Of a stretch of DNA of 51,629 nucleotides, positions 1-51,629 are shown piece after piece. Source of the DNA: Calditrichota bacterium. GTDB lineage: Bacteria; Electryoneota; B3-LCP. The notes under the pieces were generated by a model. It did not search any database and was not told the DNA's origin. It saw nothing but the letters and a program-made list of their open reading frames with translations. Numbering within the stretch: the first letter of the stretch is position 1; each line of letters starts with the position of its first letter. A program made the position numbers and the translations under genes. The stretch spans positions 1-51,629 of the forward strand of contig JAGVQJ010000140.1 of NCBI GenBank assembly GCA_020051775.1. The letters are read 5' to 3'.

Positions 1-278
1 ATGCCTGGGATTCAAGCGACTGGCAGGGTAGTTGGATTTCCCGTCTGGGAGTGGAAACAACTGCACTTTACCAGTTCAGTTTTCGCGTGGGTTGGTCGGT
101 AGACTCGGGTGCCAAGCGCTCTTATAATCATTTGGGATTAGGTTTGGGGCCGGAATGGCTGCGCACCAATATGGCTTGGATTCATGAACCGGGATCGGAT
201 TTCACGTGGTGGGATGGATTTAGGATTGATGTGTCTACCAATCTACGGTACGATATGTTGCCTCGATGGCTTCATTAA
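1..278 (+). CDS. 3' end of an unknown protein; the frame is open from the window start to the stop at 276-278
   Basis: Open frame with no stop from base 3 to 278, running off the left window edge. No recognisable motif. Confidence 0.3.
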   Translation, partial: AWDSSDWQGSWISRLGVETTALYQFSFRVGWSVDSGAKRSYNHLGLGLGPEWLRTNMAWIHEPGSDFTWWDGFRIDVSTNLRYDMLPRWLH

Positions 279-359
279 ACACTGCAGATCGAACTTAATG
301 GTAATCCTTTCAACCCCAGAGATACAGAGAGCACTACATTTGCTTGACTTTGCCGGTGG

Positions 360-968
360 ATGTTCGTATATTCAAAGGACCTTTCCCAATACATCTTAAA
401 TCCTTTCTGCATCATGCTCGACGATATTGATGAAATCCCCGAGGGCGGTGCTCTCTTGTATCAAGGCAGTAGGTATATGCTGTTGCCACCGGCTGCACTG
501 GTGGATTTCCAAAAGTCCATGGAGGATAAACTCGGTACGGAGGCGGTGAGTCAAGCTCTTTATTCAAGCGCTCTTCGCCAGGGTAGATATTTTACTGGTA
601 AAGTGTTGGACGAGCTTTCGCTGGAACCAGATGATGCCGTGCGCTATATGGCTGCCTTAGCGCGAGGCATGGGATGGGGGCGTATCGAGATTACTTCCTT
701 GGATATAAGTAGCCTCACTCTGGAATTGGAAGCTTTTCATAGTGCATTCGCTGAAGAATACGGAAAAGCGAAAGATCCTGTATGTTCTTTCATTAGAGGA
801 TTTTTTGCCGGTGTATGGCAGGCCGTTACCGGTTCTGAAGTCGAAGGCTTGGAGATGCATTGCCGAGCCGTGGAAGGCCCCAGTCCCTGCATCTTCGTCT
901 TCGCCGGTTCTGCCGATCGGAAAAAATTACGAGTCTCAATTTCACAGGTTAAAGTCGAAGAAGATTAG
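360..968 (+). CDS. V4R-like (4-vinyl reductase / XylR-N-like) small-ligand-binding domain protein
   Basis: C-terminal pattern ..PVCSFIRGFFAGVWQAVTG..EVEGLEMHCRAVEGPSPCIFVF.. resembles the V4R Cys-containing core. Alternative start at ATG 414. Confidence 0.5.
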   Translation: MFVYSKDLSQYILNPFCIMLDDIDEIPEGGALLYQGSRYMLLPPAALVDFQKSMEDKLGTEAVSQALYSSALRQGRYFTGKVLDELSLEPDDAVRYMAALARGMGWGRIEITSLDISSLTLELEAFHSAFAEEYGKAKDPVCSFIRGFFAGVWQAVTGSEVEGLEMHCRAVEGPSPCIFVFAGSADRKKLRVSISQVKVEED

Positions 969-988
969 TCGCGTAAAAAGGAGAATCC

Positions 989-1312
989 ATGGGGTCACTA
1001 GCACTTTTCAATGAAGATAGTTTCGAAGATGAAGTGCTGAAAAGCGAGGTGCCGGTACTGGTAGATTTCTGGGCGGAGTGGTGCGGGCCTTGTAAAGTGA
1101 TCGCTCCCATTATCGAACAGATTTCTATAGAATACGAAGGGCGCCTGAAGGTGGGTAAGCTCAACGTTGACGAAAGTCCACAAGTGGCCTCGAAATTTGG
1201 AATACGAGGTATCCCTACGCTATTATTATTTAGGCAGGGTAAACCCGTCGAGCAGATCATCGGGGCTGTTCCCAAAGCTCAAATAGTTGCAAAATTGAAT
1301 TCACATCTTTAG
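989..1312 (+). CDS. trxA: thioredoxin
   Basis: WAEWCGPCK active-site motif, 107 aa, RBS AAAAGGAGA upstream. Confidence 0.93.
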   Translation: MGSLALFNEDSFEDEVLKSEVPVLVDFWAEWCGPCKVIAPIIEQISIEYEGRLKVGKLNVDESPQVASKFGIRGIPTLLLFRQGKPVEQIIGAVPKAQIVAKLNSHL

Positions 1313-1315
1313 GAG

Positions 1316-1762
1316 TTGTACATGCCTCGTGGCCACGCGAGTAAAGTTAATTCAAATTGGTCAAGTCCTCGCCTGATAAAAGAAATATTGGAAGAGGCGC
1401 GCACGATTGCCATTATCGGGATTTCAGATGACCCTTCCCGACCCAGCAATGAAATAGCTCGTTATTTGATCGAGAACGGCTATCATGTGGTGGGGGTTAA
1501 TCCTTCGCTGGAGGAGGTTTTGGGTGCACTCTGTTACCCCTCGCTAAAAGCCATTCCCGAACCCGTGGACGTGGTTGACGTATTTCGTAAACCCGATGCA
1601 CTCGAATCCATTGTAGAGGATGTGATTAGATTGGAAATCCCCTATTTATGGCTGCAAGAAGGAGTTGTAAATCCTGATGCCGCACTGCGGGCTAAAAGCG
1701 CTGGAATTAAGGTTATTATGGATCACTGCATGAAAAAAGAGCACACGCGTCTGCGTATGTAG
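1316..1762 (+). CDS. CoA-binding domain protein (YccU/YneT family)
   Basis: IAIIGISDDPSRPSNEIARYL..GYHVVGVNP..VDVVDVFRKP..LWLQEG, typical of the CoA_binding_2 fold. Starts 4 nt after the trxA stop. Confidence 0.8.
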   Translation: MYMPRGHASKVNSNWSSPRLIKEILEEARTIAIIGISDDPSRPSNEIARYLIENGYHVVGVNPSLEEVLGALCYPSLKAIPEPVDVVDVFRKPDALESIVEDVIRLEIPYLWLQEGVVNPDAALRAKSAGIKVIMDHCMKKEHTRLRM

Positions 1763-1771
1763 CCATTAGTG

Positions 1772-3352
1772 ATGGGTTATCGTCACCTGAAATCCGGTAT
1801 GAAAGTAGCATCAGATATTAAGAATAATTTGCATACTTGGCAAGTCCCAGCTATTGTTGTATTGGGGGCGGCGCTGCGTTTGATTCATCTTGGAGCGCGC
1901 AGCTTTCGCACTGACGAGGGGATCATCGCACAGTTGGCCCAATTAGATTTTCCCGGAGTATTAAGGGCTTCCCTGGAAAACAGCACTCCCGCCGGCCTGA
2001 ATCTTCAGTTGCACGTCATGTACCTGCTGTTTGGGAATTCGCAGTTTGTGTTATCCTTGGTGCCGTTGCTTTACGGCGTGCTAACCATCTACTTCACGTA
2101 TCTTTTAGCATCACGCTATCTCTCCCGTGACATCGGACTGATGGCGTCGTTTCTCGTGGCGGTTTCACCTTACTGCGTCTTCATCTCCCAGGAATTACGC
2201 CCTTATTCGCTAATGACGTTGACAATCCTGGCCTCCTGCTACTTTTTTTTACGTTATTTGGAATCAGGAGAAAAGAAGTTTTGGCTGTTGGCTCTGATTT
2301 TTACCATTGGAGCCACTTACAGTCATTTTTTCGGTTGGTCGGTGTTGATAATCGAGAATATCTATTTCTTCCTGCGAACCAAACATCATTCGCGTTATAT
2401 TTTATCGTGGCTGGGGTTACAAATTCTGGTAATTCTGGCCTTTTCCCCAACTCTTTTAGGAACGCTGAACGTATTGGATGCCTCAGGGGTCAGCACGGAA
2501 CGACTGGTCGTTAGCAATTTCGGCTTTTTCCTCTACAGCGCTGTGAAGAAAACTTTCGGCGCAGTGCTGCATTTCGCTGGCGGGTATTACTTCTTCGATC
2601 TCCCTATCGGTAAGATGCTGAGTATACTGCGACAGCCCGGACAAGGACTCATGTTACTCATAATGTTTGCAGTTCCATGGATTTTCCTGGTGGCTGGCTC
2701 ATGGAAACTGTTCAAATGGAAGAGTTGGCCAAATCTCATCATAGTACTGATGTTTCTGATACCGGTTTCCGTTCTGCTAATCGAAGGCACCAATCCTAAC
2801 TACTACAGTCCGGCGAGTCCCGCCTTTTTTATCATTTTAGGTGTGGGCATTCTGGCGTTGGTATCTTTCTGGAGACGGATTCTGGTTACAGCTTATTTAA
2901 TAATGTGCGGAGTGGCCTTGCTGCATATTTATAGCTCTCCGGTGAATACTTTCCTGACCGAGGATTATCAGGGTTTGGCCAGGTATCTGGATCAGAATCG
3001 TTCCACAGGCGAGGCGGTTGTGTTCTGGGGAGGTTCCAACGCTTCCCATGCCTGGAATTATTACGATCGTTATCAATCCATTTACATGATGCCGGGTTGG
3101 TCGCCGCAGTGCTTTTTGATCGCCCGAGTGGACAAGCCGCGACCGCAGACCTTCATGCGCGCGGACGTTTTTCCGAATGTGATGGATTCCTTGCTCGCGA
3201 AGGCGCCTCGTGCCTGGTATGTTATTCAGGGCGAGCCTGAAGAAATCGAGACGCTGTTTCCGCCGCTACAACAGAGCTATCAATTGGAATTGCGTTCGCG
3301 GCAACCCTATCTTAATCTGCTGGAAATCAGGAAACGAAGTCCAAAATTATAG
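1772..3352 (+). CDS. GT-C fold membrane glycosyltransferase (family 39/83-like, ArnT/PMT-type)
   Basis: About 11 predicted TM segments. First periplasmic loop carries RTDEG (the DE motif of GT-C enzymes). YSHFFGW segment. C-terminal soluble domain. GTG at 1769 is immediately followed by ATG at 1772. Confidence 0.7.
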   Translation: MGYRHLKSGMKVASDIKNNLHTWQVPAIVVLGAALRLIHLGARSFRTDEGIIAQLAQLDFPGVLRASLENSTPAGLNLQLHVMYLLFGNSQFVLSLVPLLYGVLTIYFTYLLASRYLSRDIGLMASFLVAVSPYCVFISQELRPYSLMTLTILASCYFFLRYLESGEKKFWLLALIFTIGATYSHFFGWSVLIIENIYFFLRTKHHSRYILSWLGLQILVILAFSPTLLGTLNVLDASGVSTERLVVSNFGFFLYSAVKKTFGAVLHFAGGYYFFDLPIGKMLSILRQPGQGLMLLIMFAVPWIFLVAGSWKLFKWKSWPNLIIVLMFLIPVSVLLIEGTNPNYYSPASPAFFIILGVGILALVSFWRRILVTAYLIMCGVALLHIYSSPVNTFLTEDYQGLARYLDQNRSTGEAVVFWGGSNASHAWNYYDRYQSIYMMPGWSPQCFLIARVDKPRPQTFMRADVFPNVMDSLLAKAPRAWYVIQGEPEEIETLFPPLQQSYQLELRSRQPYLNLLEIRKRSPKL

Positions 3353-3400
3353 AATCAGATTGACTTACAGTAAATCACAGCTAACAGACGGAGAAAGACT

Positions 3401-3508
3401 ATGGCCACCTTTAAATGCTCGTCCTGCGGCGCTGAATTGGACGCTCGCTGCAAACCCAAGAAATGCCCGAAATGCGGAACTGAGAACTGCTTGAAGAAGA
3501 AAGAATAG
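3401..3508 (+). CDS. 35-aa zinc-ribbon small protein (not in the ORF track)
   Basis: MATFKCSSCGAELDARCKPKKCPKCGTENCLKKKE: two CxxC pairs (C6/C9, C22/C25) plus C17 and C30. RBS GGAGAAAG 5 nt upstream. Sits in the gap between the GT-C gene and the subtilase. Confidence 0.45.
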   Translation: MATFKCSSCGAELDARCKPKKCPKCGTENCLKKKE

Positions 3509-3574
3509 TTGCTCAAGATCTGGTAACTCTGGGAAGGCGGCTGATTTTTAAATTTTATTAACGCGGATGAGATT

Positions 3575-6406
3575 ATGCGCAAGTCATTAGTTCTAAACCT
3601 TGTCCTGGTAGGGCTTCTCCCCGCTATGCAAGCTTGGGGATTTTCGGGTTCTTCGCTCTATTTAAAATGGGAGCGAGAATTAATACCTCGTCTGGAATCA
3701 GGTCGTTGGGTGACGGGTGAACCGGTATTGGATGAAATATTAGCCGGATTTCAGTTGGAGAACGTAACCCGAGTGATTCAGGGTAAAAAAGCAAAAGATC
3801 CGGCAGGGCTGAAGAATGTTTTACGGCTTGATGTATCCGAAGTGAATAACGTCGCAGACGTGTTGAGTTCTCTACGCCGCCTTCCCGGTACCCTCTACGT
3901 TGAAGAAAATCCACTGCGTTCTACCTGCCAATGGCCGGGTAAATCCCAACCGCATTACCTCTGCGAGGTGCCCAATGACCCCATGTATCCTCAACAGTGG
4001 TTTTACCCCATTATGTCGAGTCCGGCGGCCTGGGATGTAGCGCGTGGCAGTGGGGTCGTCGTTGCGGTTGTAGATAACGGCACCCATTGGGAGCACCCAG
4101 ATTTATTGGACAATGTCTGGATAAATCCTGGAGATCCCACATACAATGGGGTAGACGATGATGGCAACGGCTTTGTGGATGATGTCCGCGGCTGGGACTT
4201 TTTCGACTATGATAATAATCCCAAGCCGGAGGCGCCGCAAGGAGGCTCAGTAGATCATCATGGCACTCATACTGCCGGACTGGTAGCCGCAGTCATGAAC
4301 AACAACCGAGGAGTGGTGGGCATGGCCCCATCCTGCAAACTTATGCCGGTGCGTACCGGACTTGGCACCAGCATCTATTTTGGCTTAGAGGGGATTATTT
4401 ATGCGGCTAACAATGGCGCAGACATCATTAGTTTATCCTGGGGAGGAAACACTTTCAGCAGTTTTGAACAAGACGTCGTGACCGATGCTGCTGCACAAGG
4501 CAGCCTCATTGTGGCCGCCGCTGGAAATCAAGGGAGCATGTTTCCTCATTACCCCGCCGCTTATGGCGGTGTGTTGTCCGTTGGCGCTACTGGCCCAGAT
4601 GATCACCGGGCAGGTTTTTCTAATTATGGCACCTGGGTTAAAGTCAGCGCTCCTGGTTCTTCCATATTGTCATTGGGTTATAATTCCTATGTGGTCATCT
4701 CAGGAACTTCGATGTCCACCCCCATAGTCGCCGGGGTAGCAGCCCTCGTGAAATCATATCATCCTGCCTGGAGTGGGGCTCAGGTCTATAATCAGATTCT
4801 CTTTACCGCCGATCCGATTGATGCGCTTAATCCCGGCTACGCTGGTATGATGGGTAGCGGCCGAGTGAATGCTTATAGGGCCGTAGCTGAAACTGCGCCG
4901 GGTCTCAGCATAACGAATTTGAGCACAATCGAGCAGACCGGCGATATGGATGGCCGCTTGGATCCGGGCGAAACGGCCGCATTGATTATTTCCCTTGAAA
5001 ACAGCGGTTCCGTCACGAGCGATGTTCGCGTCATGCTCTCCAGCAGCAATGTTAATTTGCAGGTAGTTCAAGGGAATTGGATCATCCCACAGCTCGCTGC
5101 GGAGACAACTATCAATAACGCCTCCAGCCCATTTGTAGTTTCAGCATCTCTTCTGGCCAGTTCAAACCTTCCCGTTACCCTAACCTTCTCTGCAAGAGCG
5201 GAATCCTTCTACCGTGTTGATCTTCCCATGACGATCTGGATTGATCCCAATTTTGCTGATCATGACACAGGGAACGTGCTGTTAACCGTTACTGATTTTG
5301 GCGCATTCGGATATCTTAACTACCTTAGTCCTTATGATCCCCCGCCGGGTTCAGGCCTGCGCTTTCCGAAAAACAGCGCCAATGTGCTGTATCTTGGTTC
5401 GATGATGGCGGGAGTTTCCCCCTCTAAAGTTAGCGACTGCGCCTGGGGAGACTTTTATACTCCTCGTTATGATTGGCAAACCGTTGACGGCGGTGAAATC
5501 CTCATAACGCCAGGTACCGCCGCCGATCAGAGCGGTTTAGCCATTTATCAGGATACCGGTGCGCCTGTTAATAATCAATGCGGATTGCGCGTCACTCAAA
5601 ATAGCTATGCCTGGACCGAGACCCTCAATGAAGATTTCGTAATTCTATCTTTCAGCCTACAGAATGTCTCTGGAAACCAACTCGACAGCCTCTATGCGGG
5701 AATATTTCTCGATCTGGATGTCGCTTATCATGATTCCAACAAAGCCGGATGGGAACCCGAGCAGAATATGGGCTACCTTTACAATCCAATGGTTTTAACT
5801 CCCAATCCGCGCTATTATGGCCTGAGTATCCTTTCCAACCCGGCGGTTTCCTATCGCGTCATTGACATTTTCAATGATCTCTATCCCTACGAAAGAATGA
5901 CCGATTCGATGAAGTACGTTTACATGTCTTCCGGAATGGTTCAAACCGTCGGCTTAAATCTTTCGGATTATGCCATGCTGCTGTCGGCGGGACCATACTC
6001 GCTGGTGGCCGGTGACAGCGTACTGGTGAGTTTTGCGGTTCTGGGAGGAGATAATTTAAATGATCTGAGAAGCAACGCCGATGCTGCTCAAATGAAGTGG
6101 GACAACTTAGCCTCCACACCGTATGATTTCCCATCCTTCAAGCCTACCTTTACAATCACAGGTACAACGCCGCAGCCCGCGAATGGAAGCGTCAACCTGA
6201 GTTTCTTTCTGCCAGGCGCCAGCCGAATAGTTTTTGATCTAATTGACGTCTTAGGGAGGGTAATCCCCATCTGGGCAGCATACTACCCAGAAGCTGGGTC
6301 TCACAGCGTGATATTGCCTGATCGCGATTTAACCTCGGGTGTCTATATTCTTCGTGGGACCTCAGATTTCGGTAGATCTGCGGTAAAAATGGTTTGGCTG
6401 AAATGA
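3575..6406 (+). CDS. S8 subtilisin-family serine peptidase with T9SS C-terminal sorting domain
   Basis: Catalytic triad motifs VVAVVDNG (Asp), HGTHTAG (His) and GTSMSTPIVAG (Ser). Signal peptide. C-terminal ~80 aa T9SS-type beta-sandwich ending KMVWLK. Confidence 0.9.
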   Translation: MRKSLVLNLVLVGLLPAMQAWGFSGSSLYLKWERELIPRLESGRWVTGEPVLDEILAGFQLENVTRVIQGKKAKDPAGLKNVLRLDVSEVNNVADVLSSLRRLPGTLYVEENPLRSTCQWPGKSQPHYLCEVPNDPMYPQQWFYPIMSSPAAWDVARGSGVVVAVVDNGTHWEHPDLLDNVWINPGDPTYNGVDDDGNGFVDDVRGWDFFDYDNNPKPEAPQGGSVDHHGTHTAGLVAAVMNNNRGVVGMAPSCKLMPVRTGLGTSIYFGLEGIIYAANNGADIISLSWGGNTFSSFEQDVVTDAAAQGSLIVAAAGNQGSMFPHYPAAYGGVLSVGATGPDDHRAGFSNYGTWVKVSAPGSSILSLGYNSYVVISGTSMSTPIVAGVAALVKSYHPAWSGAQVYNQILFTADPIDALNPGYAGMMGSGRVNAYRAVAETAPGLSITNLSTIEQTGDMDGRLDPGETAALIISLENSGSVTSDVRVMLSSSNVNLQVVQGNWIIPQLAAETTINNASSPFVVSASLLASSNLPVTLTFSARAESFYRVDLPMTIWIDPNFADHDTGNVLLTVTDFGAFGYLNYLSPYDPPPGSGLRFPKNSANVLYLGSMMAGVSPSKVSDCAWGDFYTPRYDWQTVDGGEILITPGTAADQSGLAIYQDTGAPVNNQCGLRVTQNSYAWTETLNEDFVILSFSLQNVSGNQLDSLYAGIFLDLDVAYHDSNKAGWEPEQNMGYLYNPMVLTPNPRYYGLSILSNPAVSYRVIDIFNDLYPYERMTDSMKYVYMSSGMVQTVGLNLSDYAMLLSAGPYSLVAGDSVLVSFAVLGGDNLNDLRSNADAAQMKWDNLASTPYDFPSFKPTFTITGTTPQPANGSVNLSFFLPGASRIVFDLIDVLGRVIPIWAAYYPEAGSHSVILPDRDLTSGVYILRGTSDFGRSAVKMVWLK

Positions 6407-6442
6407 TCTACGATGGCTATCATCATCCCTTAAAGCGATATA

Positions 6443-6472
6443 AAATACCCGGCCTCGAACCGGGTATTTTTA
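6443..6472 (+). terminator. rho-independent terminator
   Basis: AAATACCCGG-cctcgaa-CCGGGTATTT followed by a T run, 37 nt after the subtilase stop. Confidence 0.7.
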
Positions 6473-6701
6473 GCCCTCCCCCCTAATAATTCCAAAATTA
6501 CCTTGACTTGACAGGGATGAACAACTTATCTTGATGCAACCGAAACCCAGGACAAACCGATCACTGGATAGTTACTTTAATCCTGAAATAATGGATAGAG
6601 AGGAGCCCTTATCAGCCTGTTGTATTGATTTGTAATACCAGATCGCGGGCGAAACATCATCTGCGACTGGGGTAATATCTGTGCTCAACCAGGAGGTTGT
6701 A

Positions 6702-9700
6702 ATGAGGAGAGGATTAGGGGCGGGCCTGTCCCTGTGGTTTGGACTGGCGATCCTACTTTCTGTTGCGTTGGCAGCGGGAGGGATAAACGGGGGGAATCCG
6801 CAGATCATAATCACCGGCGCCGAACCCTTACATAACGGCGACGTTGTGACAATGCGAGGATCGAATTTTCCTCCGGGAGAAGAGCTTGGCGACCTGGGCG
6901 CTGTTGTCAAAATATTGTCAACTCTGCCAGATGGCCGGACCGTAGTGAATGAATACCGCGGATTTAGCCTATCCGATTTGTCAGTTCGGTCGGACGCCAC
7001 AGGTGGCTTCCTGGTGCAAGTCCCTCTTTCAATACTCCAGGGCGTTCATGGTTGGGTTGAGCTGGGGTTATATCGTCAGGGGAAGAGTCTGCACTCCAAT
7101 ATGCTGAATGTGGAAGATTCAGGACTATTGCCGCCTCGTGAACCCGGAGCTACAGATGCCACTGCCGGCACGCTGATCTTCGGGGACTTTCCTCGTGGCG
7201 GACCAGGAGAAGATCCCGCCGCGAATGACGACGATGTTCCCTTATCCGGAAGCGGTTGGGATGGCGATTTATTCCAGGTGGACGAAGAACGCTACACCAC
7301 CACGGATGGTACCGGCACACCAGTTCTTCAAAGCGCTCTCACAAATGACGTAACCTTCGACGGTTCCGGTAATTTGGAAGGCACCTCTTCCGCAATTTTA
7401 GAGGGGTTGACGCCAACCTATAAATCCATTCGTGTGGCGGTCGTGGTCTGGAATCCACCTGACTGGTCTTCGATTAGAGGCAATAATACCGATGGATCAA
7501 CCCAGGGTGAGGGTTACCTCACGACAGCGGATGTGACCGCTCCGACTTTGCTGGCAGCTTCTGCAACCTCGTTAACCTCCATCACGGTGACCTTCACCGA
7601 AGCCGTCATCACTCCAGCCCTCAACGCCGACGCCATTGACAACTGGACAGTGACCTTCAATGGAAACAAAGCGGTTGCCTCTCTGTCGCCCTTGGGAGAT
7701 ACGACCACTACCGTCATTCTGACAGTTGCGGACCTGGGGGATCGCGGCGCCACACCGACGGTTGATTTTGCTTCCGGTGCAGACGAATTTGAAGACGTTT
7801 CTGGTAATGATGCGGCGCTCGGTAGTCTATTGGCTGCAGACGACATCATTCCGGCCGCGCCCTCTTTGACGGCTCCTGTTGATGGCACCTTTATGGAAGG
7901 CGCATCAGTAGCTTGGACCGCCACCGCTGGCGCAGGAACTGATAACTCTCTGACGGGGCTTAAATTTCAGGGCTCCGATAATGGCAGCAGTTGGACCGAC
8001 CTGGAGACCGATGTTTCCTCGCCCTACGGCGGGACCTATAATTTTGGGACAAAATACACATACTATCGTGCGCTGGCTTACGACAGCGAATCCAACACCA
8101 CCGGTTCTACCGCCACCGCCAACCTGCAGGATGCCCAACATCTGCACCTGACCACTATTCCTGCTTCGACTCAGGCCGGGGTAGAATCCGGCCAGTGGGT
8201 ATTCACCGTGCATGACAACTACGGCAACCCCGAAGCTATCACTCAAACGGTTGCCCTGTCAACTACCTCCACGCTGGGACTGTTTCGTGGAACACCAGGG
8301 GGAGAGTACATTAGTTACCTCAGTCTGAGCAATAATTCCTCGGCCAGTTTCTACTACATAGATACCCGGGTTGGCACACCCTGGATCAAGGTCGTCAACA
8401 TCGCACTTTTAGATGATTCCACACAGTATGAAGTGACCGATAATACTGGTATAACTTCGATTAAAATCAGAACCTCTGCCGGTGGCGGAGGATCAGAAAC
8501 CGGCACCATTGAAATCGGCGGCGCAGCGGGCGGTGGCTCTTATAATGTCACCCCCTGGATGTACGTTGCAGGGTATAACTCTTTGGGCGCGTATGTGCAG
8601 GACGTAGCGGCTGATTGGACGACGACCGGTTCCCTGCCCAGCGGCGGTGGTTCCGGATTCGAGAATGCGGACCCCGTTACGAACAACCGCTATACTGCTG
8701 TTTCAGCCGTCAATTGCACGGGAACGATTGTCGCAACCTATAGCGGGTTGACCGATGCCACGGGTACCATCACAGTAGACGCTACCAAACCCGCGACGGT
8801 AACGGGATTCAACGTCGCCACCGACCCGAACGACTCACTCTACATCAATGCCACTTGGAACCAAACTTCCAGCTATGACGATGGGAGCAGCGCCGCCTCC
8901 GGGAATGTAGGTGACTTTGACGTTCGCTACTCTGCCGTTAAATGCAGCACCGAAGCGCTCTGGAATTCGGCTATTCAGGTCAATCAATCTGGCAAGCCGG
9001 CCTCGTTCAATAACTCCAACTCGTGGCGCATCTATATGGGTGACGTTTTCGCGGGCTTCTATTTTTACGCCATAAAAACGATGGATCCTCAAGGCAACTG
9101 GTCATTGATGGGTTCAGGCTGTTTCACCACACAGAGCGACTACTCGCTACCGGTGACTCTGTCCGCCTTCAATGCCAATGGGGGTTACGGACGCATCACG
9201 TTATCCTGGTCCACCGAATCGGAAGTTGACGCCCTGGGATTTCAAATTTGGCGCGCCGATAACGAAGAGTTCATTAATCCAATACAGGTGGCGAGTTACC
9301 TGGAAAATACTGAACTGCTTTGTCGCGGGGATGTGACCACCGGCGCAGACTACGAATGGGTGGATACTCAAAATCTTCAGCCGGGAGCGGTTTACTACTA
9401 CCGCCTGGAGACTGTGGACCTGAATGGCCATGCCGAGATCAGCACGCTTACTGCCACAGGCTCTTGCCAGGCTTTACCCGGAGAACTGGCGTTAAGTCCG
9501 AATTTCCCCAATCCATTCAATCCGGATACTCAGTTCGATCTGCAATTGCCGCTGAATACCACGGTATCAGTATCTGTCTTCGACCTGCGCGGCAGGGAAG
9601 TCGCCAGAATCGTTGATGGCGCCAACTTGGAAGCCGGTGTCCACCGGCTAAGCTGGAATGGTCGTACCCAGAATGATGGGCCGTTGCCTTCGGGTATCTA

Positions 9701-9761
9701 CTTCTGCCGCTTGCAAACGCCGGGTGCACAGAGAATTATCAAGATGATGCTGTTGAAGTAG
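6702..9761 (+). CDS. large secreted Ig-like/SbsA-like repeat protein, T9SS cargo
   Basis: AGGAGG RBS then ATG at 6702 (the GTG at 6681 is less likely). Signal peptide. Ig-like segments (TAPTLLAASATSLTSITVTFTEAV). C-terminal LSPNFPNPFNPDTQ...KMMLLK T9SS domain. Confidence 0.8.
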   Translation: MRRGLGAGLSLWFGLAILLSVALAAGGINGGNPQIIITGAEPLHNGDVVTMRGSNFPPGEELGDLGAVVKILSTLPDGRTVVNEYRGFSLSDLSVRSDATGGFLVQVPLSILQGVHGWVELGLYRQGKSLHSNMLNVEDSGLLPPREPGATDATAGTLIFGDFPRGGPGEDPAANDDDVPLSGSGWDGDLFQVDEERYTTTDGTGTPVLQSALTNDVTFDGSGNLEGTSSAILEGLTPTYKSIRVAVVVWNPPDWSSIRGNNTDGSTQGEGYLTTADVTAPTLLAASATSLTSITVTFTEAVITPALNADAIDNWTVTFNGNKAVASLSPLGDTTTTVILTVADLGDRGATPTVDFASGADEFEDVSGNDAALGSLLAADDIIPAAPSLTAPVDGTFMEGASVAWTATAGAGTDNSLTGLKFQGSDNGSSWTDLETDVSSPYGGTYNFGTKYTYYRALAYDSESNTTGSTATANLQDAQHLHLTTIPASTQAGVESGQWVFTVHDNYGNPEAITQTVALSTTSTLGLFRGTPGGEYISYLSLSNNSSASFYYIDTRVGTPWIKVVNIALLDDSTQYEVTDNTGITSIKIRTSAGGGGSETGTIEIGGAAGGGSYNVTPWMYVAGYNSLGAYVQDVAADWTTTGSLPSGGGSGFENADPVTNNRYTAVSAVNCTGTIVATYSGLTDATGTITVDATKPATVTGFNVATDPNDSLYINATWNQTSSYDDGSSAASGNVGDFDVRYSAVKCSTEALWNSAIQVNQSGKPASFNNSNSWRIYMGDVFAGFYFYAIKTMDPQGNWSLMGSGCFTTQSDYSLPVTLSAFNANGGYGRITLSWSTESEVDALGFQIWRADNEEFINPIQVASYLENTELLCRGDVTTGADYEWVDTQNLQPGAVYYYRLETVDLNGHAEISTLTATGSCQALPGELALSPNFPNPFNPDTQFDLQLPLNTTVSVSVFDLRGREVARIVDGANLEAGVHRLSWNGRTQNDGPLPSGIYFCRLQTPGAQRIIKMMLLK

Positions 9762-9785
9762 GATCTCCATCATCAAGGGGGGAAG

Positions 9786-9818
9786 GGCCGACTTTCACGT
9801 CGGCCTTTTCATTTTATT
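9786..9818 (+). terminator. rho-independent terminator
   Basis: GGCCGAC-tttcac-GTCGGCC followed by TTTTCATTTT. Confidence 0.7.
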
Positions 9819-9956
9819 CCGCTTTACTCGGAATCAAATCGTAGGGGTCGAATCACTCCCGAAATATCTTGCATAATAATCATTGCTTTGCTATTTTTTA
9901 TGGGGATAATGAATTCGGGATATTTACTCTAATTTAGACAAGGTGCGGGGGGAAGG

Positions 9957-12900
9957 ATGAGGATCTTGCGCGTCCTTATCGTGTCGGTGATGATCTTAGG
10001 ATTAGGTTCGATTTCTCTATCCTCTGCGGAGGAGCTTCGAACACTGCCAGAAAATACGACTTGGGATAAGACTGCCAGCCCATACACAATTACGGGTGAT
10101 CTACTCATCCCGGCGGGAGTACGGCTGACTGTTAAGCCTGGCGTTAAAGTGCTTATGGGGCCCAACGCCAGTTTGGTGATTGAAGGAGAAATCACCGCTC
10201 TGGGCAGCGCGGATGATCCTATCCTATTCACCAGCTCAGCTCAAAATCCATCTTCTGGAGATTGGGGTAATTTGCGCTTCGTCACTGCAGATACCACACT
10301 TTCTTATGATGAGGCCGGCAACTACATTAAAGGTTCGCGCCTTGAATATTGCGTAATCGAGTACGGCGGCATACCTGCAGTAGGAACTTCCAAGGAGTTT
10401 TTAGGTGGAGCTATCCATTGTCGTAAATCATCGCCATTTCTCCGCCATTTGACCATCCGCTTTAATCAAGGGCAATTTGGCGGCGGTGTATATTGTCATG
10501 AATTCGCCTCGCCCCATATCGAAGATTGCCTTTTCCTGGAGAACTCTGCGACCCAATCCGGAGGTGGTCTGGCCTGCTTTTTCTATTCCAATGCCGTTGT
10601 CAAGCATAATGTATTTCATGGAAATCAGGCGGCTGAACACGGCGGAGGAATCTACTTTTCGTTCAGTTCCCCCCAAATCCTCGACAATATAATCGAAAAC
10701 AACACTGCGCGCTATCAAGGCGGTGGTCTCCATGGGTCGAATACCGTAACAAAATCAATCTCCCGAGTACGCGGTAATGTGTTACTCTCCAATCACGCCG
10801 GGGAAAAAGCCGGGAATATCTATATCACGGCCAAAATCGAGACGATTTTCCAAGAAAACTGCTTGTTCACCGATCAAGGCTATGAAGTCTATGTTGATGC
10901 CCTTGAAACTGACTTGGATTTTAGCGGCAATTATTTCGGTCCCTTGGGCGCTGGAGATCTCGAAGCGCGAGTGCGAGATCGCTACGACGATCCCGAGCAG
11001 AAAGTTCTGATCTGTGACCCAGTGCTGGAAGCCCCGCCGCGTGGGTTGCCCAATGCTCCCCACGAGATCAGTTCTCTGACCCTGGCTGGTGATGCTGGGT
11101 TCGTAAGCGACTGGCCTTTTCCAGTTTGCTATAAAGCTCCACTTTATATCGAAATAAAAGCCTCAGATCGAAACCCTTACCATGCTGATTGGATTCCTGT
11201 CCGCCTCAGATCGAGCGAAAGTGATCTTAAAGGAGTCATCACGCTGGCCTGGGAAACTGGCCCTTCAACCGGCCTATTTCGTCTGATGGGGATTGTCGAA
11301 AAGTTCAGTTCCGCTTCGCAGGCCGCCATAAAAGCCTCGGAAGGGGAAACAGTTTTCATCAGTATTGAAGATACTTCGGGATTTGAGATTTCACGCAGAG
11401 TAGATCCCTCTCAAAGCTATATCACTGCCTTCAGCCTGCCAAATGAAGCAGATTCGCTCCATATTGTCGGACACCAACCCTTAACAGGTTGGCGATATCG
11501 CAATATCTTCGGAAATCCGCAGGTTAAATACGAGTTGCAGCTCTGCGAAGGTAGTGTCTTTTCAGCCGTACCTTTGTGGAGCAGCGGCGAGACACAGGAC
11601 TCCAGCACGAGTGTTGAGATTCATCGCGTAGAACTGAAGGATGGCAGTCGTTATGCTCTTCGTTTGAGGATAAATAGTGGTGCGGCCTGGAGTGAGTGGG
11701 CGACCATGGCGTTACGGTTAAACAGTTTACCCTCGGTGCCACAACTTCTATCGCCCTTAGGTGATCAGATCGTAAGCCAGGAACATCCGACACTGAATCT
11801 GCAAGCTTCGACCGATGCTGAAAACGATCCGATACAATATGAAGTGCAGCTTTATCAGGACGCTGCCTTCACACGGGTTCTGGCGATCGAGAAGGAGCTC
11901 AGAGCGACGGGAATGACAGCCGCCTGGTCTCCGGCCATTGATCTGAAGGACAATGCCGAATACTTCTGGCGGGCGCGCTCGCGAGATGCCTTCGAAATCG
12001 GGGCTTGGGCGCAAACCGGGCATTTTTGGATGAATCCGCTTGAAGAACCGCCATTACCTTTTACCTTGACCGATCCTGAAAAAGATCAGCAGGTCTATCA
12101 TCTTCAGCCGGTGTTCTCGTGGCATCGGACGGTGGATCCCGATCCTCTCTCTAAGGTGCACTATCGTTTGCTGATTTGTCCTGACGAAAAATTTACACCG
12201 TCCGCCACGATTAAACAAGAGACCGAGGTGACCTTCCTGAAAGCTGACCGGGTCTTGAAAAACGATGCCACCTACTTCTGGAAAGTTGAAGCGGTGGACA
12301 ACACCAACCGTGCAACCCCATCGCAAACGGTGGGACGATTTAGCGTCTCTACAACCCCCACCGCTCCGCACTTAGCCGGGCCGTTTAAAGGAGAAGAGTT
12401 GCGCTCCGGCAACCGGCTGGCCTGGTCGAAATCCACGGATCCCGATCCGGAAGATTCCCTCGTCTATCACCTTCAGATCGCAGAAAACGATTTTTCCAAA
12501 CTGATGTTCGACGAGTTCGTCTTTTCAACGGAAGTAGTGATTGACTCGCTGCGTAATTTCCATTTACTTAAGGACGACAAGGAATATCGTGTCCGGGTTC
12601 GAGCCGAAGACGACCAGAACATTGCCTCTGCCTGGTCGCCGGATGAAGCGCACTTTTTTATGAATAAAGTCAATACCGCGCCGGGGCAAATTACCGGTTC
12701 AGCAGAACCCCATGGAACTGTGGAAATTAATCCGACGCCGATAATCGCCTGGGGACCGGCGACAGATGGCGATCGCAGCGATCCTGCTTCCAGTTTATCC
12801 TACCTACTACAGTTCGACCGTGATGGCAGTTTCCGTGAGGTTTTCCGTCAAGTGCAGGTCATGGCAGGAGTTACTCGCATTGCTGTGCCGGGATTGCTGG

Positions 12901-14000
12901 ACAACACCGGTTGGTATTATCGCCTCTGCGCTCGCGATGATGAGGGGGCTATATCTCCCTGGAGTCCGGTAAGAAATTTTACCTTGAATACTCAGAACGA
13001 TCCACCTGCGCCTTTTACGCTCGTCGGCCCGGAAGATGGGCTGAATACTTACAAATTAACTGGACTGGAACTATCCTGGCAGGTGGCCGGTGATGTAGAT
13101 CCCGGTGATAAAGTCCACTACCTGGTATCGGTGGTTCCTGCAGCAGGCGGCTCTCCGGTTATGGATGGTAAAAGAACCTCAAACCAATCGTTGCTTCTGG
13201 CTTCTGGGCTAAAAAATGAAACCGAATATATTTGGTGGGTAGAAGCTGTAGATTCGCTGGGTGCACGCACCGCCTCAAAAAGTAAGGCACACTTCGCTAT
13301 CAACACTACGCCGACAGATCCAAAACTCATGTCTTTCGTCGGAAATATTCTTGACGGGAAACAGAGATTATCGTGGAATCCTTCGACTGATCCCGATCCT
13401 GCAGATCAGTTGACGTATACCTTACAGATCGTCAAGCCGGAAAAGCCAGATGCTGCACTGATTGAAATACCTAAACTACCGCAAAGCAAAGCCGCTACCG
13501 GGTTGACCGTAACGGATATGCGCGGTATCCGTCAATTGAAAGACAACCAGCAGTACGCATTCAGAATGTGCGCGGTTGATCCTCACGGAGCCATTTCAGG
13601 ATGGGCGCAACCCCTTGAATTCACCCTTGATATTGTCAACGAACCGCCCGCCAGATTTGAGCTGGTAACCCCGACGTCCAATCATGGAACTCCCGGGTCG
13701 CCGATAGAATTTACGTGGAATGTGGCCCAAGATCCTGACCCCGGAGATGCAGTTAGATACACTCTATTTCTGGCAAAGGACATCGGCTATACTCGTGATC
13801 TGCAAGTATACAAAGATCTTGAAGCGACACGACTGGAACTGAATGAAGCTCTCGAACCCGGTGCGACGTACTTCTGGAAGGTTTTGGCGCAGGATAGCAA
13901 GGGATTGCAGGCTTGGAGCAGCGTGGGTGAAAATCGCTCAGCCAGATTCACCTTAAATGCTGAGCAAGATAATCAGGATAGAACCGGTGAATTGAGATAA
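9957..14000 (+). CDS. 1347-aa secreted protein: N-terminal right-handed parallel beta-helix region plus seven tandem ~105-aa Fn3-like repeats
   Basis: Signal peptide. PbH1-like GGG(I/V)Y turns (GGGVYC, GGGLAC, GGGIYF, GGGLHG). Seven repeats with recurring DPDPxD, Y(H/T)LQ and ATYFWKVxAVD motifs. No T9SS tail. Confidence 0.8.
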   Translation: MRILRVLIVSVMILGLGSISLSSAEELRTLPENTTWDKTASPYTITGDLLIPAGVRLTVKPGVKVLMGPNASLVIEGEITALGSADDPILFTSSAQNPSSGDWGNLRFVTADTTLSYDEAGNYIKGSRLEYCVIEYGGIPAVGTSKEFLGGAIHCRKSSPFLRHLTIRFNQGQFGGGVYCHEFASPHIEDCLFLENSATQSGGGLACFFYSNAVVKHNVFHGNQAAEHGGGIYFSFSSPQILDNIIENNTARYQGGGLHGSNTVTKSISRVRGNVLLSNHAGEKAGNIYITAKIETIFQENCLFTDQGYEVYVDALETDLDFSGNYFGPLGAGDLEARVRDRYDDPEQKVLICDPVLEAPPRGLPNAPHEISSLTLAGDAGFVSDWPFPVCYKAPLYIEIKASDRNPYHADWIPVRLRSSESDLKGVITLAWETGPSTGLFRLMGIVEKFSSASQAAIKASEGETVFISIEDTSGFEISRRVDPSQSYITAFSLPNEADSLHIVGHQPLTGWRYRNIFGNPQVKYELQLCEGSVFSAVPLWSSGETQDSSTSVEIHRVELKDGSRYALRLRINSGAAWSEWATMALRLNSLPSVPQLLSPLGDQIVSQEHPTLNLQASTDAENDPIQYEVQLYQDAAFTRVLAIEKELRATGMTAAWSPAIDLKDNAEYFWRARSRDAFEIGAWAQTGHFWMNPLEEPPLPFTLTDPEKDQQVYHLQPVFSWHRTVDPDPLSKVHYRLLICPDEKFTPSATIKQETEVTFLKADRVLKNDATYFWKVEAVDNTNRATPSQTVGRFSVSTTPTAPHLAGPFKGEELRSGNRLAWSKSTDPDPEDSLVYHLQIAENDFSKLMFDEFVFSTEVVIDSLRNFHLLKDDKEYRVRVRAEDDQNIASAWSPDEAHFFMNKVNTAPGQITGSAEPHGTVEINPTPIIAWGPATDGDRSDPASSLSYLLQFDRDGSFREVFRQVQVMAGVTRIAVPGLLDNTGWYYRLCARDDEGAISPWSPVRNFTLNTQNDPPAPFTLVGPEDGLNTYKLTGLELSWQVAGDVDPGDKVHYLVSVVPAAGGSPVMDGKRTSNQSLLLASGLKNETEYIWWVEAVDSLGARTASKSKAHFAINTTPTDPKLMSFVGNILDGKQRLSWNPSTDPDPADQLTYTLQIVKPEKPDAALIEIPKLPQSKAATGLTVTDMRGIRQLKDNQQYAFRMCAVDPHGAISGWAQPLEFTLDIVNEPPARFELVTPTSNHGTPGSPIEFTWNVAQDPDPGDAVRYTLFLAKDIGYTRDLQVYKDLEATRLELNEALEPGATYFWKVLAQDSKGLQAWSSVGENRSARFTLNAEQDNQDRTGELR
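11725..13965 (+). repeat. seven tandem ~315-nt coding repeats (Fn3-like domains) inside CDS 9957..14000
   Basis: Protein-level periodicity: LPxP..TDPDP.D.L.Y.LQ....ATYFWKV.A.D..G..S.WS, seen 7 times. Confidence 0.7.
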
Positions 14001-14016
14001 TCTAAGGGGTCGGTTT

Positions 14017-15876
14017 ATGTCATCTGTTTTTTTGGCAGCAGTTTTAGCTGGATCGGCGCTTTGTGCCATCAGCTATATTTTCGTAGCTGTGACAGGAGCT
14101 CCCGTTTGGTTGGGATTAAAGACATTCCTCATCACCTGGGTGGCCGATGTCACGGTCATGACAGTTGGCTTGACAATCCTGCATGCGATCATACGGTTCG
14201 TACCCGTGGTGCATTGTCGCCTGCAAAATGAAATTAGAAAATTCGTTCTGTACTGTTCTTTGGCATTGTTGGTGGGATGTGCAGGATTGGTTGCGATGGT
14301 GGTCAAGGACGTACAAGTCGGACGGGACTTCTGGACCTTACTTCTGGTCATAGCATTAATTGGGCTGCCCACGATTTTGATGGTTGGCCTGTCGGTGCGG
14401 CAGTCGCGCGCTATCCTGGTCCGAGCGATTACCGCCTCAGTTGTATTGATCCTGACGGCCAATGGAGTTTACTTCGCTATTGATCAGCAATATGCCGCCG
14501 AAATCAAACAGCGCAGCACCCAATTCAAAAATACTATTCCTTCCATCTTCCTGCTGGTGATGGATACCGCCCGTAGCGATCACTTCTCTTGTAATGGGTA
14601 TCAATTCCCCACGACTCCACACATTGACCGCATTGCCGCTGAAGGAGCGAATTGGCCGAATGCCTTCAGCGCCGCCAATTGGACGCCGCCGGGGCATATC
14701 AGCATATTCACCGGCAAATACCCAATCCAGCACGGTAACAACGGGAAACCCTACATGCCGGAAGAGTTGCTTTCATTAACCGAGGTCCTCCGTCAGGAAG
14801 GTTATTATTGCGTGTCCATGTACGAGAATCCTCTGGCGGGGAAGAGCATCAACCTGACCCAAGGATTCGATTATGATTTCGGTGTGCTGCATAACTCTTG
14901 GATCTATACGATCCCCTTGCGGTTATGGGACAAACTGGCCTATAACGATGATGGAGCGTATGTCACTTTCGCCACGGCACAACGAGTTTATGATTGGGTA
15001 ACCCAAAAGGGCGGTCATCCTTTTCTCTATGTCAACATCGCTGAACCGCACGTCCCCTACCGTGCCAACCAGCCTTATTTCGATCATTTCACCAAAGGAT
15101 TGGATCGTAGCAAAGTGGGGGATTTAAGCCGCATCTGGGATCTATGCGTCACCCGCGACCTGATCTTACAGGATAGTGTCCGATTTGCCGGCTTGACTGA
15201 AGAAAGTATCGCCTACATGCGGGCGGTGTACGACAGTGAACTGGCTTATGATGACGAACATTTTGGTCGCCTGACGGAATGGATGCATACGACAGGAAAC
15301 CTGGACAGAACCCTGATGATTATCACCGCAGATCATGGCGAGGTTTTAGGGGAACACTGGACCATGGGGCATGAATACACATTGTTCAAGCCCGCTGTGC
15401 ATATCCCGATGATCATGCGTTATCCTGGCGCCATCAAACCCGCTCAACGGGATGAATATGTGAGCAATGTTGACATATTTCCCACGGTCCTTTATTTGAT
15501 GAGCCGTCAGGATCTGATACCATCTGATGTTGCCGGTATGGATATGCTGAGTCTAAATCCCAGCACGGCACGACCTTTAATCAGTTCCAATCTCCACCGC
15601 GGCGGCCAATTCAGCCTCCTGACCAACGGTTATAAATTGATCCTGAGCCGGGAAGAAAATAATCGTCAGTATAGTCTTCCGGATACTCTACTCTACGATC
15701 TAAGTAATGATCTGCACGAAATCGCTGACTTACATATAACTCAGAACGAGCAAAGCGAAAAGATGTTGACTCAATTGAATGATTGGGTGGATCGCTATTA
15801 CGTCGCGACAACAGATTCCGTTCAAATCAGCAGCGAAGCCTTAGAAAACATGAAAGCATTGGGGTACGTGCATTAA
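14017..15876 (+). CDS. membrane-anchored sulfatase-like hydrolase/transferase (alkaline phosphatase superfamily)
   Basis: Five N-terminal TM helices. LLVMDTARSDH metal-binding motif. Region aligning to the sulfatase C/S-x-P-x-R..LTGRYP reads NWTPPGHISIFTGKYP. ADHGE and other AP-fold motifs. Confidence 0.72.
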   Translation: MSSVFLAAVLAGSALCAISYIFVAVTGAPVWLGLKTFLITWVADVTVMTVGLTILHAIIRFVPVVHCRLQNEIRKFVLYCSLALLVGCAGLVAMVVKDVQVGRDFWTLLLVIALIGLPTILMVGLSVRQSRAILVRAITASVVLILTANGVYFAIDQQYAAEIKQRSTQFKNTIPSIFLLVMDTARSDHFSCNGYQFPTTPHIDRIAAEGANWPNAFSAANWTPPGHISIFTGKYPIQHGNNGKPYMPEELLSLTEVLRQEGYYCVSMYENPLAGKSINLTQGFDYDFGVLHNSWIYTIPLRLWDKLAYNDDGAYVTFATAQRVYDWVTQKGGHPFLYVNIAEPHVPYRANQPYFDHFTKGLDRSKVGDLSRIWDLCVTRDLILQDSVRFAGLTEESIAYMRAVYDSELAYDDEHFGRLTEWMHTTGNLDRTLMIITADHGEVLGEHWTMGHEYTLFKPAVHIPMIMRYPGAIKPAQRDEYVSNVDIFPTVLYLMSRQDLIPSDVAGMDMLSLNPSTARPLISSNLHRGGQFSLLTNGYKLILSREENNRQYSLPDTLLYDLSNDLHEIADLHITQNEQSEKMLTQLNDWVDRYYVATTDSVQISSEALENMKALGYVH

Positions 15877-15942
15877 CCGGCAATCATAGTACCGCCAAAG
15901 CAGCATAAAAGAAGAACGAGAATTCTACCATTCACGTGGATT

Positions 15943-15988
15943 AAGGCGTAAACAGCTATAAGTATGGCCGTTTACGCCTTTTTCATTT
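15943..15988 (+). terminator. rho-independent terminator
   Basis: AAGGCGTAAAC...GTTTACGCCTT followed by TTTCATTT. Confidence 0.65.
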
Positions 15989-16034
15989 GTATCTTAACTC
16001 AAATATGCGTATTTTGTCTGCATTGAGGCCAGTT

Positions 16035-16883
16035 ATGAAAAAATTTATCGTTCCGGCAATTGTGTTATTACTGTTCTTCGCCGACGGTTCAGAAGGATCC
16101 GTAGTGCGGATACATTTCATTTCGGTAGGCCACGGAGACGCGATTCTAATCGAGCTGGATGACCGCGCACTGGCGCTTGTGGACGTTGGTTCAGTCCAAT
16201 CAGGATCGAAGTTGCTAGAATACCTGCGTAAAAACGAGGTTCGCCATATTCCGCATCTCTTCGCAACCCATAATCACCCCGATCATATTGGAGCCATCCC
16301 ATTGATTTTGGGTTCTCTGCAAGTGGACACGATTCATGTCACCGGCATGGTGGACGACTGGGAGGAGGCGTTAGCATTCACTAATTATTTACAAACAGGT
16401 CGTTGGGCGGTGGACACGACCGATATTGGCGAGGTTTTCTTTTGGGGTGAAAACCTTCAAATCGAAGTGCTAAGTCCTCCTGGAATTGAAACCGCTGGCA
16501 AGACAGTAGATAATAATAATAATTCTTTGGTTTTAGCGATTAAACACGGGCAGGTTTGTGTATTATTGACTGCCGATATCGGTCAATCTCGCGAGAATTG
16601 GTTGATTGAGCGGTATGGCCTTAGACTTAGAAGCAAAGCCCTCAAAGCCCCGCATCATGGTTCTCATGCCGGGAACAGCCAGCCTTTTCTGGAGATGGTC
16701 AAGCCCGAGGTTGCAGTCATTTGCATAGGTCCTAATGACTGGGGGTACCCTTCTGATGAGACTGTGCGAAGACTGGAAAACAACTGCCCTATCGTTCTAC
16801 GCACAGACCGGGATGGGGATGTAGTTATCCAGAGTGATGGTGACAACATCACCGTTATATCACCCGCGGAGACCGAACCATGA
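16035..16883 (+). CDS. secreted MBL-fold metallo-hydrolase (ComEC C-terminal-like lactamase_B domain)
   Basis: Signal peptide MKKFIVPAIVLLLFFA. HFISVGHGDAILIE and THNHPDHIGA motifs. The track start at 15987 (TTG) lies inside the upstream terminator. Confidence 0.7.
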   Translation: MKKFIVPAIVLLLFFADGSEGSVVRIHFISVGHGDAILIELDDRALALVDVGSVQSGSKLLEYLRKNEVRHIPHLFATHNHPDHIGAIPLILGSLQVDTIHVTGMVDDWEEALAFTNYLQTGRWAVDTTDIGEVFFWGENLQIEVLSPPGIETAGKTVDNNNNSLVLAIKHGQVCVLLTADIGQSRENWLIERYGLRLRSKALKAPHHGSHAGNSQPFLEMVKPEVAVICIGPNDWGYPSDETVRRLENNCPIVLRTDRDGDVVIQSDGDNITVISPAETEP

Positions 16884-17827
16884 AACCAGTCGCATTAGTG
16901 TATCATCCCATTTTTATCGAACACAACTTAGGCCCTGGGCATCCGGAAACTCCAGATCGCTTGAAAGCCATTCTGGAAGCCTTCAAGGATCTGCACAACG
17001 ATCCGCGTTTCATCTGGCCGGAACCGCCGGAAGCTGCACCGGAAGAGGTGGCCCTGGTGCATGATCCGAGGTATGTTGATTGGGTGCGAAAGACTTGCGA
17101 GACGGGAGGCGCTTTCTATCCAGCATTGGAAGGTCAGTTGGCTCCGGTATCGTATAGTGCAGCGCTTCGTGCGGCTGGAGCGGTCGTAGCAGCCTGCACC
17201 AAGGTGTGGGATGGTGAGTGGGGAGGAGCTTTCGCTCTCGTCCGCCCTCCTGGCCACCACGCCGTGCGGAATAGCGCTATGGGCTTTTGCATCTTCAACA
17301 ATATAGCTATTGGCGCTGCCTGGTTGCTGCAAAACCGGGGCGCAAACTCTATCTTGATTGTGGATTTTGACGTGCATCACGGCAACGGCACGCAGGAGGC
17401 GTTTTGGGCCAATCCCCAGGTCAGCTATTTCAGCACGCACCAGTTTCCACACTATCCAGGAAGCGGGGCCGAATTTGAACGCGGCCAGGATGAAGGCGAA
17501 GGCGCCACGTTGAATGCACCGCTGGAAGCCGGCAGTGATGATGCGGAGATTTTATCAGCATTCAACGATAAACTCGTCCCCTGGGCTGATGCGCGCAAAC
17601 CGGAAATCCTGCTGATTTCCGCTGGCTTCGATGCGTATGAATTCGATCCTCTATCGGGGTTGAAGGTGACCACGGAAGGTTTCCGGCTAATGGCTCGCAT
17701 TCTGAAGGGCATTGCGGAGAAGCACTGTAACGGTCGTTGGGTCATTGCCTTGGAAGGCGGTTATCACCTGACTTCACTGGGAGAAAATGCGAGGGTGTTT
17801 TTGGATGAAATTATGAACTATTCGTAA
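16880..17827 (+). CDS. histone deacetylase-family (HDAC / AcuC / acetylpolyamine amidohydrolase-like) deacetylase
   Basis: DFDVHHGNGTQEAFW, GGYH and GFCIFNN motifs. ATGA overlap with the upstream MBL gene. Confidence 0.85.
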   Translation: MKPVALVYHPIFIEHNLGPGHPETPDRLKAILEAFKDLHNDPRFIWPEPPEAAPEEVALVHDPRYVDWVRKTCETGGAFYPALEGQLAPVSYSAALRAAGAVVAACTKVWDGEWGGAFALVRPPGHHAVRNSAMGFCIFNNIAIGAAWLLQNRGANSILIVDFDVHHGNGTQEAFWANPQVSYFSTHQFPHYPGSGAEFERGQDEGEGATLNAPLEAGSDDAEILSAFNDKLVPWADARKPEILLISAGFDAYEFDPLSGLKVTTEGFRLMARILKGIAEKHCNGRWVIALEGGYHLTSLGENARVFLDEIMNYS

Positions 17828-17851
17828 GGCACTCGTCATCTTAGGAAACAT

Positions 17852-17884
17852 AAAAGGCGCCTCCCGAAAGAGACGCCTTTTATT
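17852..17884. terminator. bidirectional hairpin terminator between convergent genes
   Basis: AAAAGGCGCCTC-ccgaaa-GAGACGCCTTTT with an A run on the left and a T run on the right. Confidence 0.6.
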
Positions 17885-17910
17885 ATGAACAACTCCTATT
17901 CGGCTATGTT

Positions 17911-19899
17911 TTACTTAAGGAGAACCATTTTCCCTGTTGAGACATTTTGTCCTGCCGTCAGGGTGTACAGGTATATCCCCGATGACAGATTCTGACCGTC
18001 GAACGTCACCTCATGAGTTCCCACCTCGCGCCATCCATTGACCAATGTACTGACTAACCGTCCGGCAGTGTCGTAGACCTTCAGACTAACCTGCGTTGCT
18101 TCCGGCATATGGAATCTGATGACTGTCGAAGGATTGAAGGGGTTGGGGATTGTGCTCATTAATCCGAATTCCGCCGGTAGTGATCCAATGAATTCTTCGC
18201 TGGGGAAGATTTCTCCAGCCGAGGTCCAGCTTGAGAAGGCCGTATTATCAGAGCTTACTCCCGCTTTAGCGAAGTTGAAACTGGAGCTGTCAACTTTGAC
18301 CGAGGGGTAAGTGCCCACGTAACCCCGCATGGTGTAGGTACCTCCCGGTGCATTCCCTGGAACAGTTTGAACTCGTATGCGGGAGAGAGATTGCCCGGGA
18401 GCCAGCGTTAAATTTTGCGGGCCGAGTACCGGGCCGTACCATTGACCGCCGGGGAGTTGCACCATAATCCAACCGGCAAAGGATTGGCTAAAAGTAGCAT
18501 TGTTGGTAACGGTGATGTTAAACTGGAACGATCCGCCGTTTTGAGGAATCATAATGGGAGGATTGATCGGGGTCATAGTAATGTCAATGTTCTGCAGGAC
18601 GTTGACTAATTCAAAGGAGTACGTCTGGCCGCCATTACCGAAAGTACGTGCGTGTACCGCCTTGCCACCGGCGGTGGCATAGGCGCCATTATCGGCAATC
18701 GCCACCGCAAAGATGCTGCCCGGTTCGTCAACATCGTCCAGAAGGCGATAAATGACCGTGCCAGTTGACATATCGAATGCGGTAAAGACATCACCGTAAG
18801 TGGCATCAAGTTGACCCCATGAACCGGCGACGCCCACCGATCCATTGTTACAGAGCATCACACTGGCAACATAGTCGCCGTATTGACTGTAAGTGAAGCG
18901 AACCGTGCCATCAATGCTGAATCCGCGCACTAAACCGGAGTTCGTCGGGGAGTAATTGAAATTGCCGGCGATGACAGTAGATCCATCGCTGGAAATATCT
19001 ACCGACGTTATCCAACCACCCATGGAATTCTGCCATTGCTGAACATACGCGCTACCAATGCGGCGATACAAATGCAGCACGCCGTAAAAGTCGCCTTCTG
19101 CAAGGTATTCGGCATCATCATCAATGCCGCAAATTGTCTGGCTGTAATTAGGACCGGTGAAGAACAGACTCTGGGTGCTCATCTGGTAGACGAAGAAGTT
19201 GCTATACCCGCTGACCACAACCCAGCCGTTGTCTTCGGAAATTTCCACGCCATTCACACCATTTGTGGCTGTAAAGTCGGATTGCCATAAAAGCGTTCCA
19301 GATGAGGCCGTAAAGACTAAAAGCCGAGAAGCTGGATTAGCCCCCAGCCATTTGCAAACTGCGACAACGTTTACACCATTGTCTGAAACATCCACATCCA
19401 CCCAATTGTAACTGTCAGGCGCTGTGTATGACCAGGAAGGGTTGGGACCAGCGCCGTTCAGCCAGACGTTTAGTGGGACTTGCGAACCGCACGATGCCAT
19501 GACATTCCCATTATCTGAAGATGAGACAGGGAGAAAGAAATTGACGTTCTCCGGATATTCCCACACCGGTGTGCCTGCGCCGATAGTGGCGTAACGCGAG
19601 GTGCGCATGCTGTTCAGCCACCAACCGACAACTATACTCTGCCCATCGCCACTCATATCTACATTATTAGCGATGGCAATTGGATCTTCGGTTTGCCAGA
19701 GCGTCTCCTGGTCGAAAGGATTTTCGGGTGTAATGACTTCCTGGGGCAAGCCGGATTGGCCAGGAATCACGCTGCGTACCATCAAACGACCCTGGGCATC
19801 GGTTGTGGACTCAGTACTGACGCCTGGATCAGCGGCGAAAGCCAGGGAAAGGTAAACCAAACCGATCGCGAGGATTGCAAAAAGCAGTAAGCGGTTCAT
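17911..19899 (-). CDS. secreted beta-propeller-like repeat protein with T9SS C-terminal domain
   Basis: RBS AAGGAGG then ATG at 19899 (MNRLLLF signal peptide). Repeated D-G-S/T..G blades. C-terminal MSTIPNPFNPST...KMVLLK. Confidence 0.75.
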   Translation of the reverse strand: MNRLLLFAILAIGLVYLSLAFAADPGVSTESTTDAQGRLMVRSVIPGQSGLPQEVITPENPFDQETLWQTEDPIAIANNVDMSGDGQSIVVGWWLNSMRTSRYATIGAGTPVWEYPENVNFFLPVSSSDNGNVMASCGSQVPLNVWLNGAGPNPSWSYTAPDSYNWVDVDVSDNGVNVVAVCKWLGANPASRLLVFTASSGTLLWQSDFTATNGVNGVEISEDNGWVVVSGYSNFFVYQMSTQSLFFTGPNYSQTICGIDDDAEYLAEGDFYGVLHLYRRIGSAYVQQWQNSMGGWITSVDISSDGSTVIAGNFNYSPTNSGLVRGFSIDGTVRFTYSQYGDYVASVMLCNNGSVGVAGSWGQLDATYGDVFTAFDMSTGTVIYRLLDDVDEPGSIFAVAIADNGAYATAGGKAVHARTFGNGGQTYSFELVNVLQNIDITMTPINPPIMIPQNGGSFQFNITVTNNATFSQSFAGWIMVQLPGGQWYGPVLGPQNLTLAPGQSLSRIRVQTVPGNAPGGTYTMRGYVGTYPSVKVDSSSFNFAKAGVSSDNTAFSSWTSAGEIFPSEEFIGSLPAEFGLMSTIPNPFNPSTVIRFHMPEATQVSLKVYDTAGRLVSTLVNGWREVGTHEVTFDGQNLSSGIYLYTLTAGQNVSTGKMVLLK

Positions 19900-19973
19900 A
19901 GCTCCTCCTTGGGGGTTAATCAAGCGCGTTAGAGTTGATTCTTTAACTTATAAAGTGTATTTTAATAGTCCGA

Positions 19974-21486
19974 TCAAGCATCCATATCCGCCCACCTCTT
20001 CGCCATCTGGTTAAAGATCACCAAGGCGATGATAGCCAGGAACCCGATGACCGCAAAAGGGATCCAGACGTAGAACTGCGGATCGTAAGTGTCCCACAAG
20101 AGTTTGGTCACTCCCACCGCATCCATACCGGTAATTTCCTGCAAGCGGGCCACAGCTTCGGTTCTTGCAACACCCAAGGTGCTTTCCAGTGTCGCCAGGT
20201 CGCCATTCCAGCCCTTGGCCTGACCGAAAGGCGTGTGCTGAGCCAGATATTTCAGCGCCAGTGTTGCCTTTTCACCGTAATGACCGTAAAGATATCCTGC
20301 CATCTTCGATCCCACGAAGCCGCCGATCCCCACGGGAATATTGACGTAACCCAGGTATAATCCCTTTTTACCAGGCGGAGCAATTAATCCGAGGTATTCG
20401 TTCTTCTTGGGGCCGGTCATCATCTCGCCCAGCGAGAAGAAGATAATCCCCAGCAGCAGAACCCATCCGTAGCCGGTAAACCCCGCCACTACGATGCCCA
20501 CTGTGGCGACAGCCATGCCGATGATCATGCAGGCTAAGACTCGCATGCGACGCACCAGCCAGGATAATGGCACCATCAGGATCACTATCAGGGCGGCGTT
20601 CAGGTTAAGCAGGATCTGCTGCGGTACCATGACGCCGCGATCGGTATTGTGCCGGAATACGTCCAGCGGCAGGATGGAAGTCAGGAAGGCGCTGGTGCCG
20701 GAACTGTCCACCCAATCTTCGATGAAGTTGGGATGCAGGTCCCATAGTTGGTACATCATCAACCAGAAGCAGGACATGATGAGCAGCCAGGTAATTAAGC
20801 GCGGTTCGAGGAAGTTGACCAGAGTGCGCTTCATGACCTGCAGTGCACTTTCGGTCTTGGAAGCGCCCGAAGGAACGTCCTTGAAAGTGAAGAGCATGAC
20901 GTAATTCAGCGCGGTGATGATGGCCGAAGCAGTAAAGAGCATACGCCAGGAAGCCACGGTGTGGGGATCACCCAGCAGTTTCGTTGACAAGAACGGCCCG
21001 ATCACCGCGCCGATATTCACCACCCAGTAGAAGATGCCCCAACCCACCGAAGAATTTTCTTTGTTCAGGTTTTGCGCCAGAGATCCCTGCAGGCTGGGTT
21101 TGAACAGCGCAGTACCCGAGGCCAGCACCAGGATGCCTCCGAAGAAACCGGTGTAGGTGCGCAGGTTGGCCATCATCAAGTAGCCGATGATGTTCATGGT
21201 TACCGAGACGAACAGGGTCTTCTTATACCCGTAGCGGTCGGCATAGCCGCCGGTGAAGGTCGGCAGGATGGACTGAAATACGAACCACCAGGCATAGATA
21301 GTGCCCTTCATGGCGGCAGTAAAGTGTAATCCACCCGGATCATCCGCCTGCATGATGTAGACCGGCACCACCGAGCGCACGCCGAAGTACGCCAGTCGCT
21401 CGAACATTTCGATGCCGTTCAGCATCCAGAAGGCTTCGCCAAATCTGGTTTTTTTCTTGGGTGTGGAATGTGCTGGTTGGGTCATA
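19974..21486 (-). CDS. POT/PTR2-family proton-dependent oligopeptide transporter (MFS)
   Basis: EMFERLAYFGVRSVVPVY matches the POT signature E-x-x-E-R-x-x-Y-Y-G. About 14 TM segments. ATG at 21486 preceded by GAAGGA. Confidence 0.8.
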
Positions 21487-21559
21487 ATGATCCTTCTACC
21501 ACACCCGAATAAATTCGGGTGCTCGTTAATGTGCAAGTGGTTGAAACCACTGATTCGTA

Positions 21560-21583
21560 GTCGGGGTTGTTCTCGACCCCGAC
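21560..21583 (-). terminator. GC-rich stem-loop downstream of the pentapeptide-repeat gene
   Basis: GTCGGGGT-tgttctcg-ACCCCGAC, an 8-bp stem. A second 6-bp hairpin lies at 21536..21551. No clean U tract. Confidence 0.4.
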
Positions 21584-21626
21584 ACTTGTTACCGCCAGGA
21601 TTGAAGCGCAGCGCTTCCTGTCGGCT

Positions 21627-23342
21627 TTACCTCATCAACCTTCTGCGAAACACATAAATGAACATACCGATCATGAATGCGCCTAACAGGGCGATGAATC
21701 CCGTCGCCAGCCGCGCCGGATCGGTGCAGGCTCGGACATCATCCAACCGCCACAAGGGGAAGAAGTTGAAGAATGTGTGCTTGAACCCCCACCACCAATG
21801 CGTAACCACCGATTCCCCCCACCATTGGATGATACCAACCTGCGGTGTGAAATGGTCGCTATCCGGGCAAAGTTGGAAGCCGGGGATGATGAAGAGGAAA
21901 GGACAGAAAAATATTATAGCAGCAATGGAAGCGAATACGTTTTGCAGTTTTTCACCGTAGCCACAAGATCTTTTCAATCCATAGAGAAACAGCAACATTA
22001 AGGAGCTTCTTGTGAGATATCTGAAATCTTTAAACCTGTTTTTGCTATTCGCTCCTTCATGAATATTATTCTTTAAAAATGTAGACTTGAAATCTACCCA
22101 ATTTTTATATAAAGCGAATTTTGATGATTTTCGAGTGCATTCCCATTCACGGTAGTTACAAATAGCTGCTTTATTATAATCCTGCCGCTTAATAAAATTG
22201 ACTTTTAACCTGCGATATGAGTCGGCTGCATGATTAAAACGGACATGTGGAGCTTCATCAACTAATGATTTATACGCTTCATTACTCAGGGATTCATTGA
22301 GCAATTTCCAATTCCAATTGATAGGAACCAAGCTAACATCGCAGTATTCCAAGTTTGTCTCACGAAATAAACAACGAGACATATCGAGGTCTCTTAAATC
22401 ATTTCGGTTTTTCTCATCAACAGTAACAATATCAAATTCAAGTACTGCTGATATTTCAAAATATATATCGCGAATATTATTTACATTACAATTAAAAACG
22501 ACTCTATATAGAAGCAGGTGTCGCGACATACTAGATCCTGAAAAATCAGCTATCATTCCATTAAATTCAACCTCCCTGAAAGAAATCCAGCTACTTAAAA
22601 AGACTGCTCTATAAAAAAGTGTTTTATCGCTGTTAAAACGCGAATTATTGAAAGATGTAGTTTCACCACCGAAATTACATTCTTCAAAACTGGTAAGGTC
22701 ATCTGAAAATATTGCATAATCAAAACTCGTCCATTCAGTTGTGTATTCTGATTGCTCGAAATAGAATATTCTTTCGAAGATTGGTTTTCCTCTGAACATC
22801 GGTGATCCAGATGTAAAGCGCACCTGATAAAAAGAGATCATCTTTGCTGAAAAATTCACAAATTCGAAGTTATTTATTTCACTCCAAAATATTGCTTCAT
22901 TAAATGTTATATTTTCTACTGAAAATTTTGCATGATTAAAGCTAGTAAATTCACCTAAAAATTGCGTGTGTGAGAAATCTATCACCGCTCCTAAAAATAT
23001 TGCCTTATTAAAGCAAGTCTCACGACCTGCAAATCGCGTTGCGCCAAATTTGCAATCATTAATGAATTCGGCATCATTAAAATAGACATTATTATAAAAT
23101 ACTATTTCCGAGAAATCCATTTTATAAGGAAAATAAAATCCATCAAAATGGCAATCCTCCTCACCAGCTTTTTTCACTATCTCATCTATTTCTTTCCTAA
23201 ACAATGCCTCATCTTTTTCATCCTTCTGTTCATGGCAAATACAAAATCCGTCAGCCGAATCAGTCAGAGCCGGACGAGGGCACTGCCAGCCGGTGGCTTT
23301 GTTCTTGTACTTGCAGGTGGTGGGTGTAATATCGTCAGACAT
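21627..23342 (-). CDS. pentapeptide-repeat protein with N-terminal Cys cluster and C-terminal two-TM membrane domain
   Basis: Long run of A(D/N)F..F-type pentapeptides (FNDAEFINDCKFGATRFAGRETCFNKAIFLGAVIDFSHTQF..). N-terminal CKYKNKATGWQC..FCICH. C-terminal hydrophobic helices. Core coding DNA is much more AT-rich than its flanks. Confidence 0.75.
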   Translation of the reverse strand: MSDDITPTTCKYKNKATGWQCPRPALTDSADGFCICHEQKDEKDEALFRKEIDEIVKKAGEEDCHFDGFYFPYKMDFSEIVFYNNVYFNDAEFINDCKFGATRFAGRETCFNKAIFLGAVIDFSHTQFLGEFTSFNHAKFSVENITFNEAIFWSEINNFEFVNFSAKMISFYQVRFTSGSPMFRGKPIFERIFYFEQSEYTTEWTSFDYAIFSDDLTSFEECNFGGETTSFNNSRFNSDKTLFYRAVFLSSWISFREVEFNGMIADFSGSSMSRHLLLYRVVFNCNVNNIRDIYFEISAVLEFDIVTVDEKNRNDLRDLDMSRCLFRETNLEYCDVSLVPINWNWKLLNESLSNEAYKSLVDEAPHVRFNHAADSYRRLKVNFIKRQDYNKAAICNYREWECTRKSSKFALYKNWVDFKSTFLKNNIHEGANSKNRFKDFRYLTRSSLMLLFLYGLKRSCGYGEKLQNVFASIAAIIFFCPFLFIIPGFQLCPDSDHFTPQVGIIQWWGESVVTHWWWGFKHTFFNFFPLWRLDDVRACTDPARLATGFIALLGAFMIGMFIYVFRRRLMR

Positions 23343-23355
23343 TCGGATCTCTACT

Positions 23356-23468
23356 TGCCCGGAAATGAATTTCCGGGCTACCTTGCTTCAGTCCCTTCGG
23401 GACGTAAATAACGCGGAAACATCCACTTTAGTGGATAGAATCAATATAGTCCGGGAATTCATTCCCGG
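23356..23468. promoter_or_regulatory. cluster of four perfect palindromes/hairpins in the 254-bp leader of the pentapeptide-repeat gene
   Basis: GCCCGGAAATGAATTTCCGGGC (23356-23377). GTCCC-TTCG-GGGAC (23390-23402). ATCCACTTTAGTGGAT (23420-23435). TCCGGGAATTCATTCCCGGA (23449-23468). Confidence 0.5.
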
Positions 23469-23596
23469 ATCAAGAAATGCTTGACGGTGTCGTGCCGATT
23501 CCGACTTCAGCAGTAAGCTGCCGCTCAACCACTGGATTCGCCGGCACGGGCCACTGCGTGGTAGGTCAAGCCCGGAATGAGGCTAACCAATACCCA

Positions 23597-24927
23597 CTAA
23601 GCACTATTTTTCGCCGCCGCCCTCGCCATCTCCTCAGCCTCTTTGATGACTGGATTCAAGAACTTCAGGCAGGCGACAAGGATAAAGAACGCGAACACCG
23701 AAGTGCCCACCAGGATGAAAAAGAAGGTGCTGTGCGGCATCTGATCCCAGAAGCTGCCCAGCAGGCCCGAAAGATAGTTCCCCACCGCCGTAGCCGCGAA
23801 CCAGCCGCCCATCATCAGCCCGCGGATCTTCCAGGGCGCCAGTTTGGACACCAGCGACAACCCCATAGGGGAGAGGCACAGCTCTCCGAGCGTAATGACT
23901 GCGTAAGAATTGATCAGCCACCACATGCTGACTTTATCGGTATCGCCACCGGCCAATCCGGCAAAAGCCATAATCAGGTAAGCGCCAGCCGTCAGCAGCA
24001 TCCCCAATCCCAACTTTAAGGCGGTGGAAGGCTCCTTTTTACGCAGCCGCAGAGCATTCCAGAACAGCACTATGATGGGTGTGAACAATAAAATAAAGGC
24101 GGGGTTGACGGATTGGAAGATCTCCGGGTTTAAAGTAGTACGAGTGGCGTTTTCGGCCCAGTAGGTTAGCGTCAGACCGTTTTGGTGGAAAGCCAGCCAG
24201 AAGAAGATCACGACGCCGAAGATGAGCAGCAGCGCCTGCACCCGGCGACGGGCCTGTGCGCGCGTCAGGGTGATCTCCAGGGATTGAGTTGCCTGGTCGC
24301 TGGCCTTCAAATCGCCTGGCCGCACGTATTTCTGAAAGAGAGCGAAGGTCACCAGAGAAATGATCATGCCGACGCCGGCAGCCGCAAAGGCGTAATGCCA
24401 GCCGTGAATCGGGTGCAGGTTGCGCAAACTGGAAGCCACCAGCGGAGAGGCAAAAGCACCCAGGTTGATCCCCATGTAGAAGATGTTGTAAGCGTCGTCT
24501 TTCTTTTCGGGCATGTCGCGGTAAAGGTTTCCCAGCAGCGTGGATATGTTGGGCTTGAACAACCCGTTGCCGATCATCAGGCAACAGAGCGCGGAAAAGA
24601 AAAAGGGTAGCGGTCGAAACGCCAACAGGAAATGCCCCGCCATCATGAACAATCCGCCGATCACGATGGTCTTGCGGATGCCAAAGACCCGGTCGGCGAT
24701 TAATCCGCCAATAAGCGGTGTGAAGTAAACAAGACCGATGTACAGACCATAGATCTGACCGGTTTTAAAGATGGAAAAACCAAGCCCGCCGCCTTCAATG
24801 GTTTCCTTCATGTACAATGAAAGGATGGATAACATGCAGTAGAAACTGAACCGTTCCCACATTTCCGTGAAGAACAGGACGGGTAGTCCTTTGGGGTGTC
24901 TTTTTGCGGCCAAGGGTTGCACCTGCA
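23597..24927 (-). CDS. POT/PTR2-family di/tripeptide transporter (DtpT-like)
   Basis: FTEMWERFSFYCMLSILSLYM signature. 12-14 TM segments. ATG at 24927 preferred over the TTG at 24976. Confidence 0.8.
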
Positions 24928-25167
24928 TAGTGGATGATTTGCGTTTACAATAAATTATGGAGTGGGATCGTCCCAAACAAGTAAAATTGCGCCTTTTTTC
25001 AAAGTGAAGAGCCGCGAATTAAGCGGTATTTGCTGGAAAACACTGATGAGACTTGAAAATGACTCTGACAATATAAAATAATTGTGGTATTTTCACTTGA
25101 CTCACGTTTATTCGTGATGTATATTTATTATCTTGATTGCGGCAATAGTCAATAGCGGACATTTCTC

Positions 25168-26484
25168 GTGACAAAAACGTTTTATAAACTCCTGCTTCTC
25201 TTGCTGCTTACGGTGAGTCTTCTGTCATGCCCGTCCGCAGCCGGAGTGGTAAAACGTATCGAAATTGACGGCATTATCAATCCCGCCAGCGCCCGTTTTA
25301 TCGAGCGCGCTCTTCAGGAAGCCGCCGCCCAGGAAGCCGAAGCCTTGCTGATCGAACTGGACACGCCGGGCGGTTTGATGGATTCCATGCGGGACATCAT
25401 TAAAGGCTTTTTTGCCAGTAAAGTGCCAGTCATCGTCTACGTGGCGCCTTCGGGATCAAGAGCCGGCTCAGCGGGTGTTTTTATCACGCTGGCCGCGCAT
25501 GTTGCCGCCATGGCTCCGGGAACCAATATTGGAGCCGCACATCCGGTGACTATGGGCGCCGGAGGCGAAAAAGACAGCACCATGGAAGGCAAAATTGTCA
25601 ATGATGCTGTCGCGTTTATACGTTCAATTGCCGAAAAACGCCACCGCAACATTGATTGGGCGGAAAGTTCGGTGCGACAATCTGCCTCCATTACGGAAAC
25701 CGCCGCGCTGGAAAAAAGCGTTATTGATCTAATTGTTGGGTCCCGGGATAGCCTGCTGTACCTGATAGATGGCCGGTCCGTAGATTTGCCTGCTGGTGCG
25801 CACATTATACGGACAAAAGGCGCTGTATTTGAAGACGTCGCCATGACCTGGCGCGATCGCATGCTCCTGATCATCAGCGATCCCAATATTGCCTATGTAT
25901 TGATGCTGTTGGGGATTTACGGACTATTTTTCGAACTGTACAATCCCGGCGCCATCGTTCCCGGTGTGATAGGCGGGATTTGTTTGATACTGGCATTTTT
26001 CGCTTTCCAGACTTTACCGGTTAACATTGCTGGATTATTGTTAATCATTCTGGCTATACTCCTGTTCCTATTGGAAATAAAAGTGACCAGCTATGGGATT
26101 TTATCAATCGGGGGCGCTATCTCCTTGATTTTAGGCTCTATAATGCTCATTGACAGCCCTTTTCCCGGACTGAGAATATCCTTGGGAGTTATTTTACCCG
26201 CTGCAATTGCCACGGTTATATTTTTCACCGTGGCTGTCGGACTTTCCGTTCGAGCGCAACGGCGCAAGCCTACCACTGGAATGCAGGGGATGATGGGTGA
26301 AATAGGTGTGGTCATTCAGGAATTGAATCCGAAGGGTAAAATCGAAGTCCACGGCGAGATATGGACAGCGTCAACGAGTAATTTCCCCTTAAGGGTTGGA
26401 ACCGTAGTACGGGTAATAGGTGTAAAACAATTAATGCTGAACGTTGAACTTTTTCGAGATGACAATACTCCATCAACTCCATAA
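25168..26484 (+). CDS. NfeD-family membrane-bound ClpP-class serine protease
   Basis: N-terminal ClpP-like domain (LLIELDTPGG, GSRAGSAGVFI). Central TM bundle. C-terminal OB-fold (GKIEVHGEIWTA..VGTVVRVIG). GTG start. Confidence 0.85.
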   Translation: MTKTFYKLLLLLLLTVSLLSCPSAAGVVKRIEIDGIINPASARFIERALQEAAAQEAEALLIELDTPGGLMDSMRDIIKGFFASKVPVIVYVAPSGSRAGSAGVFITLAAHVAAMAPGTNIGAAHPVTMGAGGEKDSTMEGKIVNDAVAFIRSIAEKRHRNIDWAESSVRQSASITETAALEKSVIDLIVGSRDSLLYLIDGRSVDLPAGAHIIRTKGAVFEDVAMTWRDRMLLIISDPNIAYVLMLLGIYGLFFELYNPGAIVPGVIGGICLILAFFAFQTLPVNIAGLLLIILAILLFLLEIKVTSYGILSIGGAISLILGSIMLIDSPFPGLRISLGVILPAAIATVIFFTVAVGLSVRAQRRKPTTGMQGMMGEIGVVIQELNPKGKIEVHGEIWTASTSNFPLRVGTVVRVIGVKQLMLNVELFRDDNTPSTP

Positions 26485-26505
26485 CAAATAGGTAGGAAAA
26501 ACAAC

Positions 26506-26916
26506 ATGACAACCAAAGGTCGAAAGGTTAAAGAGGAGAAGGTGTGCAATCTGTGCCATCGCAGATTACCTCGCTCCGATTTCTACACGCAAAAAACCGG
26601 CGCTGGCACGGTGGTGCTGAGATCGAGATGCAAAGATTGCTATCGCGCAGTCACCAGGGATTACTACCAGTTGAATCGCGAAGAGCTACTGCAACGCCAA
26701 CGGCAGCAGTACAAAAAACGCCGCTCATACCTTCTGAATTATTATAGGACCCATCGTGATGCTCGCCTGAAATATCAACGGGAATGGTATCGCAAGCGTA
26801 AGATGGCATTGGCTCAAGCTATCGAAGGCGCTGAAGGAAACGTCTCTAAGACGACAAGCTCTCGCGCCCTTGCGCAAAAGATTCCAGCCAAAAGAGGTCG
26901 TAAGAGAGTGAGTTAA
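26506..26916 (+). CDS. basic zinc-ribbon protein (hypothetical)
   Basis: CNLCHRRLPRSDF...RSRCKDCYRAV (CxxC..CxxC) followed by an Arg/Lys/Gln-rich helical tail. RBS-like AGGAAAAA upstream. Confidence 0.5.
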   Translation: MTTKGRKVKEEKVCNLCHRRLPRSDFYTQKTGAGTVVLRSRCKDCYRAVTRDYYQLNREELLQRQRQQYKKRRSYLLNYYRTHRDARLKYQREWYRKRKMALAQAIEGAEGNVSKTTSSRALAQKIPAKRGRKRVS

Positions 26917-26921
26917 AGAAG

Positions 26922-26975
26922 CAGATTGCCGCCGGTTGTGGATTTCATTTCATTAAGGCGGCAATCTGTTTTTAT
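26922..26975 (+). terminator. rho-independent terminator
   Basis: CAGATTGCCGCC ... GGCGGCAATCTG (12-bp arms) followed by TTTTTAT. Confidence 0.75.
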
Positions 26976-27025
26976 ATACATTTCCCAGCACAGAATGATT
27001 ATAAAAGATTAAATGGGATTGACTC

Positions 27026-27310
27026 ATGAGCCTGGAAGATCTCGACAAGAAATTTGATGATCTATTGTCGCAGGTGGACAAACGATTCGAAGATCTTGGC
27101 AAGAAGTTGGAAGAGCGATTTTCATACCGCCCCTTAGGGTCGGAACCTCGCCTCAAACCGAAACGTGATAGCGCATTTTGGGGCGTAGCTTTGGTTCTGG
27201 TGGGATTCGTGCTGCTGGCGAATCACTTCCAATGGCTCAACGATGACATTCCGTTGATCCCCACTGTGCTGGTGCTTCTCGGCCTCTACCTGATCATTGA
27301 GAATCGCTGA
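27026..27310 (+). CDS. small membrane protein (N-terminal coiled-coil, two C-terminal TM helices)
   Basis: [32 protein letters not shown] then two hydrophobic helices. Immediately upstream of the stomatin gene. Confidence 0.5.
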
Positions 27311-27345
27311 ATACCTGCAACCCTTTATTAACGCGAGGAGTGGTT

Positions 27346-28092
27346 ATGCCTGGCTTCGTTATTCTCATCGCTTTGGTGGTGTTGCTGCTTGCTTCAGCCA
27401 TCAAAGTTTTAAACGAGTACGAAAGAGCCGTCATCTTTCGCATGGGTCGCTTAATCGGCGCCAAAGGTCCCGGCATCATTCTGCTGATCCCCATTATTGA
27501 CCGCATGCGGCGGATTTCACTGCGTACCATCGTCACGGAAGTGCCTCCCCAGGATGTGATTACTCGCGATAATGTTTCCGTTAAGGTCAGCGCTGTGCTG
27601 AATTTCCGGGTGATGGATCCCAATAAGGCCGTGGTCGAAGTGGAGAATTATCTTTACGCCACTGGACAGTTAGCCCAGACGACCTTGCGCAGTATTCTGG
27701 GACAGGTTGAGATGGACGATTTGCTATCGGAACGCGAAAAGATCAATCGCAAATTGCAGGAAATTCTCGATACTCACACAGATCCTTGGGGAATCAAGGT
27801 TTCGTTAGTCGAGATCAAGCACGTGGATCTACCCGCCGATATGCAACGCGCCATGGCTAAGCAAGCCGAAGCCGAACGCGAACGACGCGCCAAGGTCATC
27901 AATGCCGAAGGCGAGTATCAAGCCGCTACACGGTTGGCCGATGCCGCCACCATCATCGCCGAACATCCGATAGCCCTACAGTTACGCTATCTGCAGACCC
28001 TGGCTGAAATAGCCACTGAGAATAACTCCACCACCATTTTCCCGGTACCTATTGATCTGTTTAAAGTCTTCATGGACAAAGCAAAAGGTTAA
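27346..28092 (+). CDS. SPFH/band-7 stomatin-like protein
   Basis: N-terminal [23 protein letters not shown] and [22 protein letters not shown] are classic stomatin motifs. GAGGAG RBS 6 nt before ATG 27346. Confidence 0.9.
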
Positions 28093-28093
28093 A

Positions 28094-28867
28094 ATGGCCG
28101 GTAGAAATAAGAGTCATGTGCAGAAGGGCGATTCAGAGATCGCCCTTCTTTCTGATCCCCAGAACTCAAAAACCGAAAAACTGGCTAAGTACCTGGCCAG
28201 ATCGGGTGTAGCCTCCCGTCGTCGCAGTGAGGAGCATATTCGGGCTGGTTGGGTGAAGGTAAACGGGGAGATCGTAACCACTCCGGAAACAAGGATTGAT
28301 TCTGAGACAGCCTCAGTAGAAGTTCAGGGGATCATGATCAAACCAGTGAAAATATTCCAATATATCATGCTGCACAAACCGGTCGGATATTTATGCACTT
28401 GCAAGAAAGGTCGTGAAAAGGGACACACGCTGTTGGACCTGGTGAAACCCCGGGAACGGCTTTTCCCCGCTGGGCGCCTCGATCGGGATACCTCCGGGTT
28501 GGTACTGCTGACAAATGATGGCGAGCTAGTCCAGAAGTTGATTCATCCCTCATTTCAGCAAGAAAGAGAATACTTGATTATCGGTGAGCGACCTATTAGT
28601 AGCGATGATCTCGCGAAAATGCAAAAAGGGGTCTTATTAGATGATGGGCTGTCAAAATTTAGCAAAGTCAGACAGACGGGGAAGAATTCTATGATAGTGA
28701 TTTTGAAAGAGGGCCGGAAGCGGCAGATACGACGGACTTTCCAGACTCTGGGAGTGCGGATCCTAAAGCTGCATCGAATACGGTTTGGCTGTCTTCACTT
28801 GGGAGATTTGCCGGAAGGGCAATGGCGGGAATTAATTGAAAATGAAATTAATCAATTAAAGACTTGA
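28094..28867 (+). CDS. rRNA pseudouridine synthase (RsuA/RluB family)
   Basis: S4 domain (KLAKYLARSGVASRRRSEEHIRAGWVKVNGEIV) plus catalytic GRLDRDTSGLVLLTNDG. ATG 1 nt after the stomatin stop. Confidence 0.88.
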   Translation: MAGRNKSHVQKGDSEIALLSDPQNSKTEKLAKYLARSGVASRRRSEEHIRAGWVKVNGEIVTTPETRIDSETASVEVQGIMIKPVKIFQYIMLHKPVGYLCTCKKGREKGHTLLDLVKPRERLFPAGRLDRDTSGLVLLTNDGELVQKLIHPSFQQEREYLIIGERPISSDDLAKMQKGVLLDDGLSKFSKVRQTGKNSMIVILKEGRKRQIRRTFQTLGVRILKLHRIRFGCLHLGDLPEGQWRELIENEINQLKT

Positions 28868-29066
28868 CTTGTACGGTTGCTTTTCCTTAATTTAGTGCTA
28901 TCCTTTATTGTGCCTATTTTAACAAGCTCATGTATCTGTATGGAGGACAGATATAAAGTTCAGCAAGTAAGCATAAGCACCTGGGGGTCTTGAGTTTTAC
29001 ATAGAACAGATCACTATCGCACAAATGTTTAGTTTAGGTTGGTAAAGTCTCAATCCCTCTAAGACT

Positions 29067-30302
29067 ATGCTGAGAATTACACATTATTTTCTCGTTCCGA
29101 TTTTGGTCATTCCACTGCTAACTTGGGCGCAAATCCCTGATACTCAATGTTTGCGCTGTCATAGCCAGTCGAATCTCGCCAAAACGATGAACGGCAAAAC
29201 AACCTCGCTCTACGTGAACGTTGACTCGCTTAAAGCCTCGGTTCACGGTGAATTTCGATGTTTATCCTGCCATCTTGACCTGGCTCGAGAAAATCAATAT
29301 CCTCATTTGCTCCCCCCAAAACCGGTAGACTGCGCTTCTTGCCATTCCGCCGAAGGTCAGGAAATGGCGGTGTCGTCCCACTGGCATCTAACCCAAGCGG
29401 ACCGCACCGACGCCATGACCTGCGCCTCCTGCCACGGCGACCATGTTATCAAACCGGCTGCCGGTTCGGATTCTCCGACCAATCGCCGCAATATCGGAAA
29501 ACTCTGCCTTGCCTGCCATGCCGATCAGGAAGTCGTAATCGGATCCGGCGTCAAGGTCAGCGCCTACGAACGCAGCGTGCACGGCCTGGAGGTGTTTGTT
29601 AAAGGTGATACTGTCGCCGCCAACTGTGTTGACTGCCATGGAAACCATAAAGTGCTTCCTGCCAACAATCCTGCCTCTCCAGTATATAAACACACGGTTC
29701 CGCAAACCTGTGGTCAATGCCATAAAGAGGCCCGGATAAACTATCTGAATTCCATTCATGGCCAGGCGATGACGAAGGGAATATTGGAAGCACCGGTATG
29801 CACCGATTGCCACGGCGAGCATACCATTCAAACACCGGATTCCAGCCTGTCCAGCATTTCCCCCTCCAATGTTCCCAAAACGTGCGGTCACTGCCATGAA
29901 AATGTTATCTTGACCGAGAAATATGGCATCGCCTCCGAACGCTTCTCAACGTACCAAAGCAGTTACCACGGAGTAGCCAATCAATATGGACGCACAGTCG
30001 TTGCCAATTGTGCCTCTTGTCATGGGTTCCATGAGATTCTCCCTCCTTCAGATCCAGCGTCCACCGTTCATCCTGCCAATCTCGCCGCCACCTGCGGCCA
30101 TTGCCATCCCGATGCCAGCGCCAATTTCGCGAAAGGTAAAATGCATGTTCAGGCAACCTTGCAAAATTCGCCGGGTGTTTTCTTCGTGCGGCGCTTCTAT
30201 TACCTCTTCATTGGCGGATTGATGGTGTTGTTTATCCTCTATATGATCCTGGACTACTCTGGATTTATCCGCCGCCGTCGGGAGAGGAGATCATCGAAAT
30301 GA
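29067..30302 (+). CDS. multiheme c-type cytochrome (11 CxxCH), signal peptide, C-terminal TM anchor
   Basis: 11 CxxCH motifs counted. C-terminal hydrophobic helix then RRRRERR. Confidence 0.85.
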   Translation: MLRITHYFLVPILVIPLLTWAQIPDTQCLRCHSQSNLAKTMNGKTTSLYVNVDSLKASVHGEFRCLSCHLDLARENQYPHLLPPKPVDCASCHSAEGQEMAVSSHWHLTQADRTDAMTCASCHGDHVIKPAAGSDSPTNRRNIGKLCLACHADQEVVIGSGVKVSAYERSVHGLEVFVKGDTVAANCVDCHGNHKVLPANNPASPVYKHTVPQTCGQCHKEARINYLNSIHGQAMTKGILEAPVCTDCHGEHTIQTPDSSLSSISPSNVPKTCGHCHENVILTEKYGIASERFSTYQSSYHGVANQYGRTVVANCASCHGFHEILPPSDPASTVHPANLAATCGHCHPDASANFAKGKMHVQATLQNSPGVFFVRRFYYLFIGGLMVLFILYMILDYSGFIRRRRERRSSK

Positions 30303-30982
30303 AACCTGCCATCCTGAGATTCACGCTAACTGAGCGTGTGCAGCATATCATACTTCTGTCCAGTCTGATCATCCTGGTGCTGACGGGCCTCTCGTTAATG
30401 TTTCATAATACGGGTTGGGGACGTTTCATGATTTCGCTGGAAGGGGGGCTGGCGGGTCGCGGTTTGATTCACCGACTTGCTGCCCTGATGCTGATCGGTG
30501 TGTCGCTCTACCACTATTTTTATACTCTGCTCAGCAGGCACGGTCATAATTTACTGATGGATTTCCTTCCGGAAAAACGAGATTGGGGTAAATTCGTTAA
30601 GACATTCAAGTTTAACCTTGGCATGATAGACAGCCCACCGGAATGGAGTAAGTTTACATTTTTCCAGAAGCTGCAATACTTTGGCGTTGTGGCGGGGGTG
30701 ATTATAATGATCCTGACGGGTATTGTGCTTTGGCTTGGACCTCAGGCCATCGCTCTGATGCCTAAGTGGTTAGTGGATCTGACCCTGGTAGTGCATGGTT
30801 CTGAAGGATTGCTGATTTTCCTACTTCTACTTTTTTGGCATTTGTATAATGTTCATTTGGCGCCGGGTAATTTCCCCATGAATATGAGCTGGTTGACCGG
30901 TCGCATCAGCGTGGATGAACTTCGCAACCGTTATCCGTTAGAATATAAGCGCATGGTCGAAAGGAAGGAATTAGGCGAATGA
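30299..30982 (+). CDS. b-type cytochrome membrane subunit, FdnI/HydC/PhsC-like (PF01292-type)
   Basis: RFTLTERVQHIILLSSLIILVLTG matches the family N-terminal R..ER..HW...L..TG pattern. Conserved His pairs in TM helices. ATGA overlap with the upstream gene. Confidence 0.72.
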   Translation: MKPAILRFTLTERVQHIILLSSLIILVLTGLSLMFHNTGWGRFMISLEGGLAGRGLIHRLAALMLIGVSLYHYFYTLLSRHGHNLLMDFLPEKRDWGKFVKTFKFNLGMIDSPPEWSKFTFFQKLQYFGVVAGVIIMILTGIVLWLGPQAIALMPKWLVDLTLVVHGSEGLLIFLLLLFWHLYNVHLAPGNFPMNMSWLTGRISVDELRNRYPLEYKRMVERKELGE

Positions 30983-32019
30983 GAATCCTGATTTCCCTAT
31001 GCGCCGGCCTGATCAGCATATCTTTGGCGGTGGTGGCGGCGCCGCCGGTACAAAAATGCGAGTTATGCCACGCCAAACCCGGATTCCAGAAGAAATTAGA
31101 CAATGGACAGATTATCTCGCTGTATGTGCCACCGGATTCGTTAGCTCAATCTGTACATAGCAAACGCGAGTGCAATGAATGCCACCGGGACGTTAACGAA
31201 ATCCCGCACAAGCCGGGTTTGCAATGGGTGGATTGCACAGGTTGTCATTATATCGGAAATCTTGCCGGCGCCCCGGAGCTGCCGATTTACGAGCAATATC
31301 GTGAAAGTGTTCACGGGCGAGCCGCTTTGGCCGGCAATAAGAAAGCCCCGATTTGCCAGGATTGTCATGGAGCTCATAATGTCCAGAAATATCATGCAGA
31401 AGGCTCGCCCTTAAATCGCCAACTTCTACCGGCGAGCTGCGGGCGTTGTCATATCGAAGCGTATCGCCAGTTTGCCTCTTCCATTCACGGCAAACTTTTG
31501 TCGGAGGGTAATCCTGCTGTACCGACTTGTACGGACTGCCACGGTGAACATACCATAGAAAAACCCGAAGAACCAGGGTCGGCGGTTTTCTCAACGCGGA
31601 TTCCGGAAACCTGCGGTAAATGCCATGCGGCAGAAAATATTGTATCGAAGTATGGCGTGTCCATCGAACAGGTGGAAACCTACACCGAAAGCTTTCATGG
31701 TATTGCCACTACTTTTGGATCCAAAAAAGCAGCCAATTGCGCTTCTTGTCATGGGTCGCATGACATCCTGCCGGCTACTGACCAGGAATCTCGCATTTTC
31801 CCTGCCAACATCCCCAAAACTTGCGGGAAATGCCACCCGGAAGCTAATGCCAATTGGGCGCGAGGCAAGATCCACGTGAATGCTTCCAATAAAGATGCGG
31901 GTATTATCTATTACGTGGCTGCTTTCTTCAAATGGCTAACAATTTCCACATTAGTTGGTCTGGTCATCAACATTATCTTGGATCTGCGCCGCAGATTGAT
32001 GAAAAATAAGAAGAGCTGA
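30979..32019 (+). CDS. multiheme c-type cytochrome (9 CxxCH), paralog of 29067..30302, C-terminal TM anchor
   Basis: 9 CxxCH. Shared blocks with gene 29067 (SLYV..DSL..SVH, CTDCHGEHTI, ..KYG...E...Y..S.HG.A). ATGA overlap. Confidence 0.85.
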   Translation: MRILISLCAGLISISLAVVAAPPVQKCELCHAKPGFQKKLDNGQIISLYVPPDSLAQSVHSKRECNECHRDVNEIPHKPGLQWVDCTGCHYIGNLAGAPELPIYEQYRESVHGRAALAGNKKAPICQDCHGAHNVQKYHAEGSPLNRQLLPASCGRCHIEAYRQFASSIHGKLLSEGNPAVPTCTDCHGEHTIEKPEEPGSAVFSTRIPETCGKCHAAENIVSKYGVSIEQVETYTESFHGIATTFGSKKAANCASCHGSHDILPATDQESRIFPANIPKTCGKCHPEANANWARGKIHVNASNKDAGIIYYVAAFFKWLTISTLVGLVINIILDLRRRLMKNKKS

Positions 32020-32051
32020 CCTGAAACAGTAGAAAACACAATTCGATCTTG

Positions 32052-32975
32052 ATGGAAATAACTGACCCCAAGCTCAAAGAAATATTATTGGCCGAATTGC
32101 GCCAACGATTGAAAACCCGCGGTCTCTCCGACTCCGATTTAACCGAAGAACAGCTTGGACAAATGTTAATAGAGCTGTCTGCTGGTCTGGAACGGAAGGC
32201 TGACCAAATTGCTGAGGCAATCAAGCCACCTACCCCTGAAGCGCCAGCGCCGGAGAAACTGTCTAAAGTGAAAGAAGAGCAGTTTCTGCGACTCTCTTTA
32301 AATTTGCGTTTGCAGCATTTCGTCATGCTCTCTTCCATAGTCATCTTGATCATCACCGGTTTACCCCTAAAATTTCACGACGCCGCCATTTCGCACGTGA
32401 TCATTACTTTTTTTGGCGGTATCACGAACTCGGCTTGGATTCATCGTTTCGGCGCCACAGGGTTGATTGGTGTGGGTCTTTTCCATTTGCTCTACACCGT
32501 TTTTACTGTTACCGGACGAAGAGATTTTATGCTGTTATTGCCCAAACCGCAGGATTTGAAGGATTACGTAAAGCAAATAAAATATTTCCTGGGAATGACC
32601 GAGGAAAAGGCCAAGTTTGGCCGGTTCAGCTATATCGAGAAATTCGATTATTGGGCGGTATATTGGGGTATGATCATCATGATCGGATCAGGATTAATGC
32701 TCTGGTTCGAGAGTTTTGTCATGAGTTTTCTTCCCAAATTCATACTGGACATTGCCAAGGAAGCACACAGCGATGAGGCCATGTTGGCGACTTTGGCCAT
32801 CGTTATCTGGCATTTCTATAACGTGCATCTGAATCCCCATAAATTCCCTATGTCAAAAACGTGGATCACTGGTAAAATATCCAAGCATGAAATGATGGAC
32901 GAGCACTCGTTGGAATATGAAGAGATCTTGAAAACGCGTACTGGCGATGAAGCTGTAAAAGGAGGTCGCTCGTGA
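32052..32975 (+). CDS. b-type cytochrome membrane subunit (paralog of 30299..30982) with ~85-aa N-terminal hydrophilic extension
   Basis: [22 protein letters not shown] and [15 protein letters not shown] parallel gene 30299 (WHLYNVHLAPGNFPM). ATG at 32052 (TTG at 32049). Confidence 0.7.
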
Positions 32976-35014
32976 AAGATCTTTTCCACGGTCTTCACCG
33001 AGGGGCCAGAATTTATTTCCGAGAACTACTGGCTCTGGGCGCTGTACTGCTTTTCATACTAATTCTCACTAATCTCGCATGGTTTGGACTATCTCAAAAT
33101 CCCAAAACCTGTCTGACCTGCCATTACATAAGGCCATACTACAACCAATGGGCACATGGAAATCATCGGGACGTTAAGTGTACTGAATGTCACGGCGAGC
33201 GGAAATTTATGATGGGATCTTGGGCGTTCAGTTATATTACCGCCAGTTTTACTGATAAGCCGATCGCCAGAGTCAAGGATTCCGCCTGTTTGAAGTGTCA
33301 TGAACACCAGAGCCTGGATACGGCTCAACCGTTTGAACAAAACATCACCTTCAACCATAAGCTGCATCTGGAAAATCCGGTGCGTGGTGTGCAACTCCAC
33401 TGCATGACCTGCCATAACCACCGCACGCCCGGACAGTATCTGCAGGTGGATGACCGCACTTGTTTCCTGTGCCATTTTAAAGGCGCCGAGAAGGGCCAAT
33501 CCAAAACCGGATGTCAGACCTGTCATGGCAATCCCAAGCAATCGGTCGAACACCAAGGCTTCATGTTCAATCATCAGGCCTACATTGAAGTAGGCGTGAA
33601 CTGCGGACAATGTCACACTGATATTATCAGCGGCAACGCCGCAGTTCCCCAGGAAGCCTGCCAAACTTGCCACGCTCCTCATACTGAAAGGTACAAGGAT
33701 TTCTCTTTGGTGCATGAGGTTCATGTGCACCGCGAAGAGGTTAATTGTTTCCGTTGCCATGATGAGATCCAGCACGGCAAGTTCGGTATGATCAGCTCGC
33801 TGGAAGTTCGTTGCGAAAGTTGTCATGCTAAGCTACACACGCCGGAAAAGCAGTTATACATCGGATCTGGCGGATTAGGAATAGAAGACGAACCGTCACG
33901 CATGTTTCTGGCGCAAGTGTCTTGCGACGGCTGCCATATCGGTAAAGTGGGGTTAGGGGAGGAGAAATTCGGCGCTGCGGCCTTAAGAACGAAGCAGGAA
34001 TCCTGTCTGAAATGCCACGGGAAAGGTTACGATTTGATGCTCGATGATTGGCTGGCTCATACCCCGGAAATGCTAAGGGCATTGGAACCGTCTTTAAGGC
34101 AGACAGAAGCCGCACTAAATCGCAGCAGAGTGGATGATTCGACTCGTGCAGCAATGCAGGAAGCTCGCTACAATTACGATTTTGTAGCCGACGGAAAAGC
34201 TGCGCATAATATCTTTTACGCGGTGGATTTATTGAAGCGGTCGGCGGATAGAATGAACCAGGTTCGGATGAATATGGGTATGCCGCGCCTCGAATCGGCG
34301 CTCGGACCGATGCTGAGTACACCGGACGGTATTTGTAACACTTTGTGCCATGGACGCATCGCCAGGCCGGAAGTTATGACCTATGAAAAGACGAATTTCC
34401 CACATGCATCACATTCCCAGGACCTGGACCTGCCTTGCACCAAGTGCCATGATCCTGATAAACATCGCCAGAAATTCATTAAGCGAGATGGTTGCAAAGA
34501 ATGCCACCATCAGGATGTACCCATCGCTTGTGCGTCTTGCCATTGGCGGCAGAATGATCTTTACCGGGGTGAGAGCCAGGAATTGGGATTGAAAGAATCG
34601 CCGGACGTCATGTTCACAGCCGGAGTGGACTGCCACGGCTGTCATGACCTTTCCGCCTCTCATTCTTTGGAAATCGTGGCCGGTAAATGCGGTGGATGTC
34701 ATGATCCCAGCTACAAGCAGATGCTGACCGAATGGGCTGCTGAAGTACAGCAGGGGGCACAGCAGCTTGCAACAGGGCTTGATTCCGCGCGCACGGAATT
34801 GGAAGAGGCACACCGAGTGGGCCGTTCAGTATTCGATGAAACCCTCGCTGTGAATGAAATCAACCGCCGCAGCCTCTTTATGAAAGAATCACAACCACTG
34901 CACAACTATGCCGCAGCCATAACAGAATACTCGACACTGCGCGAGAAACTGGCCGAAGTTCGTGCACGCCTAAAACCGGGAAAAGCAGCAGTGAGGCAAG
35001 CAGTGGAGAAATAA
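32972..35014 (+). CDS. large multiheme c-type cytochrome (17 CxxCH plus one CxxxCH), N-terminal TM anchor, NapC/NrfH-like beginning
   Basis: AGGAGG RBS then GTG overlapping the upstream TGA. TM helix then CLTCH..CTECH. Heme motifs spread over the whole 680 aa. CNTLCH variant. Confidence 0.85.
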
Positions 35015-35244
35015 CAAGGGATCGTAACCCCCTGTTACTGGGGAGTTCACAACCCCGGGCGTCTTGGTTTACCATATACTTAACGTAATTATGAAACAAA
35101 TAGAGAAGAAGTTGAAATATTTCTAAAAATACGCTAAAGAAATATTACATTCGTCCGATTATAGATTTGAAAGCAATGATTTAATGATTCGGAAGGTATT
35201 AAATGTAAGAATTTACAACACGTGTACTACCACCCCTGCAGATG

Positions 35245-35274
35245 CGCCGAGCCACCCTCGGCGTTTCTTTTTTA
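35245..35274 (+). terminator. rho-independent terminator of the cytochrome operon
   Basis: CGCCGAG-ccacc-CTCGGCG followed by TTTCTTTTTT. Confidence 0.7.
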
Positions 35275-35377
35275 TTGCACTTAAATTGAAAAATATATCG
35301 TCTAAAAAGTGATCTTAGACGATCAATTATGATGACATGAAGAGCTTCTCATTTTTGGTGGTTAATCGCAGAAATAA

Positions 35378-36748
35378 TTATCCCACTTCATTATATTCCC
35401 TAACTCTGAAATTAGCTCCTATTGATAGGGCCATCTGACGTGCAGCCTCGACATCCACTCCGGGATAAGTCACAACCGATAGCGTCGTTTCCGGCAAGAA
35501 CTGTACGCATTCCCGAGCGAAATCAAGGACGGCCTGGAAAGCGGCTTCGCCGAAATCACTATGCACTAGAGCTTGATAGAGATCGCTGCGGTGTTCATTC
35601 AGGCTGATGGATACGGAATCTATCAATCCCGTCATCTCCGGCACGATGTTGCGTTCGTTGATTAAATTACCCTGACCATTGGTATCCAATCGCACCGTCA
35701 CTCCTTGAGACTTCAACCAGCGGGCGACTTGCAGCAAGGTCTCGAAGCGCATCGTAGGTTCGCCGAAACCACAGAAGACCGCTTCATCATATCGAGTCGG
35801 GTCCCCCAACGCAGTGATGACTTGTTCAGCGGTTGGCTCTTCTGATGCCCTCATACCGATATAATGACCCTTCACCACCGGTTGAATTGATCGGGGACAG
35901 AATACGCAGGCATTGGTACATCGCGAAGTTAAAGCAATATAGATTGAATTGCGGATCGGATAAACGAACGTGTTCTGGGGCGCTTCACCAATTCCAAAAA
36001 GCCTGTGGGTGTTAAAGCGGGTGATGCGGGCGACGTCTTCGATGCTAAGCCGTTTGATCTCGGCGATCTTAGCTGCAACCAAAGGCACAAACGCAGGTTC
36101 ATTGCGTTTGCCTCGGTTTGGGACCGGCGTCATGAAAGGACAATCGGTTTCCAGCAGCAGTCGTTCCACCGGAGTAGCCTTGACGATAGGGAGGAGGGTG
36201 CTGTTTTTATAGGTGATGTTTCCGGTATAGGAGATCATGAAATCCAGATCCAGCACTTGTTTAAGTTCCTCGAGGGTCCCGGAGAAACAGTGAAACACAC
36301 CGCGTACTTTTCCCCGGCCCTCTTGGTGTATTATGGCCACAGTGTCAGAGAAAGCTTCACGACAATGGACGATCAACGGTTTATCCAGGTCAACAGCCAG
36401 GTTGACCATCCGAGCGAAGACCGAGCGTTGATTTTCGCGCGAAGAACGATGACGGTAGTAATCCAGCCCGGCTTCACCCAGCGCCACAACTTTGGGATTA
36501 CTGGAAAAATTGCGGATGTGTTGCTCTAAATCAACACCGGCTTTGTCAGCTTCGTGGGGATGCCAACCGACGGAGGCATAGACCTGCTCATGCTGGGTAG
36601 CAATCTCCAAGGCAGCGTGGTTGGTAGTTGCATCAATACCGATGGTGATAATATTCCTGATCTTAGCCAGCCGGGCATTGGATAACACTGATTCCAAGTT
36701 CGGTCTTAGTTCAGGAAAGTCAAGGTGAGCGTGAGTATCTATAAACAT
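35378..36748 (-). CDS. TatD-family metal-dependent hydrolase fused to a C-terminal radical SAM domain
   Basis: N-terminal MFIDTHAHLDFPE and GLDYY..HCREAF TatD motifs. C-terminal half carries CTNACVFCP (CX3CX2C) and GFGEP, typical of radical SAM. Confidence 0.75.
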   Translation of the reverse strand: MFIDTHAHLDFPELRPNLESVLSNARLAKIRNIITIGIDATTNHAALEIATQHEQVYASVGWHPHEADKAGVDLEQHIRNFSSNPKVVALGEAGLDYYRHRSSRENQRSVFARMVNLAVDLDKPLIVHCREAFSDTVAIIHQEGRGKVRGVFHCFSGTLEELKQVLDLDFMISYTGNITYKNSTLLPIVKATPVERLLLETDCPFMTPVPNRGKRNEPAFVPLVAAKIAEIKRLSIEDVARITRFNTHRLFGIGEAPQNTFVYPIRNSIYIALTSRCTNACVFCPRSIQPVVKGHYIGMRASEEPTAEQVITALGDPTRYDEAVFCGFGEPTMRFETLLQVARWLKSQGVTVRLDTNGQGNLINERNIVPEMTGLIDSVSISLNEHRSDLYQALVHSDFGEAAFQAVLDFARECVQFLPETTLSVVTYPGVDVEAARQMALSIGANFRVREYNEVG

Positions 36749-36766
36749 GGGAAACGAGGCAGGCAG

Positions 36767-37243
36767 TTAAAGGGTCAAATCGAAGAAATCGCTTTCGGCT
36801 TCTTGGAGACGTTGTAGAGCTTCTTTGGGCGTTCGTACTTCCAGCAGCTTGTTGCGAAGTAATTCGTTATTCATCAGTCGGCTTATTCGGGATAGAAGTT
36901 TCAAATGCAGACTTATATTGCCTTGAGGTGTTACCAGTAACAATATCAGCCTAACCGGTTCGCCATCCAAAGCATTGAAATCCACTGGTCTGGAAGTGCG
37001 CCCGAACACCAGCAAAGGTTCCGGCACCTCCAATGGTCTCGTGTGGGGGATGGCCACACCGCTACCGATGGCAGTCGTCAACTGACGTTCCCGTTCTTGA
37101 AGCAGCTTCAGGATTTCGGCGGAATCTTTGATGGCGCCTTGTTTTTCCAGGGTCAGCACCATTTCCTTCAAAATGCCGTCTTTATCATTAGCCAGAAGGG
37201 GAATCAATACCCGGTCTTCACGGCATAGATCGGTCAATTTCAT
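36767..37243 (-). CDS. ptsN: PTS EIIA-Ntr nitrogen regulatory protein
   Basis: EIIA type-2 fold motifs (GSGVAIPHTR..RLILLLVTPQG). 18 nt upstream of the TatD-rSAM gene on the same strand. Confidence 0.8.
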   Translation of the reverse strand: MKLTDLCREDRVLIPLLANDKDGILKEMVLTLEKQGAIKDSAEILKLLQERERQLTTAIGSGVAIPHTRPLEVPEPLLVFGRTSRPVDFNALDGEPVRLILLLVTPQGNISLHLKLLSRISRLMNNELLRNKLLEVRTPKEALQRLQEAESDFFDLTL

Positions 37244-37376
37244 AAATTCTCGCGAAGAACTTCATCATCTCGACCTTGCACAGTGTAATTTACGAAAAAA
37301 AGCTGGAGGATCAAAGCAATTTTTTCAGATAGCGGGATGAAGAATATTGAACAATAAAATATTTCTTGGGTTTCGC

Positions 37377-37405
37377 TTGACAATTACATTTATTATGATT
37401 ATATT
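37377..37405 (+). promoter_or_regulatory. sigma70-like promoter of the arsR-dsrE-sqr operon
   Basis: TTGACA (37377-37382), 17-nt spacer, TATATT (37400-37405). Confidence 0.6.
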
Positions 37406-37407
37406 AG

Positions 37408-37433
37408 TTAATAAACATATTAATTAATAAACA
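37408..37433 (+). promoter_or_regulatory. direct repeat TTAATAAACA x2 (candidate ArsR operator) overlapping the transcription start region
   Basis: TTAATAAACA at 37408-37417 and again at 37424-37433, directly after the -10 element and 13 nt before the arsR ATG. Confidence 0.45.
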
Positions 37434-37445
37434 GTAGAGAATGCA

Positions 37446-37796
37446 ATGGCCAAGGATCAGGAAGTGATTTATCGCCTTCACGCTGAAGTCTGTAAGGTGT
37501 TGGGGCATCCCCTAAGAATTGCTATTATTGATCATCTGCAGGATTCGGAGATGAGTGCCGGAGAGCTGGCGAGACTGATGGAGGTCTCAAAAGCAAACCT
37601 GTCGCAGCACCTGGGAATCATGCGCCATAATGGGATTGTGGAAGCGCGTCGGGAGGGTTCGCACCTCTTCTACAGAATCACGAATCCGAAGGTCGTCCAG
37701 GCTTGCCGGCTGATGCGGGAAGTTATGCTGGAGAGAGTGACCAGTAACGAAATATTGATACACCAGGCTTTGGCACAAGAAGAAAGGAATAGCTAA
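37446..37796 (+). CDS. ArsR/SmtB-family transcriptional regulator (BigR/SqrR-like dithiol candidate)
   Basis: HTH ..MSAGELARLMEVSKANLSQHLGIMRHNGIV.. Cys16 and Cys87 flank the wHTH, as in persulfide-sensing ArsR members. Confidence 0.85.
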   Translation: MAKDQEVIYRLHAEVCKVLGHPLRIAIIDHLQDSEMSAGELARLMEVSKANLSQHLGIMRHNGIVEARREGSHLFYRITNPKVVQACRLMREVMLERVTSNEILIHQALAQEERNS

Positions 37797-37797
37797 A

Positions 37798-38148
37798 ATG
37801 AAGTATCTTATCATCCTGAATGATCCCGCCTATGGGACGGAGAAATCCTATAACGGATTGAGATTGGCGCTGTCCTTGTGCAAACGTGAGGAAGTTGATT
37901 TGAGAGTCTTTCTGATGGCGGATGCCATTTCCTGTGGCCACCTCAATCAGAAGACTCCGCAGGGTTATTATAATCTTGAGCGCATGATTAAGGGATTGGC
38001 GGGGATGGACGTACCGGTGGGGGCTTGCACGACCTGTATGGACGCTCGGGGGATGGAGGACACGCATTTGGCACTAGGCGTGCACCGTAGTTCACTGGAC
38101 GAGCTCACCGATTGGACTATTTGGGCGGAAAAAATCCTCGTGTTTTAA
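37798..38148 (+). CDS. DsrE/DsrF/TusD-like sulfur-relay family protein
   Basis: MKYLIILNDPAYGTEKSYNGLRLALSL...VFLMADAISCGHL is the canonical DsrE-like fold pattern. Starts 2 nt after the arsR stop. Confidence 0.78.
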   Translation: MKYLIILNDPAYGTEKSYNGLRLALSLCKREEVDLRVFLMADAISCGHLNQKTPQGYYNLERMIKGLAGMDVPVGACTTCMDARGMEDTHLALGVHRSSLDELTDWTIWAEKILVF

Positions 38149-38167
38149 TTACGTTTTAGGAGGTCTG

Positions 38168-39409
38168 ATGAGTGGAAAATCCGTTGTCATTCTGGGGGCG
38201 GGGGTTGGAGGTTTAGTGGCCGCCAACCGCCTGCGACAACTGCTCCCGCGTGAGCACCAGATAATATTAGTTGAAAAAAAACCGGTTCACGCCTTTGCGC
38301 CCTCCTTTCTCTGGTTGATGACCGGTGAACGAAACACAGAGCAGATTACCAGGGAAGTGCAGCGGCTGGTGCGTCCGGGAATCCGAATCATTCCTCAGGA
38401 AGCGCGTCGCCTGGATACGGTCAATCATCGCGTTGAAACTACGGGGGAAACGCTAAATTATGATTACTTAATTATTGCCCTGGGTGCAGAGCTTGCTCCA
38501 CAGTTGACTCCTGGATTAACAGACGACGTTCACACCTTCTACACTCTGAAGGGTGCTCAAAAATTACACGAAGCCTTACGGCAGTTTCGTGGGGGGAAAA
38601 TCGCCCTCGTAATCGGAAAACTCCCTTATAAATGCCCTGGAGCGCCGCATGAAGGGGCTATGCTTATAGCCGATTTCTTCCGCAAGCAGGGCTTAAAGGA
38701 CAAGGTGGAAATCCTTCTATTTACACCGGAAGCGCAACCCATGCCGGTGGCTGGACCGGAACTTGGCAAGGCGTTAAGGCAGATGCTCGAGTCAAAAAAT
38801 ATTTCCTTTAATCCCTCGCATAACCTTGCTTCAATAGACCAGAATAGCCACGAGCTTTCATTCGAGGGCAAAGATCCTTTTCGATACGATATGCTTATCG
38901 CTATCCCTCCACATGTTGCACCTCAAATCGTGCAAGAAGCGGGATTAACAGACGGATCAGGTTGGATTCCAGTGGATCGCGCAACCCTCAAAACGAATCG
39001 TGAACAAGTCTTTGCGATTGGCGACATCACCTCCATTTCAATACCGGGGCGCTGGAAATCTGATACCCCCATGAAGCTACCCAAGGCGGGGGTGTTTGCC
39101 CATGTTCAGGCAGAGGTTGTGGCTCATAGAATTGCCAGTGAAATTGATAACTCTTCGCCAACAGCCGAATTCTGCGGGCTTGGTTACTGTATGTTGGAAG
39201 CAGGCGAAGATCTCGCTGGTTTCGCCTTTGGCGACTTTTTCGCTGAACCTACACCGCGCTTAGAGCTTAGGCGCATAGGCTCGGCGTGGCATATCGGGAA
39301 AGTTTTGTTTGAGAAATGGTGGCTGTCGCCTTTAGGGATGAAGCGCGAGCTGCTGAGAATGTCATTGAAATTGGGCGGCAAAACGATGGGTATTCCAATA
39401 GAGATTTAA
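38168..39409 (+). CDS. sulfide:quinone oxidoreductase-like FAD-dependent disulfide oxidoreductase
   Basis: VVILGAGVGGLVAANRL (FAD Rossmann). KPVHAFAPSFLWLMTGER. Conserved Cys in YKCPGAPHE. 413 aa. AGGAGG RBS. Confidence 0.62.
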   Translation: MSGKSVVILGAGVGGLVAANRLRQLLPREHQIILVEKKPVHAFAPSFLWLMTGERNTEQITREVQRLVRPGIRIIPQEARRLDTVNHRVETTGETLNYDYLIIALGAELAPQLTPGLTDDVHTFYTLKGAQKLHEALRQFRGGKIALVIGKLPYKCPGAPHEGAMLIADFFRKQGLKDKVEILLFTPEAQPMPVAGPELGKALRQMLESKNISFNPSHNLASIDQNSHELSFEGKDPFRYDMLIAIPPHVAPQIVQEAGLTDGSGWIPVDRATLKTNREQVFAIGDITSISIPGRWKSDTPMKLPKAGVFAHVQAEVVAHRIASEIDNSSPTAEFCGLGYCMLEAGEDLAGFAFGDFFAEPTPRLELRRIGSAWHIGKVLFEKWWLSPLGMKRELLRMSLKLGGKTMGIPIEI

Positions 39410-39445
39410 ACACGTACAACTTCTCTAAACGACTAAGGGTTTCAC

Positions 39446-40051
39446 ATGAAAACGATACTCACTTTCAGCTTAAGTATCATTCTGGGGATGGGATGGCTCA
39501 GCCTGCCGGTAAAAGCTTACCCCCCTGCCGTCGGGATCACCGGCAATAGTCCCAGCTGCCTGGCCTGCCACATCAGCAACGGCCCGTGGAACGACAACGC
39601 TGATATGATTGTGGATATATTGGACAAGGACACGAAAGTTAGTCTCAAACAGCAAGACGGATCATTTTTGATTGAGGTCCTAAAAAATCAGACCCGCAAG
39701 GTATTGACCATCCTGGGCCGTAAAGCCGGAGAAAAGGCAGAGATCCCCAACCGGAATGCCTGGCTCTATGTAGATCAGTCAATTATCGGGAAAACGAATT
39801 TCTCCACATTTCCAACGGGGTGGGAAGTTAATCTACCCATGGCTTGTCGTCTCGTAGGTGATAAGTCGGACAAATATCCCGGAGCTGCATTAACAGTTTT
39901 GCCCATGAGTATTCGTGCCACAGATAATGCGCAGAACGGCACGGTCATGCTTCAGGTAATGCTGACCAAAGGAGAAGCGGTCAAGGGAAAGGCGAAGGAG
40001 GGGATGATAGGGAACTACTATGAGAGACAAATACATTTGGTAGTTAAATAA
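39446..40051 (+). CDS. secreted hypothetical protein with a single CxxCH (possible monoheme c-type site)
   Basis: Signal peptide, then SPSCLACHISNGPW. No other recognisable motifs. Confidence 0.45.
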   Translation: MKTILTFSLSIILGMGWLSLPVKAYPPAVGITGNSPSCLACHISNGPWNDNADMIVDILDKDTKVSLKQQDGSFLIEVLKNQTRKVLTILGRKAGEKAEIPNRNAWLYVDQSIIGKTNFSTFPTGWEVNLPMACRLVGDKSDKYPGAALTVLPMSIRATDNAQNGTVMLQVMLTKGEAVKGKAKEGMIGNYYERQIHLVVK

Positions 40052-40063
40052 ATGGAGCGGGAA

Positions 40064-40567
40064 ATGCGTCGAGTAAGGGGAGCGCTGTTGATGTGCATGT
40101 TGCTAGCGGCAATCGTCGCCAATGTGTACGCGACTACAACAGGTGAAAAAATCGGTGACTCCGTCTCAGATTTCACTCTTAACGATCTCGAGGGTAATAA
40201 ACACCATCTTCGTGAATACCTTAATAAAGGCCCTGTGGCTCTGTGGTTCACCAACCTCTGTAGCAACTGCCAACAGGGGTTACCACAGCTTAAGCAGACA
40301 TTCGACGACAAAAAGATAAAGTTGCTGATTATCAGCGTGCTGGGAGACGATCGAGAAACCCCGGCACGGGTCGCTAAAAAACACGATTTACGTATGCCAA
40401 TCCTGTTAGATCCGAAAGGAATGACGGTAAAACAGTTTTCTGGAGGTTACCTCCCTGATACCTGCCCTATGACAAATTTCTTCGTCATCGAGAAGACCGG
40501 AAGAGTCGCAATATGTGGTCATTATCCCGGCTTGGGTCTTTCTAAGATAAATAATTATATGAAATAA
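40064..40567 (+). CDS. TlpA/ResA-like periplasmic thiol:disulfide oxidoreductase (thioredoxin fold)
   Basis: Signal peptide. WFTNLCSNCQ (CxxC). Redoxin-like length. GGAG before ATG 40064 (alternative ATG 40052). Confidence 0.7.
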   Translation: MRRVRGALLMCMLLAAIVANVYATTTGEKIGDSVSDFTLNDLEGNKHHLREYLNKGPVALWFTNLCSNCQQGLPQLKQTFDDKKIKLLIISVLGDDRETPARVAKKHDLRMPILLDPKGMTVKQFSGGYLPDTCPMTNFFVIEKTGRVAICGHYPGLGLSKINNYMK

Positions 40568-40638
40568 AATAGCATGACCTTACCCACATGCCCAAGTACA
40601 ATTTTACGATTTAGGGTGGCGTGATCGCCGCCCTTTTT

Positions 40639-41592
40639 CTAAAACCTCGCATCCGCCTCAAGTTTATGCTCACGATACCAGCCGATGGTTTTAGTTAATC
40701 CGGTGCGTAAATCGGTGGGTGGTGTCCATCCTAGCGACTTCTTCATTTTGGCGACATCCAGGATTTTCACCATCTGGCCGTCGGGTTTGTCGCTGTTCCA
40801 GCGCAAATTGCCCTTGAAACCGGATATTTCGTTCGTTAGATCAACCAATTCCCTGATGCTCGTTCCCAATCCTGTCCCGATGTTCAACGGCTCAACGTCA
40901 TCATAACTCTCTGCCGCGCGCACGATGGCTTGAGCACAGTCTTCCACGTAGAGAAATTCGCGGATGGGCTTGCCCGTGCCCCAAACCTCGACTTCCGGTT
41001 TATTGTCCAGGGTGGCTTCGACGAATTTGCGTACCAGCGCAGCCACCACATGTGAGCGCTGTTCATTATAGGAATCCCGCGGGCCGTAGAGGTTCGTCAT
41101 GATCAGATGGATGCCCTTGAAACCATATTGCCGGCCATAAGCCCAACATTGGACCTGCATCATCTTCTTGGTCAAGCCGTAATTGCGCACAGTTTCGTGC
41201 AGGGGGCCATCCCACAATCTGTCTTCCGATAGTGTCCCCTCCAGATAGCCGGGATATGAGCAGGCCGTGCCCACCCCCACAAATTTCTTTACTCCGGCCA
41301 GGCGACAAGCCTCGATGACGTTAGCGCCCATGACCAGGTTTTCATAGAAGATGCGTCCGGGATAGACCTGGTTAATCCAGATCCCGCCGTAAAATGCCGC
41401 GCCGTGAATTACGATTTCCGGTTGGGCTTCCAGGAAGCATTTCAGGCCATCTTCCAACTTCATGAGGTTAAAATCGCGCTTGTGTGGGACGAAAACGCGT
41501 GCGCCTTCCGACTCCAGAATTTCAACCACGTGGCTGCCCAGAAATCCCGATCCCCCCGTGACAACAACACTTTTCCCCGTCCAGAATCCCAT
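40639..41592 (-). CDS. fcl: GDP-L-fucose synthase (GDP-4-keto-6-deoxy-D-mannose 3,5-epimerase/4-reductase)
   Basis: VVVTGGSGFLGS, TNLYGPRD, SHVVAALVRKFVEA, VWGTGKPIREFLYVEDCA and DKPDGQMVKILDV parallel E. coli Fcl block for block. GGAG RBS before ATG 41592. Confidence 0.88.
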   Translation of the reverse strand: MGFWTGKSVVVTGGSGFLGSHVVEILESEGARVFVPHKRDFNLMKLEDGLKCFLEAQPEIVIHGAAFYGGIWINQVYPGRIFYENLVMGANVIEACRLAGVKKFVGVGTACSYPGYLEGTLSEDRLWDGPLHETVRNYGLTKKMMQVQCWAYGRQYGFKGIHLIMTNLYGPRDSYNEQRSHVVAALVRKFVEATLDNKPEVEVWGTGKPIREFLYVEDCAQAIVRAAESYDDVEPLNIGTGLGTSIRELVDLTNEISGFKGNLRWNSDKPDGQMVKILDVAKMKKSLGWTPPTDLRTGLTKTIGWYREHKLEADARF

Positions 41593-41602
41593 TACCTGCT
41601 CC

Positions 41603-42532
41603 CTATACGTTGCTGAATTCGTTAACGACCTGAACCACGGCCATAGCACGAATCAACTCGTCTATACCCGCTTCGATGCCTATCCTCGTGGAATACCCGG
41701 TACGATTGATCTTCTCGTAAGAAACCTCGTAATTTCGTTGATCCTCATCTTTGCCGATTTCCGCGAAATGCAGGTAATAATCCACTTTCTTCTGGATCAT
41801 CTTCGCGATGTCTTCTTTGGAGAAGTTCTGTTCGTTGGAGCCTACGTTGTATACCTGGTCGCGCAGTGTGGAGAACTTTTCCAGTGCGAACACCAGGGAT
41901 TCAGCGATGTCCCTTACATTGATAAAGGTGCGTTTGAAAGAGCTCTCGTAGATGATCAAATTGCGATTCTTGACAGCCTGATAGACGAAATCGTTGATTA
42001 GCAGATCAAGACGTAGGCGAAAAGAGACACCGTACGCTGTGGCATAACGATAAACGACGACGTTGCCACGTTTCAGCAGATACTGTTCGGCGGCAGTTTT
42101 AGTGCTACCGTAGATGGTCAGCGGATTCAGTGGAGATTCTTCATTGCAGACTTCGCCTACCAGCGCGCCGTAGTTGGACCCGGTAGAAGCGAAGATTAGG
42201 GGCCGGTCATGTCGCAGGCCTTCCAACAGGACTGTCGCCTGGTGATTGATTTCTTCGGCTAATTGGGGGTTTTTCTTGCAGGCGGGAAAGCCGACAATGG
42301 CAGCCAGGTGGATTATAGCGTCCATATCCTGCAAAGCGGTGCGCACGTCTTCGATTTTGCGGACGTCTCCCTTGATGAATTCGAAATCATCAGAGGCGAA
42401 ACAGGGTAACAAAGCTTTGCCACCGTACATCAGTGAATCTAAGACCCTGACCCTATATCCTCGCTGCAACAGCATGGGCACCAGGCAGGCGCCCACGTAT
42501 CCGGCTCCTCCGGTAACCAGAATGTTTTTCAT
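41603..42532 (-). CDS. NAD-dependent epimerase/dehydratase (extended SDR family)
   Basis: ILVTGGAGYVG Rossmann motif. YGSTK (YxxxK) catalytic motif. ATG at 42532 after AAGGGGA. Confidence 0.75.
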   Translation of the reverse strand: MKNILVTGGAGYVGACLVPMLLQRGYRVRVLDSLMYGGKALLPCFASDDFEFIKGDVRKIEDVRTALQDMDAIIHLAAIVGFPACKKNPQLAEEINHQATVLLEGLRHDRPLIFASTGSNYGALVGEVCNEESPLNPLTIYGSTKTAAEQYLLKRGNVVVYRYATAYGVSFRLRLDLLINDFVYQAVKNRNLIIYESSFKRTFINVRDIAESLVFALEKFSTLRDQVYNVGSNEQNFSKEDIAKMIQKKVDYYLHFAEIGKDEDQRNYEVSYEKINRTGYSTRIGIEAGIDELIRAMAVVQVVNEFSNV

Positions 42533-42702
42533 CACAATCCCCTTCAAGAAAAGATTAAAGATTACTGGGAAAATATAACCTATCACTTGAAGGAAAGCAA
42601 AGGAATTCGTGTAAATTCAAACGGGAGGGGCATTCATAAGCAGGACGGTATAAGGTCCTTGGATGCGAAGGGAAGTGTAAAACAACCCAATGGGATACGC
42701 CG

Positions 42703-44175
42703 TCAGTGGCGGGAACTTCGTAATTCATTTTGATGAATGGAGACAATTAATGCAAAAACCGGGATCATGGGAAGATGATACCTGCCTTCGCTTATAAAGG
42801 CCATGTAAATGAGAGTCAAATACAAGGTCGGTCCCATCAATAGCCAAAATCGAGATGTAAATCCCTCTTCTTTAAAAAACATAATCACGGCGAGGAAAAA
42901 CCCAAGAAGAAGCATCGAATAATAGCCCTCCGTTCCGGCGATGAGGATCATCATCACCACCGGGGAAATTTTATCATAAGTTCCACCCGTGGCATAAGAT
43001 ACGGCTTTACTGTCTTTTGAGTACAAAAAGATTAGCTTTTTGGGCCATTTGGAGATGGCTTGAATTGGATGCGCGAAAACGAAGGACATCCCTTGCTGAT
43101 ATCCGTAGCGATCCTTTTCAGTTTCTGTGAGAGATTCCAATTTGTCTCTTGTTTCCGGCGAGATGAAGGAATTCCAATCAATGAATCCTCCACTCGTGAG
43201 AGAATTGTTCCCCATCCAGAAATGCATGCCGCCGTTGGTCGAAGAAAGGGTAAACGCTCCAAAGGCTCGATAATTCCTTATCTGCCAAGGCAGCAGCACT
43301 AATTCACCAACTAAAAAAATTAACAAAAATTGAACTGCGGCTGTGCGGAGCGAATCGCGCTTCATAATCCGGTAAATAAATAATACGAACGGCAAAAGCA
43401 TGGCAACCGATCTGATTAATACCGCCAAACCGAACACCAGACCAATGAAGATATCACCGGTTATCCCCTCGCGCTTCAGGGCTAAAAACATGACCAATAT
43501 GATGCTAAACGAGAAAAACGGATCGGATAAGATGGGGAGAGAATAGAGGGATATGGAGGGGGTTAATATCAGTATCAAGGCGGTTCTTCGGGCGGTTATT
43601 GGTCCAAACAGATGCTTAGCCATCCCGTAAGCCAATAGTATCATTCCCAATAATAGCAAAGAATTAATTGCCTGTCCAACGAAAATGGACGGACCCGTGA
43701 AACGGTACGCGATAGCCAAAAGAACTGGATATCCTATCGGCCACCAAGCAGTAGGATCGCCATCCGCTTCCAAAATTGGCTCAAAACGGGAAAAGTGCTC
43801 AGCGTACTGATAATAATTATGATCGTCATAAGTGAACAAATCGTAGGGGAGAAAATAAATCAAGGCGAGACTCAGCGCCAGTTTGAAAATGATTATAGTG
43901 ACGAGAAAATGTCTTTCACGCCAACGGTAAAGACCTAATATATTTCGTTCGCATAAATAAAGAAATATCGAAACCAATAAAAATCCCAACCCAGTGATGA
44001 TAACCCCCCAATGGCGATCCTTTAGAGCCTGCGCAATGGGGGCGTCAATGCTGCCATCAGAGGAAAGTTGCGAAGCCATCACCGGCAGGATCGGGGCACC
44101 TCCCATGATCTGGAAAAGACCGAGGCAGAGAGTGCTTATTCCAGCGATCGCGAGAAGGATGATGAATGGTTTCAT
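42703..44175 (-). CDS. GT-C fold membrane glycosyltransferase (family 39/83-like)
   Basis: Multi-TM. Periplasmic loop YDDHNYYQYAEHF..WWPIGYPVLL. Paralog of 44195..45661. AAGGAA RBS before ATG 44175. Confidence 0.65.
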   Translation of the reverse strand: MKPFIILLAIAGISTLCLGLFQIMGGAPILPVMASQLSSDGSIDAPIAQALKDRHWGVIITGLGFLLVSIFLYLCERNILGLYRWRERHFLVTIIIFKLALSLALIYFLPYDLFTYDDHNYYQYAEHFSRFEPILEADGDPTAWWPIGYPVLLAIAYRFTGPSIFVGQAINSLLLLGMILLAYGMAKHLFGPITARRTALILILTPSISLYSLPILSDPFFSFSIILVMFLALKREGITGDIFIGLVFGLAVLIRSVAMLLPFVLFIYRIMKRDSLRTAAVQFLLIFLVGELVLLPWQIRNYRAFGAFTLSSTNGGMHFWMGNNSLTSGGFIDWNSFISPETRDKLESLTETEKDRYGYQQGMSFVFAHPIQAISKWPKKLIFLYSKDSKAVSYATGGTYDKISPVVMMILIAGTEGYYSMLLLGFFLAVIMFFKEEGFTSRFWLLMGPTLYLTLIYMAFISEGRYHLPMIPVFALIVSIHQNELRSSRH

Positions 44176-44194
44176 GGGTGGTTCCTTGGAGGCT

Positions 44195-45661
44195 TCAAAT
44201 ATGTTCGTTAGAGGAAACCAGGTGTTGTACTGCCAACCAGGCGAAAATCGGCATGAGTGGCATGTGATAGCGGCCATCGGCCACGAACGGTAAATGAATA
44301 CCGATAAAGTATATGACAGTACCCGCCAACAACCACAGCCGTGGTGAACATTTTTCTTTTTTTATAAAGGCCGGGAGTGCAATTAAAAATGCCAGCCCCA
44401 ATGTGTAGTAGTAACCTTCAGTGATTACGATGAGCGCCATCAATACCGCCGGGCTAACTTGTTCTGAACTCCACATAAATCCATACGTTATGCATTTACT
44501 GTCTTTATAAAAAAGGTGAATGAACTTTTTAATCCAGGATAAAACTGTATTTGCCGGATTATGCAGCATGTAGGAAATAGCTTGCTTGGTGGCATAGCTG
44601 TCGCGTTGCTTTTCATTTAAGGCAGCTAACATCCATTTTAATGTATCGGGATGAACATAAGTGGCCTCATCAATGAATCCGCCCGTGGCCATAGGGTTGT
44701 TTCCACGCCACAGATTGTAGCCTCCATGATTAGAGACCATGACGAACTCGTCAAAGGTGCGATAGTTTCGAATTTGCCAGGGGAGAAGAATGCTTTCAGC
44801 AATTAGATAGATAATGGCTATCCGCCCCAAGACCAACTTCAAGTTTTTATTCTGAAGGTACCAGAAAAGCGCAATAATAACCGGGTAAAACACCAGTATC
44901 GGTCGCGTCAGCAAAGCCGCACCAAAAAGTATTCCAAGAGCAATGGTATTGATAATTGAGTGTCTTCTCACCACAAAATAAGCCATGACGGCAAAATAGA
45001 ATGCGAAAGGAATGTCAGCGATGGGGACGAAGGAATATAGAACCTGAGAGGGTAGGAATGCCAACAGTAATGCCGCACGGCGTGCTATCCTGTCATTGAA
45101 CAGGCGAGCGCCAATCAAGTAAGTGAACAAGGAAATAGCAGTAAGCATAAGAATATTTAAATACTGAGCTGCGAGGATGCTTGGACCAACAATTTTGAAT
45201 AGAAGCGATAACAGTAATGGGTACCCAATCGGAAAGTAAGCGGTAGGATGACCATCTTTGGTGGCTACCTCCAATCCCTTATAAAGATTTCTGGCTTGAT
45301 CCAAGTACCAGATAGAATCGGCAGCCTCTTCATATTGATAAGAGTGGATATAAATGAGACTGCCGATAACTTGAAAGCTCAGAATCAAAATAAGAAATCT
45401 GGATACTTTCCAATCGAAGATGCCGATTTTCCCACGCTCAACCAGATACAAGAAGGCTGTCATCATTCCGAGGAAGAATGCGGCTATCATCAAGCCAGGT
45501 AAAAGTCCTTCGAAGGCACGGAGGGCTAAACTGTCCAATACTCCATCAGAAGTGGCTATCTGGGCAAGTGATTCAGGTTGAAACGGCTGGAAGGTGATGG
45601 CTAAGGCTGCCAGGAGACACATTCCGCTCGCAGCCGCCAATAAGTAAATGAAACGCTTCAT
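44195..45661 (-). CDS. GT-C fold membrane glycosyltransferase (paralog)
   Basis: YEEAADSIWYLDQARNLYKG..YFPIGYPLLLSLLF parallels the neighbouring gene. Confidence 0.65.
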   Translation of the reverse strand: MKRFIYLLAAASGMCLLAALAITFQPFQPESLAQIATSDGVLDSLALRAFEGLLPGLMIAAFFLGMMTAFLYLVERGKIGIFDWKVSRFLILILSFQVIGSLIYIHSYQYEEAADSIWYLDQARNLYKGLEVATKDGHPTAYFPIGYPLLLSLLFKIVGPSILAAQYLNILMLTAISLFTYLIGARLFNDRIARRAALLLAFLPSQVLYSFVPIADIPFAFYFAVMAYFVVRRHSIINTIALGILFGAALLTRPILVFYPVIIALFWYLQNKNLKLVLGRIAIIYLIAESILLPWQIRNYRTFDEFVMVSNHGGYNLWRGNNPMATGGFIDEATYVHPDTLKWMLAALNEKQRDSYATKQAISYMLHNPANTVLSWIKKFIHLFYKDSKCITYGFMWSSEQVSPAVLMALIVITEGYYYTLGLAFLIALPAFIKKEKCSPRLWLLAGTVIYFIGIHLPFVADGRYHMPLMPIFAWLAVQHLVSSNEHI

Positions 45662-45797
45662 GAAGTATGCTCTGGTGCTTTAGTCCAAATTCCCGACAAG
45701 AATCTTGATTGGTTCCATGTTAAATATAAATGAACATGGCGAAGAAAACAAATACTTTCCTTTAATTTACTGCGACTAGAGTCCATTAAAAAAACCG

Positions 45798-45826
45798 TTG
45801 ACAAATCACTGAATATTTGTTATTTT
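45798..45826 (+). promoter_or_regulatory. sigma70-like promoter upstream of the BMC-H pair
   Basis: TTGACA (45798-45803), 17-nt spacer, TATTTT (45821-45826). AGGAGA RBS at 45853. ATG at 45863. Confidence 0.55.
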
Positions 45827-45862
45827 AAGTGAAAGGATTAATTTGCTTTACCAGGAGACAAT

Positions 45863-46174
45863 ATGCCCGGTGACACCATGCGCACTCTGGAAGCCTTGGG
45901 GATGATCGAAACCCGAGGACTGGTCGCCGCCATTGAAGCGGCCGATGCGATGGTCAAAGCCGCCAAAGTCCAGCTTGTGGGGAAAGAAAAAATCGGCGGT
46001 GGCTATGTGACAGTATTCGTTCGCGGCGATGTCGGCGCGGTGAAAGCAGCCACAGATGCCGGAGCCACAGCCGCCGAAAAGGTCGGCGAACTGGTGTCTG
46101 TCCATGTCATCCCCAGGCCGCATCAGGAAGTGGAGATCATAGTCCCCACACGCGAACACCCCAACCTGGAATAG
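45863..46174 (+). CDS. bacterial microcompartment shell protein, BMC-H (PduA/EutM/CcmK type)
   Basis: [57 protein letters not shown] is near-identical in pattern to PduA. Confidence 0.92.
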
Positions 46175-46195
46175 GCCTTAACATAGGTGAATTAA

Positions 46196-46690
46196 ATGGC
46201 CAAATTGCAGGACAAGCCGATCCTGACAGAACGCGCTCTCGGTATGATTGAGACGACCGGTCTGGTCGGAGCTATCGAAGCCGCTGATGCTATGCTCAAA
46301 GCCGCCAGAGTACGATTGCTGGATAAAGAGCTTAGCAGCGGGGGGCTGGTAGTTATTCAGGTGCTGGGAGAGGTGGGAGCAGTACGCTCCGCCGTTGATG
46401 CCGGGGCCAAAGCCGCCGAAAGGGTAGGACAGTTGGTTGCCACGCACATCATCCCCCGCCCGCATGACGAAGTTGAAGACCGGCTGCTTTACTCGGAGGG
46501 TGGTTCCAATAATTTGCAAAAGCACACGGGCAAAAACGAGGGACCAGATCGTCTTGAAAGTTTGACAGTGACTGAATTGCGCGCTTTGGCAAGAAAAACC
46601 ACCGGATTTCCTTTATCGGGTCGCGACATCTCCAAGGCGGGTCGGGATCTGCTATTAACAGAACTGCGCAGGTTTTTTCCACCTGCCTGA
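46196..46690 (+). CDS. BMC-H shell protein with ~75-aa C-terminal extension carrying a Rho_N/SAP-like helical motif
   Basis: BMC domain ([25 protein letters not shown]...THIIPRPH). Tail ..LESLTVTELRALARKTTGFPLSGRDISKAGRDLLLTEL.. matches the L..L.V.ELR.LA...G.......K..LI..I pattern of the Rho N-terminal domain. Confidence 0.85.
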   Translation: MAKLQDKPILTERALGMIETTGLVGAIEAADAMLKAARVRLLDKELSSGGLVVIQVLGEVGAVRSAVDAGAKAAERVGQLVATHIIPRPHDEVEDRLLYSEGGSNNLQKHTGKNEGPDRLESLTVTELRALARKTTGFPLSGRDISKAGRDLLLTELRRFFPPA

Positions 46691-46710
46691 TCGTCTTAAC
46701 GAGTGACAGC

Positions 46711-47100
46711 ATGTTGCGTCCGCGATTCCGGTTCTGGGCGACCCTTAGACCTTATTCTCGCGTGATCCTTCTGTGGGCGATCATTGGCTTGATGATCGCC
46801 CTCGGCATTTGGTTGGGGGTGGATAAAAAGGTCATTGGTCTTGTGCTGGTAGTATTCGGAATCGCCACCCAGGCCTTTTCCAGTCTGCTGCTGGTCTTGG
46901 GCGCAATACCGATCGCAGGTCCGTTGATCGTAAAGGTCTTTACGCTGCCCTTTTTCTGGATTCTGAATGGTTTGGGGTACTTCCTTTCCATTTTTGCGAT
47001 CAGGCGAGGTTATTCCAAAGACGTATTCAGTTACCGCATTTTCACAATTGTGTTTCTGGTCGGACTCGTTTTTGGGTTTATTCTTGGTAAAATACTCTGA
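46711..47100 (+). CDS. small integral membrane protein (4 TM), hypothetical
   Basis: 129 aa, four hydrophobic helices. Begins 21 nt after the second BMC-H gene. Confidence 0.5.
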   Translation: MLRPRFRFWATLRPYSRVILLWAIIGLMIALGIWLGVDKKVIGLVLVVFGIATQAFSSLLLVLGAIPIAGPLIVKVFTLPFFWILNGLGYFLSIFAIRRGYSKDVFSYRIFTIVFLVGLVFGFILGKIL

Positions 47101-47110
47101 CAAAAGGCGA

Positions 47111-49504
47111 ATGGTCATGCGCAATACGACCTTAATAGCCAGCCTGGCAATGGCGGTTTCCCTGCTACCTGGGATGGCTTTAAGCTATCTCAAGCCCACT
47201 CTGAGCACAGCCACGCCACCGACCGCTTCGCAAGTATTCAAACCTGCCTGGGTTGATGATGACACCGTCATTTTTCTGGCCGATTTTGAAACTACCGGCG
47301 GAATGAATGCCTGGACCTCTTCGGACCTAACCAATCCTGGTCCCACCTGGCACCGCGACGTGTACAACGCTTATAATAACCACTCCTGGTGGGTGGGCAA
47401 GCAAACCCTAGCCGGCTATGATAACAATTGGCTACAGTACCTGGTGACGGATACTTTCAGCATATCCGGAGTTACCAATCCGCGTCTCACTTGTAAAGTT
47501 TATTGGGCAACCGAACCACCCCTTGGGCCTTTTCCAACCGGATACGATGGTTGGGATGGGTGCAACGTTTGGATATGGAATGGTTTTATCTGGCAACTAT
47601 TGATTCCCGATTTCCCAGCTTACAATACGGCCAGCCAATACGGCTTCGGATGGTTGTGGGGGATGGGATTGGGGATTCCCGCCTGGGCGGGAACTTCCGA
47701 CTGGGTTACGGCCCAATTCGATCTGTCGTCATACACTTTCCTGCCCAATGTGCGATTGCGCATAGCTTTTTGCTCTGATCCTGCCAACTGTACTGCCGAA
47801 AACACTACTTGGACCGGAATCTTCGTGGATGACATCCTGGTCACGGATGGATCCACAATATATCTTTCCGACGACGCCGAAGGCAATCCATACCCTGGGG
47901 AATCCACTTTCGCAACCGGTGATCCCTATGGCAATTATTGGGTTTTAACCACCCCGCAGGCTCATAGCCCTACGCATAGCTGGAATTGCGATGATCGTTT
48001 TTTCTTGTCGGATGCCTTGATTTCTCCCACGGTAAACATCCCCGCCGGTATGAGCACTATTTTAAGCTATTGGGTGTATTGTGACATGCCGGATTTCGAC
48101 GGCGACCACGATGATTTTTTGGATGATTACTACTATATTGAAGTGTTGCCGACCAGCAGCTCCACCTGGATACCGATAGCGTATGATTATGCCCGCAACG
48201 GATCGCAGTTACAGTGGGTGGAAAGAATTGATGGTGTTTGGAATAGTTTGCCTGTACCCATTTTGAATCTCACACCCTGGGCGGGACAATCGGTTAAACT
48301 GCGTTTCCGCACGGTAACTGATGGCGATAACAACGGCGGCATCGGTAACGGTCTGTACATTGATGATGTGACCCTGATTAGCCACATTTTGCCCAATAAT
48401 GACGTGGGCGCTTACAAACTGGTGATCCCGTTCCCCACGTATCAGGGGCAAAGCCAGGTCGCCGGATCCGTCGAATTGATCAATTACGGCGTGTTGAATC
48501 AACCGCAAGTGCCGGCCTCTTGGTCAGTTAATGGACTTACTACCCCGTTCATTCCCTGGGCGTCCATCAATGCCGGAGATACTTTAATCAGAAATTTTGC
48601 CTGGACTCCGCCTGCGTCTGGTTCCTTTGATTTCAAAGCTTTCACACACATGTCCGGCGACCAGAATCAGACAAATGACTCCAGTCATGCAGGGGTAGTC
48701 GAAGTTACACCAACGGGATTCTTCGAACTCGGCTACGATCATCGCCAACTATCTTACTTGCCGGAAACAGACCTGCTGGCCTTCAATTTTGGACAAGGAG
48801 GCGGCGCGATGGTCCATTTTACCCCTGAAACTGACGGTCTCGCCGGCACATTATATGGCAGCACCCTGAAAGTTATGTTTCGTACGGCAGGTGATTTCAC
48901 TCTGCACTTTTTCGAGAACGGGGAATTCGGCCAGCCTGGAAATGAAGTCCACAGCCGACCGATCACGCTCTCCGAAACCCAAATATTTCCCAATTGGGCT
49001 AATATTGATATTTCAGACGTTGCCTTCCTGCAAGGTGGGCACCCCGATTTCTGGGTTTGGCTGGAGGTCACTGCGCAGAATTTCACTCCCCATATCACCG
49101 GATATCTTGAAGACGCCTTTTCCTACGGGCATTTCTTCTTCCACGATAATCAAGGTACGGAGCAAACCATCATCAATTTCAATATTCGTGCGATAATGAC
49201 GGGCACAGCCGCGGTTGATCCCAATTTAGGTCTACAGCCGGCAAGCATCATGCTTCTGGCTGGGTATCCCAATCCTTTCAACAGTATGGTTCACGTTTCA
49301 TTCACTCTACCGGCGCCCGTTGATGTGCAGTTAGAGATTCTCGATCTAATGGGGCGGAGAGTTGCCACACTTGTGAACGGAAGAGTGCCCGTCGGCGAAC
49401 AAGCCGCCATCTGGGATGCGGGTGATTTTCCCTCAGGCAATTATTGGATAAGGTTAATTGCGGGTTCTCGCATAATGACGGAAAGAATCGTATTACTTAA
49501 GTGA
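47111..49504 (+). CDS. large secreted protein with T9SS C-terminal domain; shares N-terminal domain with the next gene
   Basis: ATG 47111 after AAAGGCGA. Signal peptide MVMRNTTLIASLAMAVS. YDGWDGCNVW block. C-terminal LLAGYPNPFNS...RIVLLK. Confidence 0.75.
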   Translation: MVMRNTTLIASLAMAVSLLPGMALSYLKPTLSTATPPTASQVFKPAWVDDDTVIFLADFETTGGMNAWTSSDLTNPGPTWHRDVYNAYNNHSWWVGKQTLAGYDNNWLQYLVTDTFSISGVTNPRLTCKVYWATEPPLGPFPTGYDGWDGCNVWIWNGFIWQLLIPDFPAYNTASQYGFGWLWGMGLGIPAWAGTSDWVTAQFDLSSYTFLPNVRLRIAFCSDPANCTAENTTWTGIFVDDILVTDGSTIYLSDDAEGNPYPGESTFATGDPYGNYWVLTTPQAHSPTHSWNCDDRFFLSDALISPTVNIPAGMSTILSYWVYCDMPDFDGDHDDFLDDYYYIEVLPTSSSTWIPIAYDYARNGSQLQWVERIDGVWNSLPVPILNLTPWAGQSVKLRFRTVTDGDNNGGIGNGLYIDDVTLISHILPNNDVGAYKLVIPFPTYQGQSQVAGSVELINYGVLNQPQVPASWSVNGLTTPFIPWASINAGDTLIRNFAWTPPASGSFDFKAFTHMSGDQNQTNDSSHAGVVEVTPTGFFELGYDHRQLSYLPETDLLAFNFGQGGGAMVHFTPETDGLAGTLYGSTLKVMFRTAGDFTLHFFENGEFGQPGNEVHSRPITLSETQIFPNWANIDISDVAFLQGGHPDFWVWLEVTAQNFTPHITGYLEDAFSYGHFFFHDNQGTEQTIINFNIRAIMTGTAAVDPNLGLQPASIMLLAGYPNPFNSMVHVSFTLPAPVDVQLEILDLMGRRVATLVNGRVPVGEQAAIWDAGDFPSGNYWIRLIAGSRIMTERIVLLK

Positions 49505-49582
49505 GGGATCAGACTTGGAACATCAAGAACCTAACTTCATAGATGAGTCATTGTTAAATTTGTACAACTTAAGGAGGATAGT

Positions 49583-51629
49583 ATGAGTACCAGAAATTAT
49601 TGGATTCCGCTGTGCTTGATCTTGATTGCCGTTACAACCTCAAATGGCAGCGAACGCCATCAAGTCTTGATGCCCAGAACCGAAGCGGTGCCGATGCCGG
49701 GAGAGGCGCCAAGTTATGCAGTAGATGAAACTGACAGCGTTATTCTCTTTGAGAATTTCGAAACAGGAGCGCCGGGGTGGACTTTTGTAGATCTTACCGA
49801 CCTGCCAATTTATTGGCATGTTGACGATTATAATCACTATGAAAGCGGCGGTAGCCTTCTATCCTGGTGGTCGGGTGATACTGCGATCATGGGCTACGAC
49901 AACCACACTCTTCAGTATCTTGAGAGTCCTACCCTGAATTTAACCGGTGCGGTCAATCCTACGCTAACCTTCAATCTCTTCCATTCCGTCGAAACGACAC
50001 CTGGTGCAACACCGCCTTACGACGGATGGGACGCTTGCAATGTATGGGTTTCCACCAACAACGGATCAACCTGGGCGGTACTACCCAGTCCAACTCCTGC
50101 TTATAACATGACCAGCTCCTATGCCTTCGGTTATGAATTCGGCATGGGACCCGGTATTGCAGGATGGGGAGGATATTCGGGCGGCGTATCACCCGGAGCC
50201 TGGGTTAACGCTTCTTTCTCACTAAACAGCTATATCTCCAGCCAGGTGAAAATCCGCTTTGCCATGTGTTCCGATCCGGCCTACAGCACACTTCAGGACT
50301 CAACCCTGCGTGGGATGTTCGTAGACAACATCCTGGTTCAAGCCGGCACCACGGCCTATCTGCGGAACAATGCTGAAGGGATCGCTATCCCCAGCGAAAT
50401 GGTCCCTACTTTGCCTTTGCCGCCGGTGGGCAGCTTTTGGCACGTGGAAACCCTTACCTCGCCATTCCCCACACCGCCATCGCCCACGCACGGAGCTCGC
50501 ATGTCCAACGGTTTGGGCATATCGTCGCAGTATCCGCCCATGACCTATTGTGCTTTAGTCTCACCGATGATTGATTTGACCGGCATCGGATTCGGCATGG
50601 GTCAAGTTTATGCTGACTTTTTTCACACCGGGCAGATCAACTTGAACGACCCGGATCCCTTCCCGGATCTGGATATCTGGACCATAGAAGTCAAACCTGA
50701 CACCGGCGTAACCTGGTACAACTGGAACGATCCGTTCAATCAAGGTGCTCAGCACTTCGTGTTTTCCAGTTTACCAACCACCTGGGATTCATTGGGTCTC
50801 TGGCAGGGTTTGCAGGAGGGTGTGCCTCTTACAGCCTATATTGGCATGCGAATTCAGGTGCGTGTCATTTTCCAAGCTGACATTGATCAATTTGCCGGTT
50901 ATGGCATGTTGTTGGATAACTTCAGCGTGGATTTCATCGGGGGTTTGTCCCATGATGTTGCCGCCCGCAAGTTGAAAGTACCCATGCCCACTTCCACCTA
51001 CTTCGATACCATCTATGCTTCGGTGGAACTCCACAACCTGGGTCAGAATCTGGAATCATCGGTTCCGGCGTTCTGGCGGATCAATAGCGGTGTAGCCAAC
51101 CCCATGATCCCCTGGGCCTCGATCCCGCCGGATGGAATGGTCATGAAGGCTATCAACTGGGTCGTACCGGAGACGCCAGGATCGTTCTTCTTCGATGCCT
51201 ACACAAGGTTGGGTTCCGACCTGGATCTTTCCAACGACACCGCCAAAGCCGGATCCGTAGAACTTACGCCGGATTCCCTCTTTGAGTTCGGCTACGATAA
51301 CCGTCAGTATGGCTACGAAAGCACCTACTACTTCAATTTTGAACCAGGTGAAGGCGCTTACATTCGTTACACTCCGACGGCGGATCGGGTAAACTTTAAC
51401 GTATATGGGCATTACTTGCGAGCCAGGTTTATGGATACCGGATCCATCAGAATCCACCTTTACCAGGCTGGAGCCGATCCCACTCAACCAGGCTCGCCGA
51501 TCACGCAATGGGATGCCATGGTTACTCAAGTTTCTCCCAGTTGGCAGCAGTTCGATATTTGGAATGTGCCCGAACTGCAAGGGACCCACGCAGATTTCTG
51601 GGTATTCTATGAAATGATTGACACTTCCA
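49583..51629 (+). CDS. paralogous large secreted protein (5' part; open to window end)
   Basis: AAGGAGGA RBS then ATG 49583. Signal peptide. YDGWDACNVW and FEFGYDNRQ blocks parallel 47111..49504. No stop before 51629. Confidence 0.7.
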   Translation, partial: MSTRNYWIPLCLILIAVTTSNGSERHQVLMPRTEAVPMPGEAPSYAVDETDSVILFENFETGAPGWTFVDLTDLPIYWHVDDYNHYESGGSLLSWWSGDTAIMGYDNHTLQYLESPTLNLTGAVNPTLTFNLFHSVETTPGATPPYDGWDACNVWVSTNNGSTWAVLPSPTPAYNMTSSYAFGYEFGMGPGIAGWGGYSGGVSPGAWVNASFSLNSYISSQVKIRFAMCSDPAYSTLQDSTLRGMFVDNILVQAGTTAYLRNNAEGIAIPSEMVPTLPLPPVGSFWHVETLTSPFPTPPSPTHGARMSNGLGISSQYPPMTYCALVSPMIDLTGIGFGMGQVYADFFHTGQINLNDPDPFPDLDIWTIEVKPDTGVTWYNWNDPFNQGAQHFVFSSLPTTWDSLGLWQGLQEGVPLTAYIGMRIQVRVIFQADIDQFAGYGMLLDNFSVDFIGGLSHDVAARKLKVPMPTSTYFDTIYASVELHNLGQNLESSVPAFWRINSGVANPMIPWASIPPDGMVMKAINWVVPETPGSFFFDAYTRLGSDLDLSNDTAKAGSVELTPDSLFEFGYDNRQYGYESTYYFNFEPGEGAYIRYTPTADRVNFNVYGHYLRARFMDTGSIRIHLYQAGADPTQPGSPITQWDAMVTQVSPSWQQFDIWNVPELQGTHADFWVFYEMIDTS

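Follow-up and report, generated by a model that had tools for sequence, protein, structure and literature searches.

Organization of the operon

Five co-directional genes lie on the + strand of the window, the whole 51.6 kb stretch of DNA that was analysed. Open reading frame and motif analysis confirmed their order, c(11 heme)-b-c(9 heme)-b-c(17+1 heme), as it had been read in the first-pass annotation. The genes and their flanking features are as follows.

28868-29066, + strand: upstream intergenic region, 199 nt between an RluB-like gene (ending at 28867) and c1
29067-30302, + strand: c1, 411 aa, 11 CXXCH motifs (open reading frame and motif scan)
30299-30982, + strand: b1, 227 aa, FdnI-type dihaem cytochrome b, its start overlapping the c1 stop
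30979-32019, + strand: c2, 346 aa, 9 CXXCH motifs, a paralogue of c1
32052-32975, + strand: b2, 307 aa from ATG (308 aa from TTG 32049)
32972-35014, + strand: c3, 680 aa, 18-heme cytochrome c, its GTG start overlapping the b2 stop
35244-35273, + strand: intrinsic-terminator-like hairpin, GCGCCGAG-CCACC-CTCGGCG plus a T-run, 3' of c3

The overlapping or tight junctions described previously were all recovered: start and stop codons overlap as ATGA at 30299, ATGA at 30979 and GTGA at 32972, and c2 is separated from b2 by 29-32 nt according to the b2 start used, which is probably ATG 32052 rather than TTG 32049. Together, c1, c2 and c3 carry 37 CXXCH motifs and one CX3CH in 1437 residues, the same count as before; the number of CXXCH motifs expected by chance in that length is far below one. 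The top terminator-like score of the region belongs to a stem-loop at 35244-35264 (8 pairs, 6 of them G-C) followed by TTCTTTTTT, 230 nt past the c3 stop, in agreement with the single terminator for the whole unit placed earlier at 35245. No terminator-like site of comparable strength occurs on the + strand inside the five genes. The promoter of the operon is presumed to lie within 28868-29066. No sigma-70 consensus site was found in this region, and its sequence is not conserved relative to two Zixibacteria-like orthologous loci; it does contain a perfect 7-nt inverted repeat, TATCTGT-N7-ACAGATA, at 28933-28953, upstream of c1. Neither an outer-membrane porin nor an extracellular cytochrome is encoded adjacent to the operon in the window.

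The cytochrome b subunits

The profile search proposed for the b subunits placed both above the PF01292 (Ni_hydr_CYTB) gathering cutoff of 30.1 bits, b1 at 49.7 bits and b2 at 40.1 bits (residues 83-259), and their suggested paralogy was borne out (37% identical, E 6e-59). The b1 subunit aligns to residues 7-206 of E. coli FdnI (PDB 1kqf_C, E 7e-6) and has four hydrophobic segments in hydropathy analysis, corresponding to four transmembrane (TM) helices; when b1 and b2 are aligned lengthwise to FdnI, the four heme-ligand His residues are in register. Five His residues are invariant among 187 family members, at positions 16, 58, 72, 166 and 181 of b1 and 90, 132, 146, 240 and 255 of b2. At its cytoplasmic end, TM3 carries the motif [YF]x[QE]Kx[QDE]Y (QK in b1, EK in b2), whose Lys is invariant. 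In the alignment this motif falls on the NAGQK stretch of FdnI, part of the lining of the HQNO/menaquinone site in the 1KQG structure.

The b2 subunit begins with a charged extension of ~75 residues (nt 32052-32288), which is present in ~90% of 89 orthologues with poorly conserved sequence and is probably cytoplasmic and helical. It also has many group-specific residues in common with the b domains of fused c-b proteins, and machine-read fragments of G. sulfurreducens CbcL, as opposed to full-length GSU0274, align best to b2 (z = 11.9; EKFD..AV.WGM, GLPLKF). By these alignments, b2 appears to be the b type closest to the fused-protein b domains and the CbcL fragments.

The multiheme cytochromes c1 and c2

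The paralogy of c1 and c2 noted previously is clear, as the two are 34% identical (E 2e-77) and both contain the block CTDCHGEHTI; a ~65-residue insertion in c1 relative to c2 holds its two extra hemes. Hydropathy analysis gave each protein an N-terminal hydrophobic signal-like segment and a single C-terminal TM helix with an Arg/Lys tail after it, just as annotated. In c1, the helix spans residues ~373-395 (nt 30183-30251) and is followed by RRRRERR. The c2 helix (residues ~309-336, nt 31903-31986) is conserved and carries an invariant Asp335, as would be expected of a helix docking on a partner.

The c1 protein matches the Pfam families Cytochrome_C7, Paired_CXXCH_1 and NrfB-like, and among 36 orthologues it has 11 non-motif His conserved at ≥95% and no conserved Met, so that its hemes would all be bis-His. 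The c2 protein has 2817 database homologues, with identity between phyla at about 50%. It has nine invariant distal His (60, 77, 112, 133, 170, 191, 240, 261 and 299) and again no conserved Met. Since the number of conserved non-motif His equals the number of hemes in each protein (11 and 9) and Met is not conserved, c1 and c2 are likely to be low-spin wires rather than enzymes. The AF2 model of c2 (pLDDT 88.5) has a helix at 309-345 and weakly matches the HAO heme-core fold (Foldseek E 6e-3, TM 0.34).

The 18-heme cytochrome c3

The c3 protein is an inner-membrane-anchored chimera. Its single TM helix and a NapC/NrfH-type head with the family signature occupy residues 19-84 (nt 33026-33223), a DmsE/MtrA-like stretch follows at residues 104-291, and there are two heme blocks with a long helical bundle after each (353-434 and 580-667). 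These helical modules are NrfA/OcwA-like, and there is a sequence match to OcwA over segment 226-435 (E 1.5e-5). Besides 17 CXXCH motifs, c3 contains the CX3CH site CNTLCH at residues 455-460 (nt 34334-34351). The earlier description of c3 as NapC/NrfH-like therefore applies to the N-terminal anchor and first two hemes (the first ~60-85 residues) and not to the remainder. The public JGI gene call, 601 aa and labelled 'PilV', lacks an N-terminal stretch of 79 residues that 99 homologues conserve. For its 18 hemes, c3 has about 15 conserved non-motif His and one invariant Met, and one or two hemes may be high-spin.

The resemblance of the c2 model to the HAO heme core and the OcwA match of c3, together with a number of clearly conserved distal ligands in c3 that is smaller than its number of hemes, are what would be seen if c2 and/or c3 were a catalytic enzyme of the HAO/NrfA/MccA/OcwA lineage acting on a soluble N- or S-compound, with the b subunits as its quinol dehydrogenase. 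We consider this quite improbable: active-site motifs of the CXXCK or long CXnCH kind are not conserved, none of the hemes of c1 and c2 lacks a conserved distal His, and the 'missing' ligand of c3 is what one would expect at heme 1 of a NapC/NrfH head.

Distribution and genomic context

The window belongs to a Zixibacteria-like genome, and the cluster extends beyond that lineage. Relatives of c3 are encoded in at least 546 species-level genomes. The best 80 c3-related loci come from more than 10 phyla, and all 80 derive from MAGs or uncultured isolates. Hosts of related loci include Deferrimicrobia, Thermoanaerobaculia, Ignavibacteria and Methylomirabilis/NC10; the last are not known as metal reducers, which we counted against the explanation preferred below. 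The synteny search that had been suggested found c2-b2-c3 contiguous in all 59 loci in which no contig end interrupts the chain, and b2 immediately 5' of c3 in 79 of 82 loci, the other three starting at the contig start. The c2-b2-c3 set is thus an invariant core, and c1-b1 is an add-on. A third, fused c-b module with the CbcL-type domain order is present in 25 of the 59 complete chains and in four truncated ones, and the occurrence of such fusions in the same cluster suggests that c and b act as one unit. The view that duplicated modules of this kind have seldom been described holds for the literature but not for genomes, in which the cluster is widespread and not lineage-specific.

No molybdopterin, NiFe or Fe-S catalytic gene was found in the 51.6 kb window, in the six Pfam-annotated loci (L001-L004, L085 and L086) or among the neighbour families scanned with Pfam in 83 related loci, namely the ten that recur most often, which extends the absence of a catalytic subunit noted at first. 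The automated JGI/NCBI names of relatives include 'cytochrome b subunit of formate dehydrogenase', and the top NCBIfam matches are FDH-gamma models, as if the b genes were gamma subunits of a formate dehydrogenase or [NiFe] hydrogenase encoded elsewhere and the cytochromes c mere neighbours. This is hardly credible: the NCBIfam equivalog scores are far under cutoff (43.5 vs 115.85 bits; b1 27.1 and b2 26.6 vs 121.5), each b is tied to a cytochrome c by overlapping start and stop codons, every complete locus keeps the c-b order, with c and b fused in many, and formate dehydrogenase and hydrogenase genes are absent from the window and the recurrent neighbours. The sub-cutoff scores, the c-b coupling and the absent catalytic genes contradict an ordinary gamma-subunit arrangement.

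A proposed quinone-pool electron conduit

From the observed gene structure, homology, ligand conservation and conserved synteny, we suggest with moderate confidence that the operon encodes an inner-membrane, non-catalytic bc ('Cbc')-type conduit between the menaquinone pool and periplasmic, possibly extracellular, redox partners. The original preference for a conduit over a formate dehydrogenase or hydrogenase is supported, as the b subunits pass PF01292 and no catalytic gene was found. The c1:b1 and c2:b2 pairs would each be built like the beta:gamma pair of formate dehydrogenase-N, and their layout may be regarded as the fused CbcL/MtoC architecture divided between two genes. The membrane would be spanned by a four-helix dihaem cytochrome b, with its quinone site placed on the cytoplasmic side, and a bis-His multiheme cytochrome c, held by its C-terminal TM helix, would take the place of the periplasmic Fe-S subunit. 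The c3 protein, which always follows c2-b2, would sit in the same membrane through an N-terminal helix that is not cleaved off and bears the NapC/NrfH-type head. It most likely carries the chain 18 hemes further into the periplasm, and the predicted cofactor total is about 42 (38 c-hemes and 4 b-hemes). We infer complex formation and the sidedness of the quinone site, as well as the end acceptor and the direction of flow, for which we prefer oxidation of quinol and export of electrons from the cell membrane, the direction of Geobacter CbcL.

The same complex could run in reverse. Fe(II), reduced humics, a syntrophic partner or a cathode would then be the periplasmic or extracellular donor, and menaquinone would be reduced on the cytoplasmic side of the membrane. 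The complex would supply the half of a redox loop that generates pmf, comparable to formate dehydrogenase-N and as proposed for MtoC in Fe(II) oxidisers. We regard this as possible, if rather unlikely. FdnI, the structural template and closest solved relative of b1, is itself a quinone reductase, so the sequence fits flow in either direction equally well, and no feature of it decides between the two. NapC/NrfH-family proteins can also be quinone reductases (cytochrome cM552 of ammonia oxidisers), which we counted for uptake. Members of the CbcL/MtoC/MtrH group have been assigned to both directions with no distinguishing sequence feature (PMC6295460), and in Zixibacteria RBG-1 Fe(II) oxidation was judged likelier than Fe(III) reduction (PMC3903129). 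[quoted passage not shown] Moreover, Deferrimicrobia, Thermoanaerobaculia and Ignavibacteria hosts are predicted or known Fe(III) reducers (PMC9386147).

Comparison with known systems

The likeness to formate dehydrogenase-N (FdnI/FdnH, PDB 1KQF) extends over the whole of FdnI for b1, including the four heme His and the Lys motif near the quinone site, and to a periplasmic partner held, like FdnH, by one C-terminal TM helix. That partner is here a multiheme cytochrome c instead of a 4x[4Fe-4S] protein, no molybdopterin subunit is present, and the b1/b2 family has an extra invariant His in TM2 and FDH-gamma scores far below the NCBIfam cutoffs. With NapC/NirT/NrfH/CymA and the extended relatives TorC and ImcH, c3 shares the TM anchor and the signature CxxCHxM...W..S.H....CxxCH around hemes 1-2, although Ile replaces the signature Met in the protein of this window. 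It has 18 hemes in 680 aa, compared with 4 hemes in ~150-200 aa for that family, and its gene always follows one for a cytochrome b.

'Cluster 1' of Ca. Deferrimicrobium borealis SHF-111 contains four multiheme cytochromes (9-16 hemes) and two cytochromes b, and has received a passing mention (PMC9386147); from its match to L002, it appears to be a partly homologous locus. The part in common with L002 is the c2-b2-c3 core only, the second cytochrome b of L002 being of the bc1 type. An outer-membrane location was proposed for the 16-heme protein of SHF-111 (PMC9386147), whereas an inner-membrane position is favoured by the conserved N-terminal TM/NapC head. In ANME-2 Mco, a hydrogenase/FDH cytochrome b has been repurposed, with multiheme c replacing the catalytic subunits (PMC9012536); the logic is that of the operon here, but with a VhtC-type b and methanophenazine, in archaea.

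CbcBA (GSU0593-0594) is likewise a two-gene, c-then-b arrangement of a C-terminally TM-anchored multiheme c and a four-TM b, proposed to be a menaquinol oxidase. CbcB is described with three His, the fourth coming from the CbcA TM helix in a hydrogenase-like manner, and reportedly lacks sequence homology to the CbcL b domain, whereas b1 and b2 carry all five His and the TM helices of c1 and c2 carry none. CbcA has 7 hemes, compared with 11 in c1 and 9 in c2, and, unlike CbcBA, the operon has no sigma-54/BccR-type regulator next to it.

CbcL (GSU0274) of Geobacter sulfurreducens similarly joins a periplasmic multiheme c to a HydC/FdnI-like dihaem b in c-then-b order with no catalytic subunit. 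Its periplasmic domain has nine bis-His hemes, the same as c2 (PMC9129911), its b part has five conserved His, as in the b1/b2 family (bioRxiv 10.1101/2021.04.15.440034), and fused proteins of CbcL architecture occur within the same cluster in other phyla. Here, in contrast, c and b are separate genes, the c subunit retains a C-terminal TM helix of its own, there are two copies of the module, in 11-heme and 9-heme versions, b1 and b2 have four TM helices where CbcL is described with six, and an 18-heme membrane-anchored cytochrome, absent from the Geobacter paradigm, invariably follows the module. The nine bis-His hemes, the five b His, the fused c-b relatives and the alignment of CbcL fragments strengthen the original Geobacter Cbc-type reading, and the operon would belong to a known type of respiratory module, in a version that is widespread yet uncharacterised.

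Results

Organization of the operon

The five genes, designated in order c1, b1, c2, b2 and c3 (c for multiheme cytochrome c, b for diheme cytochrome b), all lie on the forward strand and are followed by a terminator-like hairpin. Heme motifs were counted by scanning the five translations.

Table. Features of the operon (coordinates, strand, description)
29067-30302, +, c1: 411 aa, 11 CXXCH motifs
30299-30982, +, b1: 227 aa, no heme motifs
30979-32019, +, c2: 346 aa, 9 CXXCH motifs
32049-32975 (start probably ATG 32052), +, b2: 308 aa, no heme motifs
32972-35014, +, c3: GTG start, 680 aa, 17 CXXCH motifs plus CNTLCH at residues 455-460
35244-35264, +, terminator-like hairpin: strongest of the region, 230 nt past c3

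The genes are joined, in order, by ATGA, ATGA, a gap of 29-32 nt and GTGA. Pairwise alignment gave 34% identity between c1 and c2 (E 2e-77), the main difference being an insertion of about 65 residues in c1 that carries its two extra hemes, and 37% identity between b1 and b2 (E 6e-59). Based on a hydropathy scan, c1 and c2 each have a hydrophobic N-terminal leader and a single C-terminal transmembrane (TM) helix followed by a basic tail. Cysteine is absent from both b translations, and the cofactor total of the five-gene set is 38 c-hemes and 4 b-hemes. The first-pass annotation had proposed five genes here with 11, 9 and 17+1 heme motifs, overlapping or tight junctions, paralogous c1/c2 and b1/b2 pairs, a C-terminal helix with a basic tail on c1 and c2, and a single terminator near 35245, and these proposals were all borne out.

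No consensus promoter was found upstream of c1, and this upstream DNA showed no conservation with that of L001, a syntenic Zixibacteria-like contig, or of L005, another related locus. The intergenic DNA 5' of c1 contains a perfect inverted repeat of 7 nt, TATCTGT-N7-ACAGATA (28933-28953); it could be an operator and is not conserved in L001 or L005.

The c1 and c2 subunits

The c2 family is large, with 2817 database matches at about 50% identity across phyla. Alignment of orthologues revealed nine invariant non-motif histidines for the nine hemes of c2, and eleven conserved ones for the eleven hemes of c1, in which no methionine is conserved. Since these histidines equal the hemes in number, both subunits appear to be all-bis-His electron wires. 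The C-terminal TM helix of c2 is conserved, with an invariant aspartate, and the TM helices of c1 and c2 contain no histidine. An AlphaFold model of c2 (pLDDT 88.5) has only a weak likeness to the hydroxylamine oxidoreductase heme core (E 6e-3).

The b subunits

Among solved structures, the only relative of b1 is the FdnI subunit of formate dehydrogenase-N from E. coli (1kqf_C; E 7e-6), with an alignment that spans residues 5-222. In this alignment, b1 H16, H58, H166 and H181 stand opposite the FdnI heme ligands H18, H57, H155 and H169, which sit on TM1, TM2 and TM4 of FdnI. The four ligand histidines and a fifth, b1 H72, are invariant among 187 b1, b2 and fused sequences from related loci, the fused proteins being single-polypeptide c-b relatives of c1-b1 and c2-b2 in other phyla; the invariant histidines of b2 are H90, H132, H146, H240 and H255. 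Four TM segments were detected in b1 by hydropathy scan and three above threshold in b2, whose fourth segment lines up with b1 TM4. A motif with an invariant lysine (QK in b1, EK in b2), located where TM3 reaches the cytoplasm, corresponds in the alignment to the NAGQK stretch of FdnI, which lines the quinone site in the 1KQG structure. Relative to b1, b2 carries a charged N-terminal extension of about 75 residues, found in about 90% of 89 orthologues and poorly conserved in sequence. Residue 212 of b1 (nt 30932-30934), part of a cytoplasmic C-terminal H.LEY motif, is tyrosine in the window and histidine in 92% of b1 and 99% of b2 orthologues.

A formate dehydrogenase (FDH) or hydrogenase gamma-subunit reading of the b genes was considered and rejected. 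The FDH-gamma equivalogs TIGR01583 and NF007558 reach 43.5 and 42.2 bits, where the cutoff is 115.85, the NCBIfam hydrogenase equivalogs are likewise far under cutoff, and FDH or hydrogenase genes were not found nearby. Molybdopterin, NiFe and Fe-S catalytic genes are absent across the 51.6 kb window, and no catalytic dehydrogenase was seen among the neighbor families scanned at related loci. Both b subunits score above the gathering score of PF01292 (Ni_hydr_CYTB; 30.1 bits), b1 at 49.7 bits and b2 at 40.1 bits. The first-pass annotation had named the PF01292 search and the search for a catalytic subunit as the two tests able to refute its reading of an electron conduit, and that reading stands after both.

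The c3 subunit

All 18 heme sites of c3 are invariant in an alignment of 42 sequences; in one of 99 sequences, 16 are invariant, including the CX3CH site, and the remaining two are at least 90% conserved (lowest identities in the two alignments, 28-29%). About 15 conserved histidines and Met311 are available for the 18 hemes in the 99-homologue alignment. The single TM helix is N-terminal (residues 19-37, hydropathy scan), and the first ~85 residues comprise this helix and a NapC/NirT/NrfH head, CxxCH[YI]MxPYYxxWxxSxHxxVxCxxCH, the methionine of which is present in 82 of the 99 homologues and replaced by Ile53 (nt 33128-33130) in the window. The score against TIGR03153 is 37.6 bits (cutoff 134.2) and covers model positions 9-68 of 138. 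Residues 104-291 show a sub-threshold likeness to DmsE/MtrA decaheme proteins (TIGR03508, 44.5 bits, cutoff 192.2). The predicted structure (pLDDT 87, pTM 0.72) has two heme blocks, each followed by a long helical bundle, and gave no global match in the PDB. A CXXCK active-site motif was sought in the operon proteins and none was found.

The JGI gene call of c3 starts at Met80, is 601 aa long and carries the name 'Tfp pilus assembly protein PilV'. It omits 32972-33211 (the first 79 codons), which encode the TM anchor and hemes 1-2. These features are invariant across the 99 homologues, and the GTG at 32972 is therefore the true start.

Relatives, distribution and synteny

The closest named relatives come from a Candidatus Zixiibacteriota MAG (c3 55% and c2 69% identical). 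Contig L001 of this MAG shares both the five genes and their flanks with the window, which is therefore from a Zixibacteria-like organism. It had been supposed that such modules are rare in this lineage; at the genome level this does not hold, as a c3 profile scan with one genome per species recovered at least 546 relatives. The best 80 of these loci are all from MAGs or uncultured isolates, and their hosts include Deferrimicrobia, Acidobacteriota (Thermoanaerobaculia, Holophagae, Aminicenantia), Ignavibacteria, Methylomirabilis/NC10, Gemmatimonadota, Poribacteria, Latescibacterota, Aquificota and Desulfobacterales, among others; the long contigs L085 and L086 are metagenomic too. When 1.84 billion cluster representatives were searched exhaustively, 306 c3-like clusters were recovered (E <= 1e-30; clustering at 50% identity).

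The c-b-c-b-c order was also searched for at related loci, with genes ordered by aligned-domain coordinates, given that longest-ORF starts are over-extended in high-GC genomes, and with the 59 chains uncut by a contig end as denominator. The c2-b2-c3 trio is contained in 59/59 chains and is therefore the invariant unit, to which c1-b1 is a paralogous add-on. A fused 11-heme c-b followed by c1-b1-c2-b2-c3 occurs in 25 chains, b1-c2-b2-c3 in 17, c2-b2-c3 alone in 6, the five-gene form of the window in 5 and other variants in 6. The presence of fused c-b proteins in the same cluster indicates that c and b act as one unit.

Recurrent neighbors are housekeeping genes, reflecting lineage synteny. 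A Rieske/cytochrome b (bc1-type) complex adjoins the cluster in 5-7 loci, together with 9- and 11-heme cytochromes (for example L002 at 12020-15864, L011, L013, L029, L042 and L057), which suggests a larger respiratory island in some lineages. Other variations were noted among the related loci. Three Ignavibacteria loci (L039, L042, L047) encode an 18-heme c, an extra b, a ~20-heme c3, a second 17-heme c3-like gene and a 15-heme cytochrome, and four of Methylomirabilis/NC10 (L072, L074, L080, L083) a 13-heme c3-like protein of 517 aa followed by a 16-heme protein of ~740 aa. On L086, a metagenomic contig of 1.04 Mb, a shorter c3-like gene (520 aa) is followed at 10749-17016 by three ORFs (621, 799 and 644 aa) without a Pfam match, which are candidate outer-membrane partners.

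Genomic context in the window

Genes for NfeD, a small LiaF-like membrane protein, an SPFH/Band-7 protein and an RluB-type pseudouridine synthase precede the operon, and two opposite-strand genes follow it, one encoding a TatD-radical-SAM fusion and the other a PTS-IIA-like protein. No porin-like gene, outer-membrane component or terminal acceptor was found beside the operon in the window. Further features are as follows.

Table. Other features of the window (coordinates, strand, description)
6681-9761, +, large protein with T9SS C-terminal sorting domain (Por_Secre_tail), a sub-threshold match (22.8 vs 27 bits)
17911-19923, -, large protein with Por_Secre_tail
21627-23342, -, 571-aa pentapeptide-repeat ORF
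35378-36748, -, 456-aa ORF, TatD-type hydrolase fused to a radical SAM domain
37446-40567, +, genes for an ArsR-type regulator, a DsrE-like protein, an SQR/FCSD-like flavoprotein, a 201-aa unknown protein and a peroxiredoxin
38168-39409, +, the sulfide:quinone-reductase/FCSD-like flavoprotein of this run
46196-46690, +, bacterial-microcompartment shell protein (BMC domain)
46967-49504, +, large protein with Por_Secre_tail

The TatD-radical-SAM fusion also adjoins the cluster in L001, L005 and L075 (a further related locus), and a BMC gene is present at the equivalent edge of L001. The run at 37446-40567 could be a sulfide-oxidizing input to the same quinone pool as the operon; it is not beside the cluster in L001. 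One of the three proteins with T9SS sorting domains is an InhA-like protease, and these domains are consistent with an FCB-superphylum host. The GC content falls to 0.415 at 22001-24000, compared with ~0.45-0.54 in the rest of the window; this dip overlies the pentapeptide-repeat ORF and may mark foreign DNA.

Discussion

Proposed mechanism and significance

The sequence comparisons establish the gene structure, the homologies, the conserved heme ligands and the conserved gene order. If the FdnH-FdnI structure is taken as a guide, each c:b pair would form one membrane module: the C-terminal helix of c would pack on the four helices of b, whose two hemes would span the membrane, and quinone would bind near the cytoplasmic one. 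The anatomy of c3 and its invariant position after b2 suggest that this subunit is probably anchored beside c2:b2, lengthening the chain by 18 hemes. Quinol oxidation with outward electron flow is favored, since such bis-His multiheme domains are of low potential (that of CbcL, GSU0274 of Geobacter sulfurreducens, has a potential of -194 mV and passes electrons to PpcA; PMC9129911) and Fe(III) reduction is predicted for many of the host lineages (PMC9386147). The opposite flow, with quinone reduced as in FdnI or as proposed for MtoC (PMC6295460), is also compatible with the sequence and is the less probable of the two. If the quinone site of b is on the cytoplasmic side, the favored outward flow would dissipate membrane potential, a predicted loss that matches the low growth yield associated with CbcL and CbcBA in Geobacter (bioRxiv 10.1101/2021.04.15.440034).

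A bolder proposal, and a rather improbable one, is that c2-b2-c3 and c1-b1, with a third fused module elsewhere, make up one ~42-heme inner-membrane supercomplex whose 18-heme subunit reaches across the periplasm, combining cytoplasmic-side (FdnI-type) and periplasmic-side (NapC-type) quinone sites. If so, a single co-transcribed machine could shift energy yield with acceptor potential, a task split in Geobacter among ImcH, CbcL and CbcBA. It would then also give more than 10 phyla, most of them uncultured (Zixibacteria, Deferrimicrobia, Acidobacteriota, Ignavibacteria, NC10 and others), a major inner-membrane gateway to extracellular electron exchange, independent of the Geobacter/Shewanella models.

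For organisms other than Geobacter and Shewanella, little is known of the step by which electrons enter or leave the quinone pool in mineral, humic and partner-cell respiration, which makes metagenomic prediction of such metabolisms unreliable. Public annotations of the cluster genes read 'hypothetical', 'DnaJ-class chaperone', 'PilV' and 'formate dehydrogenase cytochrome b'. The invariant c2-b2-c3 trio would be usable as a marker gene set, and the cluster is a concrete target for cryo-EM and genetics. The gain from the window itself is more modest: it places the five-gene form in a Zixibacteria-like organism, as one member only.

Comparison with known systems

Literature searches for a name for the cluster returned only a passing description (PMC9386147). 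This concerns 'cluster 1' of Ca. Deferrimicrobium borealis SHF-111, which from the matching description we infer to be our locus L002, where c2-b2-c3 is followed by a bc1-type cytochrome b and two further multiheme cytochromes. The authors of that description guessed that its 16-heme protein is a reductase of the outer membrane (PMC9386147), a placement against which the conserved N-terminal anchor of c3 argues. The entries in the supplement of PMC6295460 include an ImcH homologue from Zixibacteria RBG-1 and none of the MAGs found here to carry this cluster. Joshi et al. noted that Geobacter holds many uncharacterized clusters of b and multiheme c, and the 'Mco' cluster of ANME archaea, with a VhtC-type b and a multiheme cytochrome, is analogous (PMC9012536). 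In a survey of Desulfuromonadia, just three of the multiheme cytochromes of the inner membrane had more than 10 hemes (PMC11492766), so that membrane-anchored subunits of 11 and 18 hemes are unusual for studied models.

The b subunits differ from FDH gamma in scoring under the equivalog cutoff and in the absence of FdnG/FdnH partner genes from the window. The c3 protein resembles NapC/NirT/NrfH in its N-terminal TM and its CxxCHxM / W..S.H / CxxCH head, but has 18 heme sites, is not tetraheme and lies under the family cutoff; the earlier description of c3 as NapC/NrfH-like is thus apt for the head and not for family membership. Unlike MtrA/DmsE, it is under the decaheme cutoff and has no adjacent MtrB-type porin.

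A comparison with Geobacter Cbc systems was also made in the first-pass annotation. In CbcBA, the b subunit has three histidines, with the fourth from the C-terminal TM helix of c, and regulation is by BccR/sigma-54; here each b has five histidines, the c helices contribute none, and no regulator gene, of BccR type or otherwise, flanks the operon. On these sequence features the operon falls outside CbcBA. With CbcL it shares nine bis-His hemes (c2), the c-then-b order and an FdnI-like b with five histidines, CbcL having five conserved candidate b-heme histidines (bioRxiv 10.1101/2021.04.15.440034). Two CbcL fragments, machine-read from a supplement figure of PMC9129911 with visibly unreliable OCR, aligned to b2 when scored against a shuffle control (z = 11.9 for residues ~441-483 against b2 164-208; z = 4.2 for fragment 1) and scored about 0 against b1 and FdnI; given the OCR, this evidence is weak and suggestive only. 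A homology search seeded with a fused protein (from locus L010) returned no Geobacter entry, its matches being saturated by MAG orthologues. Unlike CbcL, MtoC and MtrH, the window encodes c and b as separate overlapping genes, with fused forms only in other genomes, and because of this separation its modules are not CbcL members in the strict sense, although by analogy they may work like CbcL. The operon is best described as a tandem of split CbcL-like modules to which a NapC-headed partner of 18 hemes is obligatory, an unnamed variant, widespread in uncultured phyla, whose function and direction we infer.

Follow-up and report, generated by a model that had tools for sequence, protein, structure and literature searches.

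The tandem BMC-H genes analysed here most probably encode hexameric facet proteins of a fragmented microcompartment (BMC) of the FRAG3 kind, whose shell genes are scattered over the genome, with the C-terminal tail of the second protein directed outward and with BMC-P and cargo encoded elsewhere; we put the probability of this reading at about three in four. The window, by which we mean the whole stretch of DNA that was analysed, is an entire contig of 51.6 kb. Five things are established directly: the identity of the two genes, their conservation, their paired architecture, the absence of partner genes on the contig, and the orthology and synteny with a genome of candidate division LCP-89. 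The features on which the argument turns are the following.

45798-45826, plus strand: promoter-like site, TTGACA, a 17-nt spacer and a TG-extended TATTTT; the start codon of H1 lies 36 nt downstream.
45863-46174, plus strand: BMC-H gene 1 (H1), 103 aa; match to PF00936 with E 2.4e-30 and 104.7 bits.
46196-46690, plus strand: BMC-H gene 2 (H2), 164 aa; match to PF00936 with E 2.6e-26 and 91.8 bits, the BMC domain spanning residues 14-89.
46544-46678, plus strand: tail domain of H2, residues ~117-161, a putative helix, extended loop and helix; tentatively SAP/LEM/Rho_N-like.
46711-47100, plus strand: membrane protein of 129 aa, predicted to have four hydrophobic helices and matching no Pfam family, beginning 20 nt after H2.

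A preliminary description of this DNA had named two tandem BMC-H genes, and both ORFs do match PF00936 well above its gathering cut-off of 24.5 bits. The genes are separated by 21 nt, and each start codon is preceded, at a distance of 5-8 nt, by a Shine-Dalgarno-like sequence (AGGAGA for H1 and AGGTGA for H2). H1 carries the edge motifs DAMVKAAK and IPRPH, and H2 carries DAMLKAAR and IPRPH. In an alignment of 29 members of the H2 family, the tiling residues K35, R88 and P89 do not vary, and H90 is at least 90% conserved. Strong purifying selection acts on both genes, with synonymous change saturated: pN is 0.05-0.07 against a pS of 0.64-0.89 for H1 (dN/dS ~0.03-0.06), and 0.20-0.28 against ~0.8 for H2. 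Judged by its 74-80% identity to crystallised hexamers, the highly conserved H1 would form hexamers and serve as the basal, facet-forming protein of the shell.

The TTGACA-N17-TATTTT promoter claimed for the pair is present as a site in the intergenic gap ahead of H1. It agrees with the consensus at 10 of 12 positions, has the extended -10 TG, and is the top site of a consensus scan within 44000-50000. Shuffled versions of this region contain at least as many promoter-like sites, which makes the match, taken by itself, weak evidence. Two blocks of the site, TTGAC-A and TTTG-TA-TT, are invariant upstream of the pair in four relatives (L001, L002, L005 and L006), where the remaining sequence is ~50% identical. 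We take 45798-45826 as the putative promoter of the BMC-H pair, on the strength of this conserved pattern.

The preliminary description was right to call gene 2 a BMC-H gene, but it overlooked the conserved domain at the C-terminus of the protein. H2 consists of the BMC domain, a variable linker of ~25 residues, and a conserved motif of ~40 residues (L..tVkELRaLARkt.gFpLSGReISkAGk..Ll.EL). In the AlphaFold2 model of the monomer the BMC domain has pLDDT values >90, residues 100-116 fall to <50, and residues 118-158 return to ~90, the last being modelled as three to four short helices; a model of the tail by itself reaches a pLDDT of 93.8. Residues ~100-116 are thus predicted to be a disordered linker between two folded parts. 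The resemblance of the tail to SAP, LEM and Rho_N domains is weak but consistent. Among 22 tails, eight match the Pfam SAP family at all and six match Rho_N, in every case below the gathering threshold (best E 0.0048 for SAP and 2.2e-05 for Rho_N; the tail of the window scores 14.5 bits for SAP, where the cut-off is 23.9). A sequence search of the PDB with the tail profile returned matches at the level of chance only. Homology to the C-terminal helix-turn-helix domain of EutK was considered and rejected, as the two have no detectable relation.

When the tail profile was run against 1.84 billion representative proteins, 701 clusters (50% identity) were matched at E<=1e-3, and the match always lay at the extreme C-terminus. 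Among the best 150 of these 701 clusters, 117 have an N-terminal BMC domain and the other 33 are mostly short fragments. This C-terminal placement and the prevalence of the BMC domain in the best clusters argue that the tail is essentially a BMC-H-specific appendage, found almost only at the C-termini of BMC-H proteins. In the literature that we searched, no paper joins "SAP domain" with BMC shell proteins.

The absence of other microcompartment genes was examined over these 51.6 kb by a six-frame scan (segments of at least 30 aa) with HMMs for BMC-P and for the BMC domain. The BMC-P model was built from 66 BMC-P ORFs of other loci and, as a positive control, BMC-P was detected in 62 other loci. 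No BMC-P was found on the contig at E<=10, and the scan gave no BMC-domain ORF besides H1 and H2. By Pfam, the ~45 further ORFs of the window include no aldehyde dehydrogenase, PduL/PTAC, BMC-T or other signature enzyme, and the Pfam-scanned ORFs include no PF01791 aldolase. The isolation of the pair, claimed earlier for its surroundings, therefore holds across the contig. So does the earlier account of its neighbours: two PMT_2 (GT-C) glycosyltransferases lie upstream, and the 129-aa four-helix membrane protein, followed by two InhA-like_MAM proteins with T9SS features (Por_Secre_tail), lies downstream.

The rest of the contig holds several gene groups of its own. The run at 3575-19923 encodes very large secreted proteins with T9SS signals (an S8 subtilase of 943 aa, a protein of 1026 aa and a beta-helix/fn3/Rha78A-Ig protein of 1347 aa), followed by a sulfatase, and with a 670-aa Por_Secre_tail protein on the minus strand. 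At 25168-28092 (plus strand) an NfeD and SPFH/Band-7 (stomatin-like) pair surrounds a 136-aa ORF with no Pfam match, an arrangement repeated in the relatives L087 and L089. Five genes at 29067-35014 (plus strand), in which multihaem c-type cytochromes (Cytochrome_C7, Cytochrom_c3_2, MtrC/MtrF-like) alternate with b561-type subunits (Ni_hydr_CYTB), look like a membrane or extracellular electron-transfer module; the same cluster is found upstream in L002. A 456-aa ORF at 35378-36748 (minus strand) fuses a TatD-type DNase/hydrolase domain with a radical SAM domain, and in L002, L086, L087 and L089 this fusion adjoins a PTS EIIA-2 gene. The genes at 37446-40567 (plus strand) have the look of a small module for sulfur or redox metabolism: they encode an ArsR-type HTH regulator, a DsrE-family protein, a Pyr_redox_2/FCSD-like flavoprotein, a protein of 201 aa that matches no Pfam family and an AhpC/TSA peroxiredoxin, in a gene order that L002 shares. 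The two adjacent PMT_2 ORFs at 42703-45661 (minus strand) overlap by 83 nt as called (44195-44277), and the second of them probably starts later than called; in relatives this position holds one or two PMT_2 genes, or a methyltransferase.

Full-length relatives of H2 form ~48 clusters in the database, and they include candidate division LCP-89 bacterium B3_LCP and a MAG labelled Zixibacteria. The orthologous pair in B3_LCP (GCA_005223185.1) is 93% identical to the window in H1 and 61-62% identical in H2, and it lies in the same neighbourhood (epimerases, PMT_2, H1, H2, a 128-aa membrane protein, MAM/T9SS). Within the clade H1 is 88-93% identical. The putative placement of the window in this lineage is supported by its orthology and synteny with B3_LCP; one of the syntenic MAGs carries the Zixibacteria label. 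As on the contig, an HMM scan of 12 clade loci found no BMC-P within 10 kb of the pair, and these loci also contain no third BMC-domain gene, AldDh or PTAC.

Such dispersal has been catalogued. The "fragmented" types FRAG1-8 were defined by a BMC-P triplet and by shell genes that are spread over as many as six genomic sites, for the most part distant from enzymes; they are distributed over Ignavibacteriae and related phyla, Gemmatimonadetes, Planctomycetes and numerous candidate phyla (Sutter et al. 2021, PMC8217296). FRAG3 was assigned to Calditrichaeota, KSB1 and LCP-89, with eight catalogued loci (Supplementary Data 2 of the same paper), and in it a PF01791 DeoC/LacD aldolase adjoins a BMC-P (Sutter et al. 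2021, PMC8217296). The dispersal typical of FRAG3, BMC-H genes with neither BMC-P nor typical enzymes adjacent, is what the 51.6-kb contig and the 12 clade loci display. From the catalogue and from the relatives we infer that this genome belongs to FRAG3 and that its BMC-P and cargo are encoded elsewhere.

The pair might instead be a classical satellite of one consolidated, enzyme-bearing locus, such as an SPU- or PVM-like metabolosome for sugar or rhamnose, for which it would supply or tune facets in the manner of CcmK3/K4; we consider this unlikely. BMC genes of LCP-89 have reportedly been linked to rhamnose catabolism, and with its own conserved, putative promoter the pair could be regulated separately. 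The title of Youssef et al. 2019 speaks of microcompartment production in LCP-89, and satellite loci are by definition shell genes distal from the main locus (Sutter et al. 2021, PMC8217296). But H1 is the basal and most conserved BMC-H, nearly all of the tailed loci that were listed hold two BMC-H genes only, and the catalogue places the LCP-89 genome in a fragmented type rather than with the types that have a consolidated main locus.

The distribution of the pair outside the clade also bears on a FRAG3-type microcompartment. A profile scan of species-representative genomes with the H2 family alignment gave at least 80 loci, a sample dominated by BMC-H of Firmicutes. The tandem of a basal H1 and a tailed H2, the latter ending in the same conserved motif, is found again in Cytophagia, Rhodothermales, Gemmatimonadaceae, Chlorobiales, Bacteroidota and Ignavibacteria, the lineages of FRAG1 and FRAG8, and the H1 partner in these other phyla is 78-87% identical to that of the window. 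Immediately after the pair, Gemmatimonadaceae have an AldDh-like ORF. Among the loci listed, BMC-P is absent within 10 kb in 15 of the 17 with a tailed BMC-H, compared with 3 of the 63 with an untailed one (Fisher p 1.5e-11), all three of the latter being on short contigs; nearly all of the tailed loci listed have exactly two BMC-domain ORFs. Isolation from BMC-P is therefore the rule for tailed pairs and was catalogued in 2021, which removes the reason for calling it notable in this lineage, as had been proposed. The two exceptions among the 17 tailed loci listed, L017 and L042, contain BMC-P together with AldDh or PTAC. L017 (Clostridium sp.) is a complete glycyl-radical-enzyme (GRM) locus that includes the tailed BMC-H at 9998-10654, and L042 (a Propionibacteriaceae MAG) is a complete EUT locus that includes one at 10016-10597; the latter suggests a non-homologous replacement of EutK. 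Since it occurs in complete GRM and EUT loci with BMC-P, the tailed BMC-H is a genuine shell component and not a stand-alone scaffold protein. These loci, and the fit to FRAG3 with its LCP-89 genome, support the earlier suggestion that the pair serves BMC components encoded at a distance.

It is improbable that the genome lacks pentamers and that the hexamers of the pair build open assemblies (sheets, tubes or a scaffold) in place of a closed compartment. BMC-H proteins alone do form sheets and nanotubes in vitro. Such a use would be compatible with the missing BMC-P, on the contig and in the vicinity of the 12 clade pairs, and with the lack of identified cargo, substrate or encapsulation peptides in the FRAG types (Sutter et al. 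2021, PMC8217296). Yet the catalogued FRAG types, the LCP-89 member included, all have BMC-P triplets at other genomic sites (Sutter et al. 2021, PMC8217296), the same tailed BMC-H stands in loci with BMC-P, and H1 shares ~74-80% identity, as well as the edge motifs, with hexamers of closed shells.

The genes around the pair are conserved together with it. Eight relatives, B3_LCP among them, carry the pair in the chromosomal neighbourhood of the window, and their common block runs from epimerases and PMT_2 or a methyltransferase through H1 and H2 to the 128-aa membrane protein, MAM/T9SS, a 258-aa protein, Pyr_redox, Thiamine_BP, GalT and GH57. One of these genomes, L086 (GCA_003599535.1), is labelled Candidatus Zixiibacteriota and has the full ~20-kb neighbourhood common to LCP-89 B3_LCP and the window; either the phylum assigned to it at NCBI or the limits drawn between phyla may call for revision. 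In the window the genes at 47111-49504 and 49583-51629 (plus strand) are tandem paralogues encoding InhA-like_MAM proteins, the first with a Por_Secre_tail (T9SS sorting) domain and the second running off the contig end; relatives have one to three copies at this position. The gene of the 129-aa membrane protein is probably co-transcribed with the BMC-H pair. We regard it as very improbable that the pair, this protein and the MAM/T9SS proteins make up a functional operon, such as a membrane-anchored protein lattice linked to secretion, and we rejected these neighbours as functional partners: in the window these genes follow one another closely (gaps of 21, 20 and ~10 nt), no terminator is predicted before 47748, and the membrane-protein gene follows H2 by 26-38 nt in 7 of 8 clade relatives, but the whole ~20-kb block (epimerases, PMT_2, Pyr_redox, GH57) is equally conserved, so that the adjacency reflects shared ancestry, while L086 keeps the pair and the MAM genes with only a 266-nt gap in place of the membrane gene, the gap to the MAM gene widens to ~90-115 nt in relatives, and homologues of the membrane or MAM proteins are absent beside the pair in other phyla.

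A fragmented microcompartment of the FRAG3 kind would be assembled as follows. H1 would be the bulk tile of the facets and H2 a minor tile that co-assembles with it through the same edge residues. The SAP/HeH-like domain of H2 would be carried on a flexible linker of ~25 residues, in six copies per hexamer, on the cytosolic side. In the solved shells the C-termini of BMC-H proteins reportedly lie on the concave face, which faces outward, and this is why we place the tail on the cytosolic side. There it may bind nucleic acid or an external partner, by analogy with EutK, SAP and Rho_N. Other parts of the genome would encode the vertex pentamers (the BMC-P triplet) and any cargo, which may be an aldolase pathway of the DeoC/LacD type.

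A more specific role for the tail can be proposed only tentatively: it might be an uncharacterised, BMC-H-exclusive SAP/HeH-like module that tethers microcompartments to the nucleoid or to RNA, in FRAG1, FRAG3 and FRAG8 as well as in GRM and EUT systems. Such a tether, if real, could serve the positioning or the inheritance of the organelle, or couple it to its own transcripts, and it would be a widespread functional counterpart of the EutK tail. A still bolder reading would have the pair work without pentamers in this clade.

As a locus of the FRAG3 kind, the pair is one more uncatalogued example of a published type, and its apparent oddity is already explained. Orphan BMC-H pairs in candidate phyla of the FCB group are accordingly best read as pieces of fragmented BMCs and not as anomalies. 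The tandem of a basal and a tailed BMC-H is a two-gene unit conserved in six or more phylum-level lineages, and statistically it is set apart from BMC-P genes. The tail of H2 is the sole aspect of the pair that goes beyond the description in the catalogue. The class of tailed BMC-H proteins has so far been mentioned only in passing, and its compact, confidently folded, BMC-H-specific SAP/Rho_N-like tail leads to a testable hypothesis, namely that it binds nucleic acid or another partner on the exterior of the shell.

Comparison with known systems places the pair among shell proteins of several kinds. CcmK3/CcmK4, the satellite of the beta-carboxysome, is likewise a tandem BMC-H pair off the main locus and under separate regulation; however, CcmK3 and CcmK4 are accessory paralogues of the CcmK of the main locus, whereas the pair in the window includes the basal hexamer and has no known consolidated main locus. 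For H1, the nearest structures are EutM of C. difficile (4AXJ, ~80% identical) and a BMC-H of Haliangium ochraceum (5DJB/5V74, ~74% identical), both with the same edge motifs; the genes of EutM and of the Haliangium protein (5DJB) differ from H1 in that they lie within loci holding other shell or enzyme genes. EutK of the EUT shell of E. coli and Salmonella resembles H2 as a BMC-H with an added small helical C-terminal domain, and that domain of EutK is thought to bind nucleic acid.

The arrangement itself, a basal BMC-H next to an extended one, has been described for FRAG1 and for some FRAG8 loci (Sutter et al. 2021, PMC8217296). Pairs of FRAG1 (Ignavibacteria, Chlorobi, Bacteroidetes, Rhodothermaeota) and FRAG8 (Gemmatimonadetes) share with the window the basal and tailed tandem, the same motif and the lack of a nearby BMC-P, and some FRAG8 pairs have AldDh next to them, as we see in Gemmatimonadaceae. 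They differ from the pair of the window in their longer linkers (up to ~100 residues), in their lineages, and in an H2 that is 39-52% identical to ours. With respect to FRAG3, the contig is not among the eight loci of the catalogue, it shows neither the BMC-P triplet nor the PF01791 aldolase of that type, and its H2 has an extension of ~70 residues, linker included. In common with FRAG3 it has shell genes remote from enzymes and BMC-P, and the orthologous pair is found, with the same genes around it, in an LCP-89 genome. The pair thus fits the catalogued FRAG3 type, and its closest named relative is in LCP-89, a phylum listed for FRAG3.

Follow-up and report, generated by a model that had tools for sequence, protein, structure and literature searches.

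A BMC-H shell protein with a predicted Rho_N/SAP-like C-terminal domain in a shell-gene pair of a Calditrichota bacterium

Introduction

Two adjacent BMC-H shell genes are encoded near the end of a 51,629-nt contig from a Calditrichota bacterium (the whole of this stretch of DNA, 51.6 kb, is called the window here), and the second of them carries a C-terminal tail. The locus raises the question of what this tail is and of what it would do on a shell tile. To our knowledge, the positioning and inheritance of metabolosomes are largely an open matter beyond carboxysomes (McdAB) and the recent observations on EutK and PduK. In a first-pass annotation made from the sequence, the tail had been read as a Rho_N/SAP-like domain, and this reading was followed up here by profile searches, structure prediction and comparison of related loci.

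The tailed BMC-H gene and its plain partner

The tailed BMC-H gene occupies positions 46196..46690 of the forward strand (an ORF of 164 aa plus stop, aligned with 33 full-length homologues), and an AGGTGA Shine-Dalgarno-like motif lies a few bases 5' of its ATG. The Pfam profile PF00936 matched residues 14-89 with an E-value of 2.6e-26 and 91.8 bits against a cut-off of 24.5, and the profile was matched without a break (positions 1-75 of 75), with one BMC copy in the canonical order. Judged from its sequence, the protein is a canonical single, non-permuted BMC-H shell protein. The BMC-H fold was placed by Pfam and AF2 at residues ~11-98 (46226..46489, +; pLDDT >90), and in the AF2 model, a monomer built with the homologue alignment, it comprised strands at residues 13-20, 40-46, 52-59 and 80-86 and helices at residues 23-36, 60-77 and 91-97. 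The motifs of the inter-hexamer edge, which are KAAN and (P/A)RPH in standard BMC-H proteins (PMC8217296), were found as KAAR (K35-R38) and PRPH (P87-H90). The lysine and RPH were invariant in the 33 homologues, and the fourth residue of the first motif was R or K, not N. By this comparison the edge motifs for hexamer tiling are present and intact in the tailed BMC-H, and a hexamer is predicted.

The BMC domain ends at residue 89 of 164, which bears out the original description of the gene as the second of two BMC-H genes with a 75-aa extension. The start that had been assigned to the feature, position 46420, has to be corrected; it lies about 20 codons too early, inside the BMC domain, and the extension begins at nt 46463.

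The directly 5' partner of the tailed gene is a plain BMC-H of 103 aa (45863..46174, +; PF00936, E 2.4e-30), which scored 135.6 bits with the NCBIfam EutM equivalog (cut-off 133). A sigma-70-like promoter match (TTGACA-17-TATTTT; 45798..45826, +) that precedes the two shell genes agreed at 10 of 12 positions and had TG before the second hexamer; the match is weak evidence, as only two sites of this kind were present where chance alone would give 1.4. The next ORF, 20 nt 3' of the tailed gene, encodes a hydrophobic protein of 129 aa (46711..47100, +) with about four TM-like segments and no Pfam or NCBIfam match. A terminator-like site was not found within 45500-47400, and since none separates the BMC genes from this ORF, co-transcription is probable, so that the 129-aa protein may share the transcript of the shell pair.

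Conservation and predicted fold of the tail

Beyond the BMC domain, the protein consists of a disordered linker of ~19 aa and a helical C-terminal domain of ~43 aa. The linker (residues ~99-117; 46490..46546, +) is variable, with no conserved column, whereas the Rho_N/SAP-like (helix-extended-helix) domain that follows (residues 118-160; 46547..46675, +) is conserved. The segment on which the first-pass annotation had been based, LESLTVTELRALARKTTGFPLSGRDISKAGRDLLLTELRRF, corresponds to residues 120-160 (nt 46553-46675).

A database search recovered ~50 full-length homologues of the tailed BMC-H, of 149-170 aa and 52-78% identity, from Zixibacteria and candidate division LCP-89. The alignment of 33 homologues revealed a conserved BMC domain, then ~20-25 columns without conservation, and then a sharply conserved block in which ten positions (V125, L128, R129, A132, R133, G142, R143, I145, S146 and L153) were invariant. 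Across 74 diverse tails, three arginines were invariant or nearly so. Conservation of this order in the aligned sequences is far more than chance would give.

In the AF2 model of the full-length protein, pLDDT fell below 50 at linker residues 100-115 and rose to ~90 in the tail, in which helices were predicted at residues 118-122, 125-134, 142-147 and 150-160. The same four helices were obtained when the tail was modelled alone (mean pLDDT 84.5). A disordered or non-helical tail, which would have spoken against the original reading, was therefore not what the models gave. The tail was left undocked on the BMC domain, with a pTM of 0.51 and the linker at the low pLDDT given above.

Relationship of the tail to Rho_N and SAP

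Using the Pfam profiles, no Rho_N match was obtained for the window's own tail at E<=10; SAP alone was matched, with 13-14 bits (E 0.04-0.06) against a cut-off of 23.9. Among 33 close tails, SAP was matched in 13 and Rho_N in 7, all of them sub-threshold. The signal was carried by the 74 diverse tails, of which 31 matched Rho_N (best E 3.3e-6), 20 matched SAP, four HeH and two FANC_SAP, and no unrelated Pfam family exceeded four; the SAP gathering score was reached by none of the 74 (best E 7.8e-4). Ten tails were scored individually, and two of these lay above the Rho_N gathering cut-off of 24.9 (27.4 and 26.2 bits), covering 36-40 of the 43 profile positions. The tails with Rho_N/SAP matches fitted the profile derived from the window's tail at E ~1e-11 to 1e-12. 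Rho_N membership was thus reached transitively, via homologous tails, and the direct score of the window's tail stayed below the gathering score. The profile check against PF07498 and SAP that had been suggested at the outset was in this sense positive.

The helix/extended loop/helix fold of the tail model superposed on solved members of the class. The best Foldseek superpositions of the 53-residue tail in the PDB were with Rho (TM 0.62, 1.8 A), TAF1 and the SAP domain of 3'hExo; all E-values were >1, a comparison that has no statistical power for a query of 53 residues. Alignment by hhalign with residues 1-53 of E. coli Rho was in the same register, with a five-residue insertion and an E-value of 0.03. 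Searches of PDB sequences with the tail and with tail profiles (phmmer and hmmsearch) retrieved no Rho, SAP or LEM chain and nothing significant. The top non-significant matches in the PDB were the Vps4/SKD1 lid, N-WASP and KaiA (E 0.4-1.3). An identity of the tail with the AAA+ lid hairpin was considered and rejected, the similarity being weak and superficial.

Evidence for a Rho_N/SAP assignment would accordingly be called weak from the single sequence and good at the levels of the family and of the predicted fold. The Rho_N/SAP-like tail of the first-pass annotation was upheld by its family matches and its modelled fold, and not by the window's tail itself, which is sub-threshold for SAP and does not match Rho_N. 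A convergent likeness, that is, a generic small helical bundle that shares neither ancestry nor function with these domains, is quite improbable. It would agree with a window tail that lies below every Pfam cut-off, with the empty profile searches of PDB sequences, with the weak similarity to AAA+ lid hairpins as well, and with an extra short helix (GR-D/E-IS) that is absent from canonical Rho_N and SAP. The tail was assigned to the helix-extended-helix class, as a divergent subfamily that is closest to Rho_N, and the probability that the architecture and fold class of the tailed BMC-H are as described is put at roughly 0.85.

Spread and architecture of the tail family

A profile built from the tail alone was scored against 1.84 billion representative proteins, and 725 cluster representatives were matched at E<=1e-3 and 182 at E<=1e-10. 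A BMC domain was located N-terminal to the tail in 117 of the best 149 matches; the other 32 were tail-only ORFs of 42-241 aa, which are probably fragments or miscalls. No other recognised domain was present in the best 149 matches, and the tail ended 0-16 residues from the C-terminus in all of them. Among these 149, the tail domain is confined to BMC-H proteins, and it is abundant, not rare. The linker in the wider family ranged from ~20 to ~240 aa (maximum 238, median ~90) and was of low complexity and acidic (23% D/E), and the tail core was basic, with a median net charge of +3.

The claim that this arrangement is not commonly described held for the domain assignment and failed for the architecture, given the 725 representatives and the extended BMC-H proteins already recorded in the supplement of Sutter et al. 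(2021). In a second homologue search with the tail profile, 22 proteins were found, nearly all of them short tail-only ORFs (42-110 aa), and none of the 22 carried a Rho_N annotation. ORFs of little more than the tail were also seen on long contigs, namely P0275 (57 aa, 326-kb contig), P0182 (77 aa, 141-kb contig) and P0247 (77 aa, 14-kb contig). Such ORFs cannot all be contig-end fragments; they may have arisen by splitting or frameshift of a gene, or may represent the domain in a stand-alone form.

Neighbourhood of the pair and related loci

In the 51.6-kb window, no BMC-P, BMC-T, AldDh, PTAC or signature or typical cargo enzyme was found. The neighbours of the pair are two minus-strand PMT_2 glycosyltransferases, the 129-aa protein and InhA-like/T9SS secreted proteins, with multihaem cytochromes farther away. 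Rfam, tRNA and tandem-repeat scans were empty.

Several features of this neighbourhood were observed in passing. The PMT_2 ORFs (42703-44277 and 44195-45661, both on the minus strand) are in tandem and overlap by 83 nt as listed; for the downstream one, the internal Met of MKPFIILL is the probable start, and with it the overlap would disappear. Two InhA-like MAM-domain proteins of ~800 aa with a T9SS C-terminal sorting domain lie in tandem at 46967-49504 (+) and 49600-51629 (+). The second paralogue fills the seemingly ORF-free last 2 kb (tblastn to relatives, E down to 0) and is missing from the ORF lists only because it runs off the end of the window; in the syntenic relatives, one to three copies follow the BMC pair on its 3' side. 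Farther off, an ORF of 456 aa at 35378-36748 (-) combines a full TatD-type DNase domain (E 3e-80) with a radical SAM domain at the C-terminus (E 7e-11), a fusion that was called also in two related contigs (L001 and L005). A cluster of five multihaem c-type cytochrome genes at 29067-35014 (+; Cytochrome_C7, c3 and MtrC/MtrF-like) alternates with cytochrome b561-type membrane subunits, which suggests an extracellular or periplasmic electron-transfer module.

The pair itself lies in a block whose synteny extends to one MAG each of LCP-89 and Zixibacteria and to several metagenome contigs, the longest of which has 366 kb. The order of the block is epimerases, PMT_2 (in most contigs), plain BMC-H, tailed BMC-H, a protein of 128-130 aa (in most) and T9SS proteins. 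No BMC-P, BMC-T or cargo enzyme was found within 10 kb of the pair in five syntenic relatives. Homologues of the 129-aa protein (E 1e-41 to 1e-46) were found directly 3' of the tailed gene in eight related loci of the LCP-89-like lineage (L001-L004, L008 and L010-L012), and were absent from the Zixibacteria locus (L005/L009, one contig), from L007 and from L013-L020. The protein was therefore rejected as a universal partner of the tail, being lineage-restricted and not found in the Zixibacteria, WOR-3, Bacteroidota and Firmicutes loci; it looks like a lineage-specific conserved neighbour, and whether it is part of the shell system is uncertain.

A genome scan with a profile from eight close tails detected the tail in WOR-3, Bacteroidota, Rhodothermia, Clostridiales, Anaerovoracaceae and other MAGs. 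In the window and in 18 of 20 related loci, the gene immediately 5' of the tailed BMC-H encodes a plain one (92-104 aa as called in the source records). An aldehyde dehydrogenase follows the plain/tailed pair in L013, L014 and L018, and PTAC comes next in L013 and L014. In these three loci (7751-10824 of L013, 9391-12464 of L014 and 4219-6844 of L018; WOR-3 and two other MAGs), plain BMC-H, tailed BMC-H and AldDh were seen to form a tightly packed, partly overlapping operon, unlike the orphan pair of the window. In two Firmicutes loci, a tailed BMC-H of 286-317 aa lies inside a complete glycyl-radical-enzyme locus, which contains GRE, activase, PduV, EutJ-like, BMC-P, PduS-like, BMC-T, EutQ, tailed BMC-H, AldDh, PTAC and BMC-H. 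The tail is thus spread across orphan pairs (FRAG3-like), AldDh/PTAC operons and complete GRE loci. A plain and then a tailed shell gene, standing apart from enzymes, is the usual pattern of the fragmented, FRAG3-like loci that LCP-89, Zixibacteria and allied lineages carry.

The isolation of the pair bears on whether an organelle is made at all. An orphan pair might build no closed organelle but sheets or tubes, possibly associated with the membrane via the 129-aa protein, and the tail would then have an unrelated role. The lack of BMC-P, BMC-T and cargo enzyme in the window and within 10 kb in the five relatives fits this, as do neighbours that are glycosyltransferases, a membrane protein and T9SS-secreted proteins. 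However, the same pair in L007 lies 5 kb from BMC-P, DeoC, PGM (phosphomutase) and nucleoside phosphorylase, and the flanking synteny is kept as a block, which looks like lineage inheritance rather than functional linkage. Scattered shell genes are moreover classed as FRAG types by Sutter et al. (2021), according to whom these genomes carry a BMC-P triplet elsewhere and, in the supplement, the FRAG3 loci, including an LCP-89 member, have a DeoC aldolase beside a BMC-P. Pairs that assemble no closed organelle are accordingly given only a slim chance.

Proposed function of the tail

The first-pass annotation had left open whether the tail projects from the concave or the convex face of the hexamer. 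BMC-H termini are on the external, concave face of all solved shells (PMC6787980), which favours the concave side; outward display of the tail itself is an extrapolation from those shells. Taken with the disordered linker and the absence of AF2 docking, the external termini suggest that each hexamer would present six mobile copies of the tail to the cytosol. The tailed BMC-H would then be a minor, specialised shell hexamer, in which a disordered linker joins the BMC-H tile to a small, basic module of the helix-extended-helix class (Rho_N/SAP/LEM). The ligand of the modules would be nucleic acid, either nucleoid DNA or RNA, or possibly a protein instead, and once bound to it they would tether and position the organelles, which would be distributed and inherited rather than clumped, as with EutK and PduK. 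The net charge of +3 and the three conserved arginines are the features of the tail relevant to predicted nucleic-acid binding. What speaks against the positioning role is that neither a ParA/McdA-type partner nor any gene related to DNA is linked with the pair. By analogy with EutK and PduK, a tethering or positioning role through modules of the nucleic-acid-binding type is the most likely of the roles considered, at somewhat less than even odds; display, ligand and role are all deduced rather than observed.

The domain class also includes protein binders; the LEM domain binds BAF, and the SAP-like domain of MANF/CDNF binds BiP. By the same route the tail could be a protein-protein adaptor that recruits a cytosolic or membrane partner, such as a chaperone, a positioning ATPase/GTPase or, locally, the 129-aa protein. 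Such an adaptor is rather unlikely, as no partner gene is conserved across the tail-bearing locus types and the sequence matches are with Rho_N and SAP, the nucleic-acid-binding branches, and not with LEM.

A role within the shell was weighed as well, in which the tail folds onto the tiles, gates the pore, cross-links shells or acts in the lumen as a cargo scaffold, in the manner of a reverse encapsulation peptide. The AldDh gene directly follows the tailed gene in five loci (L013, L014 and L017-L019), long charged linkers could span several tiles, and the FRAG genomes, according to Sutter et al. (2021), have no detectable encapsulation peptides, so that another route of recruitment is needed. 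Opposed to this are the external position of BMC-H termini in all solved shells, a compact multi-helix tail in place of a single amphipathic helix, and AF2 models in which it is not docked; a linker of such variable length is also hard to reconcile with a fixed intramolecular contact. Action on shell or cargo is accordingly judged unlikely.

To return to tethering, the broadest form of the proposal is that the tail is a widespread, previously unrecognised nucleoid (or RNA) anchor on long acidic tethers, which would position and partition BMCs of several unrelated metabolic types (FRAG, SPU-like, AldDh/PTAC and GRM3A) in candidate phyla of the FCB group and in Firmicutes. This is put forward tentatively, with the balance of probability against it. 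If true, the anchor would do the work of EutK without being homologous to it, and would do so independently of ParA, as an alternative to the McdAB system of carboxysomes. One recognisable surface domain common to hundreds of shell proteins of different BMC types provides a concrete target for experiment and helps to annotate the FRAG loci of uncultured phyla, whose function is cryptic; for engineering it would offer a natural fusion site on the outer side of a BMC-H tile.

Comparison with known systems

EutK of the E. coli and Salmonella eut systems resembles the tailed BMC-H in that it is a minor shell component in which a single BMC-H domain precedes a small C-terminal domain that is basic and ordered and is suspected of nucleic-acid binding. 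There is no homology, however, between the two C-terminal domains. That of EutK is a helix-turn-helix (PF16365), the tail gave no EutK_C (PF16365) match at E<=10, and the NCBIfam EutK equivalog NF012010 scored 73.9 bits (cut-off 218), with the BMC part alone aligned (profile positions 3-84 of 166). The linker differs too, being variable and often very long in the tailed family. Deletion of eutK leaves Eut BMCs static at the poles, and the basic C-terminal domain of EutK has been proposed to bind nucleotides and to act like ParB; the place of Pdu BMCs within the cell has been linked to PduK (PMC12487888). PduK is likewise a BMC-H and minor shell component with a C-terminal extension of ~70 aa, but that extension is disordered and has a tetracysteine motif, possibly the site of an Fe-S cluster (PMC6325248), whereas residues 90-164 of the tailed BMC-H contain no cysteine and its tail is a confidently predicted helical domain. 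Without EutK_C homology or PduK-type cysteines, the tail would be an analogue of these proteins and not a member of either family.

In RHON1, a 40-aa C-terminal Rho-N motif that follows an acidic stretch binds RNA alone (PMC3458557). The Rho_N-like domain described here differs from those of Rho and RHON1 in being carried on a shell tile, and not beside an OB-fold/ATPase or on an RNase E partner. It also departs from Rho_N by the five-residue insertion, which forms the extra short helix (G-R-D/E-I-S), and by an invariant motif of its own, L-R-x-x-A-R...G-R-x-I-S. SAP (PF02037; Ku70, PIAS, SAF-A and Tho1) is a mainly eukaryotic, chromatin-associated motif that binds DNA, and the tail family differs from it in never attaining the SAP gathering score. 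An encapsulation peptide is a short amphipathic helix on a cargo enzyme, attached by a poorly conserved linker, whereas the tail belongs to a shell protein and is a compact four-helix domain whose sequence is strongly conserved.

The closest likeness of the locus is to FRAG3, in which a standard BMC-H and a BMC-H with a C-terminal extension of ~50 residues lie remote from enzymes, a likeness judged on the 51.6-kb contig alone. The kinship agrees, as the closest named relatives of the window's pair are MAGs of LCP-89 and Zixibacteria. Loci of the FRAG3, FRAG1 and GRM3A types with extended BMC-H proteins are recorded in the Supplementary Data of Sutter et al. (2021, Nat Commun 12:3809), where the GRM3A entry has an H_driedblood BMC-H with a long charged extension, and the main text reports, in its treatment of the tree, that extended BMC-H proteins cluster. 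The passages of that work on the extended BMC-H of these three types do not name the domain of the extension, and in the literature searched no paper was met that names the tail domain or connects BMC shell proteins with Rho_N, SAP or HeH. The class of extended BMC-H proteins had thus already been recognised, and the additions made here are modest. They consist of the domain assignment and its recurrence across BMC locus types, and the difference from the catalogue of Sutter et al. (2021) is that one Rho_N/SAP-class domain is recognised across FRAG-like, AldDh/PTAC and GRE loci.
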